Source: a virus
Strand: one strand, 5' to 3'
Virus record (IMG/VR): IMGVR_UViG_3300032224_001146
Location: 23,194-87,193 of that record
DNA length: 64,000 nucleotides
Both the position numbers and the translations under genes were made by a program. The notes under the pieces are model-generated. The model worked only from the letters and a program-made list of their open reading frames with translations, was not told the origin of the DNA and made no database searches. This document shows positions 1 to 64,000 of this stretch, piece after piece. How positions within the stretch are numbered: the first letter of the stretch is position 1; every line of letters starts with the position of its first letter.

Positions 1-588
1 ACATTGATTGTGTCTGGTACAGCAACACAATCCTTTGGTACATCTTCACAAGCTAGACCATTGGTATCAATTAGAATTGCCCCTTCAGTAGACAATGGTC
101 TTGGAAGAAATTATGGAATTCGTGAAATTGTTAACCACATGCAGCTTAACCTTTCATCAATTGGTATTTTGTCCTCTGGACAGTTCCTTGTACAAGGATT
201 TTTGAACCCAGCTTCAATGGCTGGTGTATCAATTCCAGGAGATTGGGAAACTACAAGAATTCCAGGTGGTTCTCTTGCACAAGTAATTTATCATGATGGT
301 TCTGGAGTTCCAGGAACAACAATTACTAACCCAACAAATACAATTACGGGAGGTGACCAGGTGTTTGCGTTCTATACTGAAAACTCTGGTGGTGATAACC
401 TTTCTGTTACAAACTTTGATCTTTCAAAAGTAAGAGATCTTGGAACATCAATTCTTTCTGGAAATGGAAATACTTCAGCTCCAGGATATCCAAATGGTCC
501 AGATATTCTTACAATCGTAGCAACAAACCTTGGTGCTACAACTGGTAACATTACAACACGTCTGTCTTGGACAGAAGCTCAAGCTTAA
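1..588 (+). CDS. Virion structural/tail-associated protein, 5'-truncated
   Basis: Open frame runs from the window edge to TAA at 588. G/T/S/N-rich beta-type composition. Lies at the head of the tail-appendage cluster. Confidence 0.5.
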   Translation, partial: TLIVSGTATQSFGTSSQARPLVSIRIAPSVDNGLGRNYGIREIVNHMQLNLSSIGILSSGQFLVQGFLNPASMAGVSIPGDWETTRIPGGSLAQVIYHDGSGVPGTTITNPTNTITGGDQVFAFYTENSGGDNLSVTNFDLSKVRDLGTSILSGNGNTSAPGYPNGPDILTIVATNLGATTGNITTRLSWTEAQA

Positions 589-600
589 TAGGGGGAATAG

Positions 601-1269
601 ATGCCAAGTTTCAGTACTTTATCTAATCAGATAACAGTATTTAAAAATAAGGTTGATGCATTAACAGCATCAGGTAGCCTTACAGCTAATGACCTACTCC
701 TTCTTGCAGAAGCACTAACTGTTATTGGAACAGCATTAGGTGTACAAGATATTGTAGCAGCAACAGCTGATGCAGTTACTCAAGTACAAGCAGCTGGAAC
801 ATCAACAATTGCAACAGTAAATGCAACTGCAAATGGAACTGCTGTATCAAATCTTCAATCTTCATATAATACATTACAATCATCTTATACAAATCTATCT
901 CCTCGTGTTACATCACTTGAAACAACAAGCACTTCTCAAGCATCAGCAATTGCCACAGCATCAGCATTGGCATCCCTCGGTGGATGGAATGCTTGGCAGC
1001 TTGTAACAGCAAATAAAACATTAGTAAATGCTGATAGAGTATTTGTGGTTCCAGCAGCTAACTTGGTAATTACACTTCCAGTAACTCCATCAATTGGACA
1101 AGCAGTAAGAATTGTTGATGCTGCAGGAACAGCAGGAACAACAAACTTTACAATTGCAAGAAATGGTTCTAATATTATGGGTGTAGGTCAAGATATGACT
1201 GTAAATACAAACTCTGCTAGACTACACTTGGTTTATGTTGATTCAACAAGAGGATGGAGATTAGTATAG
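601..1269 (+). CDS. Tail fibre-like protein (helical N-terminus plus C-terminal T4 fibre/baseplate-like beta domain)
   Basis: SD-like GGGGG upstream. C-terminal 'ITLPVTPSIGQAVRIVD..G..TTNFTIARNGSNIMG...LVYVDSTRGWRLV' matches a common phage fibre repeat. N-terminus is paralogous to 7054..7386. Confidence 0.6.
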   Translation: MPSFSTLSNQITVFKNKVDALTASGSLTANDLLLLAEALTVIGTALGVQDIVAATADAVTQVQAAGTSTIATVNATANGTAVSNLQSSYNTLQSSYTNLSPRVTSLETTSTSQASAIATASALASLGGWNAWQLVTANKTLVNADRVFVVPAANLVITLPVTPSIGQAVRIVDAAGTAGTTNFTIARNGSNIMGVGQDMTVNTNSARLHLVYVDSTRGWRLV

Positions 1270-1661
1270 TGGCACTTTATAGCGATGTTGTTAACTCAAC
1301 AATGAATTTTACTAATATCACCACAACAGGAGCCACAATCTCTGGATATAAAACAGGACGAATTGATCTGGGAACAACAAGCGGTACAGTAAACCTAGAT
1401 TTATCTCTTTCAAATGATTTTACATGTACACTAAATGGAAATACAACATTTAATATTACAAACACTCCATCAACTGGAGTTGTGGGATTTTCACTACAGC
1501 TTAATGGTGGAGGATCTTATACAGTAACATTTACAAATGCCAAGTATCCAGCAGCTACAGCACCAGCTTTAACTGCAGGTGGAATTGATGTTATTACATT
1601 TATTACATACGATAATGGAACTTCTTGGAGAGGCACAGTAGCGATGAAGGACTCAAGATAA
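1269..1661 (+). CDS. Tail fibre-associated beta-sandwich protein
   Basis: GTG start overlaps the previous stop (TAGTG). 'FNITNTP..G.VGFSLQLNGGGSYTVTF...APALT....D.ITFITYDNGTSW' is paralogous to 9066..9503. Confidence 0.55.
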   Translation: MALYSDVVNSTMNFTNITTTGATISGYKTGRIDLGTTSGTVNLDLSLSNDFTCTLNGNTTFNITNTPSTGVVGFSLQLNGGGSYTVTFTNAKYPAATAPALTAGGIDVITFITYDNGTSWRGTVAMKDSR

Positions 1662-2161
1662 TGTATGCACAAGTTATAGATGAAGAAATCGTTCAAGTTA
1701 TTGATGAGCAATCATTAAGAGAGTTATATCCATCAACACATTTTCCATCACCAATCCTTCAGTCACATCTAGAAGGTTTTGATGATTGGTATGTCGTTCA
1801 AGATGATCCAACAGTTCCAGAATTTGATAAGGCAACAAAAAAACTTTTGTTTACCCGTGAATGGAATGCGGGAGCAGTTGTTGGATCTTATAAAGTTTTA
1901 AATTTAACAAATGATGAAAAAAAAGCGGCACAAGATGCTCAATGGGTAACTGTTAAGTATAATAGAAATAACATGCTTAAAGCTACAGATTATCTTATGC
2001 TTACAGATGTTTATAAGAACTTTAATGCATCTGAAAAAACACAAATTGCAGATTTTAGACAAGCACTTAGAGATATTACAGAACAAGCAGATCCATTTAA
2101 TATTGAGTATCCAACATTAGGAATTTCATCGGTTACATTACCAGACTTATTGAGGTCTTAA
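1661..2161 (+). CDS. Phage tail fibre assembly chaperone
   Basis: TAATG coupling to the previous gene. C-terminal 'RNNMLKATDYLMLTD...FRQALRDITEQADPFNIEYP' is the typical tail-assembly-chaperone motif. Confidence 0.75.
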   Translation: MYAQVIDEEIVQVIDEQSLRELYPSTHFPSPILQSHLEGFDDWYVVQDDPTVPEFDKATKKLLFTREWNAGAVVGSYKVLNLTNDEKKAAQDAQWVTVKYNRNNMLKATDYLMLTDVYKNFNASEKTQIADFRQALRDITEQADPFNIEYPTLGISSVTLPDLLRS

Positions 2162-3079
2162 ATGCCATTTCCACCAAATAGATATATGGCTTCTCCTCAA
2201 GCAAAAACATTTTTGCTTAGAGAAATTATTACTACAGGCTATCTTTTATCTGGATATCAAAATTCAAGTGTATGGCGTAACGTAAATAGAATGCAACATT
2301 CTACAGATACATCAACAAATCTTGGAGATTTACTTCCTTCAGGTGGAGCTTATTGCGGTGGAATTTGTGGATCAACATATGCATACCTTTTAAGAACTAT
2401 GTCTTCTTTTTGTCCAACTAGCAATGGTGTTTCACAATTACAGATGGTTACAGAAACAGGATCTACAGGACCTACAATGCCATATACAGTTGCACAAACA
2501 GGACAAGGATGCCAGCAAGAAAAATTAAAGGCATGGGTTGTTCCAAATGGAAACAATGCCCTTATGCGTTTTGATTTTACAACTCAAGCATGGCTTTCAT
2601 CAGTTGGATTATCTTATGTTGGTTATGGCGGCGGAGGAAACTCTTCATTCTTTACAGAAACAAAGGGTTGGACATATGAAGATGGAAACGCTTCTATGAA
2701 AATGACATTTGCAACAGAGACTCAGTCTTCTGCATCTCCAGCTGGAGCACACGATCAACAGCATGGTCAATCTTCAAAGCTTACATATGTATATGCAGGT
2801 AATGAAGGATCATATAATGGTGGTTATAACCTTCGCAGATGGAATGTTACAACAGAAACAAATGCTGGAAATATTACAAAGCCTTGTGGAAATACTGGAG
2901 AAGAAAATTTTGATATGGGTCAAGATCATGGTTATATGATGGGCTCATATGATGGAGCACAGAACAATAGATCTTATAGATTAAATTACACCACAGATAG
3001 TGGTTTTGAGGGCGGAGCAACAATGCAGCCCAAGGGCGTAGGTGGCAGAAGTTCTGGCATCGCAGCGTGGAGAGCATAG
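2162..3079 (+). CDS. Kelch-like six-repeat beta-propeller protein, probable virion component
   Basis: Six ~45-aa repeats with a G[YW]..G start and [R/K]xxxxT[DE]T end (GYLLSGY..RMQHSTDT, KGWTYEDG..KMTFATET, HGYMMGSY..RLNYTTDS). Confidence 0.5.
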   Translation: MPFPPNRYMASPQAKTFLLREIITTGYLLSGYQNSSVWRNVNRMQHSTDTSTNLGDLLPSGGAYCGGICGSTYAYLLRTMSSFCPTSNGVSQLQMVTETGSTGPTMPYTVAQTGQGCQQEKLKAWVVPNGNNALMRFDFTTQAWLSSVGLSYVGYGGGGNSSFFTETKGWTYEDGNASMKMTFATETQSSASPAGAHDQQHGQSSKLTYVYAGNEGSYNGGYNLRRWNVTTETNAGNITKPCGNTGEENFDMGQDHGYMMGSYDGAQNNRSYRLNYTTDSGFEGGATMQPKGVGGRSSGIAAWRA

Positions 3080-3091
3080 ATAGGAAAATAA

Positions 3092-3826
3092 ATGCGTTAC
3101 ATCAATGACATTGAGTCTGATGTTTCCAATTATACAAAAGAACAAAAAGACATTCTTTTGTATTCCGTAAATAGAAACTGGGGAACCCCAGTATTTAAAA
3201 TGGATAATTTTATTGGAAATGCACAATACTCACCATTTGGTAAGCTAAGACAATTCATGCTGGAACTAAAAACCAGAGAAGATATGATCCTTAAAATGGA
3301 GCATGAAATTGAAAAAACAAAACTTCAAATTGAATTGATTGAAGAATATAAGCAACAGGTATCTTCTCCAGCACAATTAAAGCTACATGATTTGGATATT
3401 AAAGAAAAATATAGAGAGCTGGATAATGTTAAAAATATTTTAACTATGTCTTATGAAGAACGTGACAAGTTTATGATGCTTATTACCAGATTTAATGAAT
3501 CTGAAGAAGGTATGTTGCCAGATGGTAGAAGAGTCATTGATATTATTGGTAATTATGAAGAGGAAGAACGACTAGAAGCAGAACTTTGGATTACCCGCCT
3601 GGGACAACAAGCAGCAAATGATCTTTTATTCTATGGTCATGTTGGCGTTGGAAATATGGAAGCAATTGGCCAGTTGCCAGAAAAAGATCAGATGAAAGCA
3701 ATTGAATGTGCGGTAGAAAAAACAATTACTACTGGACATAAATTAGAAATTGCACATAAGGTTGTTTCAGAAAAATTAGCTTTAGAAGCTACAGATTCTT
3801 CAGACTGGGAAGAACTAGAAGTATAA
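3092..3826 (+). CDS. Hypothetical coiled-coil protein
   Basis: 244-aa ORF with SD (AGGA). E/K-rich heptad region. Confidence 0.6.
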   Translation: MRYINDIESDVSNYTKEQKDILLYSVNRNWGTPVFKMDNFIGNAQYSPFGKLRQFMLELKTREDMILKMEHEIEKTKLQIELIEEYKQQVSSPAQLKLHDLDIKEKYRELDNVKNILTMSYEERDKFMMLITRFNESEEGMLPDGRRVIDIIGNYEEEERLEAELWITRLGQQAANDLLFYGHVGVGNMEAIGQLPEKDQMKAIECAVEKTITTGHKLEIAHKVVSEKLALEATDSSDWEELEV

Positions 3827-4386
3827 TGATTTATATAATTTATGATATTGAAAGCATAGGAAATCATCAAGGTTATATTGAAGAAATTGGTGGTTACTTG
3901 GGTCTTAGATTTGGTAGGTTTGACGAATCGCTTTTGCCATATATAAAAATGATTGATTGCCTAGTTGTTCCAGAAAAAGTTGCAATGGCATATAAATTTG
4001 CGGGAAAACTAAAAGGAAGCATAAGCGTAAGAATAGGAACTACTCAGTACGATCAACTTGGAGAAGATGTCCTAGAAGTATATAAAGATAAATTTAAATA
4101 TTATTTTACAGAAGAAGACAAAGTAAATGCAGTACTTTGTGATAAAGCAGTTATGCATCACATGTTAAATAAATATTATTATAATAAAATATCTATATCT
4201 TTAACTACTCTTAAAATATTTAGAGATGAAAACTGGCAATCAGAACATGTTCTTATTGAAAAGAAAAAACAAATAATGGGGGAAATAGATGCTTGCCAAA
4301 CTATGGAAGATACGGTAAACTTATTACACAACCGTTTTGGCATCCAAAAAGATTATCTTTCTGGAGATTTTAAACTAGATTTGTAG
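3826..4386 (+). CDS. Hypothetical protein
   Basis: 186-aa ORF translationally coupled (TAATG) to the previous gene. Confidence 0.6.
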   Translation: MIYIIYDIESIGNHQGYIEEIGGYLGLRFGRFDESLLPYIKMIDCLVVPEKVAMAYKFAGKLKGSISVRIGTTQYDQLGEDVLEVYKDKFKYYFTEEDKVNAVLCDKAVMHHMLNKYYYNKISISLTTLKIFRDENWQSEHVLIEKKKQIMGEIDACQTMEDTVNLLHNRFGIQKDYLSGDFKLDL

Positions 4387-4390
4387 GATA

Positions 4391-6034
4391 ATGTTTAGCG
4401 TTCCTCTTAACCCAAAGTTAAAAGAAAATCAATTAAACGAATTTATAGTATTCTTAAAAGAATACAAATCGTTTATTTATGATTTTTATTTTACCTGCAG
4501 AGTTGAACCATTTACTCAAGATGCCATGGGAGATGTTTTTCAAGGCGGAAAAGAAGATCACGAGTACCTTGTCTCCCTTGCCCTTTATATTCAAAATGAA
4601 ACTGGAGTAACTGCTTCAGCAGTATTTAATAATATTGAGGTAAGACCATCGCAGCAGAACCTTGATTTATTTATAGAGTCTTTTAGGCCAGTATATGAAT
4701 CTGGAATTAGATCAGCAACAATTCCCCACACACACTGGATGGCAACAGGACAAATCAAAAAAGCTTTTCCAGAGTTATTTGTAAAAAATACTATCCTTCG
4801 AAATGTATCAGAACCAAGAGATATAGAAAAATTGGCAAAAGCTGGATTTGATTATATTAACCTTGACCGTGATCTTATGAGGGATCATGAAAAACTAAAA
4901 AGATTTAAAAAGGCTAAACAACAATTTGGAGTAAAGCTATCTTTGCTAGCAAATGAAAGTTGTTATGGCGGATGTATTATGATGGATGAACATTATCAGT
5001 TTAATAATACCCGCACAGATGGGCCTCAATATTTTAATGATCCAATAAGCCGTGTATCTTGCCCAAAATGGGACCATGAGGATTTTGCGGTATCATTGAA
5101 AACAGCTAATTTTCCGCCCTGGCGTGAAGATTGGCAGGAGTTTATTGATGACCTTGGGATTGATGTTATTAAAATGCATGGGAGGGAGTCCCATACAAGG
5201 CTTAAAGAAACTATGGATATAATCAGGAGGTATGCCAATAATGAAGAAATTCTATTTGACAGCTTTAATGATTTTATTGAAGAAACTAATATGGTTGATA
5301 AGCCGATTACCATCTGGCGTAATAAGATCAAGAATTGTAAATTTGATTGCTGGGATTGTGGCTATTGCGACAAAATAATGGCTGCTAAATATGGCAACCA
5401 TATTAATCCAAAAGTTGCTATGGTTGCACAAGAGTTGGTTAATTCTGTAAATGCACCAATTGAAATTAATATTCCTGGGTTAACATCAACTAGAGTTCAA
5501 TCTTTAATTAATGGATTAGCAAAAAATTCATCTAAATATTTAGAAATTGGTTCTTATCAAGGTGCTACAGCAGCTAGTGCTTTATTGGGAAATAATCTAT
5601 CAGCGTACTTTGTAGATACGTGGCAGGAAGCCCCACAAGCAGTTAGAGATGGTTGGGAGACACCAATCACTAATACACTAGAAGAATTTAAAAATAATAT
5701 TAAGCCTTACACGGGTAATAATAAAATATTTATATCTAACTCTGATATGTTTAAAGTTAATGTTTCTAAGATTTCAGACGTTGATCTTTTCTTTTATGAT
5801 GGCCCTCATGATTTTGAGTCCACAAAAAATGCGGTCAAGTATTACTCACCTTCATTTGCTAATCAATCTATTTTAATATTTGATGATGCAAATTGGACGG
5901 AAGTTGTGCAGGGTGCCCATAAGGGAATAGTTGAATCTGGATTAACAATATTGTATAGTAAGAAGATATTAAATAGCTTAGAATCCGACACCGACTGGTG
6001 GAATGGACTTTATATAGTAGTTGTGGAAAAGTAA
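4391..6034 (+). CDS. Peptidase-U32-family (Fe-S hydroxylase-like) domain fused to a class I SAM methyltransferase (Methyltransf_24-like)
   Basis: N-terminal part: 'GFDYINLDRDLMRD', 'LLANESCYGGC', 'IDVIKMHGRE' (cf. U32 K-x-x-G-R), 'CKFDCWDCGYC'. C-terminal part: 'YLEIGSYQGATA' (motif I), 'VDTW', 'DLFFYDGPHD', 'IFDD'. Confidence 0.7.
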   Translation: MFSVPLNPKLKENQLNEFIVFLKEYKSFIYDFYFTCRVEPFTQDAMGDVFQGGKEDHEYLVSLALYIQNETGVTASAVFNNIEVRPSQQNLDLFIESFRPVYESGIRSATIPHTHWMATGQIKKAFPELFVKNTILRNVSEPRDIEKLAKAGFDYINLDRDLMRDHEKLKRFKKAKQQFGVKLSLLANESCYGGCIMMDEHYQFNNTRTDGPQYFNDPISRVSCPKWDHEDFAVSLKTANFPPWREDWQEFIDDLGIDVIKMHGRESHTRLKETMDIIRRYANNEEILFDSFNDFIEETNMVDKPITIWRNKIKNCKFDCWDCGYCDKIMAAKYGNHINPKVAMVAQELVNSVNAPIEINIPGLTSTRVQSLINGLAKNSSKYLEIGSYQGATAASALLGNNLSAYFVDTWQEAPQAVRDGWETPITNTLEEFKNNIKPYTGNNKIFISNSDMFKVNVSKISDVDLFFYDGPHDFESTKNAVKYYSPSFANQSILIFDDANWTEVVQGAHKGIVESGLTILYSKKILNSLESDTDWWNGLYIVVVEK

Positions 6035-6035
6035 T

Positions 6036-6950
6036 ATGCCAAGTTTATCTATTTTATTTCAAGAATGGTACTACATTCTTATGTTGGGAACCGTGCTGGT
6101 TCTTTCATATTATGCTAAAAAATATGATGTGTTTCAACCTTTGTATTTATCAATTTCAAGAATATTTAAATCTAAAAGAGCGGTCATTGCAATAACTTCA
6201 GCAATTGCTGGGGTACTTCCAATTAATGGTCGTGTAGTTATTTCAGCGGGAGTTTTAAATACTGTAGCACCGCAAGATAAAGAAAAACGCAAGAAATATG
6301 CCGTAATTGATTATTTGGCTACTCATCATTTTTATTTTTGGTCCCCATTAGAGCAAACGGTAATTATTCCAATGGCTGCACTTCATATTAGTTATTGGAC
6401 ATTCCTAGGACGTACCTGGGCTATTTTGGCTACAGCAATTACATGTGCCCTTTGGTATATTTTTGGAGTACTTAAAGAAGAAGACGTTGAAATAAATTTT
6501 AGGTCAGAACGCAAAAAGCACAATATGGATCCAGCAAAAGAATTTAGAAGCGGATTAAAAACAATGTTGTTTGTCACAGGCCTATTAATGATGGGTAATT
6601 TTGTTGGATATCATCATGAGGCATTTCAACGTATGTTTGATAATGCTCAAAAAACTAGCTTGCTTATAGTGGTTTTAATAGCCTCATTTGCCATCAGTTG
6701 GCTTTTGGGAAGTAGCGAAAAGTTTTCAGGACTTATTGGAATATCTTCAGCAGCATTTGGCCTTCAATATCTTCCAATTCTTTTTGCAGTAAATTGGGCT
6801 GGATACTTTTTGTCCCCAATGCACAAATGTATGCTTCTGGGAAGACAGATTTTTGGGGCCTCATTCAAAGATTACTACAGGGTCTTGGTGGGAGTCGTAT
6901 CAATGGTTATTTTGGTGGGTATAGTCCATACATATACTACAGGGCTTTAG
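6036..6950 (+). CDS. Polytopic membrane protein, DUF401/ion-transporter-superfamily-like
   Basis: Roughly 8-9 hydrophobic segments. 'HHFYFWSPL' and 'GYFLSPMHKC' resemble the DUF401 'RH..EY.WPL' and 'G..LSP.H.C' motifs. Confidence 0.55.
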   Translation: MPSLSILFQEWYYILMLGTVLVLSYYAKKYDVFQPLYLSISRIFKSKRAVIAITSAIAGVLPINGRVVISAGVLNTVAPQDKEKRKKYAVIDYLATHHFYFWSPLEQTVIIPMAALHISYWTFLGRTWAILATAITCALWYIFGVLKEEDVEINFRSERKKHNMDPAKEFRSGLKTMLFVTGLLMMGNFVGYHHEAFQRMFDNAQKTSLLIVVLIASFAISWLLGSSEKFSGLIGISSAAFGLQYLPILFAVNWAGYFLSPMHKCMLLGRQIFGASFKDYYRVLVGVVSMVILVGIVHTYTTGL

Positions 6951-7025
6951 TAGGCTTCTTAAGACTTACTAAGGTATAATAAGAAGTATTGTAGGCTGGC
7001 GGGAACCTAAACAATAATTGGATTA

Positions 7026-7034
7026 TGCTATAAT
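7026..7034 (+). promoter_or_regulatory. Extended -10 promoter (TGCTATAAT)
   Basis: TGnTATAAT motif followed by SD AGGAG and ATG at 7054. The same motif recurs at other operon starts. Confidence 0.6.
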
Positions 7035-7053
7035 TTAGTACAGGAGAAATATT

Positions 7054-7386
7054 ATGCCAAGTTATGACAGTTTATCAAGTCAAATCACTACCTTCAAGAC
7101 TAAGGTAGATGCTCTTAGCAGCAGCACCCTCTCTGCTCAAGACCTAGTGTTTCTTGCAAAAGCAATTGAAGCAATGGGAAATCTTTTAGGGGTAAATGAT
7201 ATTGTAGCTGCTACTTCATCTAGCATCAATTCAATTCAATCTTCTGGATCAGGTCAGGTAACTTCAGTGCAAACAGCTGGTGCAACACAAATTGCAGCAG
7301 TAAATACAGCTGGAACACAGAACATTGCTAGCCTTGCATCACAGATCAGCAACTACACTTTATACACAAATATGGGAGTAATTTAA
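7054..7386 (+). CDS. Virion appendage protein, paralog of the 601..1269 N-terminus
   Basis: MPSYDSLSSQITTFKTKVDAL...LGVNDIVAAT versus MPSFSTLSNQITVFKNKVDAL...LGVQDIVAAT. Confidence 0.6.
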   Translation: MPSYDSLSSQITTFKTKVDALSSSTLSAQDLVFLAKAIEAMGNLLGVNDIVAATSSSINSIQSSGSGQVTSVQTAGATQIAAVNTAGTQNIASLASQISNYTLYTNMGVI

Positions 7387-7387
7387 T

Positions 7388-7705
7388 ATGGCAACAGTAA
7401 GCTTACCAGCACGTTTTGCTGCAGGAACAGCAACAACATCAGAAACAACAATTCTAACAGTTCCTGGCGGAGAGACAGATGTAGTTACTTCTGTTACCTT
7501 CGATAATATCACAGACGCAGCCAACCAAGTAACATTGAAGATGGCTGGAATTAACTTCTGCAAAAATCTTGATCTCGCACCAAGATCTTTGACAGTTCTA
7601 GACTTTAAGCAAGTATTAAATACAGCAGAGACAATTACAGTTACAGCATCAGTTAACTCTGGTGTTACATACTTTATCTCTGGCGTAAAGATCACAAACG
7701 TATAA
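7388..7705 (+). CDS. Small beta-rich virion protein, paralog of 11655..12017
   Basis: Shared pattern 'LP.RF....T.TT......T....LT..D..QV....ETI...A.V..G....SGV.I.N'. Confidence 0.55.
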   Translation: MATVSLPARFAAGTATTSETTILTVPGGETDVVTSVTFDNITDAANQVTLKMAGINFCKNLDLAPRSLTVLDFKQVLNTAETITVTASVNSGVTYFISGVKITNV

Positions 7706-7729
7706 TTAGAAATTAGAGGAGTTTAAACA

Positions 7730-8707
7730 ATGGCTGTAGCAAATTCAACTACACAAATTTTAGTGCCAGGTCTTGATAAATCAGTTCAAGATAACTTAAA
7801 TGCAGCATTAAATTCAAATACAACACTTGCTGGTGTACTTGCAGCAGCAGGAAACATTGCAATTAAAGTAGTCAAGCCTGTTACAGTCAAATTAGATTCT
7901 ACTCAATATTGGACACGACCAGCAAATACAGTTTCGGCTATTGATGCTATTGTTGTTGGTGCTGGAGGTTCTGGCGGTTGTGGACACTCATCACATTATT
8001 CTGGCGGTGGCGGAGGTGGCGGTCAGGTAATTAGAAGAAATTTAGATATTTCTTCTGTTGCAGTAGGACAATCAATCCTTGTTACAATTGGTTCAGGAGG
8101 AGCTGCAGTTTCTGGTTCAAGTAATACAAATGGTAACAATGGTGGAAATACAACATTAACTTATGGTGCAACAACTATTACTGCTTACGGCGGTGGCGGT
8201 GGCGGAGCTTACGGTAACCATGCACCACAATCACCAGGTGGATCAACTGGCGGTGGAGGTTCAAGAACTCACCACGGTGCAGGCGGTGGCGGTGGCGGAG
8301 CTGGCGGTGCAGGCGGACAAGGCTGGGGACAAAATCAAGAACACTCTTGGAGAATGAGAGCAGGACATGCTTCACATACTCCTGCAACAGATGAAGGTTC
8401 ATCAATGGGTGGAATGGGAATGGGTGGAGATTCATCTGGTTCACAATCTACAACTGGTGGACAAGGTGGAAGAGGACTTTACGGACTTGGCGGAGGTGGC
8501 GGTGGCGGAGGCCGTCATGCAATGGGTGGAGGTTCTAACGGTGGTGGAGCAGGTGGAGCAGGAAATGGTTCTCCTTATGGTTCAGCAGGACAACCTGGAA
8601 TTGATGGTTCAGGTGGCGGAGGCGGAGGTGCTACAGATGGTAGCACTGGAGGTAAGGGCGGCAATGGAACTGTCGTTCTAACATATTGGTTAAAGGAGAG
8701 TGCATAA
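7730..8707 (+). CDS. Glycine-rich (polyglycine II) adhesin/fibre-like protein
   Basis: 'WTRPAN...VVGAGGSGG', multiple GGGGGG runs, C-terminal 'GGKGGNGTVVLTY'. Paralog of 9517..10509. Confidence 0.65.
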   Translation: MAVANSTTQILVPGLDKSVQDNLNAALNSNTTLAGVLAAAGNIAIKVVKPVTVKLDSTQYWTRPANTVSAIDAIVVGAGGSGGCGHSSHYSGGGGGGGQVIRRNLDISSVAVGQSILVTIGSGGAAVSGSSNTNGNNGGNTTLTYGATTITAYGGGGGGAYGNHAPQSPGGSTGGGGSRTHHGAGGGGGGAGGAGGQGWGQNQEHSWRMRAGHASHTPATDEGSSMGGMGMGGDSSGSQSTTGGQGGRGLYGLGGGGGGGGRHAMGGGSNGGGAGGAGNGSPYGSAGQPGIDGSGGGGGGATDGSTGGKGGNGTVVLTYWLKESA

Positions 8708-9066
8708 TGTCGTACAGATCATTGGCTTTGGTTAATTCGGATAACATTGTTGAAAATGTATTGGTAATGCCTAGCGATGAAGCAGAATATAATGAATTGC
8801 TTCCTAAGTTAGAAAAAGATTTAGCACCACTTAAATTAATTGAGTGCACAGATTGGGAAGACCCAACTGGATTGCATTCACATGTTGGAGTTGGCTTTAC
8901 ATGGGATGGATCAAAGTTTATTGGTATTCCAAAAGGTGTAGACACAATTACAGAAGAAGATTTAAAAAGAGCAGAAGAAATGCTTAAGAGAGATCAAGAG
9001 CTAGCTGCAGAAAGACTTGCACAAGGGTTAGATGCACCAGCAGTTGCACCAGGAGGAACAAACTAA
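8707..9066 (+). CDS. Small protein following the Gly-rich fibre, probable chaperone
   Basis: TAATG coupling. 'ALVNSDNIVENVLV...VGVGFTWDGSKFI' pattern is typical of genes downstream of Gly-rich fibres. Confidence 0.5.
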   Translation: MSYRSLALVNSDNIVENVLVMPSDEAEYNELLPKLEKDLAPLKLIECTDWEDPTGLHSHVGVGFTWDGSKFIGIPKGVDTITEEDLKRAEEMLKRDQELAAERLAQGLDAPAVAPGGTN

Positions 9067-9503
9067 TGCCAATTACATCCATACCACAAACAGTATCTCC
9101 AGCACTCTGGACATACACATATCTTCAAGCACCAATTAATGGTCAAGGATATACATATTTTAATATTCCTTCAGCAGTTGAAGCAAAAGGAAATATTGCT
9201 GCAAATGGTACAGCAACATGCGATATTTCAACTTACAACGTTTTTGCAATGACGGTTCTTGGAAATGCAACAATCGCATTTTCAAATATTCCTTCAACAG
9301 CTAAAGCAGCATTTTGGCAAGTTGAAATTAAGTCTGGTGGATCATATACAGTTACATGGCCATCAGCAGTTAAGTGGGATGGTGGTGGAGCTTCTAACGT
9401 AGCACCACTTCTTTCTACAAATACAACAGTATTAAATTTTTACACTCGTGATGGCGGAACCACTATTTATGGTGCATACGCATTCGCAGACTTGAACGTA
9501 TAG
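9066..9503 (+). CDS. Tail fibre-associated beta-sandwich protein, paralog of 1269..1661
   Basis: 'IAFSNIP...QVEIKSGGSYTVTWP.AVKW.GG..P.LS....VLNFYTRDGGTTIYG'. Confidence 0.55.
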   Translation: MPITSIPQTVSPALWTYTYLQAPINGQGYTYFNIPSAVEAKGNIAANGTATCDISTYNVFAMTVLGNATIAFSNIPSTAKAAFWQVEIKSGGSYTVTWPSAVKWDGGGASNVAPLLSTNTTVLNFYTRDGGTTIYGAYAFADLNV

Positions 9504-9516
9504 GGAGAAACATTAA

Positions 9517-10509
9517 ATGGCAGTTAGCACAACTACAACACAATACGTACTACCAGGATTAGATACAACAATGCAAAATAACATGCAAGTTGCATTGAAT
9601 TCTAATGCAACGTTGGCATCTGTTCTTGCAACAACAGGTGGTGTATCTGGAAAGGTGCTAAAGCCTATAACAGTAAAATACAATACTTCTTCTACTTGGA
9701 CACGCCCAGCTAATACAATGTCTTCAATTGAAGTTATTCTTGTAGGTGGCGGAGGCGGTGGAGGTGGATGTCATTCATCTGGTCACGCAGGCGGTGGCGG
9801 AGGAGGCGGACAGGTAATTCGTCGTTTTATTGATATTTCTTCAGTTCCAGTTGGTCAATCAATTACAGTTAATATTGGAAATGGTGGAACAAACGTTTCT
9901 GGAAATACAAATACAAATGGTGGAGACGGCGGAACTTCATCACTTGTTTATAACGCTGCAACATTAGTACAGGCTGGCGGAGGCGGTGGCGGTGGAGCTT
10001 ATGGACAACCTGGTCGTCAAGGTGTTGGTGGATCTTCTGGTGGCGGTGGAGGACAATCTTCACACTCAGGTGCTGGCGGTGGCGGAGGAGCAGGCGGAGC
10101 TGGAGATCATGCTCGTTGCATGATGATTCACCACTCATGGTATACATATGGTGGACAAGGAACACACAATGTTTCAGGATTAAATGGCGGAGAAGGTGCA
10201 TCAATGGGTGGTTCTGGAGAATATAAAGGTTCTTCATCAGATCAAAATTGCTGCGGTGGAAATGGCGGATCAGGTCTTTGGGGCTTCGGCGGTGGCGGAG
10301 GCGGTGGCGGAGACTGGGGAGTTGGTGTAGGTTCCAATGGTGGAGGTTCTGGTGGATCTAGAGTTTCATATTCAGTTTATGGAAGCTCAGGTTCAGCTGG
10401 AATTGATGGTACTGGCGGAGGCGGCGGAGGCTGCGAAGAGGGTGCAACATCTGGAGTTGGTGGCAAGGGAACCTGTTTAATTACTTACTTCTTAAAAGAG
10501 TCGGTGTAA
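9517..10509 (+). CDS. Glycine-rich (polyglycine II) adhesin/fibre-like protein
   Basis: Collinear paralog of 7730..8707 with the same N-terminus 'MAV..TTQ...PGLD' and C-terminus 'TY.LKES'. Confidence 0.65.
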   Translation: MAVSTTTTQYVLPGLDTTMQNNMQVALNSNATLASVLATTGGVSGKVLKPITVKYNTSSTWTRPANTMSSIEVILVGGGGGGGGCHSSGHAGGGGGGGQVIRRFIDISSVPVGQSITVNIGNGGTNVSGNTNTNGGDGGTSSLVYNAATLVQAGGGGGGGAYGQPGRQGVGGSSGGGGGQSSHSGAGGGGGAGGAGDHARCMMIHHSWYTYGGQGTHNVSGLNGGEGASMGGSGEYKGSSSDQNCCGGNGGSGLWGFGGGGGGGGDWGVGVGSNGGGSGGSRVSYSVYGSSGSAGIDGTGGGGGGCEEGATSGVGGKGTCLITYFLKESV

Positions 10510-10510
10510 T

Positions 10511-10918
10511 ATGTACGCCGTAATAGAAGGCAATAATATTGTCGCATACGGCACAGTAGAACAAATTTTAAACGTTTCTATTGGTGAAGCTGGAATTACT
10601 AAAGATTTTGTCAAAAATAATAATCTTGTAGAAGTAATTACAAGAATTGAATGCGATTCAGATATAGAAAAATGTGTATCTGTTGATCCGTATATCAAAG
10701 ATAAGAAAGTTTATTCAGTAAAAAAAGAAAAACTTTCTAAGGAAGAAATTAAAACAAACGTAGAAGCTCACGTAGACTTTGAACTTCTTTCAATGGAAGG
10801 CAGAAAAGACAAGGCTGCAAAAGATTATATTAAGGCCTTGCAGACTATTAAAGCTCAGGCAGAAACTTTCTCAAAGATTGATTGGCCAACCAAGCCAATG
10901 GAGGATAAAACAGAATAA
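10511..10918 (+). CDS. Probable fibre assembly chaperone
   Basis: N-terminal 'MYAVIEGNNIV' resembles the 1661 gene. C-terminal 'YIKALQTI..Q...F.KIDWPTKP' is chaperone-like. Confidence 0.5.
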   Translation: MYAVIEGNNIVAYGTVEQILNVSIGEAGITKDFVKNNNLVEVITRIECDSDIEKCVSVDPYIKDKKVYSVKKEKLSKEEIKTNVEAHVDFELLSMEGRKDKAAKDYIKALQTIKAQAETFSKIDWPTKPMEDKTE

Positions 10919-11646
10919 TGTTAGGTAACCAGCGTTCAATTTTTAGAAGAAACCGTTTTACTCAAAAAGGTTTACAACTTTGGATAGATGCAGCTCTTCC
11001 AGGAACAATTACAAAAGACGGTTCAAATAAAGTTTCTGTGTGGAAAGATAAAACAATTAATGCTAGAAATTTTACACAAGCAACTACAGCTCAGCAACCA
11101 ACATTTCTTCCAACAGGTATTAATGGTTTAGGTGCAGTTTATTTTGACGGTGCAGCATTTAATATGCCGTTTTCAGATCAAACTCTTGCTTATATTTCAG
11201 GTTCATCATTTACTATTGCTTATGTTGCTACAAAAACAGCAGGAACTTCAAATCAATATGTAATTGGCGGACAAGGAACAGGAACAAGAAATAACCTTAT
11301 CCTTGGATATGTATCTGCTAATACCTATAAATTTGGTCTTGCAAATGATGATATGAATGCTATTGTTAACGTAGTTAACGCAGGTGTTCCAGAACTTTAT
11401 TTGGTTACATTTGACGGAACAAACTTTGAAAGAAGAACTCGCAGAAATGCAGCAGATGAAGCACTTGGTGCAGCAAATGGATCACTTAGCGGAATGACTG
11501 GACAAGCACTTGGAAAGTATCTTTCAGCTTATGGAAACTTTGCCCTAGGGGAACTTTTAATTTACAACAGAGTATTATCAGCATCTGAAATTTCAGGTGT
11601 AGAGCGTGACCTCATGTCTAAGTGGTCAATTGCATACGGTAGCTAG
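10918..11646 (+). CDS. LamG/concanavalin-like lectin-fold protein
   Basis: 'LQLWIDA....I......VS.WKDK....FTQAT...QPT', 'GELLIYNRVLS..EI..VE..L..KW'. Confidence 0.65.
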   Translation: MLGNQRSIFRRNRFTQKGLQLWIDAALPGTITKDGSNKVSVWKDKTINARNFTQATTAQQPTFLPTGINGLGAVYFDGAAFNMPFSDQTLAYISGSSFTIAYVATKTAGTSNQYVIGGQGTGTRNNLILGYVSANTYKFGLANDDMNAIVNVVNAGVPELYLVTFDGTNFERRTRRNAADEALGAANGSLSGMTGQALGKYLSAYGNFALGELLIYNRVLSASEISGVERDLMSKWSIAYGS

Positions 11647-11654
11647 GAGAAGCA

Positions 11655-12017
11655 GTGACTGTAACAACAGCAACAACTTATTTACCATCACGTTTTGGTA
11701 ACCCTACAACTTTAACAACAACACCAATTAACGTGTATACGTTTGACCAAGTTTCTATTTTGAAGCAGTTGCTAGTTGCAAATATTTTTAATGGTTTATT
11801 AACATTCTCACTCTATCTTGTCCCATCAGGAGAAGTTCTTCGTGAAAAATACAAGATTTTTGGTGATGTTCAGGTAGATGCAAATACAGTATTGACAATT
11901 GACTTAACACAAGTTACGTATCCAGGTGAAACTATTTATGCTTCAGCTAACGTTGCAAATGGATTAAACTTTATTCTATCAGGAGTGGAAATCTACAACC
12001 CACCAGTAGTTGAATAG
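11655..12017 (+). CDS. Small beta-rich virion protein, paralog of 7388..7705
   Basis: SD AGGAG with GTG start. Motifs shared with 7388..7705. Confidence 0.55.
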   Translation: MTVTTATTYLPSRFGNPTTLTTTPINVYTFDQVSILKQLLVANIFNGLLTFSLYLVPSGEVLREKYKIFGDVQVDANTVLTIDLTQVTYPGETIYASANVANGLNFILSGVEIYNPPVVE

Positions 12018-12032
12018 GAATAGGAATGCCAT

Positions 12033-14321
12033 ATGGCTTACAAACAGTATGGAAATGTTCTTAATACCTTAAATATTAAACAAAAAAATATATTTAACTG
12101 GAATTTAAATTATTATGATAAATATGGAAGAATTAATTTTAACTCACAAAGCTCTCACACATATATTACAAGATCTTTATCTGTAGCAACTTCATCTGGA
12201 ACTTTGCAGGGATATCTTCCATCCATAAAAAATATTGATTATAATACAGCATCCACAATTTTAAGAAATTCTGGTTTTACACCTTCGCCAACATATATTT
12301 ATACAAACAATACTGCATTTCAAACATATAATGCATTAGGTGGTTATGTTACGACACAGTCACCAGCACCTTCAGCATCTTCTGGACAACTTGTGCAATT
12401 TGGTAGTTCCATTCAAATGGATGTAATTTTATACACATCTGTTCCAATTGTAACTACAACTGTTCCAAATGCTCCATTATGGTCTAACGCAACATCTGGA
12501 GATTCTTCAGTCACTCTAACATTTGTGGCACCAGCAAACGGTGGTTCAGCTATAACTAGATATGAATATTCAATTACAAATGGTGCTACATGGATTTCTG
12601 TAGGATTGCCAACAAATAGTACATTTACTGTTTCAGGACTTGTAAATAATGTTGCATATACTTTTTATATTAGAGCAGTAAACTCAATTGGCAATTCAGC
12701 ATCAAGTGCTGGTGTAACTAAATCTCCAACTGCAGGTTCTATTGGTGGAACTGTAACAACTCCAGGTGCTCCTACATTTACAACATCATTCGTTACAAAT
12801 ACATCATTTAGAATCACACTCACAGCTCCATCAAATAATGGTGGTGCTGAAATTACAAGATATCAACATTCATTAGATAACGGTTTGACATGGACAAATG
12901 ATTTTACAAATACTGGACCAATTACAGTTTCTGCACTTAACCCAGGACAAACATATCAAGTTTCTTTACGTGCAGTAAACTCAGCTGGTAGTGGTGCGGC
13001 AGCAGCAACACAATCCTTGACTACAACACAAATCGTTCCAGATCTAGTAGGACTTGCACTTAATACAGCAAAAACAGTTATTACGTCTTCTGGATATGTT
13101 TTTGGAACTGGAACAGAAAGTGCATCTAATAACCAATATTATTTAGATTATTCTGGTGGACTTGTAAGTGCACAATCTCCAACAGCAGGAGGGTCTTTAT
13201 CTGGTGGAGGAACCATTAGACTTGACTACACAGTTTATTTGGCTGCACCTTCATATGGAACAATTCCAAATGTAATTGGACTTAATTATTCTGAAGCTAT
13301 TACAAGAATTCAGCAAGCAGGTTATTCAAATATTACACAAGTTACAACATCTGATATTAACAAAACTTATGGGCAAATTTATGCACAAAACCCAGCAGCA
13401 GGAACAGCATCATTGGTTAACCAGGTAGTTACAATAACCTATTCAAACTATACTGGATCATTAGCCATTCCAACAAATACAGTTGCTCCAAGTGTTACTG
13501 GAGATAATCTATATGTTGGAGCTAAATTTAATGTTGTTCCAGGAACTTGGACAGATAGTCCAACATCATATAATTATCAATGGGTTGATTCAAATGGAAA
13601 CAATTTTATCAATGCTACGTCATCAAGTTACATCGCTAATTCAACTGCAATTTCTAGATCAATTGGAATAAAGTTAGCAGCAACAAATGCAGCTGGTACA
13701 TCTTCGTATGTAACTTCTTCAAACTTTTTAGGACCAATTAAAATTCTTCAAAAGCCAACAGATATTCAGTACGCAGCAACAAACCCAAGATCAGCTACAT
13801 CAATATCAGTTACTTGGTCTGGAGGAGATTCTCCATTTTACTTTGTTGGTATATATAAACCAGGGACATCATCTTACGTATCAACCAAAATTGTAACAAC
13901 TCAATCAACAACATTTACTGGTTTAACTGCAGCAAATAATTATTATATTCAGATATTTGGAAACAATAATAATGAATATACAGCTGATTCATATACAAGT
14001 GCAGTTTTATCAACAACATTTTCTGCACAGCCTTTTATTCCAGTTTTAAATACAGCAGCTAAATCTGGAAATAATATTAATTTTACTGCAACTCGTGGAG
14101 CAAATAATGCAAAAGTTAGAGTTCAATTAGAAAATACAGGCGGCGGATTAGTTGCTGGTACAACCTACCAAGATTTTGGTTTAGATTTAACACAATCATC
14201 AATATCAAGTTCATTTAATATTAATGGTATTTCTTCTGGATCTTATAAGATAGTTGCATATGGATACAATGAAGATTATGGAATATCTGCATCTGGCTCT
14301 TCCTTGGATATTACGATATAA
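12033..14321 (+). CDS. Multidomain PASTA + fibronectin type III / Ig-like virion protein
   Basis: FN3 repeats 'PNAP.......GDSSVTLTF.AP.NGGSAITRYEYS...YTFYIRAVNSIG'. PASTA-like 'VPDLVGLALNTAKTVITSSGY...VSAQSPTAG' and 'IPNVIGLNYSEAITRIQQAGY...IYAQNPAAG'. Confidence 0.7.
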   Translation: MAYKQYGNVLNTLNIKQKNIFNWNLNYYDKYGRINFNSQSSHTYITRSLSVATSSGTLQGYLPSIKNIDYNTASTILRNSGFTPSPTYIYTNNTAFQTYNALGGYVTTQSPAPSASSGQLVQFGSSIQMDVILYTSVPIVTTTVPNAPLWSNATSGDSSVTLTFVAPANGGSAITRYEYSITNGATWISVGLPTNSTFTVSGLVNNVAYTFYIRAVNSIGNSASSAGVTKSPTAGSIGGTVTTPGAPTFTTSFVTNTSFRITLTAPSNNGGAEITRYQHSLDNGLTWTNDFTNTGPITVSALNPGQTYQVSLRAVNSAGSGAAAATQSLTTTQIVPDLVGLALNTAKTVITSSGYVFGTGTESASNNQYYLDYSGGLVSAQSPTAGGSLSGGGTIRLDYTVYLAAPSYGTIPNVIGLNYSEAITRIQQAGYSNITQVTTSDINKTYGQIYAQNPAAGTASLVNQVVTITYSNYTGSLAIPTNTVAPSVTGDNLYVGAKFNVVPGTWTDSPTSYNYQWVDSNGNNFINATSSSYIANSTAISRSIGIKLAATNAAGTSSYVTSSNFLGPIKILQKPTDIQYAATNPRSATSISVTWSGGDSPFYFVGIYKPGTSSYVSTKIVTTQSTTFTGLTAANNYYIQIFGNNNNEYTADSYTSAVLSTTFSAQPFIPVLNTAAKSGNNINFTATRGANNAKVRVQLENTGGGLVAGTTYQDFGLDLTQSSISSSFNINGISSGSYKIVAYGYNEDYGISASGSSLDITI

Positions 14322-14330
14322 TGGAGAGAT

Positions 14331-16079
14331 ATGTCCTATTATCTTGATGTAATAAAAGACAATCCCATGGTATTTTTGCCATTGGATGAATCTACATTTA
14401 CATCTGCAAATGATATATCAGGCTGTGGAAATCATGGAACATATAATGGATCATTTTCAAATAAAATTATGCCATTAATTTATGGTGGATCTAATTCAAC
14501 CAGGATTGCATCAGATGCATATATTCAATATTCAATAGCAAAAGACTATGCTGCAAATACAAGTTTAGGCGGGCTTGCAGTAAAACAATATACAGACAAT
14601 GATTTTTCTTTAGAAGTCTGGTTTAAGCCAAACATAACCTCATCAACATTAACCCCAATTCTTGCTGACTCAACAAATCAAATAGGAATATTTTATCAAC
14701 AAGGAATAATTTTATTTAAACTACAGTCCGAGTCTTTGTCCTATAAACTTTCTTTTTCTAAAAAAACTATGCATATTGTAGCTAAGTATTCTGTTAATTC
14801 AATGGAACTGTATATTGATGGAATGCTGGTTAAATCAAAACCCCTTGTAGGATTTAAACTTACAAATACTTCTGTTTTATTTAAGTCTGGACCAGCAACT
14901 GGAACAGACACATTCTTAATTGATGCTCCAGCAATATATAGATATGGATTAAATAAAAATAAAATTAAACTTCATTATAGCTCTGGGTTAAAACACATTA
15001 ATCCAATTCAAGTTGTTGCACCAGATAAAGGTGTGCTTGTTCCATTAACTGGACAAACTCTTTCACCAATTTTTAAATATGAATATGATTCAGAAAAAAA
15101 ATGGAAATCAATTGTAAATGAAACCGTATACTATGATTCTTCAAACAACTTTATTTCTTTCCCACAAACAGTAGAGTCTCAAACAGCAACATTTACAGGC
15201 TACGATATTATAACTATTCCTAATTCAATTGATGTATCTTCTTCAAAAGTTGAATGGCGGGGAGACAATGGCATATCAGTATTTACAAGTACCGATGGCA
15301 CAAACTATCAACAATGTGTTAATGGATCATTTATTCCTCAATTTAATAAAGAACAATCAATTACAATATCTCCATTGTATATAAAGATTGTCATGACAAG
15401 CACAAATACATCTATAGATCTTCCTAGACTTTCTTCATTAAATTTTTATTTCTATTCAAATAAAAAGCTTTACGCACAGAATTTTGGATACTATGCAGAT
15501 TCAAATAAAGAATATGACATATCTTTATTTAATTACCCAGTTCTTTTAAGGCATCCAAATGTAGGAATTAAAACGGTAGGAACTGGCGGGTTTGATATTG
15601 CAGTAGATCAAGAAATCAAATCAATAGAGTTTATGTTTACTCCATCAACCCTAGACAACAATATTCTATTTTATTCTCCAACAACTGGATCATACCCAGA
15701 GACTAAGTTTGGCTGGAATGGGACGGGAACGTTAAAGACAAATATATCCAAGGTATACCTAAATGGTCAGGATGTAACATCTGCTAACTTTAAAAATCAA
15801 TTAGTAGCTGGAGAACCACATTACATAACCCTAGTCTTCTCCTCTGTTATTAAGTCAGTCTTTCAATTTAACTACTTATCTTCATCTAATTATGGACCAT
15901 CATGCAACTACCATAATATAGGACTATATTTAACAGAATTAGTTGCATCCAAGGTCTTAGAACACTACAATCTTTATGTCGGAAGACCATCTACTATTGC
16001 TCAAAATTCTTCATTTACCTTGACAGAATCCTCAGTTAAGTACTATAATAATGAATGGATAGTTGTATCTAACAACTAA
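14331..16079 (+). CDS. LamG-domain minor tail protein
   Basis: 'YYLDVIKDNP..F.PLDE....A.D.SG.GNHGTY', 'DFSLEVWFKP', 'HIV..Y....MELYIDG'. Confidence 0.7.
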   Translation: MSYYLDVIKDNPMVFLPLDESTFTSANDISGCGNHGTYNGSFSNKIMPLIYGGSNSTRIASDAYIQYSIAKDYAANTSLGGLAVKQYTDNDFSLEVWFKPNITSSTLTPILADSTNQIGIFYQQGIILFKLQSESLSYKLSFSKKTMHIVAKYSVNSMELYIDGMLVKSKPLVGFKLTNTSVLFKSGPATGTDTFLIDAPAIYRYGLNKNKIKLHYSSGLKHINPIQVVAPDKGVLVPLTGQTLSPIFKYEYDSEKKWKSIVNETVYYDSSNNFISFPQTVESQTATFTGYDIITIPNSIDVSSSKVEWRGDNGISVFTSTDGTNYQQCVNGSFIPQFNKEQSITISPLYIKIVMTSTNTSIDLPRLSSLNFYFYSNKKLYAQNFGYYADSNKEYDISLFNYPVLLRHPNVGIKTVGTGGFDIAVDQEIKSIEFMFTPSTLDNNILFYSPTTGSYPETKFGWNGTGTLKTNISKVYLNGQDVTSANFKNQLVAGEPHYITLVFSSVIKSVFQFNYLSSSNYGPSCNYHNIGLYLTELVASKVLEHYNLYVGRPSTIAQNSSFTLTESSVKYYNNEWIVVSNN

Positions 16080-16124
16080 CTTTGTCATCTAGGCTGACAA
16101 AATGTGGCCTTATGTGCCTAGAAA

Positions 16125-16133
16125 TGGTAAAAT
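16125..16133 (+). promoter_or_regulatory. Extended -10 promoter for a probable leaderless transcript
   Basis: TGGTAAAAT followed 6 nt later by ATG at 16140, with no SD. Confidence 0.5.
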
Positions 16134-16139
16134 AAAACA

Positions 16140-16475
16140 ATGGATATTAAAAGAACCAACTCCCAGTTTATTGAAGAAACAACCCTAGGGCTATATGTTT
16201 GGGAAATGCCAGACGGACGCTGGGTGGGAGATGATGATGGTAACTTTATGACTATCCAAGCTTTTAAAGGTGATAAAGTAAAAATGGATATGCTTGCAAG
16301 AGCAGTTCGTGGATACGGCATTGATGAGGGTCAGCCTACATTTTTGTCGGGACGAAGAAAAGTTACAGACGAAGAATTTGAAGAACAGCAGACAAGATTA
16401 AAGTGGGGCCTAGTACCAGATAAATATGATATGGGTGTCTATAAAGAAGATAAGGCGAAGGGTTTGATTGTATGA
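16140..16475 (+). CDS. Hypothetical phage protein upstream of the portal
   Basis: 111-aa ORF overlapping the portal start (ATGA). Confidence 0.65.
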   Translation: MDIKRTNSQFIEETTLGLYVWEMPDGRWVGDDDGNFMTIQAFKGDKVKMDMLARAVRGYGIDEGQPTFLSGRRKVTDEEFEEQQTRLKWGLVPDKYDMGVYKEDKAKGLIV

Positions 16476-18067
16476 CAAAAGTTGTTTATGAAGAGGATAG
16501 CGAGATCATTGATAATGATGTTCGTGTAAGCACATATGCTGACATGGTTAGATTTAGCAAAGCTCAAGAACAAACAACAACAGATGCCTTTGCAGTTGAT
16601 GCAGAAGAGCTAAAGAAATTCTCAGGCATGTCTCCAGCATTTAGAAGAAAGCTTGGAAGAGAATTATCAAAAGCTTTTGTAGGACAAGATGGATCACAAA
16701 CACAACAAAGCCTTCTTGCTCAGGCGATCACTGGATATGCACTATTAGATGTAATTGAGCCAACATACAATATGGAATATCTCTCAAGACTTTATGAAAT
16801 TTCAACATATAACTATTCTGCTTGTAATGCTAAGACATCAAATATTGTTGGCCTTGGACATTCATTTATGGAAACAAGAAAAACTAACGACGCAATTGAT
16901 GGAATTACAGATGAAAAGCAATTAGATCGTGCTCGTAGAAAATTAACAAAATTAAAACAAGACTTAGATGATTGGTTGGAATCTTGCAATGATGAAGATA
17001 CTTTTACAGAGACTCTTATTAAAGTATGGACAGACTATGAAGCTACTGGTAACGGGTACCTCGAAGTCGGTAGAACGGTTCGTGGAGACATCGGATACTT
17101 AGGACATATCCCATCAAAGACAATGCGTGTACGCCGCCTTAGAGACGGTTTTATACAGCTTCTTTATGGCAAGATTGTATACTTTAGAAATTATGGAGAT
17201 CAAGAAACTCCTAATCCAGTACTGGGTGGAAATGACAGACCAAACGAAATTATCCATCTTAAGAAGTACACACCAGTAAATCAGTATTATGGTGTCCCAG
17301 ATATTATTGCAGCACAAAATGCTTTGGCTGGAAATGAATTTGCGGCTAAATATAACTTAGATTATTTTGAAAATAAGGCGGTCCCAAGATATATTATTAC
17401 AGCAAAGGGAGCAAAGCTTTCTCCAGAGTCAGAGCGTAAATTGCTTGAATTTTTCCAGGTTGGATTAAAGGGTAAGAACCATCGTTCACTTTATATTCCA
17501 CTTCCAGCAGATACCCCAGAGTCTAAGGTTGAATTTAAGATGGAGCCTATTGAGGCAGGGGTTCAGGAAGGCTCATTTGATAAATATCGCAAATCAAATA
17601 GAGATGAAATCCTCCTTGCTCACCGTGTCCCAATTAATAAAATTGGAACTCCAGAAGGTGTAAACCTAGCAGTTGCTCGTGATGCGGATAAGACATTTAA
17701 AGAGCAGGTTTGCCGTCCATCACAGATGAGATTAGAAAAGAAACTAAATAGAATTATTGAAGAAAAGACAGATGCCCTAGTTATTAAGTTTAATGAATTG
17801 AGCTTAACAGATGAAGATACTCAGTCTAAAATTGATGAAAGATACTTGCGTATGCAGGTTATTGTTCCTAATGAAGTTCGTATTCGCAAGGGTATGATTC
17901 CTATTGAAGGTGGAGACAAAGTAGTTCAACTTAAGCCAGATCAAGCAGCCGAACAAACTGCACAAGCTGGAAATACAAGACAAAGAACCCAACAAAGAGA
18001 TGCTAATTCCCCAGACAAATCTGGAGAAGGTAGAAATGCTCAGGGTGACGGAAGACAAACTCCGTAA
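16472..18067 (+). CDS. Portal protein
   Basis: 'DYEATGNGYLEV.R', 'NEIIHLKKYTP...YYGVPD', 'YF.N.AVP', 'RDEILLAHRVP', 'PNEVR...G..PIEGGD' are portal family motifs. Confidence 0.92.
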   Translation: MTKVVYEEDSEIIDNDVRVSTYADMVRFSKAQEQTTTDAFAVDAEELKKFSGMSPAFRRKLGRELSKAFVGQDGSQTQQSLLAQAITGYALLDVIEPTYNMEYLSRLYEISTYNYSACNAKTSNIVGLGHSFMETRKTNDAIDGITDEKQLDRARRKLTKLKQDLDDWLESCNDEDTFTETLIKVWTDYEATGNGYLEVGRTVRGDIGYLGHIPSKTMRVRRLRDGFIQLLYGKIVYFRNYGDQETPNPVLGGNDRPNEIIHLKKYTPVNQYYGVPDIIAAQNALAGNEFAAKYNLDYFENKAVPRYIITAKGAKLSPESERKLLEFFQVGLKGKNHRSLYIPLPADTPESKVEFKMEPIEAGVQEGSFDKYRKSNRDEILLAHRVPINKIGTPEGVNLAVARDADKTFKEQVCRPSQMRLEKKLNRIIEEKTDALVIKFNELSLTDEDTQSKIDERYLRMQVIVPNEVRIRKGMIPIEGGDKVVQLKPDQAAEQTAQAGNTRQRTQQRDANSPDKSGEGRNAQGDGRQTP

Positions 18068-18085
18068 TTTTTAGTCAATTGATAT

Positions 18086-18114
18086 TTGCCTTTTTAAGCA
18101 CACGTTGATAAACT
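18086..18114 (+). promoter_or_regulatory. Sigma70-type promoter (TTGCCT-17-TAAACT with extended TG)
   Basis: Consensus spacing. ATG at 18124 follows closely without an SD. Confidence 0.45.
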
Positions 18115-18123
18115 TTATACAGT

Positions 18124-19446
18124 ATGAATATTGAAAAAGCACATTGGTCAAGTAATGGTAACCGCCTGTCAATTGCGGTCCCATTTTCAAAGGTCAATAA
18201 AGAGAATAGAACAGTCTCAGGCTTTGCTACATTAAACAATGTAGACCAGACTGGAGATGTTGTCACGGCTGAAGCAAGCCTAAAGGCATTTGATAATTTC
18301 CGTGGAAACATTCGTGAAATGCATCAATCAATTGCGGTAGGCAAGATGCTTTCATTTAAGTCAGAGACATTCTTTGATCCAATCTCAAAATCATTTTATG
18401 ATGGAGTTTGGGTAAGTGCATATATTTCTAAAGGTGCACAAGACACTTGGGAAAAAGTTCTTGACGGCACTCTTTCAGGTTTTTCAATTGGCGGAAGAAT
18501 TAATGATGTTGATAATGAAGTTAATAAGTCAAGTGGTGAAACAGTAAGATTCATCAAGGACTACGATCTTATTGAATTGTCACTTGTTGATTCACCAGCA
18601 AATGAACTTTGCAATGTTCTTTCAATTGAAAAAGTAAACGGATCACTTGTTTACAAAGGATTAGCTGCAGAGACTTTAGCAGCAAATGTTTTTTTCTGCC
18701 AAGCAGATAACATTGTAGTTTCTGAAATGTCAGCAACTCGCAACTGTTCTGTTTGCGGAACAAATATGGAAATCATTGGTTGGGTGGAAAACAATGATAT
18801 TAATAAGGCGGATACAGTTAGATATGTTTATGAAAAATATATCAATAAGTTTTCTAGTTCTGCACAAGAACCAGAAAGTAACACCGAAGTAAAGGGAGGT
18901 ACAATCGTGTCAGAAGCAACAGTAGAAGACACCACTGTCGAAGCTCCTGCAACAGAAGCACCAGTTACTGAAGAAGTAGCTGCACCAGCAGAAGATGCAG
19001 CACCAGCAGAAGCAGTTGTAGAAGAAGCAGCACCAGCTGCAGAAGCAGATGCCGCCAATACCGAAGATGCACCAGCAGCAGATGCAGTAGCTGAGGAATC
19101 AGAAATTGCAAAGGCAATGGGAGATCTTAAGGGCTTCTTGTCAGATACACTTAGTAAGGCAGCAGAGACAAACGCAGCACAGGTTGCAGAAGTTAAGTCA
19201 ACTGTAGAGTCCTTTATCAAAGGTGTAGAGACAAAAGTTTCAGAATTGGCAGAACAGTACAACACACTCAGCGAAACCGTTAAAGGAATCACTGAAGGAA
19301 TTGGCTCAGTTGAAAAGCGAGTCAACGCAGTTGAAACAGATACTGCAGTAAAGAAGTCTGCTGACCTTGGCGGGTCAACAGAGTTTGTAAAGAAATCAAA
19401 ATGGTCAGGAGCTTTCCTCGGTTCCGTGAACGATATTTTAAACTAA
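18124..19446 (+). CDS. HK97-type prohead protease fused to a scaffold domain
   Basis: 'VSGFAT..NVDQTGDVV', 'REMH', 'GTLSGFSIGG', 'ELSLVDSPAN', then an acidic Ala/Pro/Glu linker and a coiled coil. Confidence 0.88.
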   Translation: MNIEKAHWSSNGNRLSIAVPFSKVNKENRTVSGFATLNNVDQTGDVVTAEASLKAFDNFRGNIREMHQSIAVGKMLSFKSETFFDPISKSFYDGVWVSAYISKGAQDTWEKVLDGTLSGFSIGGRINDVDNEVNKSSGETVRFIKDYDLIELSLVDSPANELCNVLSIEKVNGSLVYKGLAAETLAANVFFCQADNIVVSEMSATRNCSVCGTNMEIIGWVENNDINKADTVRYVYEKYINKFSSSAQEPESNTEVKGGTIVSEATVEDTTVEAPATEAPVTEEVAAPAEDAAPAEAVVEEAAPAAEADAANTEDAPAADAVAEESEIAKAMGDLKGFLSDTLSKAAETNAAQVAEVKSTVESFIKGVETKVSELAEQYNTLSETVKGITEGIGSVEKRVNAVETDTAVKKSADLGGSTEFVKKSKWSGAFLGSVNDILN

Positions 19447-19466
19447 AAAAGGCAGGTGAAAAAAAT

Positions 19467-20516
19467 ATGAGTAACGAATTATTAGAAAAGGCAGTAGCAG
19501 CTAATACAACAGCAACTACTAGCATGAACGGCCAGAGCCTTTCAGGTTCAGGTATCCACGTCGGAGCTACCCAAACAGGTGGTCTCCTAAATCCAGAGCA
19601 GTCAGCACGATTCCTCGACTACGTATTTGATGCTACCGTTATCGGTAAGGTCGCACGTACAGTAAGAATGAAGGCAGATACAACTGAGATTGATCGCATC
19701 GGAGTTGGCGAGAAGCTAATGAAGGTTGCGTCAGAAGCAGAAGACACAGGTTCAAACGCTGGTGTCACATTCTCAAAGATCAACTTGACAACTAAGAAGC
19801 TTCGTCTTGACTGGGAACTCTCAACAGAGTCTCTAGAAGACAACATCGAAGGTCCAGATCTAGAAGATCACATTGCACGTCTAATGGCAACACAAGCTGG
19901 AAATGACATTGAAGATGTAGTCCTTAATGGAGATACATCACTTTCATCAGATAACCTATACAAGGCATTTGATGGTGTTGTTAAGAAGGCTAAGGCTAAC
20001 GGACACGTAGTTGATGCAGCAGGAGCAGCAGTTTCTCGTGCAGTATTTAACTCAGCACTTAAGGCACTTCCACGTAAGTACAAGCAACGTCGTACAGACC
20101 TTCGCTTCCTTTCAGGATCAAACCTTATCCAGGACTTCCTATATAGCCAGTCTATCTCAACCAACTTTGCAAACCCACAAGATATCGCATCAAGCGTTAT
20201 TCGTGGTGAAGTTGCACCACTTGGTGGACCAGCAGGTTATGTAGCACCATACGCATTTGGTATTCCAATTGTTGAAGTTCCACTACTTAATGAAATCCAA
20301 GCTGGAGATTATTCAGGACACACAGGTTCACATGGTGACATCCACCTTTCATTCCCAAATAACGTTGTTATTGGAATTAAGCGTGATGTAACTGTATACC
20401 GTTTCTTCTGGCCACGTAAGGACTCAGTTGAGTACACACTTTACACAAGAGTTGGCGTTCAAATTGAACAAGCTGATGCTTGGGTAGTTGTAAAGAACGT
20501 TAAGGTAGCTTCCTAA
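19467..20516 (+). CDS. Major capsid protein (HK97 fold)
   Basis: Follows the protease. 'GGLLNPEQSARF.D', 'L.TKKLRL.WELSTESLEDNIEG', 'NDIED..LNGD'. Followed by a terminator. Start placed at the ATG after SD-like GCAGGTG. Confidence 0.92.
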   Translation: MSNELLEKAVAANTTATTSMNGQSLSGSGIHVGATQTGGLLNPEQSARFLDYVFDATVIGKVARTVRMKADTTEIDRIGVGEKLMKVASEAEDTGSNAGVTFSKINLTTKKLRLDWELSTESLEDNIEGPDLEDHIARLMATQAGNDIEDVVLNGDTSLSSDNLYKAFDGVVKKAKANGHVVDAAGAAVSRAVFNSALKALPRKYKQRRTDLRFLSGSNLIQDFLYSQSISTNFANPQDIASSVIRGEVAPLGGPAGYVAPYAFGIPIVEVPLLNEIQAGDYSGHTGSHGDIHLSFPNNVVIGIKRDVTVYRFFWPRKDSVEYTLYTRVGVQIEQADAWVVVKNVKVAS

Positions 20517-20534
20517 TTTAGGAAATATACTATT

Positions 20535-20575
20535 GTAAAGGCCCTCAAATTAATTTTTGAGGGTCTTTACCTTTT
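20535..20575 (+). terminator. Rho-independent terminator
   Basis: GTAAAGGCCCTCAAA-loop-TTTGAGGGTCTTTAC followed by CTTTT, directly after the capsid gene. Confidence 0.7.
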
Positions 20576-20585
20576 AAGCTCATAA

Positions 20586-20594
20586 TGCTATAAT
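20586..20594 (+). promoter_or_regulatory. Extended -10 promoter (TGCTATAAT)
   Basis: Motif precedes SD AAGGAG and ATG at 20617. Confidence 0.6.
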
Positions 20595-20616
20595 TGAACA
20601 GAACAAAGGAGATTAT

Positions 20617-21024
20617 ATGTCATTTTCAACAATGAAAATTGCAGAACTCAAGCAAATCGCAGAAGACTTCGCAGTTGACCTACCTAATTCAAAAAGCAAA
20701 GCAGAAATTATCGCAGCCTTCGCAGAAGAAGGCGTAACATGGGATATTTACCAAAAAACATTAAAGAATCTAGAAGAAGATTCAATTGAGTCAGACGAAG
20801 CTGTAGAGATCCTACCTAAGTTTGATCCAAAGGCGGCAACACCAGAAGATACAACTCTAGTTAGAATGACCAGAGCAAACTTCAGATATGATATTCTTGG
20901 ATTTACCTTTACAAAGGAACATCCATTTGTAGCAATGCCATCAGAAAAAGCAGAAGAACTTTTCAGAATTGAAGAGGGATTCCGTATGGCTACAGCTACT
21001 GAAGTAAAAGATTTTTACAACTAA
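20617..21024 (+). CDS. Hypothetical protein with N-terminal Rho-N/HeH-like motif
   Basis: 'MKIAELKQIAEDFAVDL....SKAEIIAAF'. Confidence 0.6.
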   Translation: MSFSTMKIAELKQIAEDFAVDLPNSKSKAEIIAAFAEEGVTWDIYQKTLKNLEEDSIESDEAVEILPKFDPKAATPEDTTLVRMTRANFRYDILGFTFTKEHPFVAMPSEKAEELFRIEEGFRMATATEVKDFYN

Positions 21025-21037
21025 AAGGAAAAATTAA

Positions 21038-22030
21038 ATGGCAGAGTTATATGTAAATAGTAATGGAGTTTTGCGTCAAAAAATTTACTGGGCTGGAAAG
21101 CCTGTGGATACTGACAATAACGTATCTGTTGCTGTTTACGATGTAACTGAAGACCCAGCCATTATTCCAGCACTTTCTCCAACAACATTGTTGGGAACAT
21201 ATACAGCATCTAATTTAGAAACAGATAATGGAAACTACGAACTAGTTCTTCCATTCAATCTAACTTCTAGAAATAGAAAATTAAAGTTAATTTGGTCTTA
21301 TGCTGTAAATGGAGAGGCTGGACAACAAACAACATTTGCTGATGTTGTAACTCCTTATGTTAATATTTCAGAAGCAATTGATGCTTTAAATTTTGGAGTT
21401 GATCCTTCAGATCCAGAATATAAGTCTTATGAAGAGCTTATGCGAGCAGAAGCATATGCAAGAAAGCTTATTGAAAATTATACATTTGATCAATTCTATC
21501 TTTATGATGATGTACAAATTGTTTATGGGGCTGGAGATGACTCCATTGCCACCCTTTATAAGGTAAATCAAATTCATGAACTTTATGCAAATGATATTTT
21601 ATTATTAGATAATCCAAACAATGTTAATAATATAGGGTATGATATTGTTCCAGCTTCAACTGGTTATGGAATTAAGATTGATAGAGGTTCATCTATTGTA
21701 AGAGATAATACTGTGTATCTTGCCAATGGAATGGTTTCTCCTACAGTATATGATATGGGATTCCAAGGTTTCTTTCAAAAAGGTGTGGCTTACAGAATAC
21801 AAGGAAGATTTGGTTGGGATTATATTCCAGACGAAGTCAGCCTTGCAGCAATTGAATTAATGAAAGACTTTTTTAACAAAGATACTCAATGGAAGCACAA
21901 ATACGTAAAGAATATTCAGACATTTGACTGGAATTTTGAGTATGACCCACAAGTTTATAGTGGAACAGGAAACTTTTATGCTGACAGCGTTCTTTCAAAT
22001 TATGTTGTCAAGCAAATGTTGGTGATCTAA
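21038..22030 (+). CDS. Head-tail adaptor/connector
   Basis: Position after the capsid. 'AE.YAR..IE.YT...F' and 'G.FGW..IPDEV.LAAIEL' adaptor-like motifs. Confidence 0.7.
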   Translation: MAELYVNSNGVLRQKIYWAGKPVDTDNNVSVAVYDVTEDPAIIPALSPTTLLGTYTASNLETDNGNYELVLPFNLTSRNRKLKLIWSYAVNGEAGQQTTFADVVTPYVNISEAIDALNFGVDPSDPEYKSYEELMRAEAYARKLIENYTFDQFYLYDDVQIVYGAGDDSIATLYKVNQIHELYANDILLLDNPNNVNNIGYDIVPASTGYGIKIDRGSSIVRDNTVYLANGMVSPTVYDMGFQGFFQKGVAYRIQGRFGWDYIPDEVSLAAIELMKDFFNKDTQWKHKYVKNIQTFDWNFEYDPQVYSGTGNFYADSVLSNYVVKQMLVI

Positions 22031-22458
22031 TGTTAACAGATTTGGTAGGAACAATCCTGTCAATGAAAGTTGACATCTATGTACAGCAAGATTCTCAAGA
22101 TTCAGATACTGGTGCATTAAAAAAGAATTGGGTTTTAGACAGAACTGTTCAGTGTTTTGCAAAAGGAAATATTTCAAATTCTTCTACAGGGCGTGGTTCT
22201 GACAGACAAAAATATGGCACACGTTATAGAGATGTAGAATCAATTTCAGTAAGAGTGGGAGAATTTATTTCTCACAGAGAAAAGCTTGTAAATATTAGAA
22301 GTCAAAAAGATGAGACACTTTGGTTTGAATTAAATTATCCAACTAGCACACCAACTGTTTTTGAAGTTGTTGGCAATACACCAATTATGGATCCATTTGG
22401 TTCAGTACTTGGATACAATTTAATGTGTGCAAGATCGGAAAACCAAACAATTGATTAA
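22030..22458 (+). CDS. Head closure/stopper protein
   Basis: Synteny and size. Beta-barrel-like pattern 'D.DTGA.KK.W...RTV.C', 'FEVVG..P..DPFG'. Confidence 0.6.
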   Translation: MLTDLVGTILSMKVDIYVQQDSQDSDTGALKKNWVLDRTVQCFAKGNISNSSTGRGSDRQKYGTRYRDVESISVRVGEFISHREKLVNIRSQKDETLWFELNYPTSTPTVFEVVGNTPIMDPFGSVLGYNLMCARSENQTID

Positions 22459-23242
22459 TAGCATTGCATCCCTAGATACAGCCTCACGAGGCTTAGAACG
22501 CCTTATGGTGGGCTCTAAGCAAAAGGGTGTCATAGATGATGGCGGGACAGTTCAAAAAATTTCTGCTGGCCTTTATTACCAAGCAAGAGTAATGGGTGCA
22601 ATGGTTACAGAAGAATGTATTGCTACTGGTTACACAAATAAAATATTTAATAAGATTAAATTTGATCTAGAAGAATTTATAGATATGCAAGCTAGATCAA
22701 GACCAAAGGCATTTCATCACGTATATGAGTGGGGTCAAACTGGTAAAAACACAGCAAGACTTTTTGATATTCATAGATCTGGCCAGTCAGGTTTTGATTT
22801 TGTTTTAGGATATGATTTTAAATTATCAAACACACCAGTTCCAGCAAAAGGAAAAAGTCCAAAAACTTATTTCTTTAAAAACAAAGCCTTTGTAATGGAA
22901 AATGGTCAACAAGTTACAGTAAGACCAAAAAATCCAGATACAAGCTTAACATTTAATATGGGCGGACAATACATAACTTTGGAACCTGGCAAGGCAGTAA
23001 AAATAAATAATCCAGGCGGCAAAGAAGTAAAGTTATCTTTTGCTGGAGCATATACTAGATTTATGAATGGTCCTGTTGAAAATTCAATTGCAATGTCTGG
23101 AGCAAAAGATTCATTTAATTTAGTTGTTTCAAGATCAATGAAGTTGCCAGGAATTGTAAAAGCTAAGTCTTATTCTTATAATCCAGCATCTATTAAAAAT
23201 GCAGCTCATGCTGCTGTTCAATTGAATGGGAGAAACATGTGA
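22451..23242 (+). CDS. Neck/tail completion protein
   Basis: Lies between stopper and terminator. 'HHVYEWGQTG...ARLF', 'F.NKA.VME.G'. TTG start is uncertain. Confidence 0.55.
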   Translation: MINSIASLDTASRGLERLMVGSKQKGVIDDGGTVQKISAGLYYQARVMGAMVTEECIATGYTNKIFNKIKFDLEEFIDMQARSRPKAFHHVYEWGQTGKNTARLFDIHRSGQSGFDFVLGYDFKLSNTPVPAKGKSPKTYFFKNKAFVMENGQQVTVRPKNPDTSLTFNMGGQYITLEPGKAVKINNPGGKEVKLSFAGAYTRFMNGPVENSIAMSGAKDSFNLVVSRSMKLPGIVKAKSYSYNPASIKNAAHAAVQLNGRNM

Positions 23243-23751
23243 CTGCAAATTATAAAATAGACTCAGCAAATGAGATACGTAAGTTTTTATGGCATGAATT
23301 AACAATGAAGGGCTTGTTTAAAGAAACAGACTATTTTTCTGACAATGTAAATGAAACAATCATTCCTATCTTGCCAGTACAGCAAGTCCCAGAAATGAAT
23401 CAATTCTTAAATGGTAAAAAACATATTATCTATGATAAAACCAGTATGAGTTATGAATCTAATTGGCTGGTCTGTACAGAGAAAATGCAGTTTACCCTGT
23501 ATGCTATTGATGTGGCAGAAATCAATGAAATGAGAAACTTTTTAATTGACCTTTTTAGAAGGTCTGATGAGTCAGCTAGAGATATTAATAATTTTATGGA
23601 TAAAGATAGCAAGCTTCGTTTTCATACTATTTATATGTCTGACATATCCCCCATTGCCCCATCTGAAGAAATACAAGGGTTCTTGGCTGCGGATGTAATA
23701 TTAGACATTAAATACTCAAGAGATGTAGATAGATCAGGAAGATTTGCTTAG
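23239..23751 (+). CDS. Tail terminator-like protein
   Basis: 170 aa, directly upstream of the major tail gene. Confidence 0.55.
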   Translation: MTANYKIDSANEIRKFLWHELTMKGLFKETDYFSDNVNETIIPILPVQQVPEMNQFLNGKKHIIYDKTSMSYESNWLVCTEKMQFTLYAIDVAEINEMRNFLIDLFRRSDESARDINNFMDKDSKLRFHTIYMSDISPIAPSEEIQGFLAADVILDIKYSRDVDRSGRFA

Positions 23752-23754
23752 TCC

Positions 23755-23783
23755 TTGCTTTATGAACTAATCAACTGTAAAAT
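23755..23783 (+). promoter_or_regulatory. Sigma70-type promoter (TTGCTT-17-TAAAAT)
   Basis: Consensus spacing upstream of the major tail gene. Confidence 0.5.
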
Positions 23784-23852
23784 TGGAGTTGAGGAAAGAG
23801 CCTAGCCAGCAGCCACTAAGAAAGTAACAGTTATTCCAGGAGGTGGAAATAA

Positions 23853-24494
23853 ATGGCATTTGAAGCAAAAAATATTATTGTCGGAGCAGCACCGCTGTTC
23901 TTGTCAAAGAAGGATTCAACAGAATCTACATACGCAACAGTGCTTCCAGAAGGATCAAACGTAACAGCTAATACATCAATTTATGACGCTGATACTCGTG
24001 AGCTTAAGGGAAACCTTGCAACAGCTTACGCAAACGTTGGATACACAAACAACGGTCTTCAAATTACTTACAACCCAACATACGGTTCAGTAACAGTAGA
24101 TCAGCTTCTTGATACAGCAAAGCTGTTCAAGGAGTCAATGGAAGTTATGTTAGCAACTGAAATTACAGAAGCAACACTTGAGAACATTCTAAAGGTATTC
24201 GGACAGGGAGCTTCAACTCTCTCAGGCGATGCACTTGGTATGGAAGCAGGAGCTCTTGGACAAGAGCCTACAGAGCGTCAGCTAATTGCTGTCGGTCTTG
24301 CACCACGTTCAGCAGCTAACAAAAAGCGTGAAAGAGTTTATTATGGCCGTCGTGTACTTTCAGTACAACAGTCACAATTCACACTTGCACGTAACAATGC
24401 AACAGTATTCCCAGTAACCTTCCGTCTTCTCCCAGATGCAGCATATGCAGGAGCAGAATACGGTAAGATTATTGACCGTCTAATCGAAGCATAA
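23853..24494 (+). CDS. Major tail (tube) protein
   Basis: 'NIIVGAA.LF', 'VGYT.NGL.ITY.PTYG.V.VDQLLD', 'TVFPVTFRLLPD'. Strong SD. Lies before the chaperones and tape measure. Confidence 0.85.
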   Translation: MAFEAKNIIVGAAPLFLSKKDSTESTYATVLPEGSNVTANTSIYDADTRELKGNLATAYANVGYTNNGLQITYNPTYGSVTVDQLLDTAKLFKESMEVMLATEITEATLENILKVFGQGASTLSGDALGMEAGALGQEPTERQLIAVGLAPRSAANKKRERVYYGRRVLSVQQSQFTLARNNATVFPVTFRLLPDAAYAGAEYGKIIDRLIEA

Positions 24495-24520
24495 TTTACA
24501 ATTTAATAACAACTTAATAT

Positions 24521-24560
24521 AGACAGTGGCCCCCAAACTCTGGGGGTCTCTGCATTTGGT
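24521..24560 (+). terminator. Possible terminator hairpin after the major tail gene
   Basis: CAG-T-GGCCCCCA...TGGGGGTC-T-CTG inverted repeat with a weak U tail. Confidence 0.4.
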
Positions 24561-24609
24561 TTATCAATACACTTTTGATATAATTAAAATAATCAGAACG
24601 GGGAATAAA

Positions 24610-24942
24610 TTGGCTACTACAGTCTATGACGTAGAAGAAATTGAATTACAAAACGGAAACAAGGTAAAGCTTAAGCCTTTATCAATTAAAGAACTTAGAA
24701 AGTTCATGGTTGTCATTGCTAAGACAGGACAAGTATCAACAGAAGATGATACATTAAATATTTTGATTGAAGCTTGTGCAGTAGCATTAGAAAAGCAACT
24801 TCCTGAGCTTGTTGCAGATAGAGATGCATTTGAAGATGCACTTGATGTGCCTACAATCAACAGAATCCTAGAAATTTGTGGCGGGATTAATATGTCAGAC
24901 CCAAACCAACTAGCGGCAACAGTTCTAGCTGGTCAGAACTAG
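24610..24942 (+). CDS. Tail assembly chaperone (gpG-like)
   Basis: TTG start after GGGGA. Lies between tail tube and tape measure. Confidence 0.75.
   Translation: MATTVYDVEEIELQNGNKVKLKPLSIKELRKFMVVIAKTGQVSTEDDTLNILIEACAVALEKQLPELVADRDAFEDALDVPTINRILEICGGINMSDPNQLAATVLAGQN
24900..24906 (+). other. Programmed -1 ribosomal frameshift slippery site (C CCA AAC)
   Basis: X XXY YYZ heptamer in the chaperone reading frame. The -1 frame opens after TAA at 24888-24890 and runs to 25274. Confidence 0.8.
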
Positions 24943-25274
24943 ATTTAGCCGCTTTAGAAGGACAGGCTTTTCTTTTAGGACATTGGAGGAACTTCGATGA
25001 ACTTGAAGAAAACCTATCAATGCCAGAGCTTATACAAGTACTGAAAAGTATTAGTAAAAGAGAAGATGACAACAGAAAATTCCAAGCTTCATTGCAAGGA
25101 GTTGATCTAGGGGAGGAAGAAGTTGCCGATAGTAAAACCTCATCTTTCGAAGAGATTCGAATGAGAGCGTTAGGAATTAATGGATTACCAAATGATATCA
25201 TTGGTCTTCAAGGCAACGCAGCTTCCGCAAAAGGTTTTGGAATAAATGAAGGTTTAGGTTATTCCGAAGAATAA
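24900..25274 (+). CDS. Frameshift extension of the tail assembly chaperone (gpGT-like)
   Basis: The -1 frame reads PKPTSGNSSSWSELDLAALEGQAFLLGHWRNFDELEENLSMPELIQVL... to TAA 25274. The ORF track only picked up the internal ATG at 25020. Confidence 0.75.
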   Translation, partial: PKPTSGNSSSWSELDLAALEGQAFLLGHWRNFDELEENLSMPELIQVLKSISKREDDNRKFQASLQGVDLGEEEVADSKTSSFEEIRMRALGINGLPNDIIGLQGNAASAKGFGINEGLGYSEE

Positions 25275-25277
25275 AAA

Positions 25278-28200
25278 ATGACAGAAAACATTAATACTCA
25301 GATCACCGCTAGTGCTGACTTCTCAAGTTTGATTGGTCAGATACATCAAGCGGTATCTCAACTTACATTATTACAGCAAAAGATTGGTGCATCCAATGTT
25401 GCTCTGAGTCAACAGATCGCTGCTAGTAATAATGCTTTTGCAAATACGCTTAAAAATAGCAATCAATTCAGCACACACTTTGTAACTCTCGCAAGTGATA
25501 CTGAAAAGTTTGGAAAAGCTTTAGATAGCGGAAAATTAAAACTTAGAGATTACTACAACTCTTGGCAGCAATATCATCGCCAAGGTGCTAGCTTAATTAA
25601 AGATTTAGCTAAGCAGCAAGCAGCCATGCAAAATGCAATCATTCAACCAATGGGCAGAAATGGCCAAGGGCAAATGCAATTCAATGTTCACGTTCCAACG
25701 GGAATTGACGAGCTTGCAAATAAAACAAGAATTGCAAAACAAGAAATGTCTATCCTTAATAAGGTTATGTCTGACGGGGCCACACAATTAATTAACTGGG
25801 GTAAGAATACTCAGTGGGCAGGCCGCCAATTAACAGTAGGTTTAACAGTTCCAATGGCAGCATTTGGACAAGCTGCCGCACAATCATTTTTGCAGGTTGA
25901 TGCAGAACTTGTAAGACTTACAAAGGTTTATGGCGGACTTGCACAAACTTCACAAGCAGAACTTGGAAAAGTAAGATCTGACACAATTAAAACAGCTAAA
26001 GAACTTTCTGGTGCTTATGGAGTAAACTTTAAAGAGACTATTGCTCTAGCTGCAGATATTGCCGCAACTGGTAAGCAAGGCAATGAGCTTATGGGTTCAT
26101 TAAAAGAAACAACAAGACTTTCTGTACTTGGTGAAGTAAGCAGACAAGATGCAATGAAAGCCACACTCGCTATTCAAAATGCATTCAAGCAAAATACAAC
26201 AGAGCTTGGTCAATCAATTGATTTCCTTAACGCAGTTGAAAACCAAACTTCAACAACGCTACAAGATCTTGTAAATGCAATTCCTAAAGCTGGACCAGTT
26301 GTAAAAGGTCTAGGCGGAGATGTAAAAGATCTTGCATTGATGATGGTTGCAATGAAAGAAGGAGGAGTTGATGCTGCTTCTGCTGCAAATGGATTAAAGT
26401 CAGCACTTGGTTCTTTAATTAATCCAACAAAAAATGCAAAAACTTTATTTAGAGGTTTTGGAATTGACCTTCAAGGTATTGTAAATAATAATGCTGGACA
26501 TGTAACAGAAACAATTTTAGCATTGCAAAATGCATTAGATAAACTAAATCCATTACAAAAACAACAAGCATTAGAAACTTTGTTTGGTAAATATCAGTTT
26601 GCAAGAATGGGTGCGTTATTTGATAATCTTGGTAAAAAAGGCTCTCAGACATTACAGGTATTAGATTTAATGAAAGCAAGCACACAGGAGCTTGCAGGTG
26701 TAGCTAGTCGAGAATTAGCACAGCAAACAGAATCAGCTTCTGGTAAATACAAGAGAGCACTTGAATCTTTAAAAGCAGATCTAGCAACAGTTGGATCAGG
26801 ATTTCTTGGAGTTTCTGCAAATCTTCTTAAAATTGCTGATGGAATTTTAAAAGCATTTAATGCACTTCCTGGCCCAGTAAAGAAATTTGTAACACTGTTG
26901 GCTGGACTTACAGCAGTAGCAGGACCAATCATTATGCTTACTGGTGTATTCTCAAACTTCCTTGGCTATGTGATGAAAGGTTTTGCTGGTATCAGAGCAT
27001 TCTTTAGTCATGCAGATAAATTTAAATTATTAACTCCAGAAATTGTTGCTGCAGATGAAGCAGCAATGATTATGGAAAAAACATTCTATTCAGATGCTGA
27101 AGCAGCAATGGTATTAAAAAATGCTTTAACAGCACTTAAACTTGAGATGCGTCAAATTGCTGAAATGGCATCATCAAATACAATTACAGCAAAACCGCTT
27201 GTTCAAAATATTAGTAATGCTACACATGGCGGAACAGTTCCAATTAATGGCTTAGACTTTGCTCATTATAATCCACAAGCAAGGTTATCTGAAGAAGATA
27301 GACTTAAGCAAACATTCCATACATCAATACCATTAGATCCAACAACTAATAAAAAAATTGGTGAAAATCCACAAATGATGGTTATGCCAGGAACTGGAAT
27401 TCCAAAAGTTCAAGGACTTACCATGATTAATGGTGCAACAACTGGAGTAAATGCGGTTGAAGCAGCAAAGTGGAATACAATGATGACAACTATGGCTATG
27501 AGAACAAAAACTCAAATGGCTGAGGTAGAGAGAGTACTTGATACAACTGGTCAATTGCCAGCAGAATTTATGGCTGATTTTAATTTAATTTTACCTAAGA
27601 TGCAAAATATTGCAGCTACAGCTGCACAATCTTCTGCTCGTGTTGCACGTTCTGCAGAAGCTGGAATTTTAACAGTTGAAGAATCACAAAGAGCATTGCA
27701 GGCAATTAACGCAAAGATGATTGAAAGAATGAATGCACTTTCAATTGCATCTGGTGTTCCAATTGAAAGAATGACAATGGTTCCAGGAACAAACACACAG
27801 GTTGCTACTGGAACAGCAGCAATGAAAAATCAAGATTACAACATGAGAAGTGTTACAAGAACTGGTGCTGGAAGAGTTGGCGGACTTACATCTAAGATTT
27901 CAAATGCACTTAAGGTAGGCGTAAGAAGAATTAAGCTACAAGATGGAGCAGTTGGTATTGGTGGTATTCAAAAATATGCAGGTGGAGTTATTGGTGCAGG
28001 ACTTACATTAGGTCTTAAAGCAGCAAGAGCATTAAGTTTAGTTGGAGCAAGAGCAGGACAAAAAGCTTATAAATTTAAATCAGCATTTGGTGTATTTGGA
28101 AAAACACTTCCAGGCCAAACTGCAGACTCAATTAACTTGCTTCTTAGAACTGGAAAAATGCCAGTTGGAGATTATGTAAGATCATTAATGTTAGCAGGAA

Positions 28201-31200
28201 GAGGAAGAGTTGCAGGCGGAACAGACTCATTTATTTCTGCATTAAAGCATAATGGAATTATTAGTGAATTAGATGAAGCATATTTACTTAATGATTTGTC
28301 TGACGCATATCTTTCAAGAATTTCTAGACAAAAATTTATTGGTGATGCTAATAACCCGTATGCAGATGTATCAAATAAATTAATTGGACAAACTTTTGCT
28401 AATAGACCAGAAATTTTAAATTTATGGAAACAGTTCTCAAGACAAGCTCCAGCAAGAACAAGTATTGGAAGAAGAAGTACAAACTGGAAAAATATTGTTC
28501 TTGATCACAATGGTCAAAAAATTACTATTTCTGGAAAAGAATTTAAGGGATCAAAACAAGACAATAGCATATTCCTCCATGCAACTAATCAATCTGGATA
28601 TGATAGAAAGATTGGTAGATATGCTGGTGGCATTACAAGACTTCCAGGTTACGGCGGCGGAGATGTAATACCAGCAATGCTTGAGCCAGGAGAATCAGTT
28701 GTAACAAAACAAGCTACATCAAAATATGCACCAGTTCTTCAAGCAATGAATCAAGGAACATTACCAGGATTTAAAATTGGTGTTGTTGGTGTTGGTAAAG
28801 CTGTTGCAGCAATGGGAATTGCTGAAGGAGGCAGAAGAATTGGAGAAAATATTGGCGGACCAATAGGATCTACTATTTCATTTGCATCACAATTATTTGG
28901 ATATGGTGCAGGACTTTCAATGTTTTCTAGAGAGGGTGCTAAAGCTGGAAGAGTTGCTGGAATGTTTTCTAGTATCACAGCTAAGTTTCCTGGGCTATTT
29001 GCTAAAACAGTATTTGGTTTAAGTAGATTTAACGTAGCCCTTGCAGTTGGAATACCAGCCTTAACTTACGGAATTAATAAATATAAAGAATATCAAGAAA
29101 ATCAAAGATTAACAGCTTTAGGTTATGGATTAACAGCAGATGCTGCTAAAAAAGCTGGACTTAGATATACAGATTTTAATGGCAAGATGAAAGATGCTAT
29201 TGCTAATGCACAGCTGATGAAAGAAAAAAATCATTTAATTTACGAATCAATGACTCAATCTAATACTCCACTTAAAATTACAATTGAAGAATATAAGAAG
29301 CTAAAAGAAACAGTTTCAAAAACAATGCCAGACTACATAAAGCTTGTAAATATTACAAACTCAAAAGATGTAGGATCACTTGCTGTTCAATTAAAAGCAC
29401 AATTCATAAGTGCTGGAAAATCTGCAGAAGATGCAACCAAGATGGTTTATGCTTTAATTGCTGCATCAAATAAATCTGCAATGGCTGGGAAAGCAATAGG
29501 ATCTCAAGACTTTGCTGGAGTTACAGATGCACAAACAGCTTCTGTTCAAACAGTAAAAACATTTGCAACTTCTACTAAACTTTCAAATGGTAAAGCTCAA
29601 ACACAGGCATTTATGACTGCATTGCAAGGTATTGATGCTGCAATACTAGACATTGAAGCAAATGCTAAGAAGATGGGCAAGCCAGTAGATGCCGCAGCCG
29701 TACAGTTTGAAGCAATCAATAAGGGTGCTGGAAAAAGTGTAACTCTTACTAAATCAATGATTGATAACCTTAAAAATGAAAACCCAGAGCTTGCAAAAAT
29801 TCTTAATACATCAGACAATATTCAATCAGCATGGGCAAAGTATAAGCTCCTTATTGGTGGATCAACCGCAGACCTTGTAACCTTAACTGGACAAGCAGCA
29901 ATTGCATTACAAACAATGGATGCAGCAATTGAAAAATCTGTTGTATCAGGTTTAGGTGCATCTGGCGGGATGTTGGAAAAAACAAATGCTAGATTAAAAA
30001 CTCTTTATGATGATAAAGCTAAATATGAAAAGCAAGCTGCAGGGCAATCTGCAAAAGCACAAATTGATTCTAAAGCTCAATTAAAATCACTTAATGATCA
30101 AATTGATAAAATCAATAAAAAGGCAGAAGCAGAAAAGAAAGCACTTGAAGATAAAGCAGCAGCTGAAGACATTGTTCTTCAAATTCAACAAAAAAGATTG
30201 GAATATCAAAATGCAATTGCTACAGGCAATATGCAAGCAGCTGCTCAAGCACAACTTGAGGTAGACAGATTACAAAAACAACAACAACTTACAGCTGGCG
30301 TAAATGCAATTGAAGAAAAAAGGCAAAAAGATGTTGCACCACTACAAGCCCAGATAGATGCATTAAATGCAGCACAAGATAAATTAGCTAACTCAGCAAC
30401 CCTTGCTTCAGATGCTCTTAATAAAACAAATAAAGAAATTGCAGATTTAGAAACCAAAGCATCTTTGGTAACAGCAGCATTTACAAGATTAGAAAAAGGT
30501 CTTAATGAGCAAGGCGATGCATATAAAAAGACACAAACCTACAAAGACGATATTGCAGCATTGGCTAAAGCAATTGCAGACGGAAAGTTTGCAACACCTG
30601 GAATCTCAGATACAAAGACTGTATATAGTGGAGCTTATCCAACAACTGTAAAAAAGACTCCAGCAGAAATGGCAGAAGAATATTTAAATTCTGCACGTAA
30701 GGGTCTTGAAGCTGGAATATCTGCAAATACAGTTTACTTGAATGCAAAAGCTGTTTTGGATGCAGATAAAAAAGCATCTGGAACTCAATATACAACTTCA
30801 GAATTATTTAAAAAGCAGTCCTATACTCTTACTGGAGAAGGACAAGATGCAATGTATGACAAAGGCGGAACAATTAAACAACAGGTCAGAACATCTTTGC
30901 TTTCACAAAATGATGGAAAGAATTTTAAGATTGGTGATAGATTTACAGTCAATGGACATACATATGGAGTTAAAAAAGGTTCACTATTTAATAATACATA
31001 TGGAATGCAAATTGTTGAAATTGATATGGCAAATAAAGCAGATGGAGGAATCATCCGTGGACCAGGAACTGGAACATCAGACTCTATTCCAACAATGCTT
31101 TCAAATGGCGAATATGTAATTAAGGCAAGCTCAGTAAAATCAATTGGTGTACCAGCACTTGATAACTTAAATAAAATGGCATCAGGCGGACTTGTTGCTA

Positions 31201-31400
31201 GATATGATATGCCAAGAATGACAACTGGCGGAAGATTAAAAATGGGTACGGGAGGTCTTGCTCAATCTGGCGGATCAGAGTATAATATTAATGTAACACT
31301 TAATGGATCTAATTTAACACCAGATGATGTAGCCAACGCAATTGAAAGAAAGATGCGTCAGCTAAATGCTATGAACGGAACACAAAGGACATTTAATTGA
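25278..31400 (+). CDS. Tape measure protein (TP901-type)
   Basis: 2040 aa, Ala-rich and helical. 'NWGKNTQWAGRQLTVGLT.P', 'IDFLNAVENQT', C-terminal 'ADGG.I.GPGTGTSDSIP.MLSNGEYV'. Confidence 0.93.
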   Translation: MTENINTQITASADFSSLIGQIHQAVSQLTLLQQKIGASNVALSQQIAASNNAFANTLKNSNQFSTHFVTLASDTEKFGKALDSGKLKLRDYYNSWQQYHRQGASLIKDLAKQQAAMQNAIIQPMGRNGQGQMQFNVHVPTGIDELANKTRIAKQEMSILNKVMSDGATQLINWGKNTQWAGRQLTVGLTVPMAAFGQAAAQSFLQVDAELVRLTKVYGGLAQTSQAELGKVRSDTIKTAKELSGAYGVNFKETIALAADIAATGKQGNELMGSLKETTRLSVLGEVSRQDAMKATLAIQNAFKQNTTELGQSIDFLNAVENQTSTTLQDLVNAIPKAGPVVKGLGGDVKDLALMMVAMKEGGVDAASAANGLKSALGSLINPTKNAKTLFRGFGIDLQGIVNNNAGHVTETILALQNALDKLNPLQKQQALETLFGKYQFARMGALFDNLGKKGSQTLQVLDLMKASTQELAGVASRELAQQTESASGKYKRALESLKADLATVGSGFLGVSANLLKIADGILKAFNALPGPVKKFVTLLAGLTAVAGPIIMLTGVFSNFLGYVMKGFAGIRAFFSHADKFKLLTPEIVAADEAAMIMEKTFYSDAEAAMVLKNALTALKLEMRQIAEMASSNTITAKPLVQNISNATHGGTVPINGLDFAHYNPQARLSEEDRLKQTFHTSIPLDPTTNKKIGENPQMMVMPGTGIPKVQGLTMINGATTGVNAVEAAKWNTMMTTMAMRTKTQMAEVERVLDTTGQLPAEFMADFNLILPKMQNIAATAAQSSARVARSAEAGILTVEESQRALQAINAKMIERMNALSIASGVPIERMTMVPGTNTQVATGTAAMKNQDYNMRSVTRTGAGRVGGLTSKISNALKVGVRRIKLQDGAVGIGGIQKYAGGVIGAGLTLGLKAARALSLVGARAGQKAYKFKSAFGVFGKTLPGQTADSINLLLRTGKMPVGDYVRSLMLAGRGRVAGGTDSFISALKHNGIISELDEAYLLNDLSDAYLSRISRQKFIGDANNPYADVSNKLIGQTFANRPEILNLWKQFSRQAPARTSIGRRSTNWKNIVLDHNGQKITISGKEFKGSKQDNSIFLHATNQSGYDRKIGRYAGGITRLPGYGGGDVIPAMLEPGESVVTKQATSKYAPVLQAMNQGTLPGFKIGVVGVGKAVAAMGIAEGGRRIGENIGGPIGSTISFASQLFGYGAGLSMFSREGAKAGRVAGMFSSITAKFPGLFAKTVFGLSRFNVALAVGIPALTYGINKYKEYQENQRLTALGYGLTADAAKKAGLRYTDFNGKMKDAIANAQLMKEKNHLIYESMTQSNTPLKITIEEYKKLKETVSKTMPDYIKLVNITNSKDVGSLAVQLKAQFISAGKSAEDATKMVYALIAASNKSAMAGKAIGSQDFAGVTDAQTASVQTVKTFATSTKLSNGKAQTQAFMTALQGIDAAILDIEANAKKMGKPVDAAAVQFEAINKGAGKSVTLTKSMIDNLKNENPELAKILNTSDNIQSAWAKYKLLIGGSTADLVTLTGQAAIALQTMDAAIEKSVVSGLGASGGMLEKTNARLKTLYDDKAKYEKQAAGQSAKAQIDSKAQLKSLNDQIDKINKKAEAEKKALEDKAAAEDIVLQIQQKRLEYQNAIATGNMQAAAQAQLEVDRLQKQQQLTAGVNAIEEKRQKDVAPLQAQIDALNAAQDKLANSATLASDALNKTNKEIADLETKASLVTAAFTRLEKGLNEQGDAYKKTQTYKDDIAALAKAIADGKFATPGISDTKTVYSGAYPTTVKKTPAEMAEEYLNSARKGLEAGISANTVYLNAKAVLDADKKASGTQYTTSELFKKQSYTLTGEGQDAMYDKGGTIKQQVRTSLLSQNDGKNFKIGDRFTVNGHTYGVKKGSLFNNTYGMQIVEIDMANKADGGIIRGPGTGTSDSIPTMLSNGEYVIKASSVKSIGVPALDNLNKMASGGLVARYDMPRMTTGGRLKMGTGGLAQSGGSEYNINVTLNGSNLTPDDVANAIERKMRQLNAMNGTQRTFN

Positions 31401-31858
31401 GCACAGTATATTTACCAGTAGGTTCTGCACTCTTTGTTGATACATCAACAACGGATACACCAACATGGCAAAAATTAACTGAGCATAATAGATCTCCAAT
31501 TTCATTAGATATTACAAGAATTGAACAAAATTTAAGAACATCAAATGGCACATTGAGAAAGCTTTTTATCGCAGATAAAAAAACATTCAATACTTCTTGG
31601 AGCATGCTACCAGCACTATCTACAATGACTGTAGACGGTGGATGGGGTGCAAGAGAGATGAGAGATTTTTACCTTGGATCTAAAGGCAAAAATTCATTTA
31701 AAATAAAACTATCATATAACGGAGTAACCACAGAAGATAATATAGTCGTATCTTTCCAGAGTGCCAACTTTTCAATTATTAAAAGAAACGTTAAGGCAAA
31801 ATCAACTGATACACCCCAAGAGTTTTGGGATGTTACTATATCGCTGGAAGAAGTATAA
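31397..31858 (+). CDS. Distal tail-like protein
   Basis: First gene after the tape measure. 'R.SNGTLRK..IADK..F..SW..LP', ends 'WDV.ISLEEV'. Confidence 0.65.
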   Translation: MSTVYLPVGSALFVDTSTTDTPTWQKLTEHNRSPISLDITRIEQNLRTSNGTLRKLFIADKKTFNTSWSMLPALSTMTVDGGWGAREMRDFYLGSKGKNSFKIKLSYNGVTTEDNIVVSFQSANFSIIKRNVKAKSTDTPQEFWDVTISLEEV

Positions 31859-33828
31859 TGATTGTTGTTCCACAAACCGCCAAAGATTTAATATCTAAAA
31901 GCACTACACTCAACATGGGTGTTGGGGCTACAATTGATATTAATGTTAATTCAATGGTTGATTTTACAGACTCATCAATTACTGGAAATGATTATACAAC
32001 AATTGGTGGAAGACAACCATTTAAAAAACTATTTCCTTTAGATACTATAATTAAACCATTAAGACCAGTTTCCGCTGGAGTTAAATACGGAATTTTTGGT
32101 GATATTGCAAATCAAAGTTATGGTGATCCATCAACAGTTACATTTAAGCCTTCAGGTCAAACAGCTACAACTAAATATCGAACATATTACGCTGGAACAG
32201 ACACCTACTATAAGTATTGGGTAAGCCCTAAAAATGTTAATGCAGTCATAAACATTACATACCCTAAAACAGTTTATGCTAATAAAGTTGTAGTAACTTT
32301 TGAAATTAGCCATGCAATGCCATCAGCATGGACTGTAGCAATTGGCGACTCAACAATATCTGGCACTTCAGCAGATATTAAAAACTTTAACTCTATAAAC
32401 TATGATGCAGGAAGTCTTACACTATATTACAATGGAACGTCATGGTCTAAGAATTCTAATGATTTAAATTTAAATTCTTATAAGAGCTTTACAACAACTT
32501 CCTTGACAGCAACTAATCCAGGCGGTTATATTGGTGTTATTGAATTTGCACCACATTGGGTTAGGGATCTTACAGATTATGTAGTTGATTTTGATATTAG
32601 AAAAGAATCTTCATCTAGTACAGAAGCTTTAGTTCCAGTTGGAAATATTACTGCCAACTCACTTAATATGTCATTAAATAAATATGATTCAGCAGCAATG
32701 TTTTTTCAGTCTTATAATAAGTCAAGCACAATAGATTTAACAAAAATGTATTTGTATAAGCAAGCACAAATTAATGTTTACCTAAAGTTATATGATTCAA
32801 ATGCAGCAGACGCAGATTCAAAAACAGATTCAAAAGGAAAGTACTATAAGATTAATCAGGGTACATTTTATTTAGATAGCTGGGACATAACAGAATTTGG
32901 TGATCTAACTTTATTTGGACTAGACTCTGCAAAGATACTTCAGGACACATTGGCACCAGACATAATGTGTGAATCATTTTCTTCTATAGCAATTATTAGA
33001 AGGCTATTAGATTCTGTCGGATACACAAACTATAACTTTAATTATAATACTTCAGATAGCTCAATCATATCTCCAAAATATTGGTGGTCTGACAGTACTA
33101 CAACAGTGTGGGATAACCTTCAATCTCTTTGCCGTGACGCACAAATGAGTGCTGTAGTTGACGAAAATAATGTTATGCAGATTTACACAAGAGATTATAT
33201 ATATGATAATGCAAGAACTACACAGCACACATTTAGAAATGCAACATCTGGAACAGATTTAGCAAATATAGTTTCATTAACCAAAAAAGATTTGCCATCA
33301 GCAAATCAAGTTAAAGTAATTTATTATACAGTTGTTTCATCAGCTTATGATCAAAATAGTGCACCACTATGGACATCAGGAGATTCTTATTTAGCAGCAG
33401 CTGCTTTAGCATCGGACCTACTTACTTCAACTTTACCAACTTCAAATACAAAAGTTTATATGAAGTTAAATCCAATCACAGTAAATGATTTGTCTTCAGA
33501 ACAAGTTGTATATAGTTTTAATGGTCATTTTTTAATTGGATCTGAAATTATTGAATATGATGCTATAGAATATCAGTATGTGGATATTGATAGTGCACAA
33601 GATGTAACTGTTGATATTACTGGTGAGTCAGACCTTTTAAAGAACAAAGGAAAAGCAAGAATTATAAGTAATGCTGGAAATGATTCTTATAAGTCTACCT
33701 TTATCCCAACAGGAAGATACAGAATTAAAACCAGAGGTGCCTTTGGCACAAAAATAGCAGATCATTTTGTTGATGCTAAAAATGCAGCATTAGGCTGGAA
33801 TGGATATCAAGGGGTGATTTGGAAATAA
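31858..33828 (+). CDS. Minor tail/hub protein
   Basis: Synteny. 'GTFYLDSW', 'VWD.LQ.LCRDAQM.A..DENN.MQ' are hub-like motifs. Confidence 0.65.
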   Translation: MIVVPQTAKDLISKSTTLNMGVGATIDINVNSMVDFTDSSITGNDYTTIGGRQPFKKLFPLDTIIKPLRPVSAGVKYGIFGDIANQSYGDPSTVTFKPSGQTATTKYRTYYAGTDTYYKYWVSPKNVNAVINITYPKTVYANKVVVTFEISHAMPSAWTVAIGDSTISGTSADIKNFNSINYDAGSLTLYYNGTSWSKNSNDLNLNSYKSFTTTSLTATNPGGYIGVIEFAPHWVRDLTDYVVDFDIRKESSSSTEALVPVGNITANSLNMSLNKYDSAAMFFQSYNKSSTIDLTKMYLYKQAQINVYLKLYDSNAADADSKTDSKGKYYKINQGTFYLDSWDITEFGDLTLFGLDSAKILQDTLAPDIMCESFSSIAIIRRLLDSVGYTNYNFNYNTSDSSIISPKYWWSDSTTTVWDNLQSLCRDAQMSAVVDENNVMQIYTRDYIYDNARTTQHTFRNATSGTDLANIVSLTKKDLPSANQVKVIYYTVVSSAYDQNSAPLWTSGDSYLAAAALASDLLTSTLPTSNTKVYMKLNPITVNDLSSEQVVYSFNGHFLIGSEIIEYDAIEYQYVDIDSAQDVTVDITGESDLLKNKGKARIISNAGNDSYKSTFIPTGRYRIKTRGAFGTKIADHFVDAKNAALGWNGYQGVIWK

Positions 33829-35213
33829 TGGCACTTCAATACGACGTATACGGATATCAAGCAACACAGGCAAGCGTTGCATCTCCTGCAAATACATCAA
33901 CTGGCACATATGATGGTGCAGAAAAAGTTTCATATACAGTTGGAAAAGAATTCAATGTTTCAAAATCTTTACTTACTATAAATACAGATTCAAATGACAC
34001 AACAAATTCAATAATTGTTAAAGGTTCTGGCATTGATACTTCTGGAGAATACTTTGCTTTTGGAACAACTATGTTTTTTAAAGCAACGTTAAACGATACA
34101 AAACAATCAGGTGGCTGTGGATTTTTTTTAAATGCTTCTTCAAATGGGGCAACTGGATATTACGTTTCTGTTGCTACAACATCTACTGCTGCAGCTCAAG
34201 GTGGAAACTCATTTAACTTTTATAAAATTATTAATGGTAAAAAGTATGTGCTGCAGGACTCTCAATCTGTTAGCGATGCAGCAAAATTAAGGGGTATATA
34301 CAACGGATCCTCATATAAGATAGATATTTTTGTGGACTATGGATCAACTAGTACCACACTTATTGCATATGTAAATGGATTTAAGATAACTGCAACTGAT
34401 GCAACAAAAACAATTGGTGGAGTTTCTGTAGATAGACTTTCAAAAACAGCAGTCATAGCACTATATGCAAATCTTGGAACGGCAGCATTTGATTATGCTT
34501 ATGCAATGCCTATTACAAAATCACAATATGACTCAGCATCACTTTATAATATTTACAAAGATAATTTTATTAAGGCTGGAATTGATATGGCTTACGGAGA
34601 TTTGTTTGTTACTGGATTACAACAAACTGATTCAACCACAGCCACAAAATACATAGATGAGTTTGGCCCAGTTGCCAGAGAAATTAGAAATATTAAAACT
34701 AGATACGATTCATCTCCAGCAATTCCAAAATACGTAACTACTGGTTTAAATCAGGCTGTCTCATTACTTGGACAAAAACTTGGGGTGTTTACTGGAGAAG
34801 CTTATGTTTTAAATAACACAGGCACCTATGTACCATTAAGCGACGGTGCAATGACATCTTTTGCTATTATTGGTCCAACAATTAGCAAGAGTAGCCCAAT
34901 TGAATATATGGATACAGAAATTGATAAGTATTCTCCACAAGAGCCAGTCACATTTGACTCTCAATGGATTCAAAGAGAATCAGATGCCAAGAACCTGTCT
35001 GACTGGATTAAAAAGCAATGGAAAAATAAACAAAGGGTAATAGATATAAACGTGTTTGGAAACCCATTAGTATCTGTAGCAGATATTATTGTTGTTGATT
35101 ATCCTTATAATGATTTAACAAATACTCAAAAGTTTGTTGTAACAAATGTAACTCAAGCATGGAAGGATGGGTTAACTACCACTATTACGGCTAGATCTAT
35201 ATATAGCCAATAA
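33828..35213 (+). CDS. Minor tail protein
   Basis: TAATG coupling. C-terminal 'SQWIQ....A..L..W', 'FGNPLV.V.DII.V.Y' resembles a hub C-terminus. Confidence 0.6.
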   Translation: MALQYDVYGYQATQASVASPANTSTGTYDGAEKVSYTVGKEFNVSKSLLTINTDSNDTTNSIIVKGSGIDTSGEYFAFGTTMFFKATLNDTKQSGGCGFFLNASSNGATGYYVSVATTSTAAAQGGNSFNFYKIINGKKYVLQDSQSVSDAAKLRGIYNGSSYKIDIFVDYGSTSTTLIAYVNGFKITATDATKTIGGVSVDRLSKTAVIALYANLGTAAFDYAYAMPITKSQYDSASLYNIYKDNFIKAGIDMAYGDLFVTGLQQTDSTTATKYIDEFGPVAREIRNIKTRYDSSPAIPKYVTTGLNQAVSLLGQKLGVFTGEAYVLNNTGTYVPLSDGAMTSFAIIGPTISKSSPIEYMDTEIDKYSPQEPVTFDSQWIQRESDAKNLSDWIKKQWKNKQRVIDINVFGNPLVSVADIIVVDYPYNDLTNTQKFVVTNVTQAWKDGLTTTITARSIYSQ

Positions 35214-35214
35214 A

Positions 35215-35223
35215 TGGTATAAT
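35215..35223 (+). promoter_or_regulatory. Extended -10 promoter, probably leaderless
   Basis: TGGTATAAT followed 6 nt later by ATG at 35230, with no SD. Confidence 0.55.
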
Positions 35224-35229
35224 AAAATT

Positions 35230-35682
35230 ATGACCAAGCCAACTAAAGTTTCCAGTAATCAAGTTGCTAAAAATTCCCCAATATTTTTAGTTGCTGGCTC
35301 ACCAGAGCTTGTTGATTTAGATCCATCTTTTGTTAGAATTGTTGGTGGAGATTTAGCAAGTAAATATGCACAAGCTTATTTGCATGGCGGAGATTTTGGT
35401 GGATCATCTGGAGACCCAGACAATCCAACTAAGCCAGAAGATCCTAATAATCCAAATGGTCCAAAGGATCCCTCTTGGGTTGACAAGCCAAAAGCTGATG
35501 AAGGCGATGCAAGTTATACTATAGGTCTTAGAGGGTTAGCACCAGATCTTTCTGATATTCAAATTTTAAAACAGGAAGTTGATTTTAGTGTTGTCCCACC
35601 TAAAGTAAATATTACATTTAGAGTGCATAATTCTACTGGAAGGCAAGTGATTGGATTGAATGCGTTGGTTCCTAAACAATGA
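35230..35682 (+). CDS. Hypothetical tail-region protein with Pro/Asp/Asn linker
   Basis: 150-aa ORF coupled to the next gene. Confidence 0.6.
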   Translation: MTKPTKVSSNQVAKNSPIFLVAGSPELVDLDPSFVRIVGGDLASKYAQAYLHGGDFGGSSGDPDNPTKPEDPNNPNGPKDPSWVDKPKADEGDASYTIGLRGLAPDLSDIQILKQEVDFSVVPPKVNITFRVHNSTGRQVIGLNALVPKQ

Positions 35683-36554
35683 TTACTAAATTTGGAAAAA
35701 GATTTTTAACCTCTTATCTTGCAGGAGGATCAGCATTCCCAGCTCAAGAGATGGCATTTGGAATAGATTCAACAGCAGTAAATGCAAGTGGGAATGATAC
35801 AAGACTTGGTTTTGAATTTTATCGTTTCCCAGTCTCACTTGCTACAATTGATATTCAAACAGATAGCAATGGAGATAGCACATATGCAGTTGTATACAAA
35901 ACAACTGTCCCGCAAGATGTTGCTGGAATAATTAAAGAGGTTGGTTTATATCCATCAAGTAAGCAATCTTTAAATGCTACAGATAGCAAATTTATTACAG
36001 ATTTTGAAAACAACATGTTATGGTTTGATGCAGATTTATACAACCCACAATTAGTAACAACACCTACTCCTAGAGTTGGTGCCACCATGTTTAAAGTACA
36101 GTCCGTATCAAATTCATCAAAAGAATTTATTTCAAAGGTTGACACCTTTAACCTTGCTGGATATAGTGCAAATGACACAATTACATTAGCTTATAATCAG
36201 GAAGACAACAATCTATCTTCTATTAAAATAAAGTTTTATAGTTCGGATACAGATTATTTGTATACTACTTTTAACAATTTTTCTTCAACAGGAGAAGCAA
36301 TTAAAAAAGCAGCTTTATCAACATTAGCAATTAGTGGCAATCCAGATTCAACATCAATTATTAAAGTTGGAGTAGAGGTAGCAGCTAAATCTTCTGGTAA
36401 TACTGTTGTGTATTTAGATGGGCTAAGAATTAATGACGAGGACACCTTTGATCCTAAATATGGAATCATTGCTAGATCAGTATTAAGTTCACCGCTTACA
36501 AAACTTGCTGGAAGACCTGTTGATATAGAGTTTAGATTGGCATTGAACTTTTAA
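35679..36554 (+). CDS. Minor tail/baseplate-like protein
   Basis: 'ITKFGKRFL..YLAG...MAFG', 'L.FE..R.PV', 'I.EVGL' resemble tail-collar/fibre N-terminal domains. Confidence 0.55.
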   Translation: MITKFGKRFLTSYLAGGSAFPAQEMAFGIDSTAVNASGNDTRLGFEFYRFPVSLATIDIQTDSNGDSTYAVVYKTTVPQDVAGIIKEVGLYPSSKQSLNATDSKFITDFENNMLWFDADLYNPQLVTTPTPRVGATMFKVQSVSNSSKEFISKVDTFNLAGYSANDTITLAYNQEDNNLSSIKIKFYSSDTDYLYTTFNNFSSTGEAIKKAALSTLAISGNPDSTSIIKVGVEVAAKSSGNTVVYLDGLRINDEDTFDPKYGIIARSVLSSPLTKLAGRPVDIEFRLALNF

Positions 36555-38956
36555 TGGCAAACTTAAACATTCCTGCTGATTTAACTTTTACTGGTTTTCC
36601 AGATCCATCAGATAAAAATTATTTTGATGTTACAGTAAAAGGTTTAAACCCAGATACACATTATGGAATTCAATTTCAATGGTTGTTTGCAGATGGCACA
36701 AAAAGCGATTGGTCTGCAACAAGGGATGTTCTTTCAAGTTTAATTACAACACCAGGACAGCCAGACCTTGGAGTTAATGATGTTGTTGGTGGACCTGGAT
36801 ATATTAAGGTTACATGGTCTGGAACGGCTGGTGGATCAACAGCAACAGATGTTGCAAGAGTAGATGTTTATATTAGCGGAGCACCATTTGATGGAACAAA
36901 GCCAGCCGATTCATTTGTAGCTTCAGGAACAAAAACAATTACTGCCCCAGCAGGTACATATATAGTAAAGCTTAAAGCATTGCGTTCTGACGGTACTACA
37001 TCATCTTTATTTAGCGTAACAAGAACAATTACAGTTCAGGGAATTGGTCAAGTTGTAGAAACACCCACACTTCCAACAGGACTTTCAGTTACATCAATTC
37101 CATTTGGAACACAGGTTTCATGGGATGGTACATACGTATCTTCAACATTTAAAGGTTTTCAATCTATTGTAATTAATGCTTCAACAACAAATGTTGGTGC
37201 TTCAGTTACAACAGAACCAGGAATACCAGTAGCACAGCTATCTGTAAATAATGCAAAGAATAGTGCAAACATACCTTTGGGTGCTAATGTCGGATATGCT
37301 TTTGACACATTCTATTATTACATTGCAACTAATACAGATGGAACCGTGTATAAAGAAAATGGCGTTGCCACATGGACAAGAATTAATTCTGTTGGAGTCA
37401 GACCAACAAAAGCAAATAAAATAGATCTTGAAAATGGTGTAATATCTATTGAAAATCTTGTCGCTGGAAATGGTGCATTTACAACATATCTTAAAGCTGG
37501 TGCAGATACTGGTGCAAGAGTTACACTTAGTGGTTTAACAACAACTACAAATGGTGTTCTTCCAGGATTAACAATTTACAAATCTGATGGTACAACTCCA
37601 GCAATGAGAGCAGACTTTTCTGGCAATCTTTCTTTTAGTGGGGACATAAGTGGTGCAACAGGTACACTTACTAATGCTTTAAATGTTGGAACAGCAGTTA
37701 ATGGAAAATATCCATTTAGTGTTTCTGGTAGCGGAATATTAAATTCCACTGCTGGATCAATAGGTGGCTTTACAATTGATGCTACTTCATTGCAAGCAAA
37801 CAATAATACTTTTCAGTTAGACAGTACAAACGGAAGACTTGCTGTTGGTCCTATTAGTGGATCACATATTGAAATTGATGGTACAAGTGGAATTCTTCAC
37901 AAGTCTAGCTCATCTGCATCTGGCAATTTTCAATTAACTTCTTCTGGACACCTTACACTTGGATCAAGTTCTGGATCAGGAAATTATTTAGAATGGGATG
38001 GAACTAATTTAAATATTCGTGGCGGACTTACAATCACAAGTGGTGCAACTTATGATGATATTCAGTATTCAAAAAATAATGTTGGCGGTATAGTTACACT
38101 TACAGACAGCCTTGCAACTGGTACGGGGTTTAATAATGGAACTGGAAAAAGCTTAACAGATCTTGTTGATTTTTACAAATCTTTAGATAGATTATTTACT
38201 GGAGATTATACAAAAGTTGATGGTGGAAAAATTAGTACTGGAATTATTCAGTCTACAGGTTATGTTACTATAAACCAAACCAACGTTCCAGCAACAACTA
38301 TTAATTTAAATAGTGGAGAATTTTCTATAGGTGCTGGTGCATTGACATTTAATTCAAATACTAAAGAAGCAGTTCTTACACTTAATGCTACACATGATCA
38401 ACCATTTCAAATTAAAGCAGTAGCAGGGACTTCATTGAGTGCTACTAGCTCAACATATAACTGGGATGGAACTACTGACTCTTTAGGAGGTACAGATGCT
38501 GATACAACTATTCGCAGTGTTGATACTTCTTCAGTTTCTTTAAGTGCCACAGAAACAATTGGTATAATTCAAAAAAATACATCTGGTTCAACTGGTCCAA
38601 GACTATTAATGTCTACTGGATCTGGAGGGTTTACAGAAATTGGTGCTTATGGGTCAACTTTTAACTCTTCAATTATTTTTAATAACGGTCACATTATATT
38701 TAAATCAAACCTTTCTAGCCCCTATGTCATGCAAGGTCTTGGGTCTACCACTCACCCAAGTTATAGTTATGCAGATATTCCTACTACGTTAAATATTAAT
38801 GCACAAGGAACTCTTAGCAGAGGAAGAGCTTTTTTCCGTTCTGGAAATACAGAAACAAACATCCTTACGGGAAGATATTCAGCAAATAACAATCAGCCCG
38901 TTGGTTATTCTTGGATAGGTGTATCTGGGGATATTATTTTTAGTACAGCGGATTAA
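36554..38956 (+). CDS. Tail fibre/spike protein with FN3-like domains
   Basis: N-terminal FN3-like repeats, then G/S/T-rich beta-fibre repeats ('GSIGGFTI'). Confidence 0.65.
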   Translation: MANLNIPADLTFTGFPDPSDKNYFDVTVKGLNPDTHYGIQFQWLFADGTKSDWSATRDVLSSLITTPGQPDLGVNDVVGGPGYIKVTWSGTAGGSTATDVARVDVYISGAPFDGTKPADSFVASGTKTITAPAGTYIVKLKALRSDGTTSSLFSVTRTITVQGIGQVVETPTLPTGLSVTSIPFGTQVSWDGTYVSSTFKGFQSIVINASTTNVGASVTTEPGIPVAQLSVNNAKNSANIPLGANVGYAFDTFYYYIATNTDGTVYKENGVATWTRINSVGVRPTKANKIDLENGVISIENLVAGNGAFTTYLKAGADTGARVTLSGLTTTTNGVLPGLTIYKSDGTTPAMRADFSGNLSFSGDISGATGTLTNALNVGTAVNGKYPFSVSGSGILNSTAGSIGGFTIDATSLQANNNTFQLDSTNGRLAVGPISGSHIEIDGTSGILHKSSSSASGNFQLTSSGHLTLGSSSGSGNYLEWDGTNLNIRGGLTITSGATYDDIQYSKNNVGGIVTLTDSLATGTGFNNGTGKSLTDLVDFYKSLDRLFTGDYTKVDGGKISTGIIQSTGYVTINQTNVPATTINLNSGEFSIGAGALTFNSNTKEAVLTLNATHDQPFQIKAVAGTSLSATSSTYNWDGTTDSLGGTDADTTIRSVDTSSVSLSATETIGIIQKNTSGSTGPRLLMSTGSGGFTEIGAYGSTFNSSIIFNNGHIIFKSNLSSPYVMQGLGSTTHPSYSYADIPTTLNINAQGTLSRGRAFFRSGNTETNILTGRYSANNNQPVGYSWIGVSGDIIFSTAD

Positions 38957-38959
38957 AAT

Positions 38960-41900
38960 ATGGCAGGAAAATCATACATAAAAGTAGGCTCTTCTTGGTC
39001 TAAGATAAAAAGAATGTATGTTAAAACTGGTCCAGTTTGGACATCAGTTAGAAAAGCATATATTAAAACTGGAAACGTTTGGAACAAGATGTTTGACTCT
39101 TCTAGTAGAATTCCATATACAACAGAAACTCCTACAATTAGACATGACGCATATACTGGAACTGTTGTTTCAGGTGCAGTAATTCAATATCCAGATCCAA
39201 CTGGAGAATCAGTAATTGGAATTAAATTGTGGGGAAGAGAAAATCCTTCTTCTTGGGGCAATGGTCCATTTACTCAAACAAAATATCAATGGTATGCTGC
39301 TGATAATAAACAAGGAACAAATGCATATGTAATTAAAGATAGCTCAGATACGTATTATGTAGGGTCTTCAGAAAACAATGATCAGTATGATGGAAATTAT
39401 TTATTCTTTAGAGCTTTATATACAAATGCTTATGGAACTGGAGTAGCCAATAGCTTGCCAGTATATGTTCACAAAAATGAACCATATAAAATAACTGGAG
39501 TAAATGGCGGGACAACTGGAATTTCTTCAACAGCAACAGAAGTTGGAACCCCGATACAGTTTGATTTTTATTGGAACAATGCATACACACGTTCTATAGA
39601 TAGATATTATTCAACTATAGAATGGTATAGAGGCTCACCACTATCAGATAAAAGCAATCGTGTTCAAGTTCATACAATGTATCAAGCAAATTGGATAGTT
39701 GATAACACAACAGAATTTTCTGGAAATGACACCTATACTCCATCACCCTCCGACCTTGGATATACAATTTATGTAGTTATGACTGGCAATAATACATATA
39801 CTATGGACCCAATACAAACTGCATTATATACGGCTCCAATTGTAAGTACATATTACACAGCAACTGTAGTTAGTTCTAAGCCAGTAATTAATTCACCAGT
39901 AACAATTACAAAAGTTGATGGATATCAAACAATTAATTATCAACTTAAAGCTAATACTCAAACTTATACACCTTCAGCAAGTACTGTTTATTGGGGCTGG
40001 CAGTGGGCTTCTTCTGCAACAGCATCAGATTCATCATGGAGAGCATTACAAACAAGATCTTATTTTCCAATATATGGAGGGTATCAAACTACAAATTATT
40101 ATGGTTCAGAACCAAATCAAGGTGTAGATCATTATTTATATATTCCATTAACTGTATATGATGGGTCAACTGATGTTAGCACAATTGGAAAGTATTTCAG
40201 GTTTTATTCAATTGGAAGTGCAAACGGTGCACAATCAATTACAAATAACTCAGCTGTACTTGGACCAATATACAACTATCCAACAACACCTGGAAACCCA
40301 TCAATTTCTTTTTATGCTGCTTACAATTCTTCTCAAGCTTACATTAGGGCATTTTGGAATCCATCAACTTATTCTTTAGACTATACGCTTCAATATAAAT
40401 CTGGAGGCACATGGTATGATGCATTAACAGTCACAGATGCTCCCCAATATGTTTCTACAGATGGAATTTTGGTTCCTACTGGAACTTTGATATTTAGAGT
40501 TAGAGCAAGAAATGCAGAAAACATATATCAGTATTCTTCAGAAATTACATTTAATGTTCCTGCCTCATACTCATTTTCTTTTGGAAATTATTTATATCCA
40601 AATACAAATGGGCAAATTGGTTTAGATAGTGGCACAACATCAACAACTCCAAGCGGTGGAAGATTAATTGCAGTATACCCATTAGATATGGCAGAAACCA
40701 CAACTGGATATTATTCTGATGGTAGATATTATTATATTCAATTTTCTGGATATCAATATCAAAATGTTGGAGTTTCAACCTATGCATTAAGATATCAAGT
40801 TAAATTTGATTCTTTAAATCCAGGGTATGCAGATATTTTAATTTGTAATAAGGGATCATCTCTTCCGTTAACTACAGTTAGCCCTGGACTTTATAATGGA
40901 TCAACACAAACATCTGGGTTGCCAGGCCCTTATGTTATTTCTACAAATACAACATATAGAATATACATGGACGGTACTGTAGGAAGCTTTGGACAAACTC
41001 AAGCACAAATTCCTTCTGCAAACTTTATAACTCATACTAGAGACTTTGGTTCAGCAGATGATGGATATCACAGTCTTTTAACTGCAACAAATCAATATGT
41101 TACATCAATGCTTTCTGTAACTAGTGCAACTGTAAATTCTTCTGGCATATCAGTTTCGTTTAATGGTTTAAATGGATACTCTTATTATGGTTATGAATTA
41201 AGATCTGGAAGTTATTCTGGATCATTATTCTCATCTGGAGGTTCTCAAACTGCAAATCCATTAAATATTGGAAGCTTAACAGGTGGAACAACATATTACC
41301 TTACAATAACTCCATACAATACACTTGGGCAACCTGGAGATGTATATCAAAATTCATTCCTTGCCCCAAATAATCCTCAACCATTTACAACAATAAGTGG
41401 AAGTAAAAGTTTTCCTTCTGGAGCAGTTCAATCCGCATCTGAACCTTCTGGAAATAGAACTTTAACTGTTTCCTGGAATGCTTCTTCAAGTGGTCCAAAT
41501 TATGAAGTTCAATATGAAGGAAGCAATAATAATTCCACATGGACAGTTTTGCAAAGTTTAAATCAATCAAGTTATAAAACAGCAACATCTGATACTTATA
41601 CCGCTGCTTATTATAGGTATTACAGATATTCTGTTCGTGCAAGAGGCTCTGATTATGCATTAGCAAATGCTGCATATTCTGATGGAGGAACTTCAACAAA
41701 CCTTATATATAGAAATATAGATGGAACAAATCCTTCTGCTCCAAGCATAAATACAATTACTCCTGGAACTGGTTCATCTTATAATACAGCAAGTATTGCA
41801 TTTACAACAACTTCATCACCTGGATCTAATACAATTAACTGGAATCAATATTCTTTGGACAATACAAACTGGACTAATATTTATACTGGTCCAATTAGTT

Positions 41901-43084
41901 TAACTGGGTTATCCGCAAGTACTGGTTACTATATCTATATGAGATCCTGGAACTATGATGATTTGTATTCTGGCCCTACATATCAATATTTTACAACAAA
42001 CGCTGCTCCAGCTTATTTAACAGCACCTACACCTAGCAGTGTGAGTAAAAGTGGTGCAAACTTTAATGTTTATTTTAGTGGTGGATCTGGACCATATTAT
42101 CAAACATATTGGAGTGTCTCTGATTCAATTCCTGCTGCAACTGGATACGATGCAAATGGATCTTCCTCTCCAATATCCGTCACAAACTTAGTGTCTCCCT
42201 CTGGTGGAACAACGTATTATTTTTCTGTTAGATCTGTTTCTGCATTAACAAATACTGGATCTGGATCCACAACATCTTTAACAATAAGCCCGTGGTCATC
42301 AACTAGAGTAAGTTATTATGCACCAATTGTTCCAACTATTACTATGTCAGCAAATAGCGGAGTGGGACAAACTTCAGCAACAATTAACTGGACAGCAACA
42401 AATCAATCTTATGCTTATGTTGATAGTACATATGTTGGAAATGTAAAAACTTATACTTTTAGTAATCTTAGTCCAAGCACTCCATATAGCGGAACAGTAA
42501 CTGTATATTCTACAGACTCACAAACAGCTTCAGCAAGTTATAGTTTTACAACATCAGCAGTTCCTACTTATACAATTACATATGATGGCAATGGAAATAC
42601 TGGTGGATCAACAACTGCAACAACTGGAAGCGGAAGCGTTACAATACGTTCAAATGGATTTACTAGAACAAACTGTTCGTTTGCTGGCTGGGCTCTGTCT
42701 GCTGGAGGAGCTGTTGCATATTCAGGAGGAGCTTCATATAACTTAACAGCAAATGTAACTTTTTATGCAGTTTGGACAGCAAATTCAAACTCTGCTTCTG
42801 CACCAACCGTTACATTTGTTGGAAACAACAAGCCTACAACTGGAAGAAAGCAATGGACTTGGAGCGGAGGATCGGTTACTGGTGGAACATTTACAGGATA
42901 TGTTGTTCAAATTAGTTCAACTAGTGCTACTTCTGGATTTGGATCTAGTATATCAACTGGAACAACAGCCAGCTACGATATTGCTGTTTCTCCAGTTACA
43001 AGCCCTAGATGGTTAAGGGCAGCTATAACATATACAGATGGTTTGGGAGCCGCTAAAACTGGAACATTCTCAACAGCAGTATAA
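38960..43084 (+). CDS. Large FN3/Ig-repeat tail protein (receptor-binding candidate)
   Basis: 1374 aa, Y/S/T-rich. N-terminal 'Y.K.G..W' repeats, multiple FN3 motifs, and an InlB B-repeat-like segment 'YTITYDGNG.TGG...F.RT..SF.GW...FYAVW'. Confidence 0.7.
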   Translation: MAGKSYIKVGSSWSKIKRMYVKTGPVWTSVRKAYIKTGNVWNKMFDSSSRIPYTTETPTIRHDAYTGTVVSGAVIQYPDPTGESVIGIKLWGRENPSSWGNGPFTQTKYQWYAADNKQGTNAYVIKDSSDTYYVGSSENNDQYDGNYLFFRALYTNAYGTGVANSLPVYVHKNEPYKITGVNGGTTGISSTATEVGTPIQFDFYWNNAYTRSIDRYYSTIEWYRGSPLSDKSNRVQVHTMYQANWIVDNTTEFSGNDTYTPSPSDLGYTIYVVMTGNNTYTMDPIQTALYTAPIVSTYYTATVVSSKPVINSPVTITKVDGYQTINYQLKANTQTYTPSASTVYWGWQWASSATASDSSWRALQTRSYFPIYGGYQTTNYYGSEPNQGVDHYLYIPLTVYDGSTDVSTIGKYFRFYSIGSANGAQSITNNSAVLGPIYNYPTTPGNPSISFYAAYNSSQAYIRAFWNPSTYSLDYTLQYKSGGTWYDALTVTDAPQYVSTDGILVPTGTLIFRVRARNAENIYQYSSEITFNVPASYSFSFGNYLYPNTNGQIGLDSGTTSTTPSGGRLIAVYPLDMAETTTGYYSDGRYYYIQFSGYQYQNVGVSTYALRYQVKFDSLNPGYADILICNKGSSLPLTTVSPGLYNGSTQTSGLPGPYVISTNTTYRIYMDGTVGSFGQTQAQIPSANFITHTRDFGSADDGYHSLLTATNQYVTSMLSVTSATVNSSGISVSFNGLNGYSYYGYELRSGSYSGSLFSSGGSQTANPLNIGSLTGGTTYYLTITPYNTLGQPGDVYQNSFLAPNNPQPFTTISGSKSFPSGAVQSASEPSGNRTLTVSWNASSSGPNYEVQYEGSNNNSTWTVLQSLNQSSYKTATSDTYTAAYYRYYRYSVRARGSDYALANAAYSDGGTSTNLIYRNIDGTNPSAPSINTITPGTGSSYNTASIAFTTTSSPGSNTINWNQYSLDNTNWTNIYTGPISLTGLSASTGYYIYMRSWNYDDLYSGPTYQYFTTNAAPAYLTAPTPSSVSKSGANFNVYFSGGSGPYYQTYWSVSDSIPAATGYDANGSSSPISVTNLVSPSGGTTYYFSVRSVSALTNTGSGSTTSLTISPWSSTRVSYYAPIVPTITMSANSGVGQTSATINWTATNQSYAYVDSTYVGNVKTYTFSNLSPSTPYSGTVTVYSTDSQTASASYSFTTSAVPTYTITYDGNGNTGGSTTATTGSGSVTIRSNGFTRTNCSFAGWALSAGGAVAYSGGASYNLTANVTFYAVWTANSNSASAPTVTFVGNNKPTTGRKQWTWSGGSVTGGTFTGYVVQISSTSATSGFGSSISTGTTASYDIAVSPVTSPRWLRAAITYTDGLGAAKTGTFSTAV

Positions 43085-43095
43085 AAATAAGGGTA

Positions 43096-43124
43096 TTGAC
43101 CCGTTAGGGTTAATTTGCTATAAT
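43096..43124 (+). promoter_or_regulatory. Sigma70-type promoter (TTGACC-17-TATAAT, extended TG)
   Basis: Near-consensus elements, followed by SD AGGAGG. Confidence 0.7.
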
Positions 43125-43140
43125 ATAACAGGAGGAACAA

Positions 43141-43365
43141 ATGACATCACTACTAACAAACGAGGATAAGCTAAGCATCCTTAATCAACATATTAAGAAT
43201 GTTGAATATGCAATTTACGGCTTAGAGCTAGACATTATTGAATACGGTGCATCTATTGATAAAGATAATGCATATGCAACAAAGCTAGATGAAAGACTTA
43301 CAGAATTACAGGCCAAGAAAGCACTCTTGGATTCTGAAAAGGCAGATCTTACAGCAGGAGCATAA
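43141..43365 (+). CDS. Small coiled-coil protein
   Basis: Strong SD, 74 aa. Confidence 0.65.
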   Translation: MTSLLTNEDKLSILNQHIKNVEYAIYGLELDIIEYGASIDKDNAYATKLDERLTELQAKKALLDSEKADLTAGA

Positions 43366-43563
43366 ATGGAAAAGGCAGAGTTAATTATCACAGCCTTGCA
43401 ACAAAGAATTGGTGAGATTGTCTCACAATATGAGACACAGATTGCCATACTTAGAGCTGAGTTAACAACATTAATGACACAGCAAGAAGAAAAAAAGCAG
43501 GCTATGCAAGAGTATAACGACGAGCTTCTTGAAAAAATTGAATTTGGAGATCACGAAGTATAA
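43366..43563 (+). CDS. Small coiled-coil protein
   Basis: SD AGGAG, 65 aa. Confidence 0.65.
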   Translation: MEKAELIITALQQRIGEIVSQYETQIAILRAELTTLMTQQEEKKQAMQEYNDELLEKIEFGDHEV

Positions 43564-43994
43564 TGGCAGATATTGTTTTTCAAGATGGTGGGCCAATTAG
43601 TTCCACACAATTGCAAGATTTGGTTACAAAGTTAAATCAAATTGATGCAAAGGCAACCTCATTCCCAGATCAGTTTGGTGCTTTAGCAAATAAAGCAATT
43701 GCACAAAAAATGGTTGCTGGCATTCATAATGTTGGTGGAGTTGATCTTTCAAAAACATATAAAGAAATTGCTATAACATTTGAACCACCACTTACATCTG
43801 AACCAGCATCAGTACAGGTAACTGTTGAAACAACATCTACTGATTCTGAAATTATTTCATTTATTAAGGGTGGGACAGCAAAAGCTGGAGGATGTACTGT
43901 AATTCTTACTAGAGCAAAAAGCAGCCTAGGAAAAGATATAAGCACTCCAGCATCAGTCAAGCTACATTATTTTGCAGTAGCAAAAAGTTCTTGA
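43563..43994 (+). CDS. Short fibre-like protein with H-type-lectin-like C-terminus
   Basis: 'I.F...LTSEP.SVQVT...LHYFAVA' pattern. Confidence 0.5.
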   Translation: MADIVFQDGGPISSTQLQDLVTKLNQIDAKATSFPDQFGALANKAIAQKMVAGIHNVGGVDLSKTYKEIAITFEPPLTSEPASVQVTVETTSTDSEIISFIKGGTAKAGGCTVILTRAKSSLGKDISTPASVKLHYFAVAKSS

Positions 43995-44018
43995 CAAAAC
44001 AATAACTAATAGTACAAT
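43991..44018 (+). promoter_or_regulatory. Sigma70-type promoter (TTGACA-16-TACAAT)
   Basis: Consensus hexamers at the boundary between structural and replication genes. Confidence 0.5.
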
Positions 44019-44030
44019 TATAAAAACAAT

Positions 44031-44054
44031 AAGTCACGGCAATCGTGACTTTTT
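44031..44054 (+). terminator. Rho-independent terminator-like hairpin
   Basis: AAGTCACG-GCAAT-CGTGACTT followed by TTT. Confidence 0.6.
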
Positions 44055-44078
44055 GTGTCTAATAGAATAGATAAATTA

Positions 44079-44888
44079 ATGTCAAACGATTTGAAATGGA
44101 TGCTTTCATCCGACCAGCAGTTCCCGTATCAAGATGACCGTGCCATCAGTTTGTGGTTCCAAGTAATGAAATGGTTTAAGCCAGATGTAATTGATTACCT
44201 TGGAGATACAGATGATCAGGCATGCTATAGTAGATATACGGAAGGCCGCTCAGCAGAATTTATGCAATTGCATAAGGATGACAGCAAGGATCTTATTGTT
44301 CCTATGATTCGTCACGAAGCAAAAGCAGCAAGAGATTTTTATGCAAAGACTAGAGACATGATGCCTAATGCACAACTGTTCTCAGCACTCGGTAACCATG
44401 ATATTCGTATCTTTGAATACCTTGATAAGAAATTGCCAGAGTATGCAAATGAAGTAACACCAGAAGCACTGTGGTCTTTAGACTCATTGGGTTATGAATA
44501 TATTTATTACAATGATGCTCCTAAGCTTCGCTTTGGAGATATTCACGTACATCATGGAAATGCTATTTCTCAAAATGCAGGAGAATCAGTTCGCAAGGAT
44601 GTTGAAAACTTTGGAGTCTCAATCATTCGTGGACACTCACATAGAGCAGGAACATTTTATCAAACATTTCAACTACGCAACGGTGGAGAAGGAGAAACAC
44701 TTCGTGGATATGAAATTGGACACATGTGTGATGAAAATAGTGATGGCATGAAGTATACTAATAATCATAACTGGCAAAAAGCTTTTGCAATTGCTCACAT
44801 TGAAAATGGAAACAAGCCTCACATTCAGCTTATTGAAATAGCAAAGGACTACACCTGCTATGTAGATGGAAAGAAGTTTTCAGCATGA
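44079..44888 (+). CDS. Calcineurin-like metallophosphoesterase
   Basis: Motifs 'SD.Q.P', 'LGD..D', 'GNHD', 'HHG', 'GHSHR'. Confidence 0.85.
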   Translation: MSNDLKWMLSSDQQFPYQDDRAISLWFQVMKWFKPDVIDYLGDTDDQACYSRYTEGRSAEFMQLHKDDSKDLIVPMIRHEAKAARDFYAKTRDMMPNAQLFSALGNHDIRIFEYLDKKLPEYANEVTPEALWSLDSLGYEYIYYNDAPKLRFGDIHVHHGNAISQNAGESVRKDVENFGVSIIRGHSHRAGTFYQTFQLRNGGEGETLRGYEIGHMCDENSDGMKYTNNHNWQKAFAIAHIENGNKPHIQLIEIAKDYTCYVDGKKFSA

Positions 44889-45073
44889 TGAACTGTATTA
44901 AATGCGGTGGTAGAGTATTTGTAGATAGAGTATTCTCTCAGAAGCTTCACATAGAACTTTACTGCTTGATGTGCGGTAAAAGATGGATGATTAGTAAAGA
45001 AACGAGTGCATTCGGAAAATGGTTAGATCAAAGGGAACAAGACCACAAGAAAAATTTCGGTATTTCTACCTGA
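44885..45073 (+). CDS. Small zinc-ribbon protein
   Basis: CIKC...CLMC. Confidence 0.65.
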   Translation: MMNCIKCGGRVFVDRVFSQKLHIELYCLMCGKRWMISKETSAFGKWLDQREQDHKKNFGIST

Positions 45074-45510
45074 ACAAAAAGCTTCATAAAGTCTTGAAGT
45101 CATCTAGGGTTAAAAACACTTTGATTGCATGGTCTTATGAGGATAAGAAAAGAGTCTTGTATGTATTTTCTGATGTAAAAAAGTATAAACAAAACGCTTA
45201 TACTTTAGCAGAAGTTTGCAAGATGCTGAATAAACACAGAGTTACAATTCAAGATTACATACTTGAAGGTAAAGTACGTGCACCACAAAAGGTCTATCCT
45301 ATTGGAAATGCAGAAAACTTTAAATGGTCTCAGTATATGTTTAGCGAAGATGATATTGTTGAACTATATGATTATATAATTTCAGCAGGCAGGGAAATTG
45401 AAAAACTTCCTACAAAATCTGAGTTAAAGGCCTTGATAAAACATAACGTTATATTGTATACTAAGACATCTGAGGGACAGTTTGTTCCAGTTTGGAAAGC
45501 TAATGACTGA
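45019..45510 (+). CDS. HTH DNA-binding protein (MerR/excisionase-like)
   Basis: 'YTLAEVCKMLNKHRVTIQDYILEGKV..P...Y.FSEDDI'. Confidence 0.7.
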   Translation: MVRSKGTRPQEKFRYFYLNKKLHKVLKSSRVKNTLIAWSYEDKKRVLYVFSDVKKYKQNAYTLAEVCKMLNKHRVTIQDYILEGKVRAPQKVYPIGNAENFKWSQYMFSEDDIVELYDYIISAGREIEKLPTKSELKALIKHNVILYTKTSEGQFVPVWKAND

Positions 45511-45838
45511 AGAATTTGAAGACCTAGATGAAGATCTAGCTCTTGAACGTATTGCTTATAATCTTGATATTGCATCTATGCATGCTAATAAAAAGAAAAA
45601 TGTTGCTGGGTTAATTACAATTGCGGGTGCATGGATGGAAGTAGCCAGCATACTTTCAGATACACCAAGAATTAAGAAGGGACTCCCAATGGGGTTCGCT
45701 GCTACGGAAGAGGAAAATAATGAGCAAAGAATCATCAAGCACAATAGTGAAGGTGGATCTCCATTACACAAGGAACCTAGGGAATTACGAGAGCGTTCGA
45801 ATTGGTATCGGAGTGGAAGACATCGTAAGAAGTGGTGA
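45503..45838 (+). CDS. Hypothetical protein
   Basis: ORF coupled to the HTH gene. Its 3' end overlaps the next gene. Confidence 0.5.
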   Translation: MTEEFEDLDEDLALERIAYNLDIASMHANKKKNVAGLITIAGAWMEVASILSDTPRIKKGLPMGFAATEEENNEQRIIKHNSEGGSPLHKEPRELRERSNWYRSGRHRKKW

Positions 45839-45938
45839 GAATGTAGATACTGCAACTGATCGTGTCTATAAGTTTGTAGAAGAAAAGCTAGTCCAGAAAG
45901 CAAATGAAATGGAAAAGGAATTAAAGGGTGGCAACTAA
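45720..45938 (+). CDS. Hypothetical protein
   Basis: SD GAGG. 'YTRNLGNYESVRI' motif is typical of small phage replication-region proteins. Confidence 0.65.
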   Translation: MSKESSSTIVKVDLHYTRNLGNYESVRIGIGVEDIVRSGENVDTATDRVYKFVEEKLVQKANEMEKELKGGN

Positions 45939-46305
45939 ACAAGGTAATCAAGAGCCCCATGCTCTTATTACTCTTTACGTATCTTTATTTGAAGAAAGAT
46001 ATGGAAAGAAGCCTACTTTAAATCGTTTTAAAGAAAAATGGGCTATGCAAGATTTGATTGATAGTGTAGGATATAGCAGAGCACAAGATCTTATAGGGTA
46101 TTACTTTACTCTATCTAAGTACGGTCATCCATTAAACTGGTTCTTTTATAATTTTGACAAGCTAGATAAGCTTTGGAAAGATATGGAAGATGACAAAACA
46201 CATAGAGATATGCTAAGATCTAAGACTAAGGCAATGGTGGAAGAAAGAGAGAGGCGGCTAAATGAACACAGAAGCAACGTTAATATCAGCGGTTTGCAAG
46301 AATAA
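45928..46305 (+). CDS. Hypothetical protein upstream of the helicase
   Basis: 125-aa ORF with GTG start, coupled to its neighbours. Confidence 0.6.
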   Translation: MATKQGNQEPHALITLYVSLFEERYGKKPTLNRFKEKWAMQDLIDSVGYSRAQDLIGYYFTLSKYGHPLNWFFYNFDKLDKLWKDMEDDKTHRDMLRSKTKAMVEERERRLNEHRSNVNISGLQE

Positions 46306-47488
46306 AGATATCAGCACTATCCTTGCGGATAATGTTGATGAACTATTTACCTCTCATAAAGATGTATGGGATGGCTTAAAGTCATACTACTATAAGTTTA
46401 AAGCTGTTCCAGAAGTTGGCATTTTACAAGAACGCTTCAGAGACTTTGAAGCATCTGATCCAAAAGCAGAAACTGGATATTATTTAGATCAACTTAAAAC
46501 AGAGTACCTTGCTAATAAGTTAAAGACAATTATTTTACGTGGTGGTGCAGGTCTTAAAGAAGATGCACCTTCTAGAGTTATTGCACAAATGCAATCAGAC
46601 CTTGCCAGTCTTTCTAAGTTTACAAGCAATGTTCGTGATATTGACGTAACTGATTTTGAATCAGCAGAAAAATACTTTGAGCAACTTCGTGCACGTTCTG
46701 CAGTCATGGGTGGCAGTCCAGGAATCCCTACAGGTTTTAAAGCAATTGATACTGCCTATGCAACTGGTATGGCTCCAGGACACCTTATTGTTGCTATTGG
46801 TTGGCCTGGACGTGGTAAGACATGGTTTACTTCATACCTAGCATGCAAGGCTTGGGAACAAGGATTTAAACCAATGATTATTTCTCTTGAAATGTCTCCA
46901 GAAGATATGCGTAACCGTATCTATACTATGATGGGTTCTGGTTTATTTAAGGCTTCTGATTTTTCTAGAGGTGATGTAAACGTAGATGATTTCCATTCAT
47001 GGGGTAAAAAGAATTTTGCTGACAAAAATGGTTTTGTTCTTGTATCAAATGAAGGTATGGGTGAAGTAAGTGCCAATACAGTTCAAGCAAAGATTGACCA
47101 GCATAAACCAGACATGGTTATTTTAGATTATCACCAGCTGTTTGTTGATACAAAACGTAGTACTGGTGCAACAGAACGTAACATGAATATTTCTCGTGAG
47201 TTCAAAATGCTTGCTATGAATAATAATATTCCAGTAATTGACATTACTGCAGCAACAATGGATGATATTTCAGATCAAGATAATCCACCAATGCTTTCGC
47301 AAGTTGCATGGTCAAAGGCAATTGAATATGATGCTGATATGGCTATTGCTATCCATCGCTACACAGATACAAATATGATTGAAATTGTATCTCGCAAGAA
47401 TCGTCATGGAGATGCATTTGATTTTTACCTAGACTGGGATATCAACCGAGGAATTATCAAAGAGATTTATGAAAATATTGCAAAGTAA
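46262..47488 (+). CDS. dnaB: DnaB-like replicative helicase
   Basis: 'GIPTGF..ID', Walker A 'GWPGRGKT', 'SLEMS', 'ILDYHQL', 'IEYDAD', 'KNRHG'. Confidence 0.92.
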   Translation: MNTEATLISAVCKNKDISTILADNVDELFTSHKDVWDGLKSYYYKFKAVPEVGILQERFRDFEASDPKAETGYYLDQLKTEYLANKLKTIILRGGAGLKEDAPSRVIAQMQSDLASLSKFTSNVRDIDVTDFESAEKYFEQLRARSAVMGGSPGIPTGFKAIDTAYATGMAPGHLIVAIGWPGRGKTWFTSYLACKAWEQGFKPMIISLEMSPEDMRNRIYTMMGSGLFKASDFSRGDVNVDDFHSWGKKNFADKNGFVLVSNEGMGEVSANTVQAKIDQHKPDMVILDYHQLFVDTKRSTGATERNMNISREFKMLAMNNNIPVIDITAATMDDISDQDNPPMLSQVAWSKAIEYDADMAIAIHRYTDTNMIEIVSRKNRHGDAFDFYLDWDINRGIIKEIYENIAK

Positions 47489-48449
47489 TGTCGTCCGCTA
47501 TACACCATCACACATTAAATCTATTCTTAAGTCGCTCAATATAAAGATTGCTGGCGAAACTGGGAATGATTTTCTTGTGTATTGCCCATTTCATTCTAAC
47601 AATCATAGTCCAAGCTGTAGCGTTAGTAGAGAAAAAGGTGCATGGCTTTGCTTTAACCCTTCATGTGGAGAAAGCGGAACCCTTAATGATCTTGTAAAGC
47701 GGATTACAAATCGCAATGATTATGAAGCATTAAGATTTATTACTGCAAAAGAGGCAGAAGTTCTAGCAGACTTCGATGACTTGCTTGAAGATGTGCTAGA
47801 AGATAAACCAGATTTTATTGAGTTTGATAAAGATATATTAAATAAACTTTCTTTAGAGATGAAAGAATTTTCTGAAGGCAAAGAGTATATGTATACTCGT
47901 GGATTTACAGATGAAACTTTGGAGTATTTTAATGTTGGTTATTCTAATAACAGATCTATGGTTACAGTTCCTGTTCATAGTCCAGATGGTATGTGTGTTG
48001 GCATTGTTGGCAGAAGTGTCAAAGCCAAAGAGTTCAAGAACTCCCCAGGGCTTCCAAGGAATGCTACCCTCTTTAACGTTAATCGTGCTAAGCGTATCGG
48101 TGCAACTTGTATCATTGTGGAGTCTAGCTTTGATGCTATGAGAGTTCATCAAGCTGGATTTCCAAATGTTGTTGCAACTTTAGGTGGACACATTTCTGCA
48201 AACAATTTGGGTCTACTTAATAAATATTTTAATAGACTTATTATAATGACTGACAATGATCAGGCTGGAAGAGCATTGGGCAATAACATTGTTCATAAAT
48301 TAAAAAATAAAGATGTCTTGTGGGCTTCAGAGTCTTATGGTAAGATATACCCACATGATGCAAAAGATGCAGGCGATATGACTGATGAAGAAATTAAAAC
48401 CTGTATAAAAAATTCAGTGTCGCACATTGAATATCTTGGTTGGCAATGA
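47469..48449 (+). CDS. dnaG: DNA primase (CHC2 zinc finger + TOPRIM)
   Basis: 'CPFH...SPS.....WLCFNPSC', 'IVESSFD', 'MTDNDQAG', 'KDAGDM'. Confidence 0.9.
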   Translation: MKILQSNVVRYTPSHIKSILKSLNIKIAGETGNDFLVYCPFHSNNHSPSCSVSREKGAWLCFNPSCGESGTLNDLVKRITNRNDYEALRFITAKEAEVLADFDDLLEDVLEDKPDFIEFDKDILNKLSLEMKEFSEGKEYMYTRGFTDETLEYFNVGYSNNRSMVTVPVHSPDGMCVGIVGRSVKAKEFKNSPGLPRNATLFNVNRAKRIGATCIIVESSFDAMRVHQAGFPNVVATLGGHISANNLGLLNKYFNRLIIMTDNDQAGRALGNNIVHKLKNKDVLWASESYGKIYPHDAKDAGDMTDEEIKTCIKNSVSHIEYLGWQ

Positions 48450-48455
48450 TATAAT
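48447..48455 (+). promoter_or_regulatory. Extended -10 promoter (TGATATAAT)
   Basis: Upstream of the SSB gene, which has SD AAGGAG. Confidence 0.5.
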
Positions 48456-48505
48456 AGTAATACAGATGGATTTACACCATCAACTACATAATAAAGGAGA
48501 TACAT

Positions 48506-49180
48506 ATGGGTATCGTTAAGGGATTAAAAGACCTAAACAAAACGTTGGACAAGCCACAGTCTTCAGGTGGCGATACAGCTAAAGGCCGTTGGGTAAAACT
48601 AGAAGACGGCGAAAGCGTAAAAGTAAGATTCCTTCAGGAACTAGATCCTGATTCACCCGATTATACAGAAAAAGCTGGACTAGGCTTTATTGCTGTTGAA
48701 CACACAAATCCAAAAGATTACCGTCGTAAGGCACTATGTTCAATTGACGATCAAGGTAAGTGCTGGGGTTGCGAACAACATCGTAAAGACTTTAAGGCTG
48801 GTTGGAAGGGACGTTCACGTCTCTATATCAATGTTCTTGTAGATGATGGCAAAGAGGAGCCTTACGTTGCAATCCTTTCACAAGGCAGCAGCGGAAAGAC
48901 TGTCACACCTACATTAATTGAATACGCTGGTGAAATGGGTAGCATCAGCAATCTTGTTTGGCGTATCAAGCGTAGTGGTACAAAAACAGATACAAGTTAC
49001 ACAATCATCCCACTTGCTAAGGACGAAGTTAAGTTTGATTCATCAAAGCTTGAAATCTTCGAACTAGAAAAAACTGCAGTGCGAGACCTGCCATATGCAG
49101 ATCAAGAAACCTTTTACCTATTTGGTGAAGGAGATAAGGAAGAATCATCTTCCTCAACAGGTAGCAACCTAGAGTGGTAA
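48506..49180 (+). CDS. Single-stranded DNA-binding protein (gp32-like)
   Basis: 'LEDGES.KVRFL', H..C..C..C zinc motif, 'IKRSG...DTSY', acidic tail ending in W. Confidence 0.75.
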   Translation: MGIVKGLKDLNKTLDKPQSSGGDTAKGRWVKLEDGESVKVRFLQELDPDSPDYTEKAGLGFIAVEHTNPKDYRRKALCSIDDQGKCWGCEQHRKDFKAGWKGRSRLYINVLVDDGKEEPYVAILSQGSSGKTVTPTLIEYAGEMGSISNLVWRIKRSGTKTDTSYTIIPLAKDEVKFDSSKLEIFELEKTAVRDLPYADQETFYLFGEGDKEESSSSTGSNLEW

Positions 49181-49183
49181 TAC

Positions 49184-49217
49184 GGTGGGGGTGGGCAACC
49201 ACCCCCATCTTATATTT
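49184..49217 (+). terminator. Rho-independent terminator
   Basis: GGTGGGGGTGG-GCAA-CCACCCCCATC followed by a T-rich tail. Confidence 0.75.
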
Positions 49218-49231
49218 AGAAAACGGCGGAA

Positions 49232-49438
49232 ATGATTAACTTAGAAATCCCAGATCCATTTGAGACTTTTGTAGCTAATAAATACAGAGAGTCTAATGGT
49301 TATGGATACAACTTTTTTACAAAAGAATGGTCATTTAATTGCAGCACATGTGGTGAAGATTTAGATGCACCAAACAAAAAAACTATGACAAAGATTAGAC
49401 TTTATCATACACGTAATGAATGCTTAGGAGGGTACTAA
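49232..49438 (+). CDS. Small Cys/His zinc-binding protein
   Basis: CSTC...H...C. Confidence 0.6.
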   Translation: MINLEIPDPFETFVANKYRESNGYGYNFFTKEWSFNCSTCGEDLDAPNKKTMTKIRLYHTRNECLGGY

Positions 49439-49581
49439 TGACAATATCATGCAATAAAGAAGGATGTGCCTTTGAGCTGGACCTTGACGGTCAAGTAACC
49501 TGTGTATCTTGTGGTGCCATGGATGACGATAAGCAAACAATTCTCTCAGAACACTTTGAAAATCAGGTAGACTTTGAATAA
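49438..49581 (+). CDS. 47-aa zinc-ribbon protein (not in the ORF track)
   Basis: SD AGGAGG and TAATG coupling. Reads MTISCNKEGCAFELDLDGQVTCVSCGAMDDDKQTILSEHFENQVDFE. Confidence 0.55.
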   Translation: MTISCNKEGCAFELDLDGQVTCVSCGAMDDDKQTILSEHFENQVDFE

Positions 49582-52500
49582 AGACTTTACGCACTTACAT
49601 GTACATTCCTATTACTCATTAATGGATGGATATAACTCTCCAAAAGAATTGATGCAGGCTGCAAAAGATAATGGGCAAACAGCAATTGCAATTACAGACC
49701 ACGGAACTTTGTCATCACATAGAGATTTACAAATAGCAGCAAAAGAACTTGGGTTAAAGCCAATCCTTGGTGTTGAAGCATACATTTCTCCAACAGATAG
49801 ATTTGACCGCTCATCTAAAACAGACAAAACAATTCAGGCATACAATCACATTATTCTTCTTGCAAAGAATCAAACTGGGTTAAATAATATTCACAAGCTG
49901 CAGGAACTTGCTTGGACAGAAGGCTTTTATCATAAACCACGTATTGACCGTGAAATTCTTGCAGAAAATAAAGAAGGAATTATTATTCTTTCTGGATGTC
50001 TTAATGGTTTAATTTCAAAAGCAATTGAAAAAGAAGATGACCAGCAAGCACGTATGATGCTTAAATGGTTTAAGCAAACCTTCGGCGAAGATTTTTATGT
50101 TGAGGTACAACCTGATAATCCAGTAGAAGTTAACAATAAACTATTACAACTTGCAGATGAAGCTGGAATTAAATCAGTTGCTACTGCTGATGCACATTTC
50201 TCTAAAGAAAGTGAGCGGTCCGCAGAAGAAGCAATGTTAATCCTATCTACTTCTCCGAAGGTAAATAAGGATCTTGATTTTGATAAGTCACGTACCATGA
50301 CTGACATGTTTGAAAGATTTAATTATCTTTGGCCTGACCGCCGCATTTCATTCGAACACCTTGATTTGTTTATTATGAGCAGGGAAGAATTGGCGGCAAG
50401 TTTTGCCAGCAAGGGAATTACCAGAACAGACATTTTGGACAATACTAACCTAATTGCTAATCAAGTGGAAGAATATAATTTTAATCAGGGACTAGACCTT
50501 CTGCCTGTTCCAAAGACCAATGCTGATGACACACTTAAGGAGCTGGCTCTTAAGGGCTTAGAACGCCTTGGGAAGGCTAAAGAAGCCCAGTATATGGAGC
50601 GGCTACAGGAAGAATTGGGCGTAATTGCCTCAAAAAATTTTGCCTCTTATTTTTTAATTGTTTCAGATATGATTAACTGGGCTAAAGATAATGGCATCCG
50701 TGTAGGTCCAGGACGTGGATCTGCTGCAGGCTCACTGGTCTGCTACGCTTTAGGTATCACTGAGGTTGACCCAATCAAGTACGACCTACTTTTCTTCCGC
50801 TTCATTAATCCAGAGCGTAACGACTTTCCAGATATTGATACGGACTTTGAAGACCGTCGTCGCAAGGAAGTTAAAGAATATCTTAAGAAGCGGTTCAAAC
50901 ACGTAGCATCTATTTCAACCTTTACTTACTTTAAAGATAAGGGTGCAATTCGTGATGCTGCTCGTGTATTTATGATTCCATTGCAGGAAGTTAATCGTGC
51001 ACTAAAGTCAGTAGATACATTTGAAGACTATGTTGATTCACCTAACACTAGAGAATTTCGTAACAAGTATCCAGAAGTAGAATGGCTTGCTAACAATTGG
51101 CGAGGAAGAATTCGAAGCACTGGAGTTCACGCAGCAGGTGTTGTTGTAGCAAAAGATGACCTACGCAACTATGCACCAATTGAAACTCGTGAAGACCCAC
51201 AAGATAAAGTTTCTGGTCGTATTCCAGTAGTTGGATACGATATGGATCAAGTTGCAGATGTTGGTTTGATTAAGCTAGATGCACTTGGACTTAAAGCACT
51301 ATCAATCATTTCGGATACATTGGCTTCAATTAAAGACCGTTACGATAAAGATATTGTCCTTTCAGAAATTGCACTAGATGATAGAAAGGTGTATAGAGAT
51401 CTTAGCGATGGATATACCAAGGGTGTTTTTCAGGCGGAAGCAACTCCATACACCAACCTCCTAATTAAAATGGGAGTAGATAACTTTGAAGACCTTGCAG
51501 CATCAAATGCTTTGGTTCGTCCAGGAGCAATGAATACTGTAGGGGCTTCTTACATCAATCGTAAGAATGGTAAAGAAATGATTGAGTTTGTTCACCCAAT
51601 CATGCAACCATTTACAAAAAATACTTACGGCGTAATTATTTATCAGGAACAGGTTATGCAGGCTTGCGTATACTTAGGCGGTATGTCATGGTCTGAAGCT
51701 GATAAGGTTCGTAAGATTATTGGTAAGAAGAAAGATGCAAAAGAATTTGATCAGTTTAAAGATCAGTTTGTTACTGGTGCATCTCAACATATTACAAAAG
51801 AGCAGGCTGAGCATTTGTGGCATGACTTTGAAGCACATGCTGGATACTCATTTAACCGCTCACATGCTGTTGCTTACTCTATGGTGTCATATTGGACTGC
51901 ATGGCTTAAGCACTATTATCCACTAGAGTTTATGTTCGCAATCTTAAAGAATGAACAATCTATTGATTCAAGAACAGAATATCTAATTGAGAGTAAGAGA
52001 CTTGGATTAAAAGTTCTTCTCCCACACATTAATGAATCTGAGATTGATTTCTCATTACAAGCACAGGCTATGCGGTTTGGCTTGGCAGATATCAAATATA
52101 TTTCTGATAACATCTCTGCAAAAATTATTAAGGAAAGGCCATATTTAAGTTATGAAGACTTCACTAAAAAAGCGTCTGCTAAAGGCAGCGGGATTAACTC
52201 TAGGGCTATTTCTGCTCTCAACGCTATTGGGGCAGCGGCTTTTAAAGACAATGCAAGAACAGGATTAGAACAGGATAACTTTTATGAGTACCTTGGTATT
52301 CCACAGTTTAATCTTTTAGATCTTCCACCATGGATTAAAGCACAAGCTCGTCCAATTGAAGAGTTTGAAGACCTAGGATCATTTGTAATGTTTGGAATGG
52401 TTAAGGCAATTAAACGTGGAACTGGCTGGGCTAGAGTTGAACTTGTTGATGAGACTGGATCTGTTGGCCTATTTCATAATGAGCAAACACAAATTGAAAT

Positions 52501-52852
52501 TGGTCAGATGTACTTCATTTTAGTTGGAGACAATCGTATTGCAAGATATGTCAAGGTTGTTGATATTAAACCAGATTCAGATGATGTATTTGTAGACTAT
52601 TTATATCGTGCAAGTTATGATAGTATACCTGATGAACAGTACATGGTTCTTAACTTTACTCCTTATAAGACTAAGGCGGGAAAGACGATGGCACACGTAG
52701 TGTTAACAAATAAAGATAGAGAATTGACAAGAGCAATTGCATTCCCAACTATGTATAAGTTAGCTTTAGCTAAGATGAGAGAAGGAATGGTTTGCGATAT
52801 TACACTTTCTAAATTAGAAGATGGAACTTTATTGATAAAGGAAATAAGATGA
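49574..52852 (+). CDS. dnaE: DNA polymerase III alpha subunit (family C)
   Basis: PHP 'HLHVHSYYSLMDG', 'TDHG', 'GPGRGSAAGSLV', 'PDIDTDF', 'HAAGVV', 'KLDALGL', 'YQEQVM', 'YSFNRSH'. Confidence 0.96.
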   Translation: MNKDFTHLHVHSYYSLMDGYNSPKELMQAAKDNGQTAIAITDHGTLSSHRDLQIAAKELGLKPILGVEAYISPTDRFDRSSKTDKTIQAYNHIILLAKNQTGLNNIHKLQELAWTEGFYHKPRIDREILAENKEGIIILSGCLNGLISKAIEKEDDQQARMMLKWFKQTFGEDFYVEVQPDNPVEVNNKLLQLADEAGIKSVATADAHFSKESERSAEEAMLILSTSPKVNKDLDFDKSRTMTDMFERFNYLWPDRRISFEHLDLFIMSREELAASFASKGITRTDILDNTNLIANQVEEYNFNQGLDLLPVPKTNADDTLKELALKGLERLGKAKEAQYMERLQEELGVIASKNFASYFLIVSDMINWAKDNGIRVGPGRGSAAGSLVCYALGITEVDPIKYDLLFFRFINPERNDFPDIDTDFEDRRRKEVKEYLKKRFKHVASISTFTYFKDKGAIRDAARVFMIPLQEVNRALKSVDTFEDYVDSPNTREFRNKYPEVEWLANNWRGRIRSTGVHAAGVVVAKDDLRNYAPIETREDPQDKVSGRIPVVGYDMDQVADVGLIKLDALGLKALSIISDTLASIKDRYDKDIVLSEIALDDRKVYRDLSDGYTKGVFQAEATPYTNLLIKMGVDNFEDLAASNALVRPGAMNTVGASYINRKNGKEMIEFVHPIMQPFTKNTYGVIIYQEQVMQACVYLGGMSWSEADKVRKIIGKKKDAKEFDQFKDQFVTGASQHITKEQAEHLWHDFEAHAGYSFNRSHAVAYSMVSYWTAWLKHYYPLEFMFAILKNEQSIDSRTEYLIESKRLGLKVLLPHINESEIDFSLQAQAMRFGLADIKYISDNISAKIIKERPYLSYEDFTKKASAKGSGINSRAISALNAIGAAAFKDNARTGLEQDNFYEYLGIPQFNLLDLPPWIKAQARPIEEFEDLGSFVMFGMVKAIKRGTGWARVELVDETGSVGLFHNEQTQIEIGQMYFILVGDNRIARYVKVVDIKPDSDDVFVDYLYRASYDSIPDEQYMVLNFTPYKTKAGKTMAHVVLTNKDRELTRAIAFPTMYKLALAKMREGMVCDITLSKLEDGTLLIKEIR

Positions 52853-53082
52853 TAGAGGTAGTTTTAACAGAACAAGAAGCAAAGTCTTTAGAAGATACAG
52901 TTGTGTACCATATGGAACAATGCTTTAATAGTCTATATGATACAGAAGAAGTGGCAGAAGATTGGGAGCCATGGCAACCATTTGATGGGTGTTCTAATTG
53001 TGAAACACGAGAATATTTAATGACAACTTTTAACTGGTTAAAGGAAAACAAAGACCTTGCAATTTATGTGGAGGATAACTAA
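52849..53082 (+). CDS. Hypothetical protein (CxxC)
   Basis: 77-aa ORF with ATGA overlap. Confidence 0.55.
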   Translation: MIEVVLTEQEAKSLEDTVVYHMEQCFNSLYDTEEVAEDWEPWQPFDGCSNCETREYLMTTFNWLKENKDLAIYVEDN

Positions 53083-53327
53083 TGGAGTCTGATTTTCAAA
53101 TTAGTCCAACAGCAATGTTGGTTGCAGTATTAAAAACAATTAAGTCTGTTGATGTTCCATCAACACTACTTTTAAATCCAGATCAAAATGATACTGGGCT
53201 GTTGGTTTCTTATAACGAAGAGGCCCAGACATTTACAATAGCATTAGGAGAAAATAATGGGAGCAATAACAACGAACAACTTCAGAGTTCCAGCGAACTC
53301 GGAGAAAACGACGGAGACAGCAAGTAA
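53082..53327 (+). CDS. Hypothetical protein
   Basis: SD GGAGG, TAATG coupling. Confidence 0.55.
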   Translation: MESDFQISPTAMLVAVLKTIKSVDVPSTLLLNPDQNDTGLLVSYNEEAQTFTIALGENNGSNNNEQLQSSSELGENDGDSK

Positions 53328-53661
53328 TTCAATCATAGAGTTTGGCTTGGATGCATTTGCAGCAACACTTCATGAGTCAGCAATTGAAAAAGGATTTTGG
53401 GAAGGCGAAATTTCTTTTGATAAGCTAGGAAATAAATTGGCTCTTGTTCATTCAGAGGTAACAGAAATATTAGAAGCATTAAGAAAAGATAAGGGTAGCC
53501 ATGAAATTGTAGAAGAGATTTCAGACGTTATCATTAGATTGTTAGATGTTTATGCAGCGATGAGAAATGCTGGAATTGTTGAAGATTCACTTGATGATGT
53601 TTTAGACTTTAAAGTAAATAAAAATAAAAACCGTCCAAGACTTCACGGCAATTTATTTTAA
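53257..53661 (+). CDS. MazG-like nucleotide pyrophosphohydrolase
   Basis: 'KLALVHSEVTE.LEALRK....EEISDVIIRLLD...K...N..RP..HG'. Confidence 0.82.
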   Translation: MGAITTNNFRVPANSEKTTETASNSIIEFGLDAFAATLHESAIEKGFWEGEISFDKLGNKLALVHSEVTEILEALRKDKGSHEIVEEISDVIIRLLDVYAAMRNAGIVEDSLDDVLDFKVNKNKNRPRLHGNLF

Positions 53662-53691
53662 TGCTATACTAAACAAAAGAAAAGAGTTCAA

Positions 53692-54690
53692 ATGAACATA
53701 GAAGATATTTTATCTAATTTAGATCCAAAAACAAGAAAAAGAGTTCAATCAGCAGTTGATGTTAAAGTTGAAAAACAATTAACACCAAGTATCGGTCTTA
53801 ACATGGCATTAAAAGGTGGACTTGGATATGGCCGTCAGGCTTTAATCTGGGGAAACAAATCAGCAGGCAAGTCGTCTTTTTGTTTACAAATGATCGCACT
53901 TGCACAGCAAGAAGGTAAGACATGTGCTTGGATTGATGCTGAGGCATCATACGATCAATCGTGGGCAGAATTATTGGGAGTAGATTCATCTTCCCTTATT
54001 TATTCTTCAGCAAAAACTGTTAACGATATGGTTGATGTTGCTACAAAACTTATGGAAGCGGGAGTAGATTTAATTGTTGTTGATTCCATCTCAGCACTTC
54101 TTCCAGCTATTTACTTTGAAAAAGATGGAAATGAAATGAAAGATTTGCAAGACACCAAGCAAATCGGAGCAGAAGCAAAGGATATGACCCATGCGGTCAA
54201 GATGTTAAATTATGCAAACAAAAACACATTACTTGTTCTCATCTCACAACAACGAAATCAGTTTGGATCTATGCATGCTTCGCACATCCCCACGGGTGGA
54301 ATGGCAGTCAAGTTCTTTTCCTCAACAGTCATTAAACTTTGGTCGTCAGAGGCTGAAGCTAATGCTATTAAGGCTGGCATTAAAGTTGGCGACAAGATTA
54401 TCGAACAAAGAGTCGGAAGACCAGTTAACTGGATTATTGATTACAACAAACTCGGCCCCCCTAATCTATCAGGACAATATGACTTTTACTACCAGGGGGA
54501 CTCTTTGGGTGTAGATAGTGTTGGTGAAACTCTTGACGTTGCTGAAATGATGGGCATTGTTCAAAAGGGAGGAGCATGGTACACAGTTGGGGAAGAAAGA
54601 TTCCAAGGACGTGCAAAGACAGTTGAATATCTTCGTGAAAATAAAGAAGTAGTTGGAAAACTTAAGGAGGAAATTCATGTCAGATCTTAA
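53692..54690 (+). CDS. recA: RecA/UvsX-like recombinase
   Basis: Walker A 'GNKSAGKS', 'WIDAE', 'VVDSISAL', 'ISQQR', 'GGMA.KF', 'GAWY'. Confidence 0.93.
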   Translation: MNIEDILSNLDPKTRKRVQSAVDVKVEKQLTPSIGLNMALKGGLGYGRQALIWGNKSAGKSSFCLQMIALAQQEGKTCAWIDAEASYDQSWAELLGVDSSSLIYSSAKTVNDMVDVATKLMEAGVDLIVVDSISALLPAIYFEKDGNEMKDLQDTKQIGAEAKDMTHAVKMLNYANKNTLLVLISQQRNQFGSMHASHIPTGGMAVKFFSSTVIKLWSSEAEANAIKAGIKVGDKIIEQRVGRPVNWIIDYNKLGPPNLSGQYDFYYQGDSLGVDSVGETLDVAEMMGIVQKGGAWYTVGEERFQGRAKTVEYLRENKEVVGKLKEEIHVRS

Positions 54691-54877
54691 TAACATTTTA
54701 GGTCAAGTAAAAGGAACAGTTAAAAAGGAATCACAAGAAGTTGTGCCAGTTGTTGGTGGTTCTTTTGTTTGTCAGGAATGTTCAGAAGAAGTTGAAAATG
54801 CATCTCATTATGTAAAGAAAGAAAAATTGATGTGGGTATGTTCTGAAGGACACATTTCATCAATTGTTTTTAAATAA
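54677..54877 (+). CDS. Small zinc-binding protein
   Basis: SD AAGGAGG. CQEC...CSEGH. Confidence 0.6.
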   Translation: MSDLNNILGQVKGTVKKESQEVVPVVGGSFVCQECSEEVENASHYVKKEKLMWVCSEGHISSIVFK

Positions 54878-55182
54878 TGTCTGAGCGTTCTGAGATTAAA
54901 AGAGATGGTGCTAAAGCACAAAAAAACTCTGGACGTGGTGATTATCAAAAAGGTGATGCTCAATGGAAGAAGTTCTTAGTGGATTACAAGGAAGCTTCTA
55001 AATCATTTACATTAAATAAGCCAGTCTGGTCTAAGATTTGTACTGACACTTTTAAAGTAAGCAGAGATAAGCATCCAGCTTTAAAAATAATTATTGGCGA
55101 GGAATCCAAGGTTAGACTTGGAATTATTGAATGGTCTATTCTGGAAGAATTGATCCAATGTTGGGAGGAAAACCATGAGTGA
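54877..55182 (+). CDS. PD-(D/E)xK Holliday-junction-resolvase-like nuclease
   Basis: 'NSGRG...KGD.......VDYKE..KSF.L'. Confidence 0.7.
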   Translation: MSERSEIKRDGAKAQKNSGRGDYQKGDAQWKKFLVDYKEASKSFTLNKPVWSKICTDTFKVSRDKHPALKIIIGEESKVRLGIIEWSILEELIQCWEENHE

Positions 55183-55510
55183 TAAAAGCACACTAGAGTT
55201 GATTAGTGAGATCACTGAGTTTAATGACATGCATGAGTTTATGGCTGATGAACAGTTAGACAGAGCTCTTGCAATTCTGGTAAAATTAATTATGAACCCA
55301 GAAGTGCCTTCTGCTAAAGCACCAGTATTAATTATTGAGCTACAAGCACTTAGTGCAAAGCTTGCAATCCTAGCATCATTTTATGCTACGTTTGCAAAAG
55401 ATAAAGCTGGCACACTGAATAACAACAAGAAGAATGTTTATTATTCAGTCAAAGAAGCACTGGACAGACTTGTGGATGCATTGAAGTATGCTGCAAGAAA
55501 TAATTATTGA
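55175..55510 (+). CDS. Hypothetical helical protein
   Basis: SD GGAGG, 111 aa. Confidence 0.6.
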   Translation: MSDKSTLELISEITEFNDMHEFMADEQLDRALAILVKLIMNPEVPSAKAPVLIIELQALSAKLAILASFYATFAKDKAGTLNNNKKNVYYSVKEALDRLVDALKYAARNNY

Positions 55511-55517
55511 GGAATAA

Positions 55518-56306
55518 ATGGCTAAAGGCATTGTAAATAATTTAAAGTTTAGAAAGTATGCAGGAAAGTTTGACGCAGAACTTTTTGGACAAAGGCTTGA
55601 TGATGCCTACCTATCAACAAAACGTGCAGACGGAGAAATGACAAAATATTCATTTAGTCCAAGCACAATTGGTTATGGTCATGGAAATTGTCCTAGATAT
55701 TGGTACATGGCATTTAGTGGTGCAACTTTTATTGATGATAACAAAGCACAATCTGTTGCTAATATGGCACAAGGAACTCAAGCTCATGAACGCTTGCAGA
55801 AGCTTATTGCAACTATGCCAGAGTTTGTTGAAGAAGAACGTGAGATACGAAATGATTATCCTCCAATTAGAGGTTTTATTGACCTTGTCATGAATTATGA
55901 TGGTGAGACTGTCATTGGTGAAATTAAAACAGCTAAGCAAGAAGTCTGGGATACAAGACAAGCAGAAATGAAATCTTCTGCAAACCATATGCTTCAACTT
56001 CTTACATACATGAAACTTACTGGTGCCAAAGAAGGTTTCTTTCTTTATGAAAATAAAAACACTCAAGAGCTTTTAACTATTCCAATTCAAATGAATGATC
56101 GAAATCAAAAAATAATTGATGATACATTTGCATGGTTGTGTAAAGTTTGGGATAATTTTAAAGAAGGAGACCTTCCAGTAAGACCAGATGGGGCTGTTAA
56201 AACAAAATCCCCATGCACGTATTGCCCAATTAAAAAGGAATGCTGGTCTAAGACTGCCGATGAGGGTAGTATTGAAATAGAAATGTTTAAGGTTCCGCAA
56301 ATATGA
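55518..56306 (+). CDS. Cas4-like PD-(D/E)xK exonuclease
   Basis: 'CPR..Y', 'G...H', 'GFID', 'EIKT', 'QL..Y', C-terminal 'C.YC.....C' Fe-S ligands. Confidence 0.85.
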   Translation: MAKGIVNNLKFRKYAGKFDAELFGQRLDDAYLSTKRADGEMTKYSFSPSTIGYGHGNCPRYWYMAFSGATFIDDNKAQSVANMAQGTQAHERLQKLIATMPEFVEEEREIRNDYPPIRGFIDLVMNYDGETVIGEIKTAKQEVWDTRQAEMKSSANHMLQLLTYMKLTGAKEGFFLYENKNTQELLTIPIQMNDRNQKIIDDTFAWLCKVWDNFKEGDLPVRPDGAVKTKSPCTYCPIKKECWSKTADEGSIEIEMFKVPQI

Positions 56307-56578
56307 TTTGTGCAAACTCAGATTGCAAAGAAGAGTTTAAGCCAAAAACTCATAATCAAAAATATTGCTCTGATGAATGCTGCCGTATTGCTACAAATAG
56401 ACGGATTATGGAAAAGTATTATGAAAAAAAAGCAATCAGAAATGGTGCAGTAAGACTTTGTAAATGTGGCGGAGAGCTTAGTCGTTATAGCGAATCTAAA
56501 GTCTGTACTATGTGTATTGATAAAGAAAAACGGGAAACACGTAAAAGGTTAAAGGACATGTTAAATGGGATTAGCTAG
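56303..56578 (+). CDS. Cys-rich zinc-finger protein
   Basis: 'C...C..EF.P...NQKYCS..C', with a second CxC..CxxC. Confidence 0.65.
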   Translation: MICANSDCKEEFKPKTHNQKYCSDECCRIATNRRIMEKYYEKKAIRNGAVRLCKCGGELSRYSESKVCTMCIDKEKRETRKRLKDMLNGIS

Positions 56579-57131
56579 TCTAGTTAAAACCAAAGCCCCA
56601 AGAGTTCTTGGCATAGACGCCTCAACAAATTCAATAGCATTTTGCCTTATGGAAAATGATAAACCTCTTAAGTGGGGAAAGATTGAATTAAATGGTATGG
56701 ATATATATGAAAAGATATATGATGCCAAAATAAAGATGAATGCAATGCTTCAGGAACTTAAAGCAGATTATATTGTAGTAGAAGGAGCAGTGCTTGTCAG
56801 ATCTCCAGATGCTGTGATAAAATTGTCTTATGTGTATGGCGTTGTTATTGCTGAGCTTATGTCTACTGGAGCTAAGGTTATCACTATTTCTCCTACCTCT
56901 TGGCAGGCTTATATTGGAAACAAAAATCCAACAAAAGCGGAGAAAGAAGCAATTAGATTAAAGAGTCCTGGGTATGCAGACTCATGGTACAAAAATCAAA
57001 TTAGAAATATGAGAAAGCAAAGAACTGCAGACTACTTTAATCTTAAGTATAACCTTAAGGTTACAGATTTTGATGTTGCTGACTCTTTTGGGATTGCTCA
57101 TTACGGAAATCAGGTTTTGACAGAACGATGA
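56565..57131 (+). CDS. ruvC: RuvC-like Holliday junction resolvase
   Basis: 'VLGIDAS', 'IVVE', 'P.SW', 'D.ADS.GIA'. Confidence 0.82.
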   Translation: MGLASLVKTKAPRVLGIDASTNSIAFCLMENDKPLKWGKIELNGMDIYEKIYDAKIKMNAMLQELKADYIVVEGAVLVRSPDAVIKLSYVYGVVIAELMSTGAKVITISPTSWQAYIGNKNPTKAEKEAIRLKSPGYADSWYKNQIRNMRKQRTADYFNLKYNLKVTDFDVADSFGIAHYGNQVLTER

Positions 57132-57274
57132 AACTATATCAAAGTAAAGATTGGTTGTTCAGAAGGTATGCGGTTCAAAAGAAAACTGTAACAGAAATAG
57201 CTAAAGAGTGTGATGTCTCTGCAATGACCATACAGAGATACTTAGAAAAGTTTGGATTAATTAAAAAAAGATGA
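57128..57274 (+). CDS. 48-aa HTH protein (not in the ORF track)
   Basis: MKLYQSKDWLFRRYAVQKKTVTEIAKECDVSAMTIQRYLEKFGLIKKR, with ATGA overlaps at both ends. Confidence 0.7.
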   Translation: MKLYQSKDWLFRRYAVQKKTVTEIAKECDVSAMTIQRYLEKFGLIKKR

Positions 57275-57822
57275 GTAAAGACGTATGGCTAAATGCCAAT
57301 AAAGAAAATGCAGGAGACTTAATCCTTACTGGATATACTGGACCTTTTCAAGACATGCCAGTATATGATGAAATTAGATCGCTATTTGGACATGGATCAA
57401 TAGCTCTAGATTTTGGATGCGGGGTAGGAAGAAACTCTGTAGCCCTATCAGATACATATGATAAGGTTATTGCTTTTGATTTGCCAAGTATGATAAGTTT
57501 GGTTCCAGTAGATAATAAACTAAGCAATATAGAATATACAACCGACTGGGATTATGTAAAATCTTTTAAGTTTGATACTGTATTGGCAAGCCTTGTTTTT
57601 CAGCATATAGAAGATTCAGAACTAGATTCCTATCTAAAAGATTTGTCTCAAATAGCGGACAGACTAGTTCTTCATAGCAGAACATGGATTGATCATTCAG
57701 CATCACAGGTCTTGCCAATTGTAGAACAATATTTTATAATTGACACCATAGAGTATTCAAGAGATCCTAACAATCCAATTGAAGATCATTTTATTGCAAC
57801 ATTAAACAAAAAGGTGGACTAA
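57271..57822 (+). CDS. Class I SAM-dependent methyltransferase
   Basis: 'ALDFGCGVGRN', 'VIAFD', 'FDTV....VFQHI'. Confidence 0.8.
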   Translation: MSKDVWLNANKENAGDLILTGYTGPFQDMPVYDEIRSLFGHGSIALDFGCGVGRNSVALSDTYDKVIAFDLPSMISLVPVDNKLSNIEYTTDWDYVKSFKFDTVLASLVFQHIEDSELDSYLKDLSQIADRLVLHSRTWIDHSASQVLPIVEQYFIIDTIEYSRDPNNPIEDHFIATLNKKVD

Positions 57823-58151
57823 TGTTAAAGCCAGTATTTGAAGATGTCACGCAGTTTAATTGCAATGACCTGTATTTGCATTCAGTAGGTGCTCCGTCTG
57901 GAAATAAAATTTGGTCAGCATGCCATGAAATTGCACACCTTCTTATTGAAAAGAATATATCTTATGGAGATTCAGCTTTGAACCCTGCAAGAATATTTTC
58001 ACAGTCGGGACCAACAGAACAACTAAAGGTTCGCATTGATGATAAGCTTAATAGAGTTATGAATAATCAAGGATATGCTGGCGATAATGATATTGATGAT
58101 TTAATTGGATATTTAATTCTTTATAAGATTGCCAACGCTGAATCAAATTGA
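57822..58151 (+). CDS. Nucleotide-modification-associated (DUF1599/Nmad-like) helical protein
   Basis: 'LLIEKN..YGDS', 'VRIDDKL.R', 'D.DDLIGY.IL'. Confidence 0.6.
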   Translation: MLKPVFEDVTQFNCNDLYLHSVGAPSGNKIWSACHEIAHLLIEKNISYGDSALNPARIFSQSGPTEQLKVRIDDKLNRVMNNQGYAGDNDIDDLIGYLILYKIANAESN

Positions 58152-58176
58152 CATTTTAGTCAACTAAAAGTATACT
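58148..58176 (+). promoter_or_regulatory. Sigma70-type promoter (TTGACA-17-TATACT), probably leaderless
   Basis: Consensus hexamers. ATG at 58183 lies 6 nt after the -10. Confidence 0.7.
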
Positions 58177-58182
58177 TATATA

Positions 58183-58719
58183 ATGAGTGAAATAGAGATA
58201 GCTGACCATTTTGACCGCATGAACAAGGTCATTACAGAGTCGCTAAAAGGTAGCAACCCAACTCAAATTGCATCTATCACTGGCATAAAGCGAGCCGAAG
58301 TTCTAGATCTTATTGAAGAATGGAAGGGCGTTGTTAAAAACGATTCCAGCATAAGAGATAGAGCAAAAGAAGCCCTGGTGGGGGCAGATGAACATTACAA
58401 CATGCTTATTAAAGAAGCATGGAGAACCGTAGAGCAGGCAGATCTTGCTGATGCTTTAAACGTTAAATCTGGAACATTAAAACTTATTGCAGATATTGAA
58501 GCTAAAAGAATTGGCATGCTTCAGTCCGTAGGTGTTCTTGAAAATACAGAGATAGCTTCTCAAATTGCTGAAACAGAACGCAAGCAAGAAATCCTTGTAA
58601 AGATATTAAGGGAAGTAACATCTTCATGCCCTAAATGTAAGATGGATGTAGCAAAAAGATTGTCACAAATTTCTGGCGTTGTTGAGCCAATTGTGATTGA
58701 GGAAGCTAGTGGAATTTGA
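58183..58719 (+). CDS. HTH protein, probable terminase small subunit
   Basis: N-terminal HTH 'NPTQIASITGI.RAEV', helical body, directly upstream of the large subunit. Confidence 0.55.
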   Translation: MSEIEIADHFDRMNKVITESLKGSNPTQIASITGIKRAEVLDLIEEWKGVVKNDSSIRDRAKEALVGADEHYNMLIKEAWRTVEQADLADALNVKSGTLKLIADIEAKRIGMLQSVGVLENTEIASQIAETERKQEILVKILREVTSSCPKCKMDVAKRLSQISGVVEPIVIEEASGI

Positions 58720-60505
58720 TTTCAATGATCTCATTGATATGCTGGATGGCGAAGAGTTTGAAGAACGCCCAGTTGATTTGCGTACATTTGTAACAAGTCC
58801 AGAATATTTAGCCCTACCGCCATTATCTGATTTGCAATATATTTTAATTGAAAAGTCTTCTCAAATTTACAAAGAAGCAACGCTAAAGAAACTTTTTGGC
58901 GACGAAGAAGGCGGACGAAGATTTAAGCAAACTTGTAATGAAGTTATTGCTCAACTAGGTAAAGGTTCTGGAAAAGATTACTCCTCAACCATCGCTACCG
59001 CATACATAGTTTATTTGTTGTTATGTTTAAAAGATCCAGCAACATATTATGGAAAGCCTCCTGGTGATTCAATTGACATCCTTAACATTGCTATTAACGC
59101 ACAACAGGCAAACAATGTTTTCTTTAAAGGATTTAAAACACGTATTGAAAGATCACCATGGTTTGCTGGAAAATATGAATCAAAAGCTTCTGAAATGAAA
59201 TTTGATAAAGCAATTACAGTTCACTCAGGCCACTCAGAAAGAGAAGCTTGGGAAGGATATAACGTAATTATTGTGATCCTTGATGAGATTTCAGGTTTTG
59301 CTATTGAAAGCACATCTGGGCATGATCAAGCAAAAACAGCTGACGCATTGTATGATATGTATCGTGCATCGGTTATGTCACGTTTTCCAGACTTCGGTAA
59401 GGTTATCCTACTTTCATTTCCACGTTTTAAAAACGATCCAATTCAAAAATTTTATGAGTCAGTCATTGGAGAAAAAGAAACTATCTTAAGAAGCAAGACA
59501 TTAAAGATGGATGACGATCTTCCAGACGGAACAGAAGGAAATGAAGTAACAGTTGAATGGGAAGAAGACAATATTGTGTCTTATCTTTATCCTAAGACAT
59601 ATGCGTTAAAACGTCCAACATGGGAAGTAAACCCAACTAAAAAAATTGAAGATTTTAAAGTAGACTTTTATAAGAATATGCCAGATGCATTAGGTCGTTT
59701 TGCTTGTATGCCATCTGATGCAATTGATGCTTTCTTTAAGTCTAGAGAAAAAGTTGAAACTGCATTTAGTAATGCTGGTATTGCCGTAGATCAATTTGGA
59801 AGACTTGAGTCGTGGTTTAAGCCACAAGTAGATGTTGATTACTTCATACACGTTGACCTTGCACAAAAGCATGACCATTGTGCAGTTTCTTTAGCTCATG
59901 TTAAAGACTGGGTTAATGTTAAAGTAACTAATGAATATTCTCAACCAGCACCTATTGTAGAAGTAGATGCAGTAATGTATTGGACTCCAACAGCAGAAAA
60001 ATCAGTAGACTTTACTGAGGTTAAAGACTATATTCTTTCTTTAAAGAGTGCTGGATTTAATATAAAGATGTGTACCTTTGACAGATGGAACTCTCATGAT
60101 ATGATGCAACAACTAAAACAATATGGCATCAATACAGAGATTCTATCTGTCGCTAAAAAACATTATGATGATATGGCCATGGTTGTTCTTGAAGAAAGAA
60201 TTAAAGGCCCACACATAAAGTTGTTAATTGATGAACTACTTCAACTCAGAATTATGAGAGACAAAGTAGATCACCCAAGAAAAGGTTCAAAGGACCTTGC
60301 GGATGCTGTTTGTGGATCAGTCTACAACGCAATCTCAAGAACTTTTGTTCCAACAGATAGAGAAATAAAAATACATACTTATGAGTCAATGAGCTACGAG
60401 GCAGATTTTGGACCTTCTAAAGAAGAGTCTTACAATCTTATTAAGCCTCCAAAGCAAATGCCCAATGACTTGCAAGACGCAATAGGAAGAATGATGATGC
60501 TATGA
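58709..60505 (+). CDS. terL: Terminase large subunit
   Basis: Walker A 'LGKGSGKD', Walker B 'VILDE', nuclease motifs 'HVDLA..HD', 'TFDRWNS', 'DHP..GSKDLADA'. Confidence 0.9.
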   Translation: MEFDFNDLIDMLDGEEFEERPVDLRTFVTSPEYLALPPLSDLQYILIEKSSQIYKEATLKKLFGDEEGGRRFKQTCNEVIAQLGKGSGKDYSSTIATAYIVYLLLCLKDPATYYGKPPGDSIDILNIAINAQQANNVFFKGFKTRIERSPWFAGKYESKASEMKFDKAITVHSGHSEREAWEGYNVIIVILDEISGFAIESTSGHDQAKTADALYDMYRASVMSRFPDFGKVILLSFPRFKNDPIQKFYESVIGEKETILRSKTLKMDDDLPDGTEGNEVTVEWEEDNIVSYLYPKTYALKRPTWEVNPTKKIEDFKVDFYKNMPDALGRFACMPSDAIDAFFKSREKVETAFSNAGIAVDQFGRLESWFKPQVDVDYFIHVDLAQKHDHCAVSLAHVKDWVNVKVTNEYSQPAPIVEVDAVMYWTPTAEKSVDFTEVKDYILSLKSAGFNIKMCTFDRWNSHDMMQQLKQYGINTEILSVAKKHYDDMAMVVLEERIKGPHIKLLIDELLQLRIMRDKVDHPRKGSKDLADAVCGSVYNAISRTFVPTDREIKIHTYESMSYEADFGPSKEESYNLIKPPKQMPNDLQDAIGRMMML

Positions 60506-60753
60506 CAAATATATATCAGCAAAGAGCAAAAGAGTGTGTATGTTGTGGAAAGCATGTACCCATGCCAACAGTCTTAAGAGACTTTCATGGAGTAATGTTA
60601 TGTCCAACTACTTATGCAAATGTAATAGAGTATACTAGGATGTGGAAGCAAATTGGTTCCCGCCCTACTGGTAGTATTAGAAAACATTTTTCTGAATACG
60701 TTCAGCAACTTGCAGAAGATGCTATTGACAAAACTGAGGTCGAAAAGCTATAA
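60502..60753 (+). CDS. Small Cys-containing hypothetical protein
   Basis: CVCC...LCP, with ATGA overlap. Confidence 0.55.
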   Translation: MTNIYQQRAKECVCCGKHVPMPTVLRDFHGVMLCPTTYANVIEYTRMWKQIGSRPTGSIRKHFSEYVQQLAEDAIDKTEVEKL

Positions 60754-60754
60754 T
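60725..60754 (+). promoter_or_regulatory. Sigma70-type promoter (TTGACA-18-TATAAT) for the tRNA
   Basis: Perfect hexamers ending about 10 nt upstream of the tRNA 5' end. Confidence 0.7.
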
Positions 60755-60763
60755 TGGCTAACC

Positions 60764-60837
60764 GTGGCAATAGCCAAGTTGGTCAAGGCTCCGAACTCAT
60801 AATTCGGTTATCGTAGGTTCAAATCCTACTTGCCGCA
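60764..60837 (+). tRNA. tRNA with CAT anticodon (elongator Met or Ile2)
   Basis: Acceptor GTGGCAA/TTGCCGC, D arm GCC..GGC, anticodon arm CCGAA-CTCATAA-TTCGG, T arm GTAGG-TTCAAAT-CCTAC. No encoded CCA. Confidence 0.9.
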
Positions 60838-60848
60838 CAAGGAGAAAG

Positions 60849-61163
60849 ATGGACGAAGAGATGTCAGAGTTAGACCATTTAATTGAGATTGGTGCAGTTG
60901 AAATTGTTGGTGTGGACGAAAGCGGAGAGTTCATATTGGGTATTACTGAGCTTGCTAAAGAAGTGGCTCCAGATCTATGGAATGCACATGTTGCACATGT
61001 AGATGAAACTTTATTAGAGTTATACGACAAAGGTTTAATGAAGGTTGATTATGATGAAAATCTAGAAGCTTCATTTTGTTTATCAGAAGAAGGATTACAG
61101 GTTGCAAGGGAACACGGCTTGCTACCAATGGATATTAGTTTAGAAGATTTACCAGATAACTAG
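60849..61163 (+). CDS. Acidic hypothetical protein (winged-helix-like)
   Basis: SD AAGGAG, 104 aa. Confidence 0.6.
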   Translation: MDEEMSELDHLIEIGAVEIVGVDESGEFILGITELAKEVAPDLWNAHVAHVDETLLELYDKGLMKVDYDENLEASFCLSEEGLQVAREHGLLPMDISLEDLPDN

Positions 61164-61171
61164 GAGATAAG

Positions 61172-61618
61172 ATGGAACAGTTAATTAATCAACTTAAGTT
61201 GGTACAGGGTAATGTTGCAGTAATGTACACAAAAGCTCATGGGTACCATTGGAATGTAGAAGGCATTTTGTTTAAGCCAATGCATGCATTTTTACTTGAA
61301 ATTTATGAGGATGTTTATAGCAGCCTTGATACATTTTCAGAACATATGAGAAAGCTTGGAGTATATGCTCCATATAGAATGGATGAGTGGATGGCTAATT
61401 CAAACATGGCTTATGAAACAATTGCTTACTCACCACTTCAAGTCATGCAAAGTTTAGAAGCAACTAATATGATTATGATTGAATCTTTAAATGGATTATT
61501 TACAATGGCAAATAATTCTAACGAGCAAGGTCTTGCAAATTTTGTTGCAGAAAGAATTGATCAGCACAAGTTCTGGGATTGGCAAATTAAAGCAACTCTT
61601 AAAACAACAGTATCATAA
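61172..61618 (+). CDS. dps: Dps / ferritin-like DNA starvation protein
   Basis: 'K.H.YHWNVEG..F...H.F...Y......D...E..R.LG', 'H....W'. Confidence 0.88.
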   Translation: MEQLINQLKLVQGNVAVMYTKAHGYHWNVEGILFKPMHAFLLEIYEDVYSSLDTFSEHMRKLGVYAPYRMDEWMANSNMAYETIAYSPLQVMQSLEATNMIMIESLNGLFTMANNSNEQGLANFVAERIDQHKFWDWQIKATLKTTVS

Positions 61619-61699
61619 TTAAATAAGTAATATAATTATCCTGTAGGTGCTAACCCCCCTACGCATTCGGGCTCGCTACTTTAGGATGATTATGGTTAC

Positions 61700-61727
61700 G
61701 TAAAGGCTAAGGAAACTTAGCCTTTAC
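61700..61727 (+). other. Perfect 12-bp hairpin with GAAA tetraloop
   Basis: GTAAAGGCTAAG-GAAA-CTTAGCCTTTAC immediately 5' of tRNA-Arg. Confidence 0.7.
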
Positions 61728-61731
61728 TTAT

Positions 61732-61804
61732 GCCTTCGTAGCTCAGGGGATAGAGCGAGACTCTTCTAAGGTCTGCGTCGCAGGTTCGATTCCTGCCGAG
61801 GGCA
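61732..61804 (+). tRNA. tRNA-Arg (TCT)
   Basis: Acceptor GCCTTCG/CGAGGGC, D arm GCTC..GAGC, anticodon arm AGACT-CTTCTAA-GGTCT, T arm GCAGG-TTCGATT-CCTGC. No encoded CCA. Confidence 0.93.
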
Positions 61805-61808
61805 CAAA

Positions 61809-61817
61809 TGCTATAAT
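61809..61817 (+). promoter_or_regulatory. Extended -10 promoter (TGCTATAAT)
   Basis: Upstream of the CHAP gene, which has SD AAGGAG. Confidence 0.55.
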
Positions 61818-61848
61818 AATAGTATAAGGCCAACAAAGGAGAAATAAA

Positions 61849-62373
61849 ATGGCAGAAGAGACAAGACACCCAAATGCAGTAAAAGTTTTAGCAGCAGCAA
61901 AAAAGTATGCTGATGAAAAATATGCAGAGGGTCCAAATAACGATACAATTTTTGGTAAGCGTTATGGAATGAATAACCAACCTTGGTGTGCAATGTTTGT
62001 ATCAGGATGTTTTGATGATGCAGGATTAGTTCACCTAGTCGCTGCTTCAACAAAGAAGGGCTTTGCATCATGTGATGCAGGAGCACAGTGGTTTGCAAAG
62101 AACAAAAGAATTGTTCCAATTGGTCAAGCACAGCCAGGAGATATTGTATTCTTTAACTTTGATAAGAACCCAACAGACACAGAACATGTTGGAATTGTTT
62201 ACTCAAATGATGGAAAGAACCTAATTACTTTTGAAGGAAATACTAGCGGTGACGCAAAGGGATCTCAAGCAAATGGAGACGGTGTTTTCAAAAAGAAGAG
62301 AGCTTACAGCCTTGTAATGGCAGTTGCACGTCCAGATTGGGATGCACCAGCACCAGTAAAGAAGGTTAAGTAA
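61849..62373 (+). CDS. CHAP-domain peptidoglycan hydrolase (endolysin-like)
   Basis: 'PWCAMFVS', 'PGDIVFF', 'HVGIV', 'EGNT'. Confidence 0.88.
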   Translation: MAEETRHPNAVKVLAAAKKYADEKYAEGPNNDTIFGKRYGMNNQPWCAMFVSGCFDDAGLVHLVAASTKKGFASCDAGAQWFAKNKRIVPIGQAQPGDIVFFNFDKNPTDTEHVGIVYSNDGKNLITFEGNTSGDAKGSQANGDGVFKKKRAYSLVMAVARPDWDAPAPVKKVK

Positions 62374-62375
62374 TT

Positions 62376-62900
62376 ATGAAAAAGTTGGGACTAACAGTAA
62401 TTGGATTATCAATAGTCCTATCAACATTTCAAGCAAGTGCAGCAACACCAGATTGGGTAGTTCAGGATAAAAAAGTTACTCCTGGGGCTATCAATAAAGA
62501 TGTTACACAGGCAAACATTGCTACAACTGTTTGTAAGGTCGGATGGACAAAAACAATTCGTCCAACTGTTACTTATACAAACAAGTTAAAAGATACTCAA
62601 TTAGCAACAACATATAAATCATATGTTGCAATTTGGGGTTCAAAGCCATCTGCATATGAAGAAGATCATTTAATTTCTCTTCAGCTTGGCGGAAATCCAT
62701 CAGACCCTAAAAATTTATGGCCAGAGCCATATGCAGGAATTGGTGCAAGAAAGAAAGATGTTACTGAGACTGCATTAAAGCGTTTGGTATGTGATGGAAC
62801 AATGAAATTGGTTGATGCTCAAAAAGCAATTTTAGATTGGCCTACAGCCTATAAGAAATATGTAAAGCCAACAGATAAGCCAGACACTTCCGATAACTGA
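62376..62900 (+). CDS. Secreted HNH (His-Me finger)-like nuclease
   Basis: Signal peptide 'MKKLGLTVIGLSIVLSTFQASA'. 'YEEDHLISLQLGG.P.D..NLWPEP...KD..E..L...VC'. Confidence 0.65.
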   Translation: MKKLGLTVIGLSIVLSTFQASAATPDWVVQDKKVTPGAINKDVTQANIATTVCKVGWTKTIRPTVTYTNKLKDTQLATTYKSYVAIWGSKPSAYEEDHLISLQLGGNPSDPKNLWPEPYAGIGARKKDVTETALKRLVCDGTMKLVDAQKAILDWPTAYKKYVKPTDKPDTSDN

Positions 62901-62907
62901 AAGTAAA

Positions 62908-62916
62908 TGCTATAAT
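62908..62916 (+). promoter_or_regulatory. Extended -10 promoter (TGCTATAAT)
   Basis: Upstream of the structured hsp20 leader. Confidence 0.6.
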
Positions 62917-62980
62917 ATATAGGTACCTGCCTTCGGGGGGTACCTATATTACTTTATTCGCTTAAAAAGGAGGAATAAAA

Positions 62981-63409
62981 ATGGTAACAACATTTACTAC
63001 GGATCTTTTTAATGATCCTTTTTTCATCGGGTTCAATCGTGATTTTGACAAGCTGTCTAGAATCCATACCCATGCCACAGGAAATAACTATCCACCATAC
63101 AATGTAATCAAGACTGATGACGAAGATCTATTCTACGTTGAAGTTGCGGTTGCTGGATTTTCAAAAGAAGACCTTGAAGTAACTGCTAATGAGCAAGTTC
63201 TTACTGTTAAAGGTGAGATCAAATCTTCTGAAGATGATGAGCCAAAGTATGCTTATCGTGGAATTGCTGCAAGAAAGTTTACTCGTGAATTTGCCCTTGG
63301 TGAATTTGTTGAGGTAACTAGTGCAACAGTTGAAAACGGAATGTTAAAGATCACACTTGAGCGTATTGTCCCAGAAAACAAAAAGCCAAGAACAATTAAG
63401 ATCAAGTAA
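62981..63409 (+). CDS. hsp20: Small heat-shock protein (Hsp20/IbpA family)
   Basis: 'NYPPYNV', 'E.AVAGF....LEV', 'YRGIA.RKF.REF.L', 'A..ENG.L.I.L.R..PE..KPR.I.I'. Confidence 0.93.
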   Translation: MVTTFTTDLFNDPFFIGFNRDFDKLSRIHTHATGNNYPPYNVIKTDDEDLFYVEVAVAGFSKEDLEVTANEQVLTVKGEIKSSEDDEPKYAYRGIAARKFTREFALGEFVEVTSATVENGMLKITLERIVPENKKPRTIKIK

Positions 63410-63413
63410 CATT

Positions 63414-63451
63414 AAGGACCTGAGCATGTCCTTTTCTAAACTGCTCTTTTT
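63414..63451 (+). ncRNA. Candidate H-type pseudoknot RNA element
   Basis: Stem 1 AAGGAC/GTCCTT. Loop GAGCA pairs with downstream TGCTC. Followed by a T run. Confidence 0.5.
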
Positions 63452-63466
63452 AATAGAAAGATAAAC

Positions 63467-63655
63467 ATGCCAGTATACGAATACAAATGCAGTCAAGATG
63501 ATGCACATGCAACACTTGCTGTAACAAGATCAATATCAGAAGATGATCCAAGCTACACATGTGAAGAATGTAATGCACAAATGATTAGACACTTCACTCC
63601 TTTTGGTATACAGTTTAAAGGTGCTGGCTTCTATAAAACAGATAATCCTAAATGA
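63467..63655 (+). CDS. FmdB-family zinc-ribbon protein
   Basis: 'MPVYEYKC...C..C...M.R......I.FKG.GFY.TD'. Confidence 0.85.
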   Translation: MPVYEYKCSQDDAHATLAVTRSISEDDPSYTCEECNAQMIRHFTPFGIQFKGAGFYKTDNPK

Positions 63656-63660
63656 TGTAA

Positions 63661-63669
63661 TGGTATAAT
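63661..63669 (+). promoter_or_regulatory. Extended -10 promoter (TGGTATAAT)
   Basis: Upstream of the final ORF. Confidence 0.5.
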
Positions 63670-63712
63670 TATAATACAAGCACAACTTTGTGCCTTGTGT
63701 TGGAGAGTCTAG

Positions 63713-64000
63713 TTGACTAAGAAAGTAAAGCTATTATTTGCCAGCCTTTTTGTAATAGGTTGGCTTTTTCTATTTCCAATTAAATCTGCTCATGCTGATG
63801 AAGTCCCAGCACCAGCCGAACAAGTAGTAGTAAGTCCTGCACAACAAGCGGTTAACACAGCACTTGCTACAGCAACTACAGAGGTTGCACAAGCAGTTGC
63901 GGCTTCAGAGACAGCCACAGCAACAGTTGCAACGGCAGTAACTTTAGTTACAGCATCAAATACAGCAGTAGCAACAGCCAATACCGCAGTAACAACAGCA
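63713..64000 (+). CDS. Secreted Ala/Thr/Val-rich protein, 3'-truncated (not in the ORF track)
   Basis: SD GGAG with TTG start. Reads MTKKVKLLFASLFVIGWLFLFPIKSAHA-DEVPAPAEQ..., open to the window end. Confidence 0.65.
   Translation, partial: MTKKVKLLFASLFVIGWLFLFPIKSAHADEVPAPAEQVVVSPAQQAVNTALATATTEVAQAVAASETATATVATAVTLVTASNTAVATANTAVTTA

Follow-up and report, generated by a model that had tools for sequence, protein, structure and literature searches.

The gene at positions 4391 to 6034 on the plus strand of the window, by which we mean the whole 64,000-nucleotide stretch of viral DNA that was analyzed, encodes a two-domain enzyme: a divergent U32-type barrel followed by a SAM methyltransferase. 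The gene is part of a conserved five-gene module, which also includes phrog_1417, phrog_1409, a phrog_1604-like gene, and a gene for a DUF401-like membrane protein. Our analysis established the identities of both domains, their conserved residues, the recurrence of the fusion, the module, and the gene contexts of the bacterial relatives. It is plausible that the fusion protein couples a hydroxylation to an O-methylation, and a protein or peptide is more likely to be its substrate than tRNA is.

A divergent U32-type barrel fused to a methyltransferase

The gene begins with ATG, is the single open reading frame at its position, and encodes 547 amino acids (P0001). A preliminary description of this DNA had proposed such a fusion and quoted motifs for it, all of which are present in the translation: NESCYGGC (C191 and C195), VSC (C224), KMHGRE (K261 to R265), CKFDCWDCGYC (C316, C320, C323, and C326), EIGSYQG (E385, G387, and G391), DGPHD (D470), and IFDD (D498 and D499). 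The fusion is real: the protein also matches phrog_1458 from end to end (E = 1.1e-166), and it recurs in 121 cyanophage records, as described below. An AlphaFold model of P0001, with a 92-row alignment as input, had a pLDDT of 92.6 and a pTM of 0.77.

The N-terminal domain (residues 1 to 345; positions 4391 to 5425, plus strand) was assigned from a structure match and a profile match and consists of a (beta/alpha)8 barrel followed by a helical tail. As had been proposed, it models as a U32 TIM barrel: among 48,161 PDB chains, the top match was 5d88_A (Z = 16.9, rmsd of 3.0, 222/247 aligned), which is Mk0906, a U32 "peptidase" domain from Methanopyrus kandleri. This match covers residues 1 to 271 of the model. 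The second TIM barrel, after 5d88, was MTHFR (Z = 13.4, rmsd of 5.1), and Foldseek placed 5d88 at rank 3 with a target-normalized TM score of 0.71. The sequence identity to 5d88 is 9 to 10%. Unlike Mk0906, the phage domain carries an invariant four-cysteine motif, and it is about 75 residues longer.

Profile comparisons also point to the U32 superfamily. When the family was aligned to an 11-sequence U32 profile with hhalign, the probability was 79.3% (score of 47.6), versus 0.1% (15.3) for a reversed control and 0.9% (21.9) for the best of 20 column shuffles; with four template sequences only, the probability was 36%, and the signal is weak in absolute terms. The confident part of the alignment is limited to the core of the domain (residues 58 to 177). 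The family HMM gave E. coli TrhP (YegQ) 22.5 bits, and when we searched all six frames of the E. coli K-12 chromosome with the family profile, the sole match at E ≤ 1 lay inside trhP (E = 9.2e-4). The closest clusters in the ESM Atlas are named "Peptidase U32 (Fragment)" (score of 0.94) or are clusters in which 20% of the members match PF01136.

Standard family models do not recognize this relationship. Even at E ≤ 1, PF01136 does not match P0001; no Pfam or NCBIfam model recognizes the U32 likeness of the domain, and no Pfam family, RNA-binding or other, was reported for the N-terminal part. Nor did PF01136 match the six-frame translation of the whole virus record, whereas the control matched in 8 of 14 genomes. 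It matches just 1 of 92 relatives (E = 0.033), and in five genomes that carry the family, it finds 11 canonical U32 places but never the family's gene. Searching the PDB sequences with a profile gave no significant match. The label "U32-like" in the preliminary description thus holds for the fold, which is the TIM barrel of 5d88, and for homology as detected by sensitive profile methods, but not for a match to PF01136, whose gathering score is not reached, or for the canonical spacing of cysteines. We view the domain as a distant and very divergent relative of the U32 superfamily whose membership is weak by standard tests.

The cysteines of the domain are highly conserved. In U32 proteins, 4Fe-4S clusters are held by conserved cysteines in a CX6CX15CX3/4C motif, from which UbiV also departs and which is missing from 2 of the 10 U32 protein families aligned in the same study (PMC6747719). 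The first cysteines of the phage family likewise lie between strands 7 and 8, but in number and spacing the family departs from this motif. The layout is C191-x3-C195-x28-C224 after the seventh strand of the model (positions 4961 to 5062, plus strand), which is the presumed first Fe-S site, and C316-x3-C320-x2-C323-x2-C326 farther along (positions 5336 to 5368, plus strand), which is the presumed second Fe-S (or metal) site. C191, C195, and C224 are each kept in 91 of 92 sequences; nearby, E189 is kept in 89, E200 in 86, and H201 in 90. The other four cysteines are invariant across all 92 sequences, at identities down to 21%, and their CX3CX2CX2C motif has no counterpart in canonical U32 proteins. 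The expectation that the cysteines would be conserved in homologs is therefore borne out, with each of the seven kept in at least 91 of 92. Together they are the probable ligands of two Fe-S clusters, with CX3CX2CX2C as one site and the cysteines after strand 7 as the other.

It is less clear which canonical cysteines these correspond to. E162, C170, and C177 are essential in TrhP (PMC6599085), and in the hhalign alignment, this segment of TrhP falls in a gap of the phage family, without clear counterparts. The same alignment places C191 and C195 on the second cysteine pair of U32, with a posterior probability of only 0.2 to 0.5; strand order in the model instead suggests that they follow the strand equivalent to that of the essential segment of TrhP. 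hhalign confidently (with high posterior probability) places K261-x-x-G264-R265, in the eighth strand (positions 5171 to 5185, plus strand), on the K-I-E-G-R block of U32, which is present in UbiU, TrhP, and RlhA in an alignment of the E. coli U32 proteins. The family's version of this block is D258-V-x-K261-x-x-G264-R265, with K261 and R265 kept in 91 of 92 sequences and G264 in 90. The use of this block, in the last strand of the barrel, as a criterion for U32 is our own reading of the alignment rather than a published one.

The C-terminal domain (residues 355 to 547, approximately; positions 5453 to 6031, plus strand) is a SAM-dependent methyltransferase of the cation-dependent O-methyltransferase type. 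The Methyltransf_24 domain of the preliminary description was confirmed by Pfam: PF13578 matches residues 384 to 499 with E = 1.9e-10 and 42 bits, versus a cutoff of 26.3. The domain contains E385-x-G387-x-x-x-G391 and D409, which we take to be the glycine-rich SAM-binding motif and the acidic ribose-binding residue, and D470, D498, D499, and N501 lie where the metal ligands of a cation-dependent O-methyltransferase would be expected. These residues and K524 are each kept in at least 21 of 23 fusion proteins. The phage domain shares with the cation-dependent class I O-methyltransferases (for example, 5x7f, 3tr6, 4oa5, CCoAOMT 5kva, MeT1 6g7d, and SpnH 4cdz) the glycine-rich motif, the acidic D409, the Methyltransf_24 assignment, and the fold (Z of 15 to 16.8), and its conserved Asp...Asp-Asp-x-Asn set is a candidate metal-binding set; unlike them, it is fused to a putative Fe-S barrel. 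Individual fold matches include 5x7f (Z = 16.8), 8c9v (16.0), 4oa5 (15.8), 5zw3 (15.1), and 4cdz (15.0). Two of the matching entries are TrmR (5zw3, with Z = 15.1, and 8k1f, with Z = 13.9) and ten others have Z of 15.1 to 16.8, including at least six that are named as O-methyltransferases; differences in Z of less than 1 are ties, and the fold does not separate TrmR from the other O-methyltransferases. Among the 92 members of the alignment, Methyltransf_24 is found on 20, and Methyltransf_3 matches 1 (E = 0.051). The domain also has a weak match to phrog_2675 ("DNA methyltransferase"; E = 4.9e-11), and some homologs carry the JGI name "predicted O-methyltransferase YrrM."

Recurrence of the fusion and its five-gene module

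The two domains are linked in many other phages, as the preliminary description would lead one to expect. Using tblastn against 50,697 phage records, we found the fusion in 126, including 121 with at least 80% coverage of the query; these 121 records with the full fusion are cyanophages. Of 8,000 metagenomic candidates that were scored, 1,887 are homologs at E ≤ 1e-3. We then considered 80 viral loci, which are the best scoring (59 to 93% identity) and hence biased toward close relatives: the methyltransferase directly follows the N-terminal domain in all 77 contigs with enough downstream DNA.

The preliminary description placed the gene in a tail-appendage locus. Its neighbors in the window are indeed like tail fibers or other virion structural proteins (phrog_5838, phrog_9017, phrog_8716 / Phage_tail_APC, Gly_rich_2, and tail-fiber-assembly-like proteins), but it is not a lone enzyme there. 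Just upstream are three other genes of the module, all on the plus strand. The first (positions 2162 to 3079) encodes a 305-amino-acid protein that is rich in Gly, Ser, Thr, Asn, and Tyr and belongs to phrog_1417 (E = 7.9e-48). Of the related viral loci, 72 extend 3 kb or more upstream, and all of these have it; by tblastn, it is in 123 phage records, all of which are cyanophages, and homologs are also found in S-CAM4 and in locus L006. It is possible that this protein is a substrate or structural partner of the fusion. In some cyanophage records, its homolog is called "sericin 1 precursor-like protein."

The second gene (positions 3092 to 3826) encodes a helical or coiled-coil protein of 244 amino acids (phrog_1409, E = 3.2e-33) and is the most constant neighbor of the U32-like gene. 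All 73 viral loci that reach far enough upstream have it, as do 123 phage records. A homolog lies immediately upstream of the U32-like gene in S-CAM4, in L006, and in Ralstonia phage RP31, and two genes upstream of it in a Leptospirales locus (L024). There is also weak support for a complex between the fusion protein and the phrog_1409 protein: the predicted complex scored 0.41, versus 0.00 for the best control. Of 80 solved complexes, 58 attain this mark, as do 2 of 110 mismatched pairs; scores of 0.60 or less come from only 7 of the 80 and from both of those mismatched pairs. Agreement between runs is 54% of contacts or more, and the pLDDT of the phrog_1409 partner is at least 73.

The third gene (positions 3826 to 4386) encodes 186 amino acids, for which we found no direct match in PHROGs or Pfam. 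It is a short and divergent relative of phrog_1604: in five viral loci, this protein and the phrog_1604 protein of S-CAM4 match the same open reading frame in the same frame. Genes of the phrog_1604 type are present in S-CAM4, L006, and L024. After the fusion, which is the fourth gene, comes the fifth (positions 6021 to 6950, plus strand), whose first 14 nucleotides are also the last of the fusion gene. It encodes a polytopic membrane protein of 309 amino acids with 5 to 6 hydrophobic segments (phrog_14035, E = 4.2e-70; Pfam DUF401, E = 3e-12), of the ion-transporter type (DUF401/CitMHS). Homologs lie immediately 3' of the U32-like gene in RP31 (E = 3.6e-44) and L024 (E = 2.9e-51). This gene is present in 58 of the 72 viral loci with enough downstream DNA and absent from the other 14, and tblastn did not detect it beside the U32-like gene of S-CAM4.

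More broadly, the fusion, phrog_1417, and phrog_1409 are found in 126, 123, and 123 phage records, with near-identical tallies of organisms and hosts (we compared the tallies); S-RIM2 and Syn19 are among the phages that carry the module. Neighbors are shared with S-CAM4, with RP31, and with a chromosome from Leptospirales. The module passes from one phage lineage to another, unrelated one, and its place is always amid virion-fiber genes.

Stand-alone relatives in bacteria

We examined the gene contexts of the bacterial relatives in 21 loci, which are mostly from metagenome-assembled genomes. Stand-alone relatives are found in clusters that resemble those for peptide maturation and in clusters for surface proteins. 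First, in three loci (L007, L008, and L013), tandem U32-like genes lie between radical SAM/SPASM enzymes. Second, the U32-like gene adjoins genes for a TolC-like protein, a C39-peptidase ABC exporter, and HlyD in L009 and L011, and a C39-ABC exporter and HlyD are nearby in L015. Third, in three Syntrophaceae loci, the U32-like gene is accompanied by a large protein (1,253 to 1,381 amino acids), a sulfotransferase-like gene, and an ATP-grasp gene. The one large protein that was scanned, from L020, contains Pfam GLUG, and a fourth locus has the same downstream genes. In Leptospirales, a 1,523-amino-acid LamG/DUF2341 protein is encoded upstream.

Other features of these loci are more scattered. 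Tandem pairs of U32-like paralogs occur in L018 as well as in L007, L008, and L013, and they recall the TrhP1/TrhP2 pair. A DUF6445 gene adjoins the U32-like gene both in S-CAM4 and in L013. Loci from Campylobacterota contain APH-like kinases and a tryptophan halogenase. The contexts are heterogeneous: several loci are beside APH-like kinases, and one follows a type III-A csm operon. We did not identify a precursor peptide with confidence in any of the 21 bacterial loci.

Candidate activities and substrates

Characterized U32 enzymes take their oxygen from prephenate, and a mechanism for aromatic rings has been proposed (PMC10990095). By analogy, the N-terminal domain would carry out an O2-independent hydroxylation, with prephenate as the donor, of an electron-rich and probably aromatic carbon, and the fused methyltransferase would then O-methylate the new hydroxyl group. 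The enzyme would act inside the five-gene module, most likely on a protein or peptide; candidates are a surface protein of the virion and the Ser/Gly/Tyr-rich protein that the module itself encodes. We infer the Fe-S binding, the hydroxylase chemistry, the order of the steps, and the class of substrate from these comparisons, and we offer the explanation as a whole, that is, a two-cluster U32-type hydroxylase and O-methyltransferase that acts within the module on a protein or peptide rather than on tRNA, as a tentative one that is slightly on the doubtful side. A protein substrate is favored over RNA because the stand-alone relatives sit in peptide-maturation-like and surface-protein clusters. 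The fold of the methyltransferase does not identify the substrate, because the enzymes that it matches differ in what they methylate (catechols, sugars, or RNA).

The membrane protein of the module could equally well fit a lipid or small molecule as the substrate. The fusion might modify a membrane-soluble or imported aromatic compound, such as a quinone-like lipid or a secondary metabolite, with the DUF401-like protein as the transporter or anchor; we consider this unlikely. In the ubiquinone pathway, hydroxylation is followed by O-methylation. UbiU/UbiV, which with UbiT are O2-independent ubiquinone hydroxylases and have U32-type barrels, act on a prenylated aromatic lipid (PMC6747719, PMC10990095). 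Their functional unit also contains two 4Fe-4S clusters, with one in each subunit (PMC6747719), which the seven cysteines of the phage chain would match, and the phage module has a membrane-associated partner as well. However, UbiU/UbiV are a heterodimer instead of a single chain, the hhalign alignment is confident over the core only, the ligands of UbiU (C169/C176/C193/C232; PMC6747719) differ from C-x3-C-x28-C plus C-x3-C-x2-C-x2-C, and we did not detect a UbiT-like (SCP2-type) partner for the phage fusion. As for the gene context, the membrane-protein gene overlaps the fusion, follows the U32-like gene in the window, RP31, and Leptospirales, and is common in viral loci (58/72), and the kinases and halogenase of Campylobacterota and the sulfation genes of Syntrophaceae are typical of natural-product tailoring. 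But the membrane protein is missing from 14 of the 72 loci and was not detected in S-CAM4; the module contains no prenyltransferase, polyketide, or shikimate-pathway gene; and phrog_1409 and phrog_1417 are not enzyme-like and, with the rest of the module, are always amid virion genes.

The fusion could instead be an RNA enzyme, but this is quite unlikely. The N-terminal domain would hydroxylate C5 of a pyrimidine in tRNA (at U34) or rRNA, the role put forward for TrhP and RlhA, and the fused domain would form the 5-methoxy base as TrmR does, which might alter decoding or protect tRNAs from host nucleases during infection. Two of the three characterized U32 systems act on RNA, and the preliminary description was right to draw an analogy to Bacillus subtilis, whose yrrM-yrrN-yrrO operon combines U32 genes with a catechol-OMT-like methyltransferase for the formation of mo5U (PMC6599085). 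In both cases, a U32-type enzyme is combined with a catechol-OMT-like methyltransferase: TrhP1/TrhP2 and TrmR (yrrO/yrrN/yrrM) are encoded by an operon, and the phage has one polypeptide (PMC6599085). TrmR is among the fold matches of the C-terminal domain, homologs bear the YrrM name, and trhP is the only E. coli gene that the family profile reaches. Yet TrmR is not the top match (other O-methyltransferases have Z of 16.8 to 15.7), Methyltransf_3 is nearly absent from the family (1/92), and the phage protein differs from TrhP in its lack of a PF01136 match, its cysteine pattern, and the extra CX3CX2CX2C. The characteristic C-terminal motif described for TrhP/YrrO (PMC6599085) was not found by Pfam in the phage protein. 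The window does encode two tRNAs, Met(CAT) and Arg(TCT). However, xo5U occurs in four-codon-box tRNAs, and these two are presumably not of that kind. The constant partners of the fusion are membrane, Ser/Gly-rich, and coiled-coil proteins, and whereas TrhP/TrmR act in translation, the phage and bacterial members of the family are found with virion genes or in secretion/maturation clusters and not near translation genes. Of the substrates suggested in the preliminary description, tRNA or rRNA is therefore not indicated by gene context, and protein is favored by the clusters of the bacterial relatives.

An improbable alternative is that the enzyme is not a hydroxylase. CX3CX2C is the signature spacing of radical SAM enzymes, and it is invariant in all 92 sequences within CX3CX2C(X2C), which might coordinate a site-differentiated cluster and so give the U32-type barrel a radical-SAM-like or another Fe-S chemistry; the methyltransferase would then act on a different atom. 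Seven cysteines would suit one fully ligated cluster and one three-cysteine cluster, and the canonical U32 cysteine motif is lost. Also, according to PMC10990095, hydroxylation in vitro has not been reconstituted for any U32 enzyme. But the C316-C323 spacing occurs after the barrel and not after strand 1, and Radical_SAM (PF04055) does not match P0001 or any of the 92 members. Among the fold matches listed, which are mostly methyltransferases, there are no radical SAM structures, and most members of the family lack a SAM-binding domain (Methyltransf_24 is on 20 of 92).

Phages often modify their DNA. Hypermodification of the phage's DNA, by hydroxylating and methylating pyrimidines in DNA or its precursors so as to evade restriction, is very improbable: U32 enzymes are tied to hydroxylation at C5 of pyrimidines (PMC6599085), phrog_2675 matches weakly, and RP31 has a gene for dCTP deaminase some 4 kb downstream, but in the window, S-CAM4, and L006, the module is amid structural genes and far from replication genes (at 46 to 57 kb in the window), a gene for nucleotide metabolism is never a constant neighbor, and the bacterial relatives are in secretion/maturation clusters.

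The coupled modification of proteins or peptides is our preferred reading. In its most specific form, the phage fusion would add hydroxy and then methoxy groups to virion surface proteins, and the bacterial relatives would act likewise on secreted RiPP-like peptides; as a complete account, this is distinctly doubtful. If a protein is the substrate, no U32 enzyme before this one would have been shown to modify proteins, and prephenate-type, O2-independent hydroxylation would serve post-translational modification in addition to RNA and quinones. A function would also be assigned to the five-gene module, which is common in marine phages: over 120 cultured cyanophages carry it, as do marine viral contigs in the hundreds.

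Distribution and domain content of the fusion gene

The preliminary description proposed that one protein joins a U32-like domain to an O-methyltransferase-like domain. The gene (4391-6034, + strand) is a single ORF with an ATG start that encodes 547 amino acids (protein P0001), and its translation contains all of the motifs quoted in that description. Residues 46-547 match phrog_1458, a family of unknown function (E = 1.1e-166), and residues 2-332 match phrog_36869. With tblastn, the gene had matches in 126 of 50,697 phage records, in every case at less than 60% identity; in 121 of them, the match spans 80% or more of the query. By the first word of the organism name, they are "Synechococcus" (77 records), "Cyanophage" (38), "Prochlorococcus" (8), or "Ralstonia" (3). 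Megablast of the gene against the phage records gave no match. GenBank records for cyanophages label the gene as "hypothetical protein." Among 8,000 scored candidates from a large protein collection, 1,887 were homologs (E <= 1e-3), some of them 91% identical, and at least 524 stretches of a viral contig collection encode relatives.

We rejected the possibility that the fusion is an assembly artifact, as the same fusion is present in hundreds of independent contigs. The two domains are also linked elsewhere: the methyltransferase directly follows the N-terminal domain in all 77 viral loci with sufficient downstream DNA (from the best 80 of at least 524 viral relatives, at 59-93% identity).

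Pfam's Methyltransf_24 matches residues 384-499 (42 bits, versus a cutoff of 26.3). Given a 92-row alignment, AlphaFold modeled P0001 with a pLDDT of 92.6 and a pTM of 0.77 (the pLDDT of a single-sequence model was 35). When compared to PDB structures, the C-terminal half of the model resembles cation-dependent O-methyltransferases: 5x7f (Z = 16.8), 8c9v (16.0), 4oa5 (15.8), MeT1 (15.8), 3tr6 (15.7), the tRNA O-methyltransferase TrmR (5zw3; 15.1), and SpnH (15.0). As modeled, this fold neither singles out TrmR nor tells which acceptor is used. E385, G387, G391, D409, D470, D498, D499, N501, and K524 are each kept in at least 21 of the 23 aligned fusion proteins.

A few relatives have other architectures. 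One of the 92 aligned proteins carries DUF7483 (E = 1.3e-51); this is probably P0127, in which the C-terminal half and the methyltransferase do not align. In P0132, an N-terminal extension adds 234 amino acids, and the protein at L014 (4586-6544) has an N-terminal extension of 300 amino acids that includes a CxxCx5C stretch and has no match in Pfam.

Relationship of the N-terminal domain to U32

The description of the N-terminal domain as U32-like holds for the modeled fold and for remote profile similarity; it does not hold for Pfam's model of U32 (PF01136). PF01136 did not match P0001 or any frame of the 87-kb virus record (a control matched in 8 of 14 genomes), and it matched just 1 of the 92 relatives (E = 0.033). 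In five bacterial genomes that contain the family, PF01136 marks 11 canonical U32 places and never the gene for the relative of the N-terminal domain. The N-terminal domains of 44 representatives matched no Pfam family at E <= 1e-3, and no NCBIfam model matched P0001. Searches of PDB sequences with the protein (phmmer) and with a profile of the alignment gave nothing significant: the best match was a de novo designed TIM barrel (E = 0.011).

Structure comparison points to U32. Of 48,161 PDB chains, none matches the full-length model better than the U32 protein Mk0906 (5d88_A; Z = 16.9, rmsd = 3.0), with 222 of 247 residues aligned, across residues 1-271 of the model. The second-best TIM barrel is MTHFR (Z = 13.4, rmsd = 5.1). 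With Foldseek, 5d88 ranked third (TM = 0.71, normalized to the target). The closest clusters in the ESM Atlas either are named "Peptidase U32 (Fragment)" (score 0.94) or have PF01136 on 20% of their members.

For profile comparisons, the 120 matches listed for the four E. coli U32 paralogs were almost all near-identical and of the UbiU type, so we took a diverse profile from genome loci instead: it adds seven proteins of other genomes to those four paralogs. hhalign aligned the N-terminal domain family to these 11 sequences with a probability of 79.3% (score 47.6), with a confidently aligned core at about residues 58-176. The reversed profile gave 0.1% (score 15.3), the best of 20 column shuffles gave 0.9% (score 21.9), and the four E. 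coli sequences alone gave 36%. D258-V-x-K261-x-x-G264-R265 was aligned, with high posterior, to the K-I-E-G-R block that is common to UbiU, TrhP, and RlhA. The family HMM scored TrhP at 22.5 bits, and when we searched the six-frame translation of the whole E. coli K-12 chromosome with the family profile, the single match at E <= 1 was within trhP (E = 9.2e-4, 19.1 bits). The pIs of the fusion (5.3) and TrhP (5.8) are both acidic and do not discriminate. From these comparisons of sequences and models, we conclude that the N-terminal domain is a distant member of the U32 superfamily that lies outside the family as presently modeled.

The cysteines in the motifs of the preliminary description are conserved: all seven are present in at least 91 of the 92 sequences. 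C316, C320, C323, and C326 are invariant, at identities down to 21%, and C191, C195, and C224 are each found in 91 sequences. E189, E200, H201, D159, R160, R164, K261, G264, and R265 are likewise almost invariant. UbiU and UbiV are described as each binding a 4Fe-4S cluster with four cysteines, and a CX6CX15CX3/4C motif as common to most U32 subfamilies (PMC6747719). The phage family instead has C-x3-C-x28-C in the corresponding region of the barrel, after strand 7 and before strand 8, and, unlike canonical U32 proteins, it has an additional C-x3-C-x2-C-x2-C about 50 residues past the barrel. hhalign placed C191/C195 on the second U32 cysteine pair (posterior 0.2-0.5), but strand order in the model points to the first pair as a possible counterpart instead. 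With seven cysteines, a single chain could accommodate two clusters, in place of the two of the UbiU-UbiV heterodimer.

A five-gene module in phages

The fusion gene is the fourth of five tightly packed genes (2162-6950); adjacent genes are either 13 or 4 nt apart or overlap by 1 or 14 nt. The others encode phrog_1417 (2162-3079), phrog_1409 (3092-3826), a protein linked to phrog_1604 via five bridging loci (3826-4386), and phrog_14035, a DUF401-like membrane protein with 5-6 hydrophobic segments (6021-6950). In window positions 1-8000, predicted promoters were at or below the shuffled expectation, and no terminators bounding the module were found. The gene order is phrog_1417, phrog_1604, phrog_1409, fusion in cyanophage S-CAM4 and in a phage-type contig (L006); phrog_1409, stand-alone U32-like gene, phrog_14035 in the Ralstonia jumbo phage RP31; and phrog_1409, phrog_1604-like, U32-like gene, phrog_14035 in a 6.4-Mb Leptospirales contig.

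Among the best 80 of at least 524 viral contigs, phrog_1409 is present in 73 of 73 loci with enough flanking DNA, phrog_1417 in 72 of 72, and phrog_14035 in 58 of 72; these are the closest kin (59-93% identity), so the counts are biased to one or a few lineages. Homologs of phrog_1417 and phrog_1409 are each found in 123 phage records, and their organism and host tallies are almost equal to those of the fusion's 126. In the S-RIM14 and S-ShM2 records (H5-H8, H49-H50, H73-H75), the module is split: phrog_1417 and phrog_1409 are at about 32.9-35.5 kb and the fusion is at about 41.4-43.1 kb, with about 6 kb of other genes between them.

The proteins of phrog_1417, phrog_1409, and phrog_1604 had no matches in sequence searches of the PDB, and in the ESM Atlas, phrog_1409 had just weak, generic helical-hairpin look-alikes (scores of 0.78 or less). 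A predicted complex of the fusion with phrog_1409 scored 0.41 (best control, 0.00), which is in the range (0.60 or less) of just 7 of 80 solved complexes and of both mismatched pairs that passed our mark; overall, 58 of the 80 solved complexes and 2 of 110 mismatched pairs passed. At least 54% of contacts agreed between runs, and the pLDDT of the partner was at least 73. This prediction lends weak support to the pairing.

We rejected a T4-like context for the window: the phage has a tape measure protein of 2,040 amino acids (25278-31400) and does not have T4-type genes. It encodes a DnaB-type helicase, a primase, and a polymerase of 1,092 amino acids. The module is otherwise known from T4-like cyanophages and has therefore moved between phage lineages. 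Positions 16472-64000 also encode a portal, a protease, a UvsX-like recombinase, a Cas4-type exonuclease (55518-56306), Hsp20 (62981-63409), tRNA-Met(CAT) (60764-60838), and tRNA-Arg(TCT) (61732-61805). Three PASTA domains (E = 1.8e-22) accompany fibronectin type III domains in a tail-region protein of 762 amino acids (12033-14321, + strand). PASTA domains normally belong to penicillin-binding proteins and Ser/Thr kinases of bacteria; in a phage tail protein they are unusual and may indicate binding to peptidoglycan.

In cyanophage-type contigs, genes for DUF6445 and for 2OG-Fe(II) oxygenases follow the module (L001, 8703-9413 and 10357-11001; L006, 8943-9587). Therefore, several candidate protein-modifying oxygenases cluster in the structural region.

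Bacterial relatives and the putative substrate

Using a 23-row alignment, we scanned one genome per species and found 21 loci, mostly in MAGs, from Campylobacterota, Syntrophaceae/Smithella, Leptospirales, Victivallales, Bacillota, and Cloacimonadota (one, L026, is a 32-residue fragment). The bacterial relatives are stand-alone proteins of about 330-370 amino acids. In three loci (L007, L008, and L013), radical SAM or radical SAM/SPASM enzymes flank a tandem pair of U32-like genes; L013 also encodes DUF6445, which follows the fusion in S-CAM4 too. L009 and L011 encode a U32-like protein, a TolC-like protein, a C39-peptidase ABC exporter, and HlyD, and L015 encodes a C39-ABC exporter, HlyD, a two-component system, and a U32-like protein. 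Clusters for ribosomal-peptide maturation typically include radical SAM/SPASM enzymes and C39 exporters.

L020, L022, and L023 encode a protein of 1,253-1,381 amino acids along with ATP-grasp, U32-like, GNAT-like, and TauE-like proteins. The large protein of L020, the one that we scanned, contains Pfam's GLUG, and L020 and L023 include a sulfotransferase-like gene and sulfate-activation genes. L018 has the same downstream genes and a tandem U32-like pair; the duplications in L007, L008, L013, and L018 recall the UbiU/UbiV and TrhP1/TrhP2 pairs. L016 and L017 encode APH-like kinases and a SecA-like protein (L017 also has a tryptophan halogenase), and L019 has a short APH-like ORF. More broadly, large surface proteins recur beside the gene: GLUG or LamG/DUF2341 proteins in cells and fiber-like proteins in phages.

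At L009 (1-163) and L011 (94-327), both from Campylobacterota, a small frame overlaps the start of the U32-like gene. The last ten residues are the same, and 37 of the last 53 agree; the codons for these 53 show 9 synonymous and 16 nonsynonymous differences. The neighboring U32-like proteins share about 79% identity. The small frame may encode a precursor peptide, or it may be where an upstream gene ends. In a Hydrogenimonas MAG (L012, 2261-9062), the U32-like gene (7995-9062) comes immediately downstream of a type III-A csm operon and shares its strand with the genes for Cas6, Cas10, Csm2, and RAMP proteins. This single instance may be coincidental, or the gene may serve the operon as an accessory.

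Hydroxylation of tRNA U34, rRNA C2501, and ubiquinone precursors without O2 is described as requiring U32 enzymes, which are Fe-S proteins (PMC6747719, PMC10990095, PMC6599085). The oxygen of ubiquinone comes from prephenate, and a mechanism via oxidation of the aromatic ring was proposed (PMC10990095). In B. subtilis, U32 genes are in one operon with TrmR, which is similar to catechol O-methyltransferases (PMC6599085). We infer that the N-terminal domain would hydroxylate an aromatic or similarly electron-rich carbon and that the fused domain would then O-methylate the new hydroxyl; the substrate would be a protein or peptide handled by the module. We prefer a protein or peptide mainly because of the radical SAM/SPASM and C39 exporter contexts and the large surface proteins alongside, from a few heterogeneous loci. 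The rival substrates are RNA, as for tRNA U34 and rRNA C2501; a lipid or small molecule, as for the ubiquinone precursors; and phage DNA. The Fe-S chemistry might also be something other than hydroxylation.

The enzyme class is already known. U32 is described as large and poorly understood, with Fe-S-dependent hydroxylation from prephenate recognized recently and not yet reconstituted in vitro (PMC10990095). What is new is the divergent branch, the cysteine layout, the single-chain fusion, the module, and the bacterial contexts: we found no description of the family or these features in searches of a full-text library that covers papers outside subscription journals. The family is a very divergent branch of U32 that the curated model misses, with seven conserved cysteines in one chain. 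Its natural fusion to the enzyme that would presumably act next could allow both activities to be studied in a single polypeptide. And since the fusion travels with four uncharacterized genes, identifying its substrate would annotate an entire recurrent phage module. The bacterial contexts also suggest an unrecognized class of tailoring enzymes in peptide-maturation clusters.
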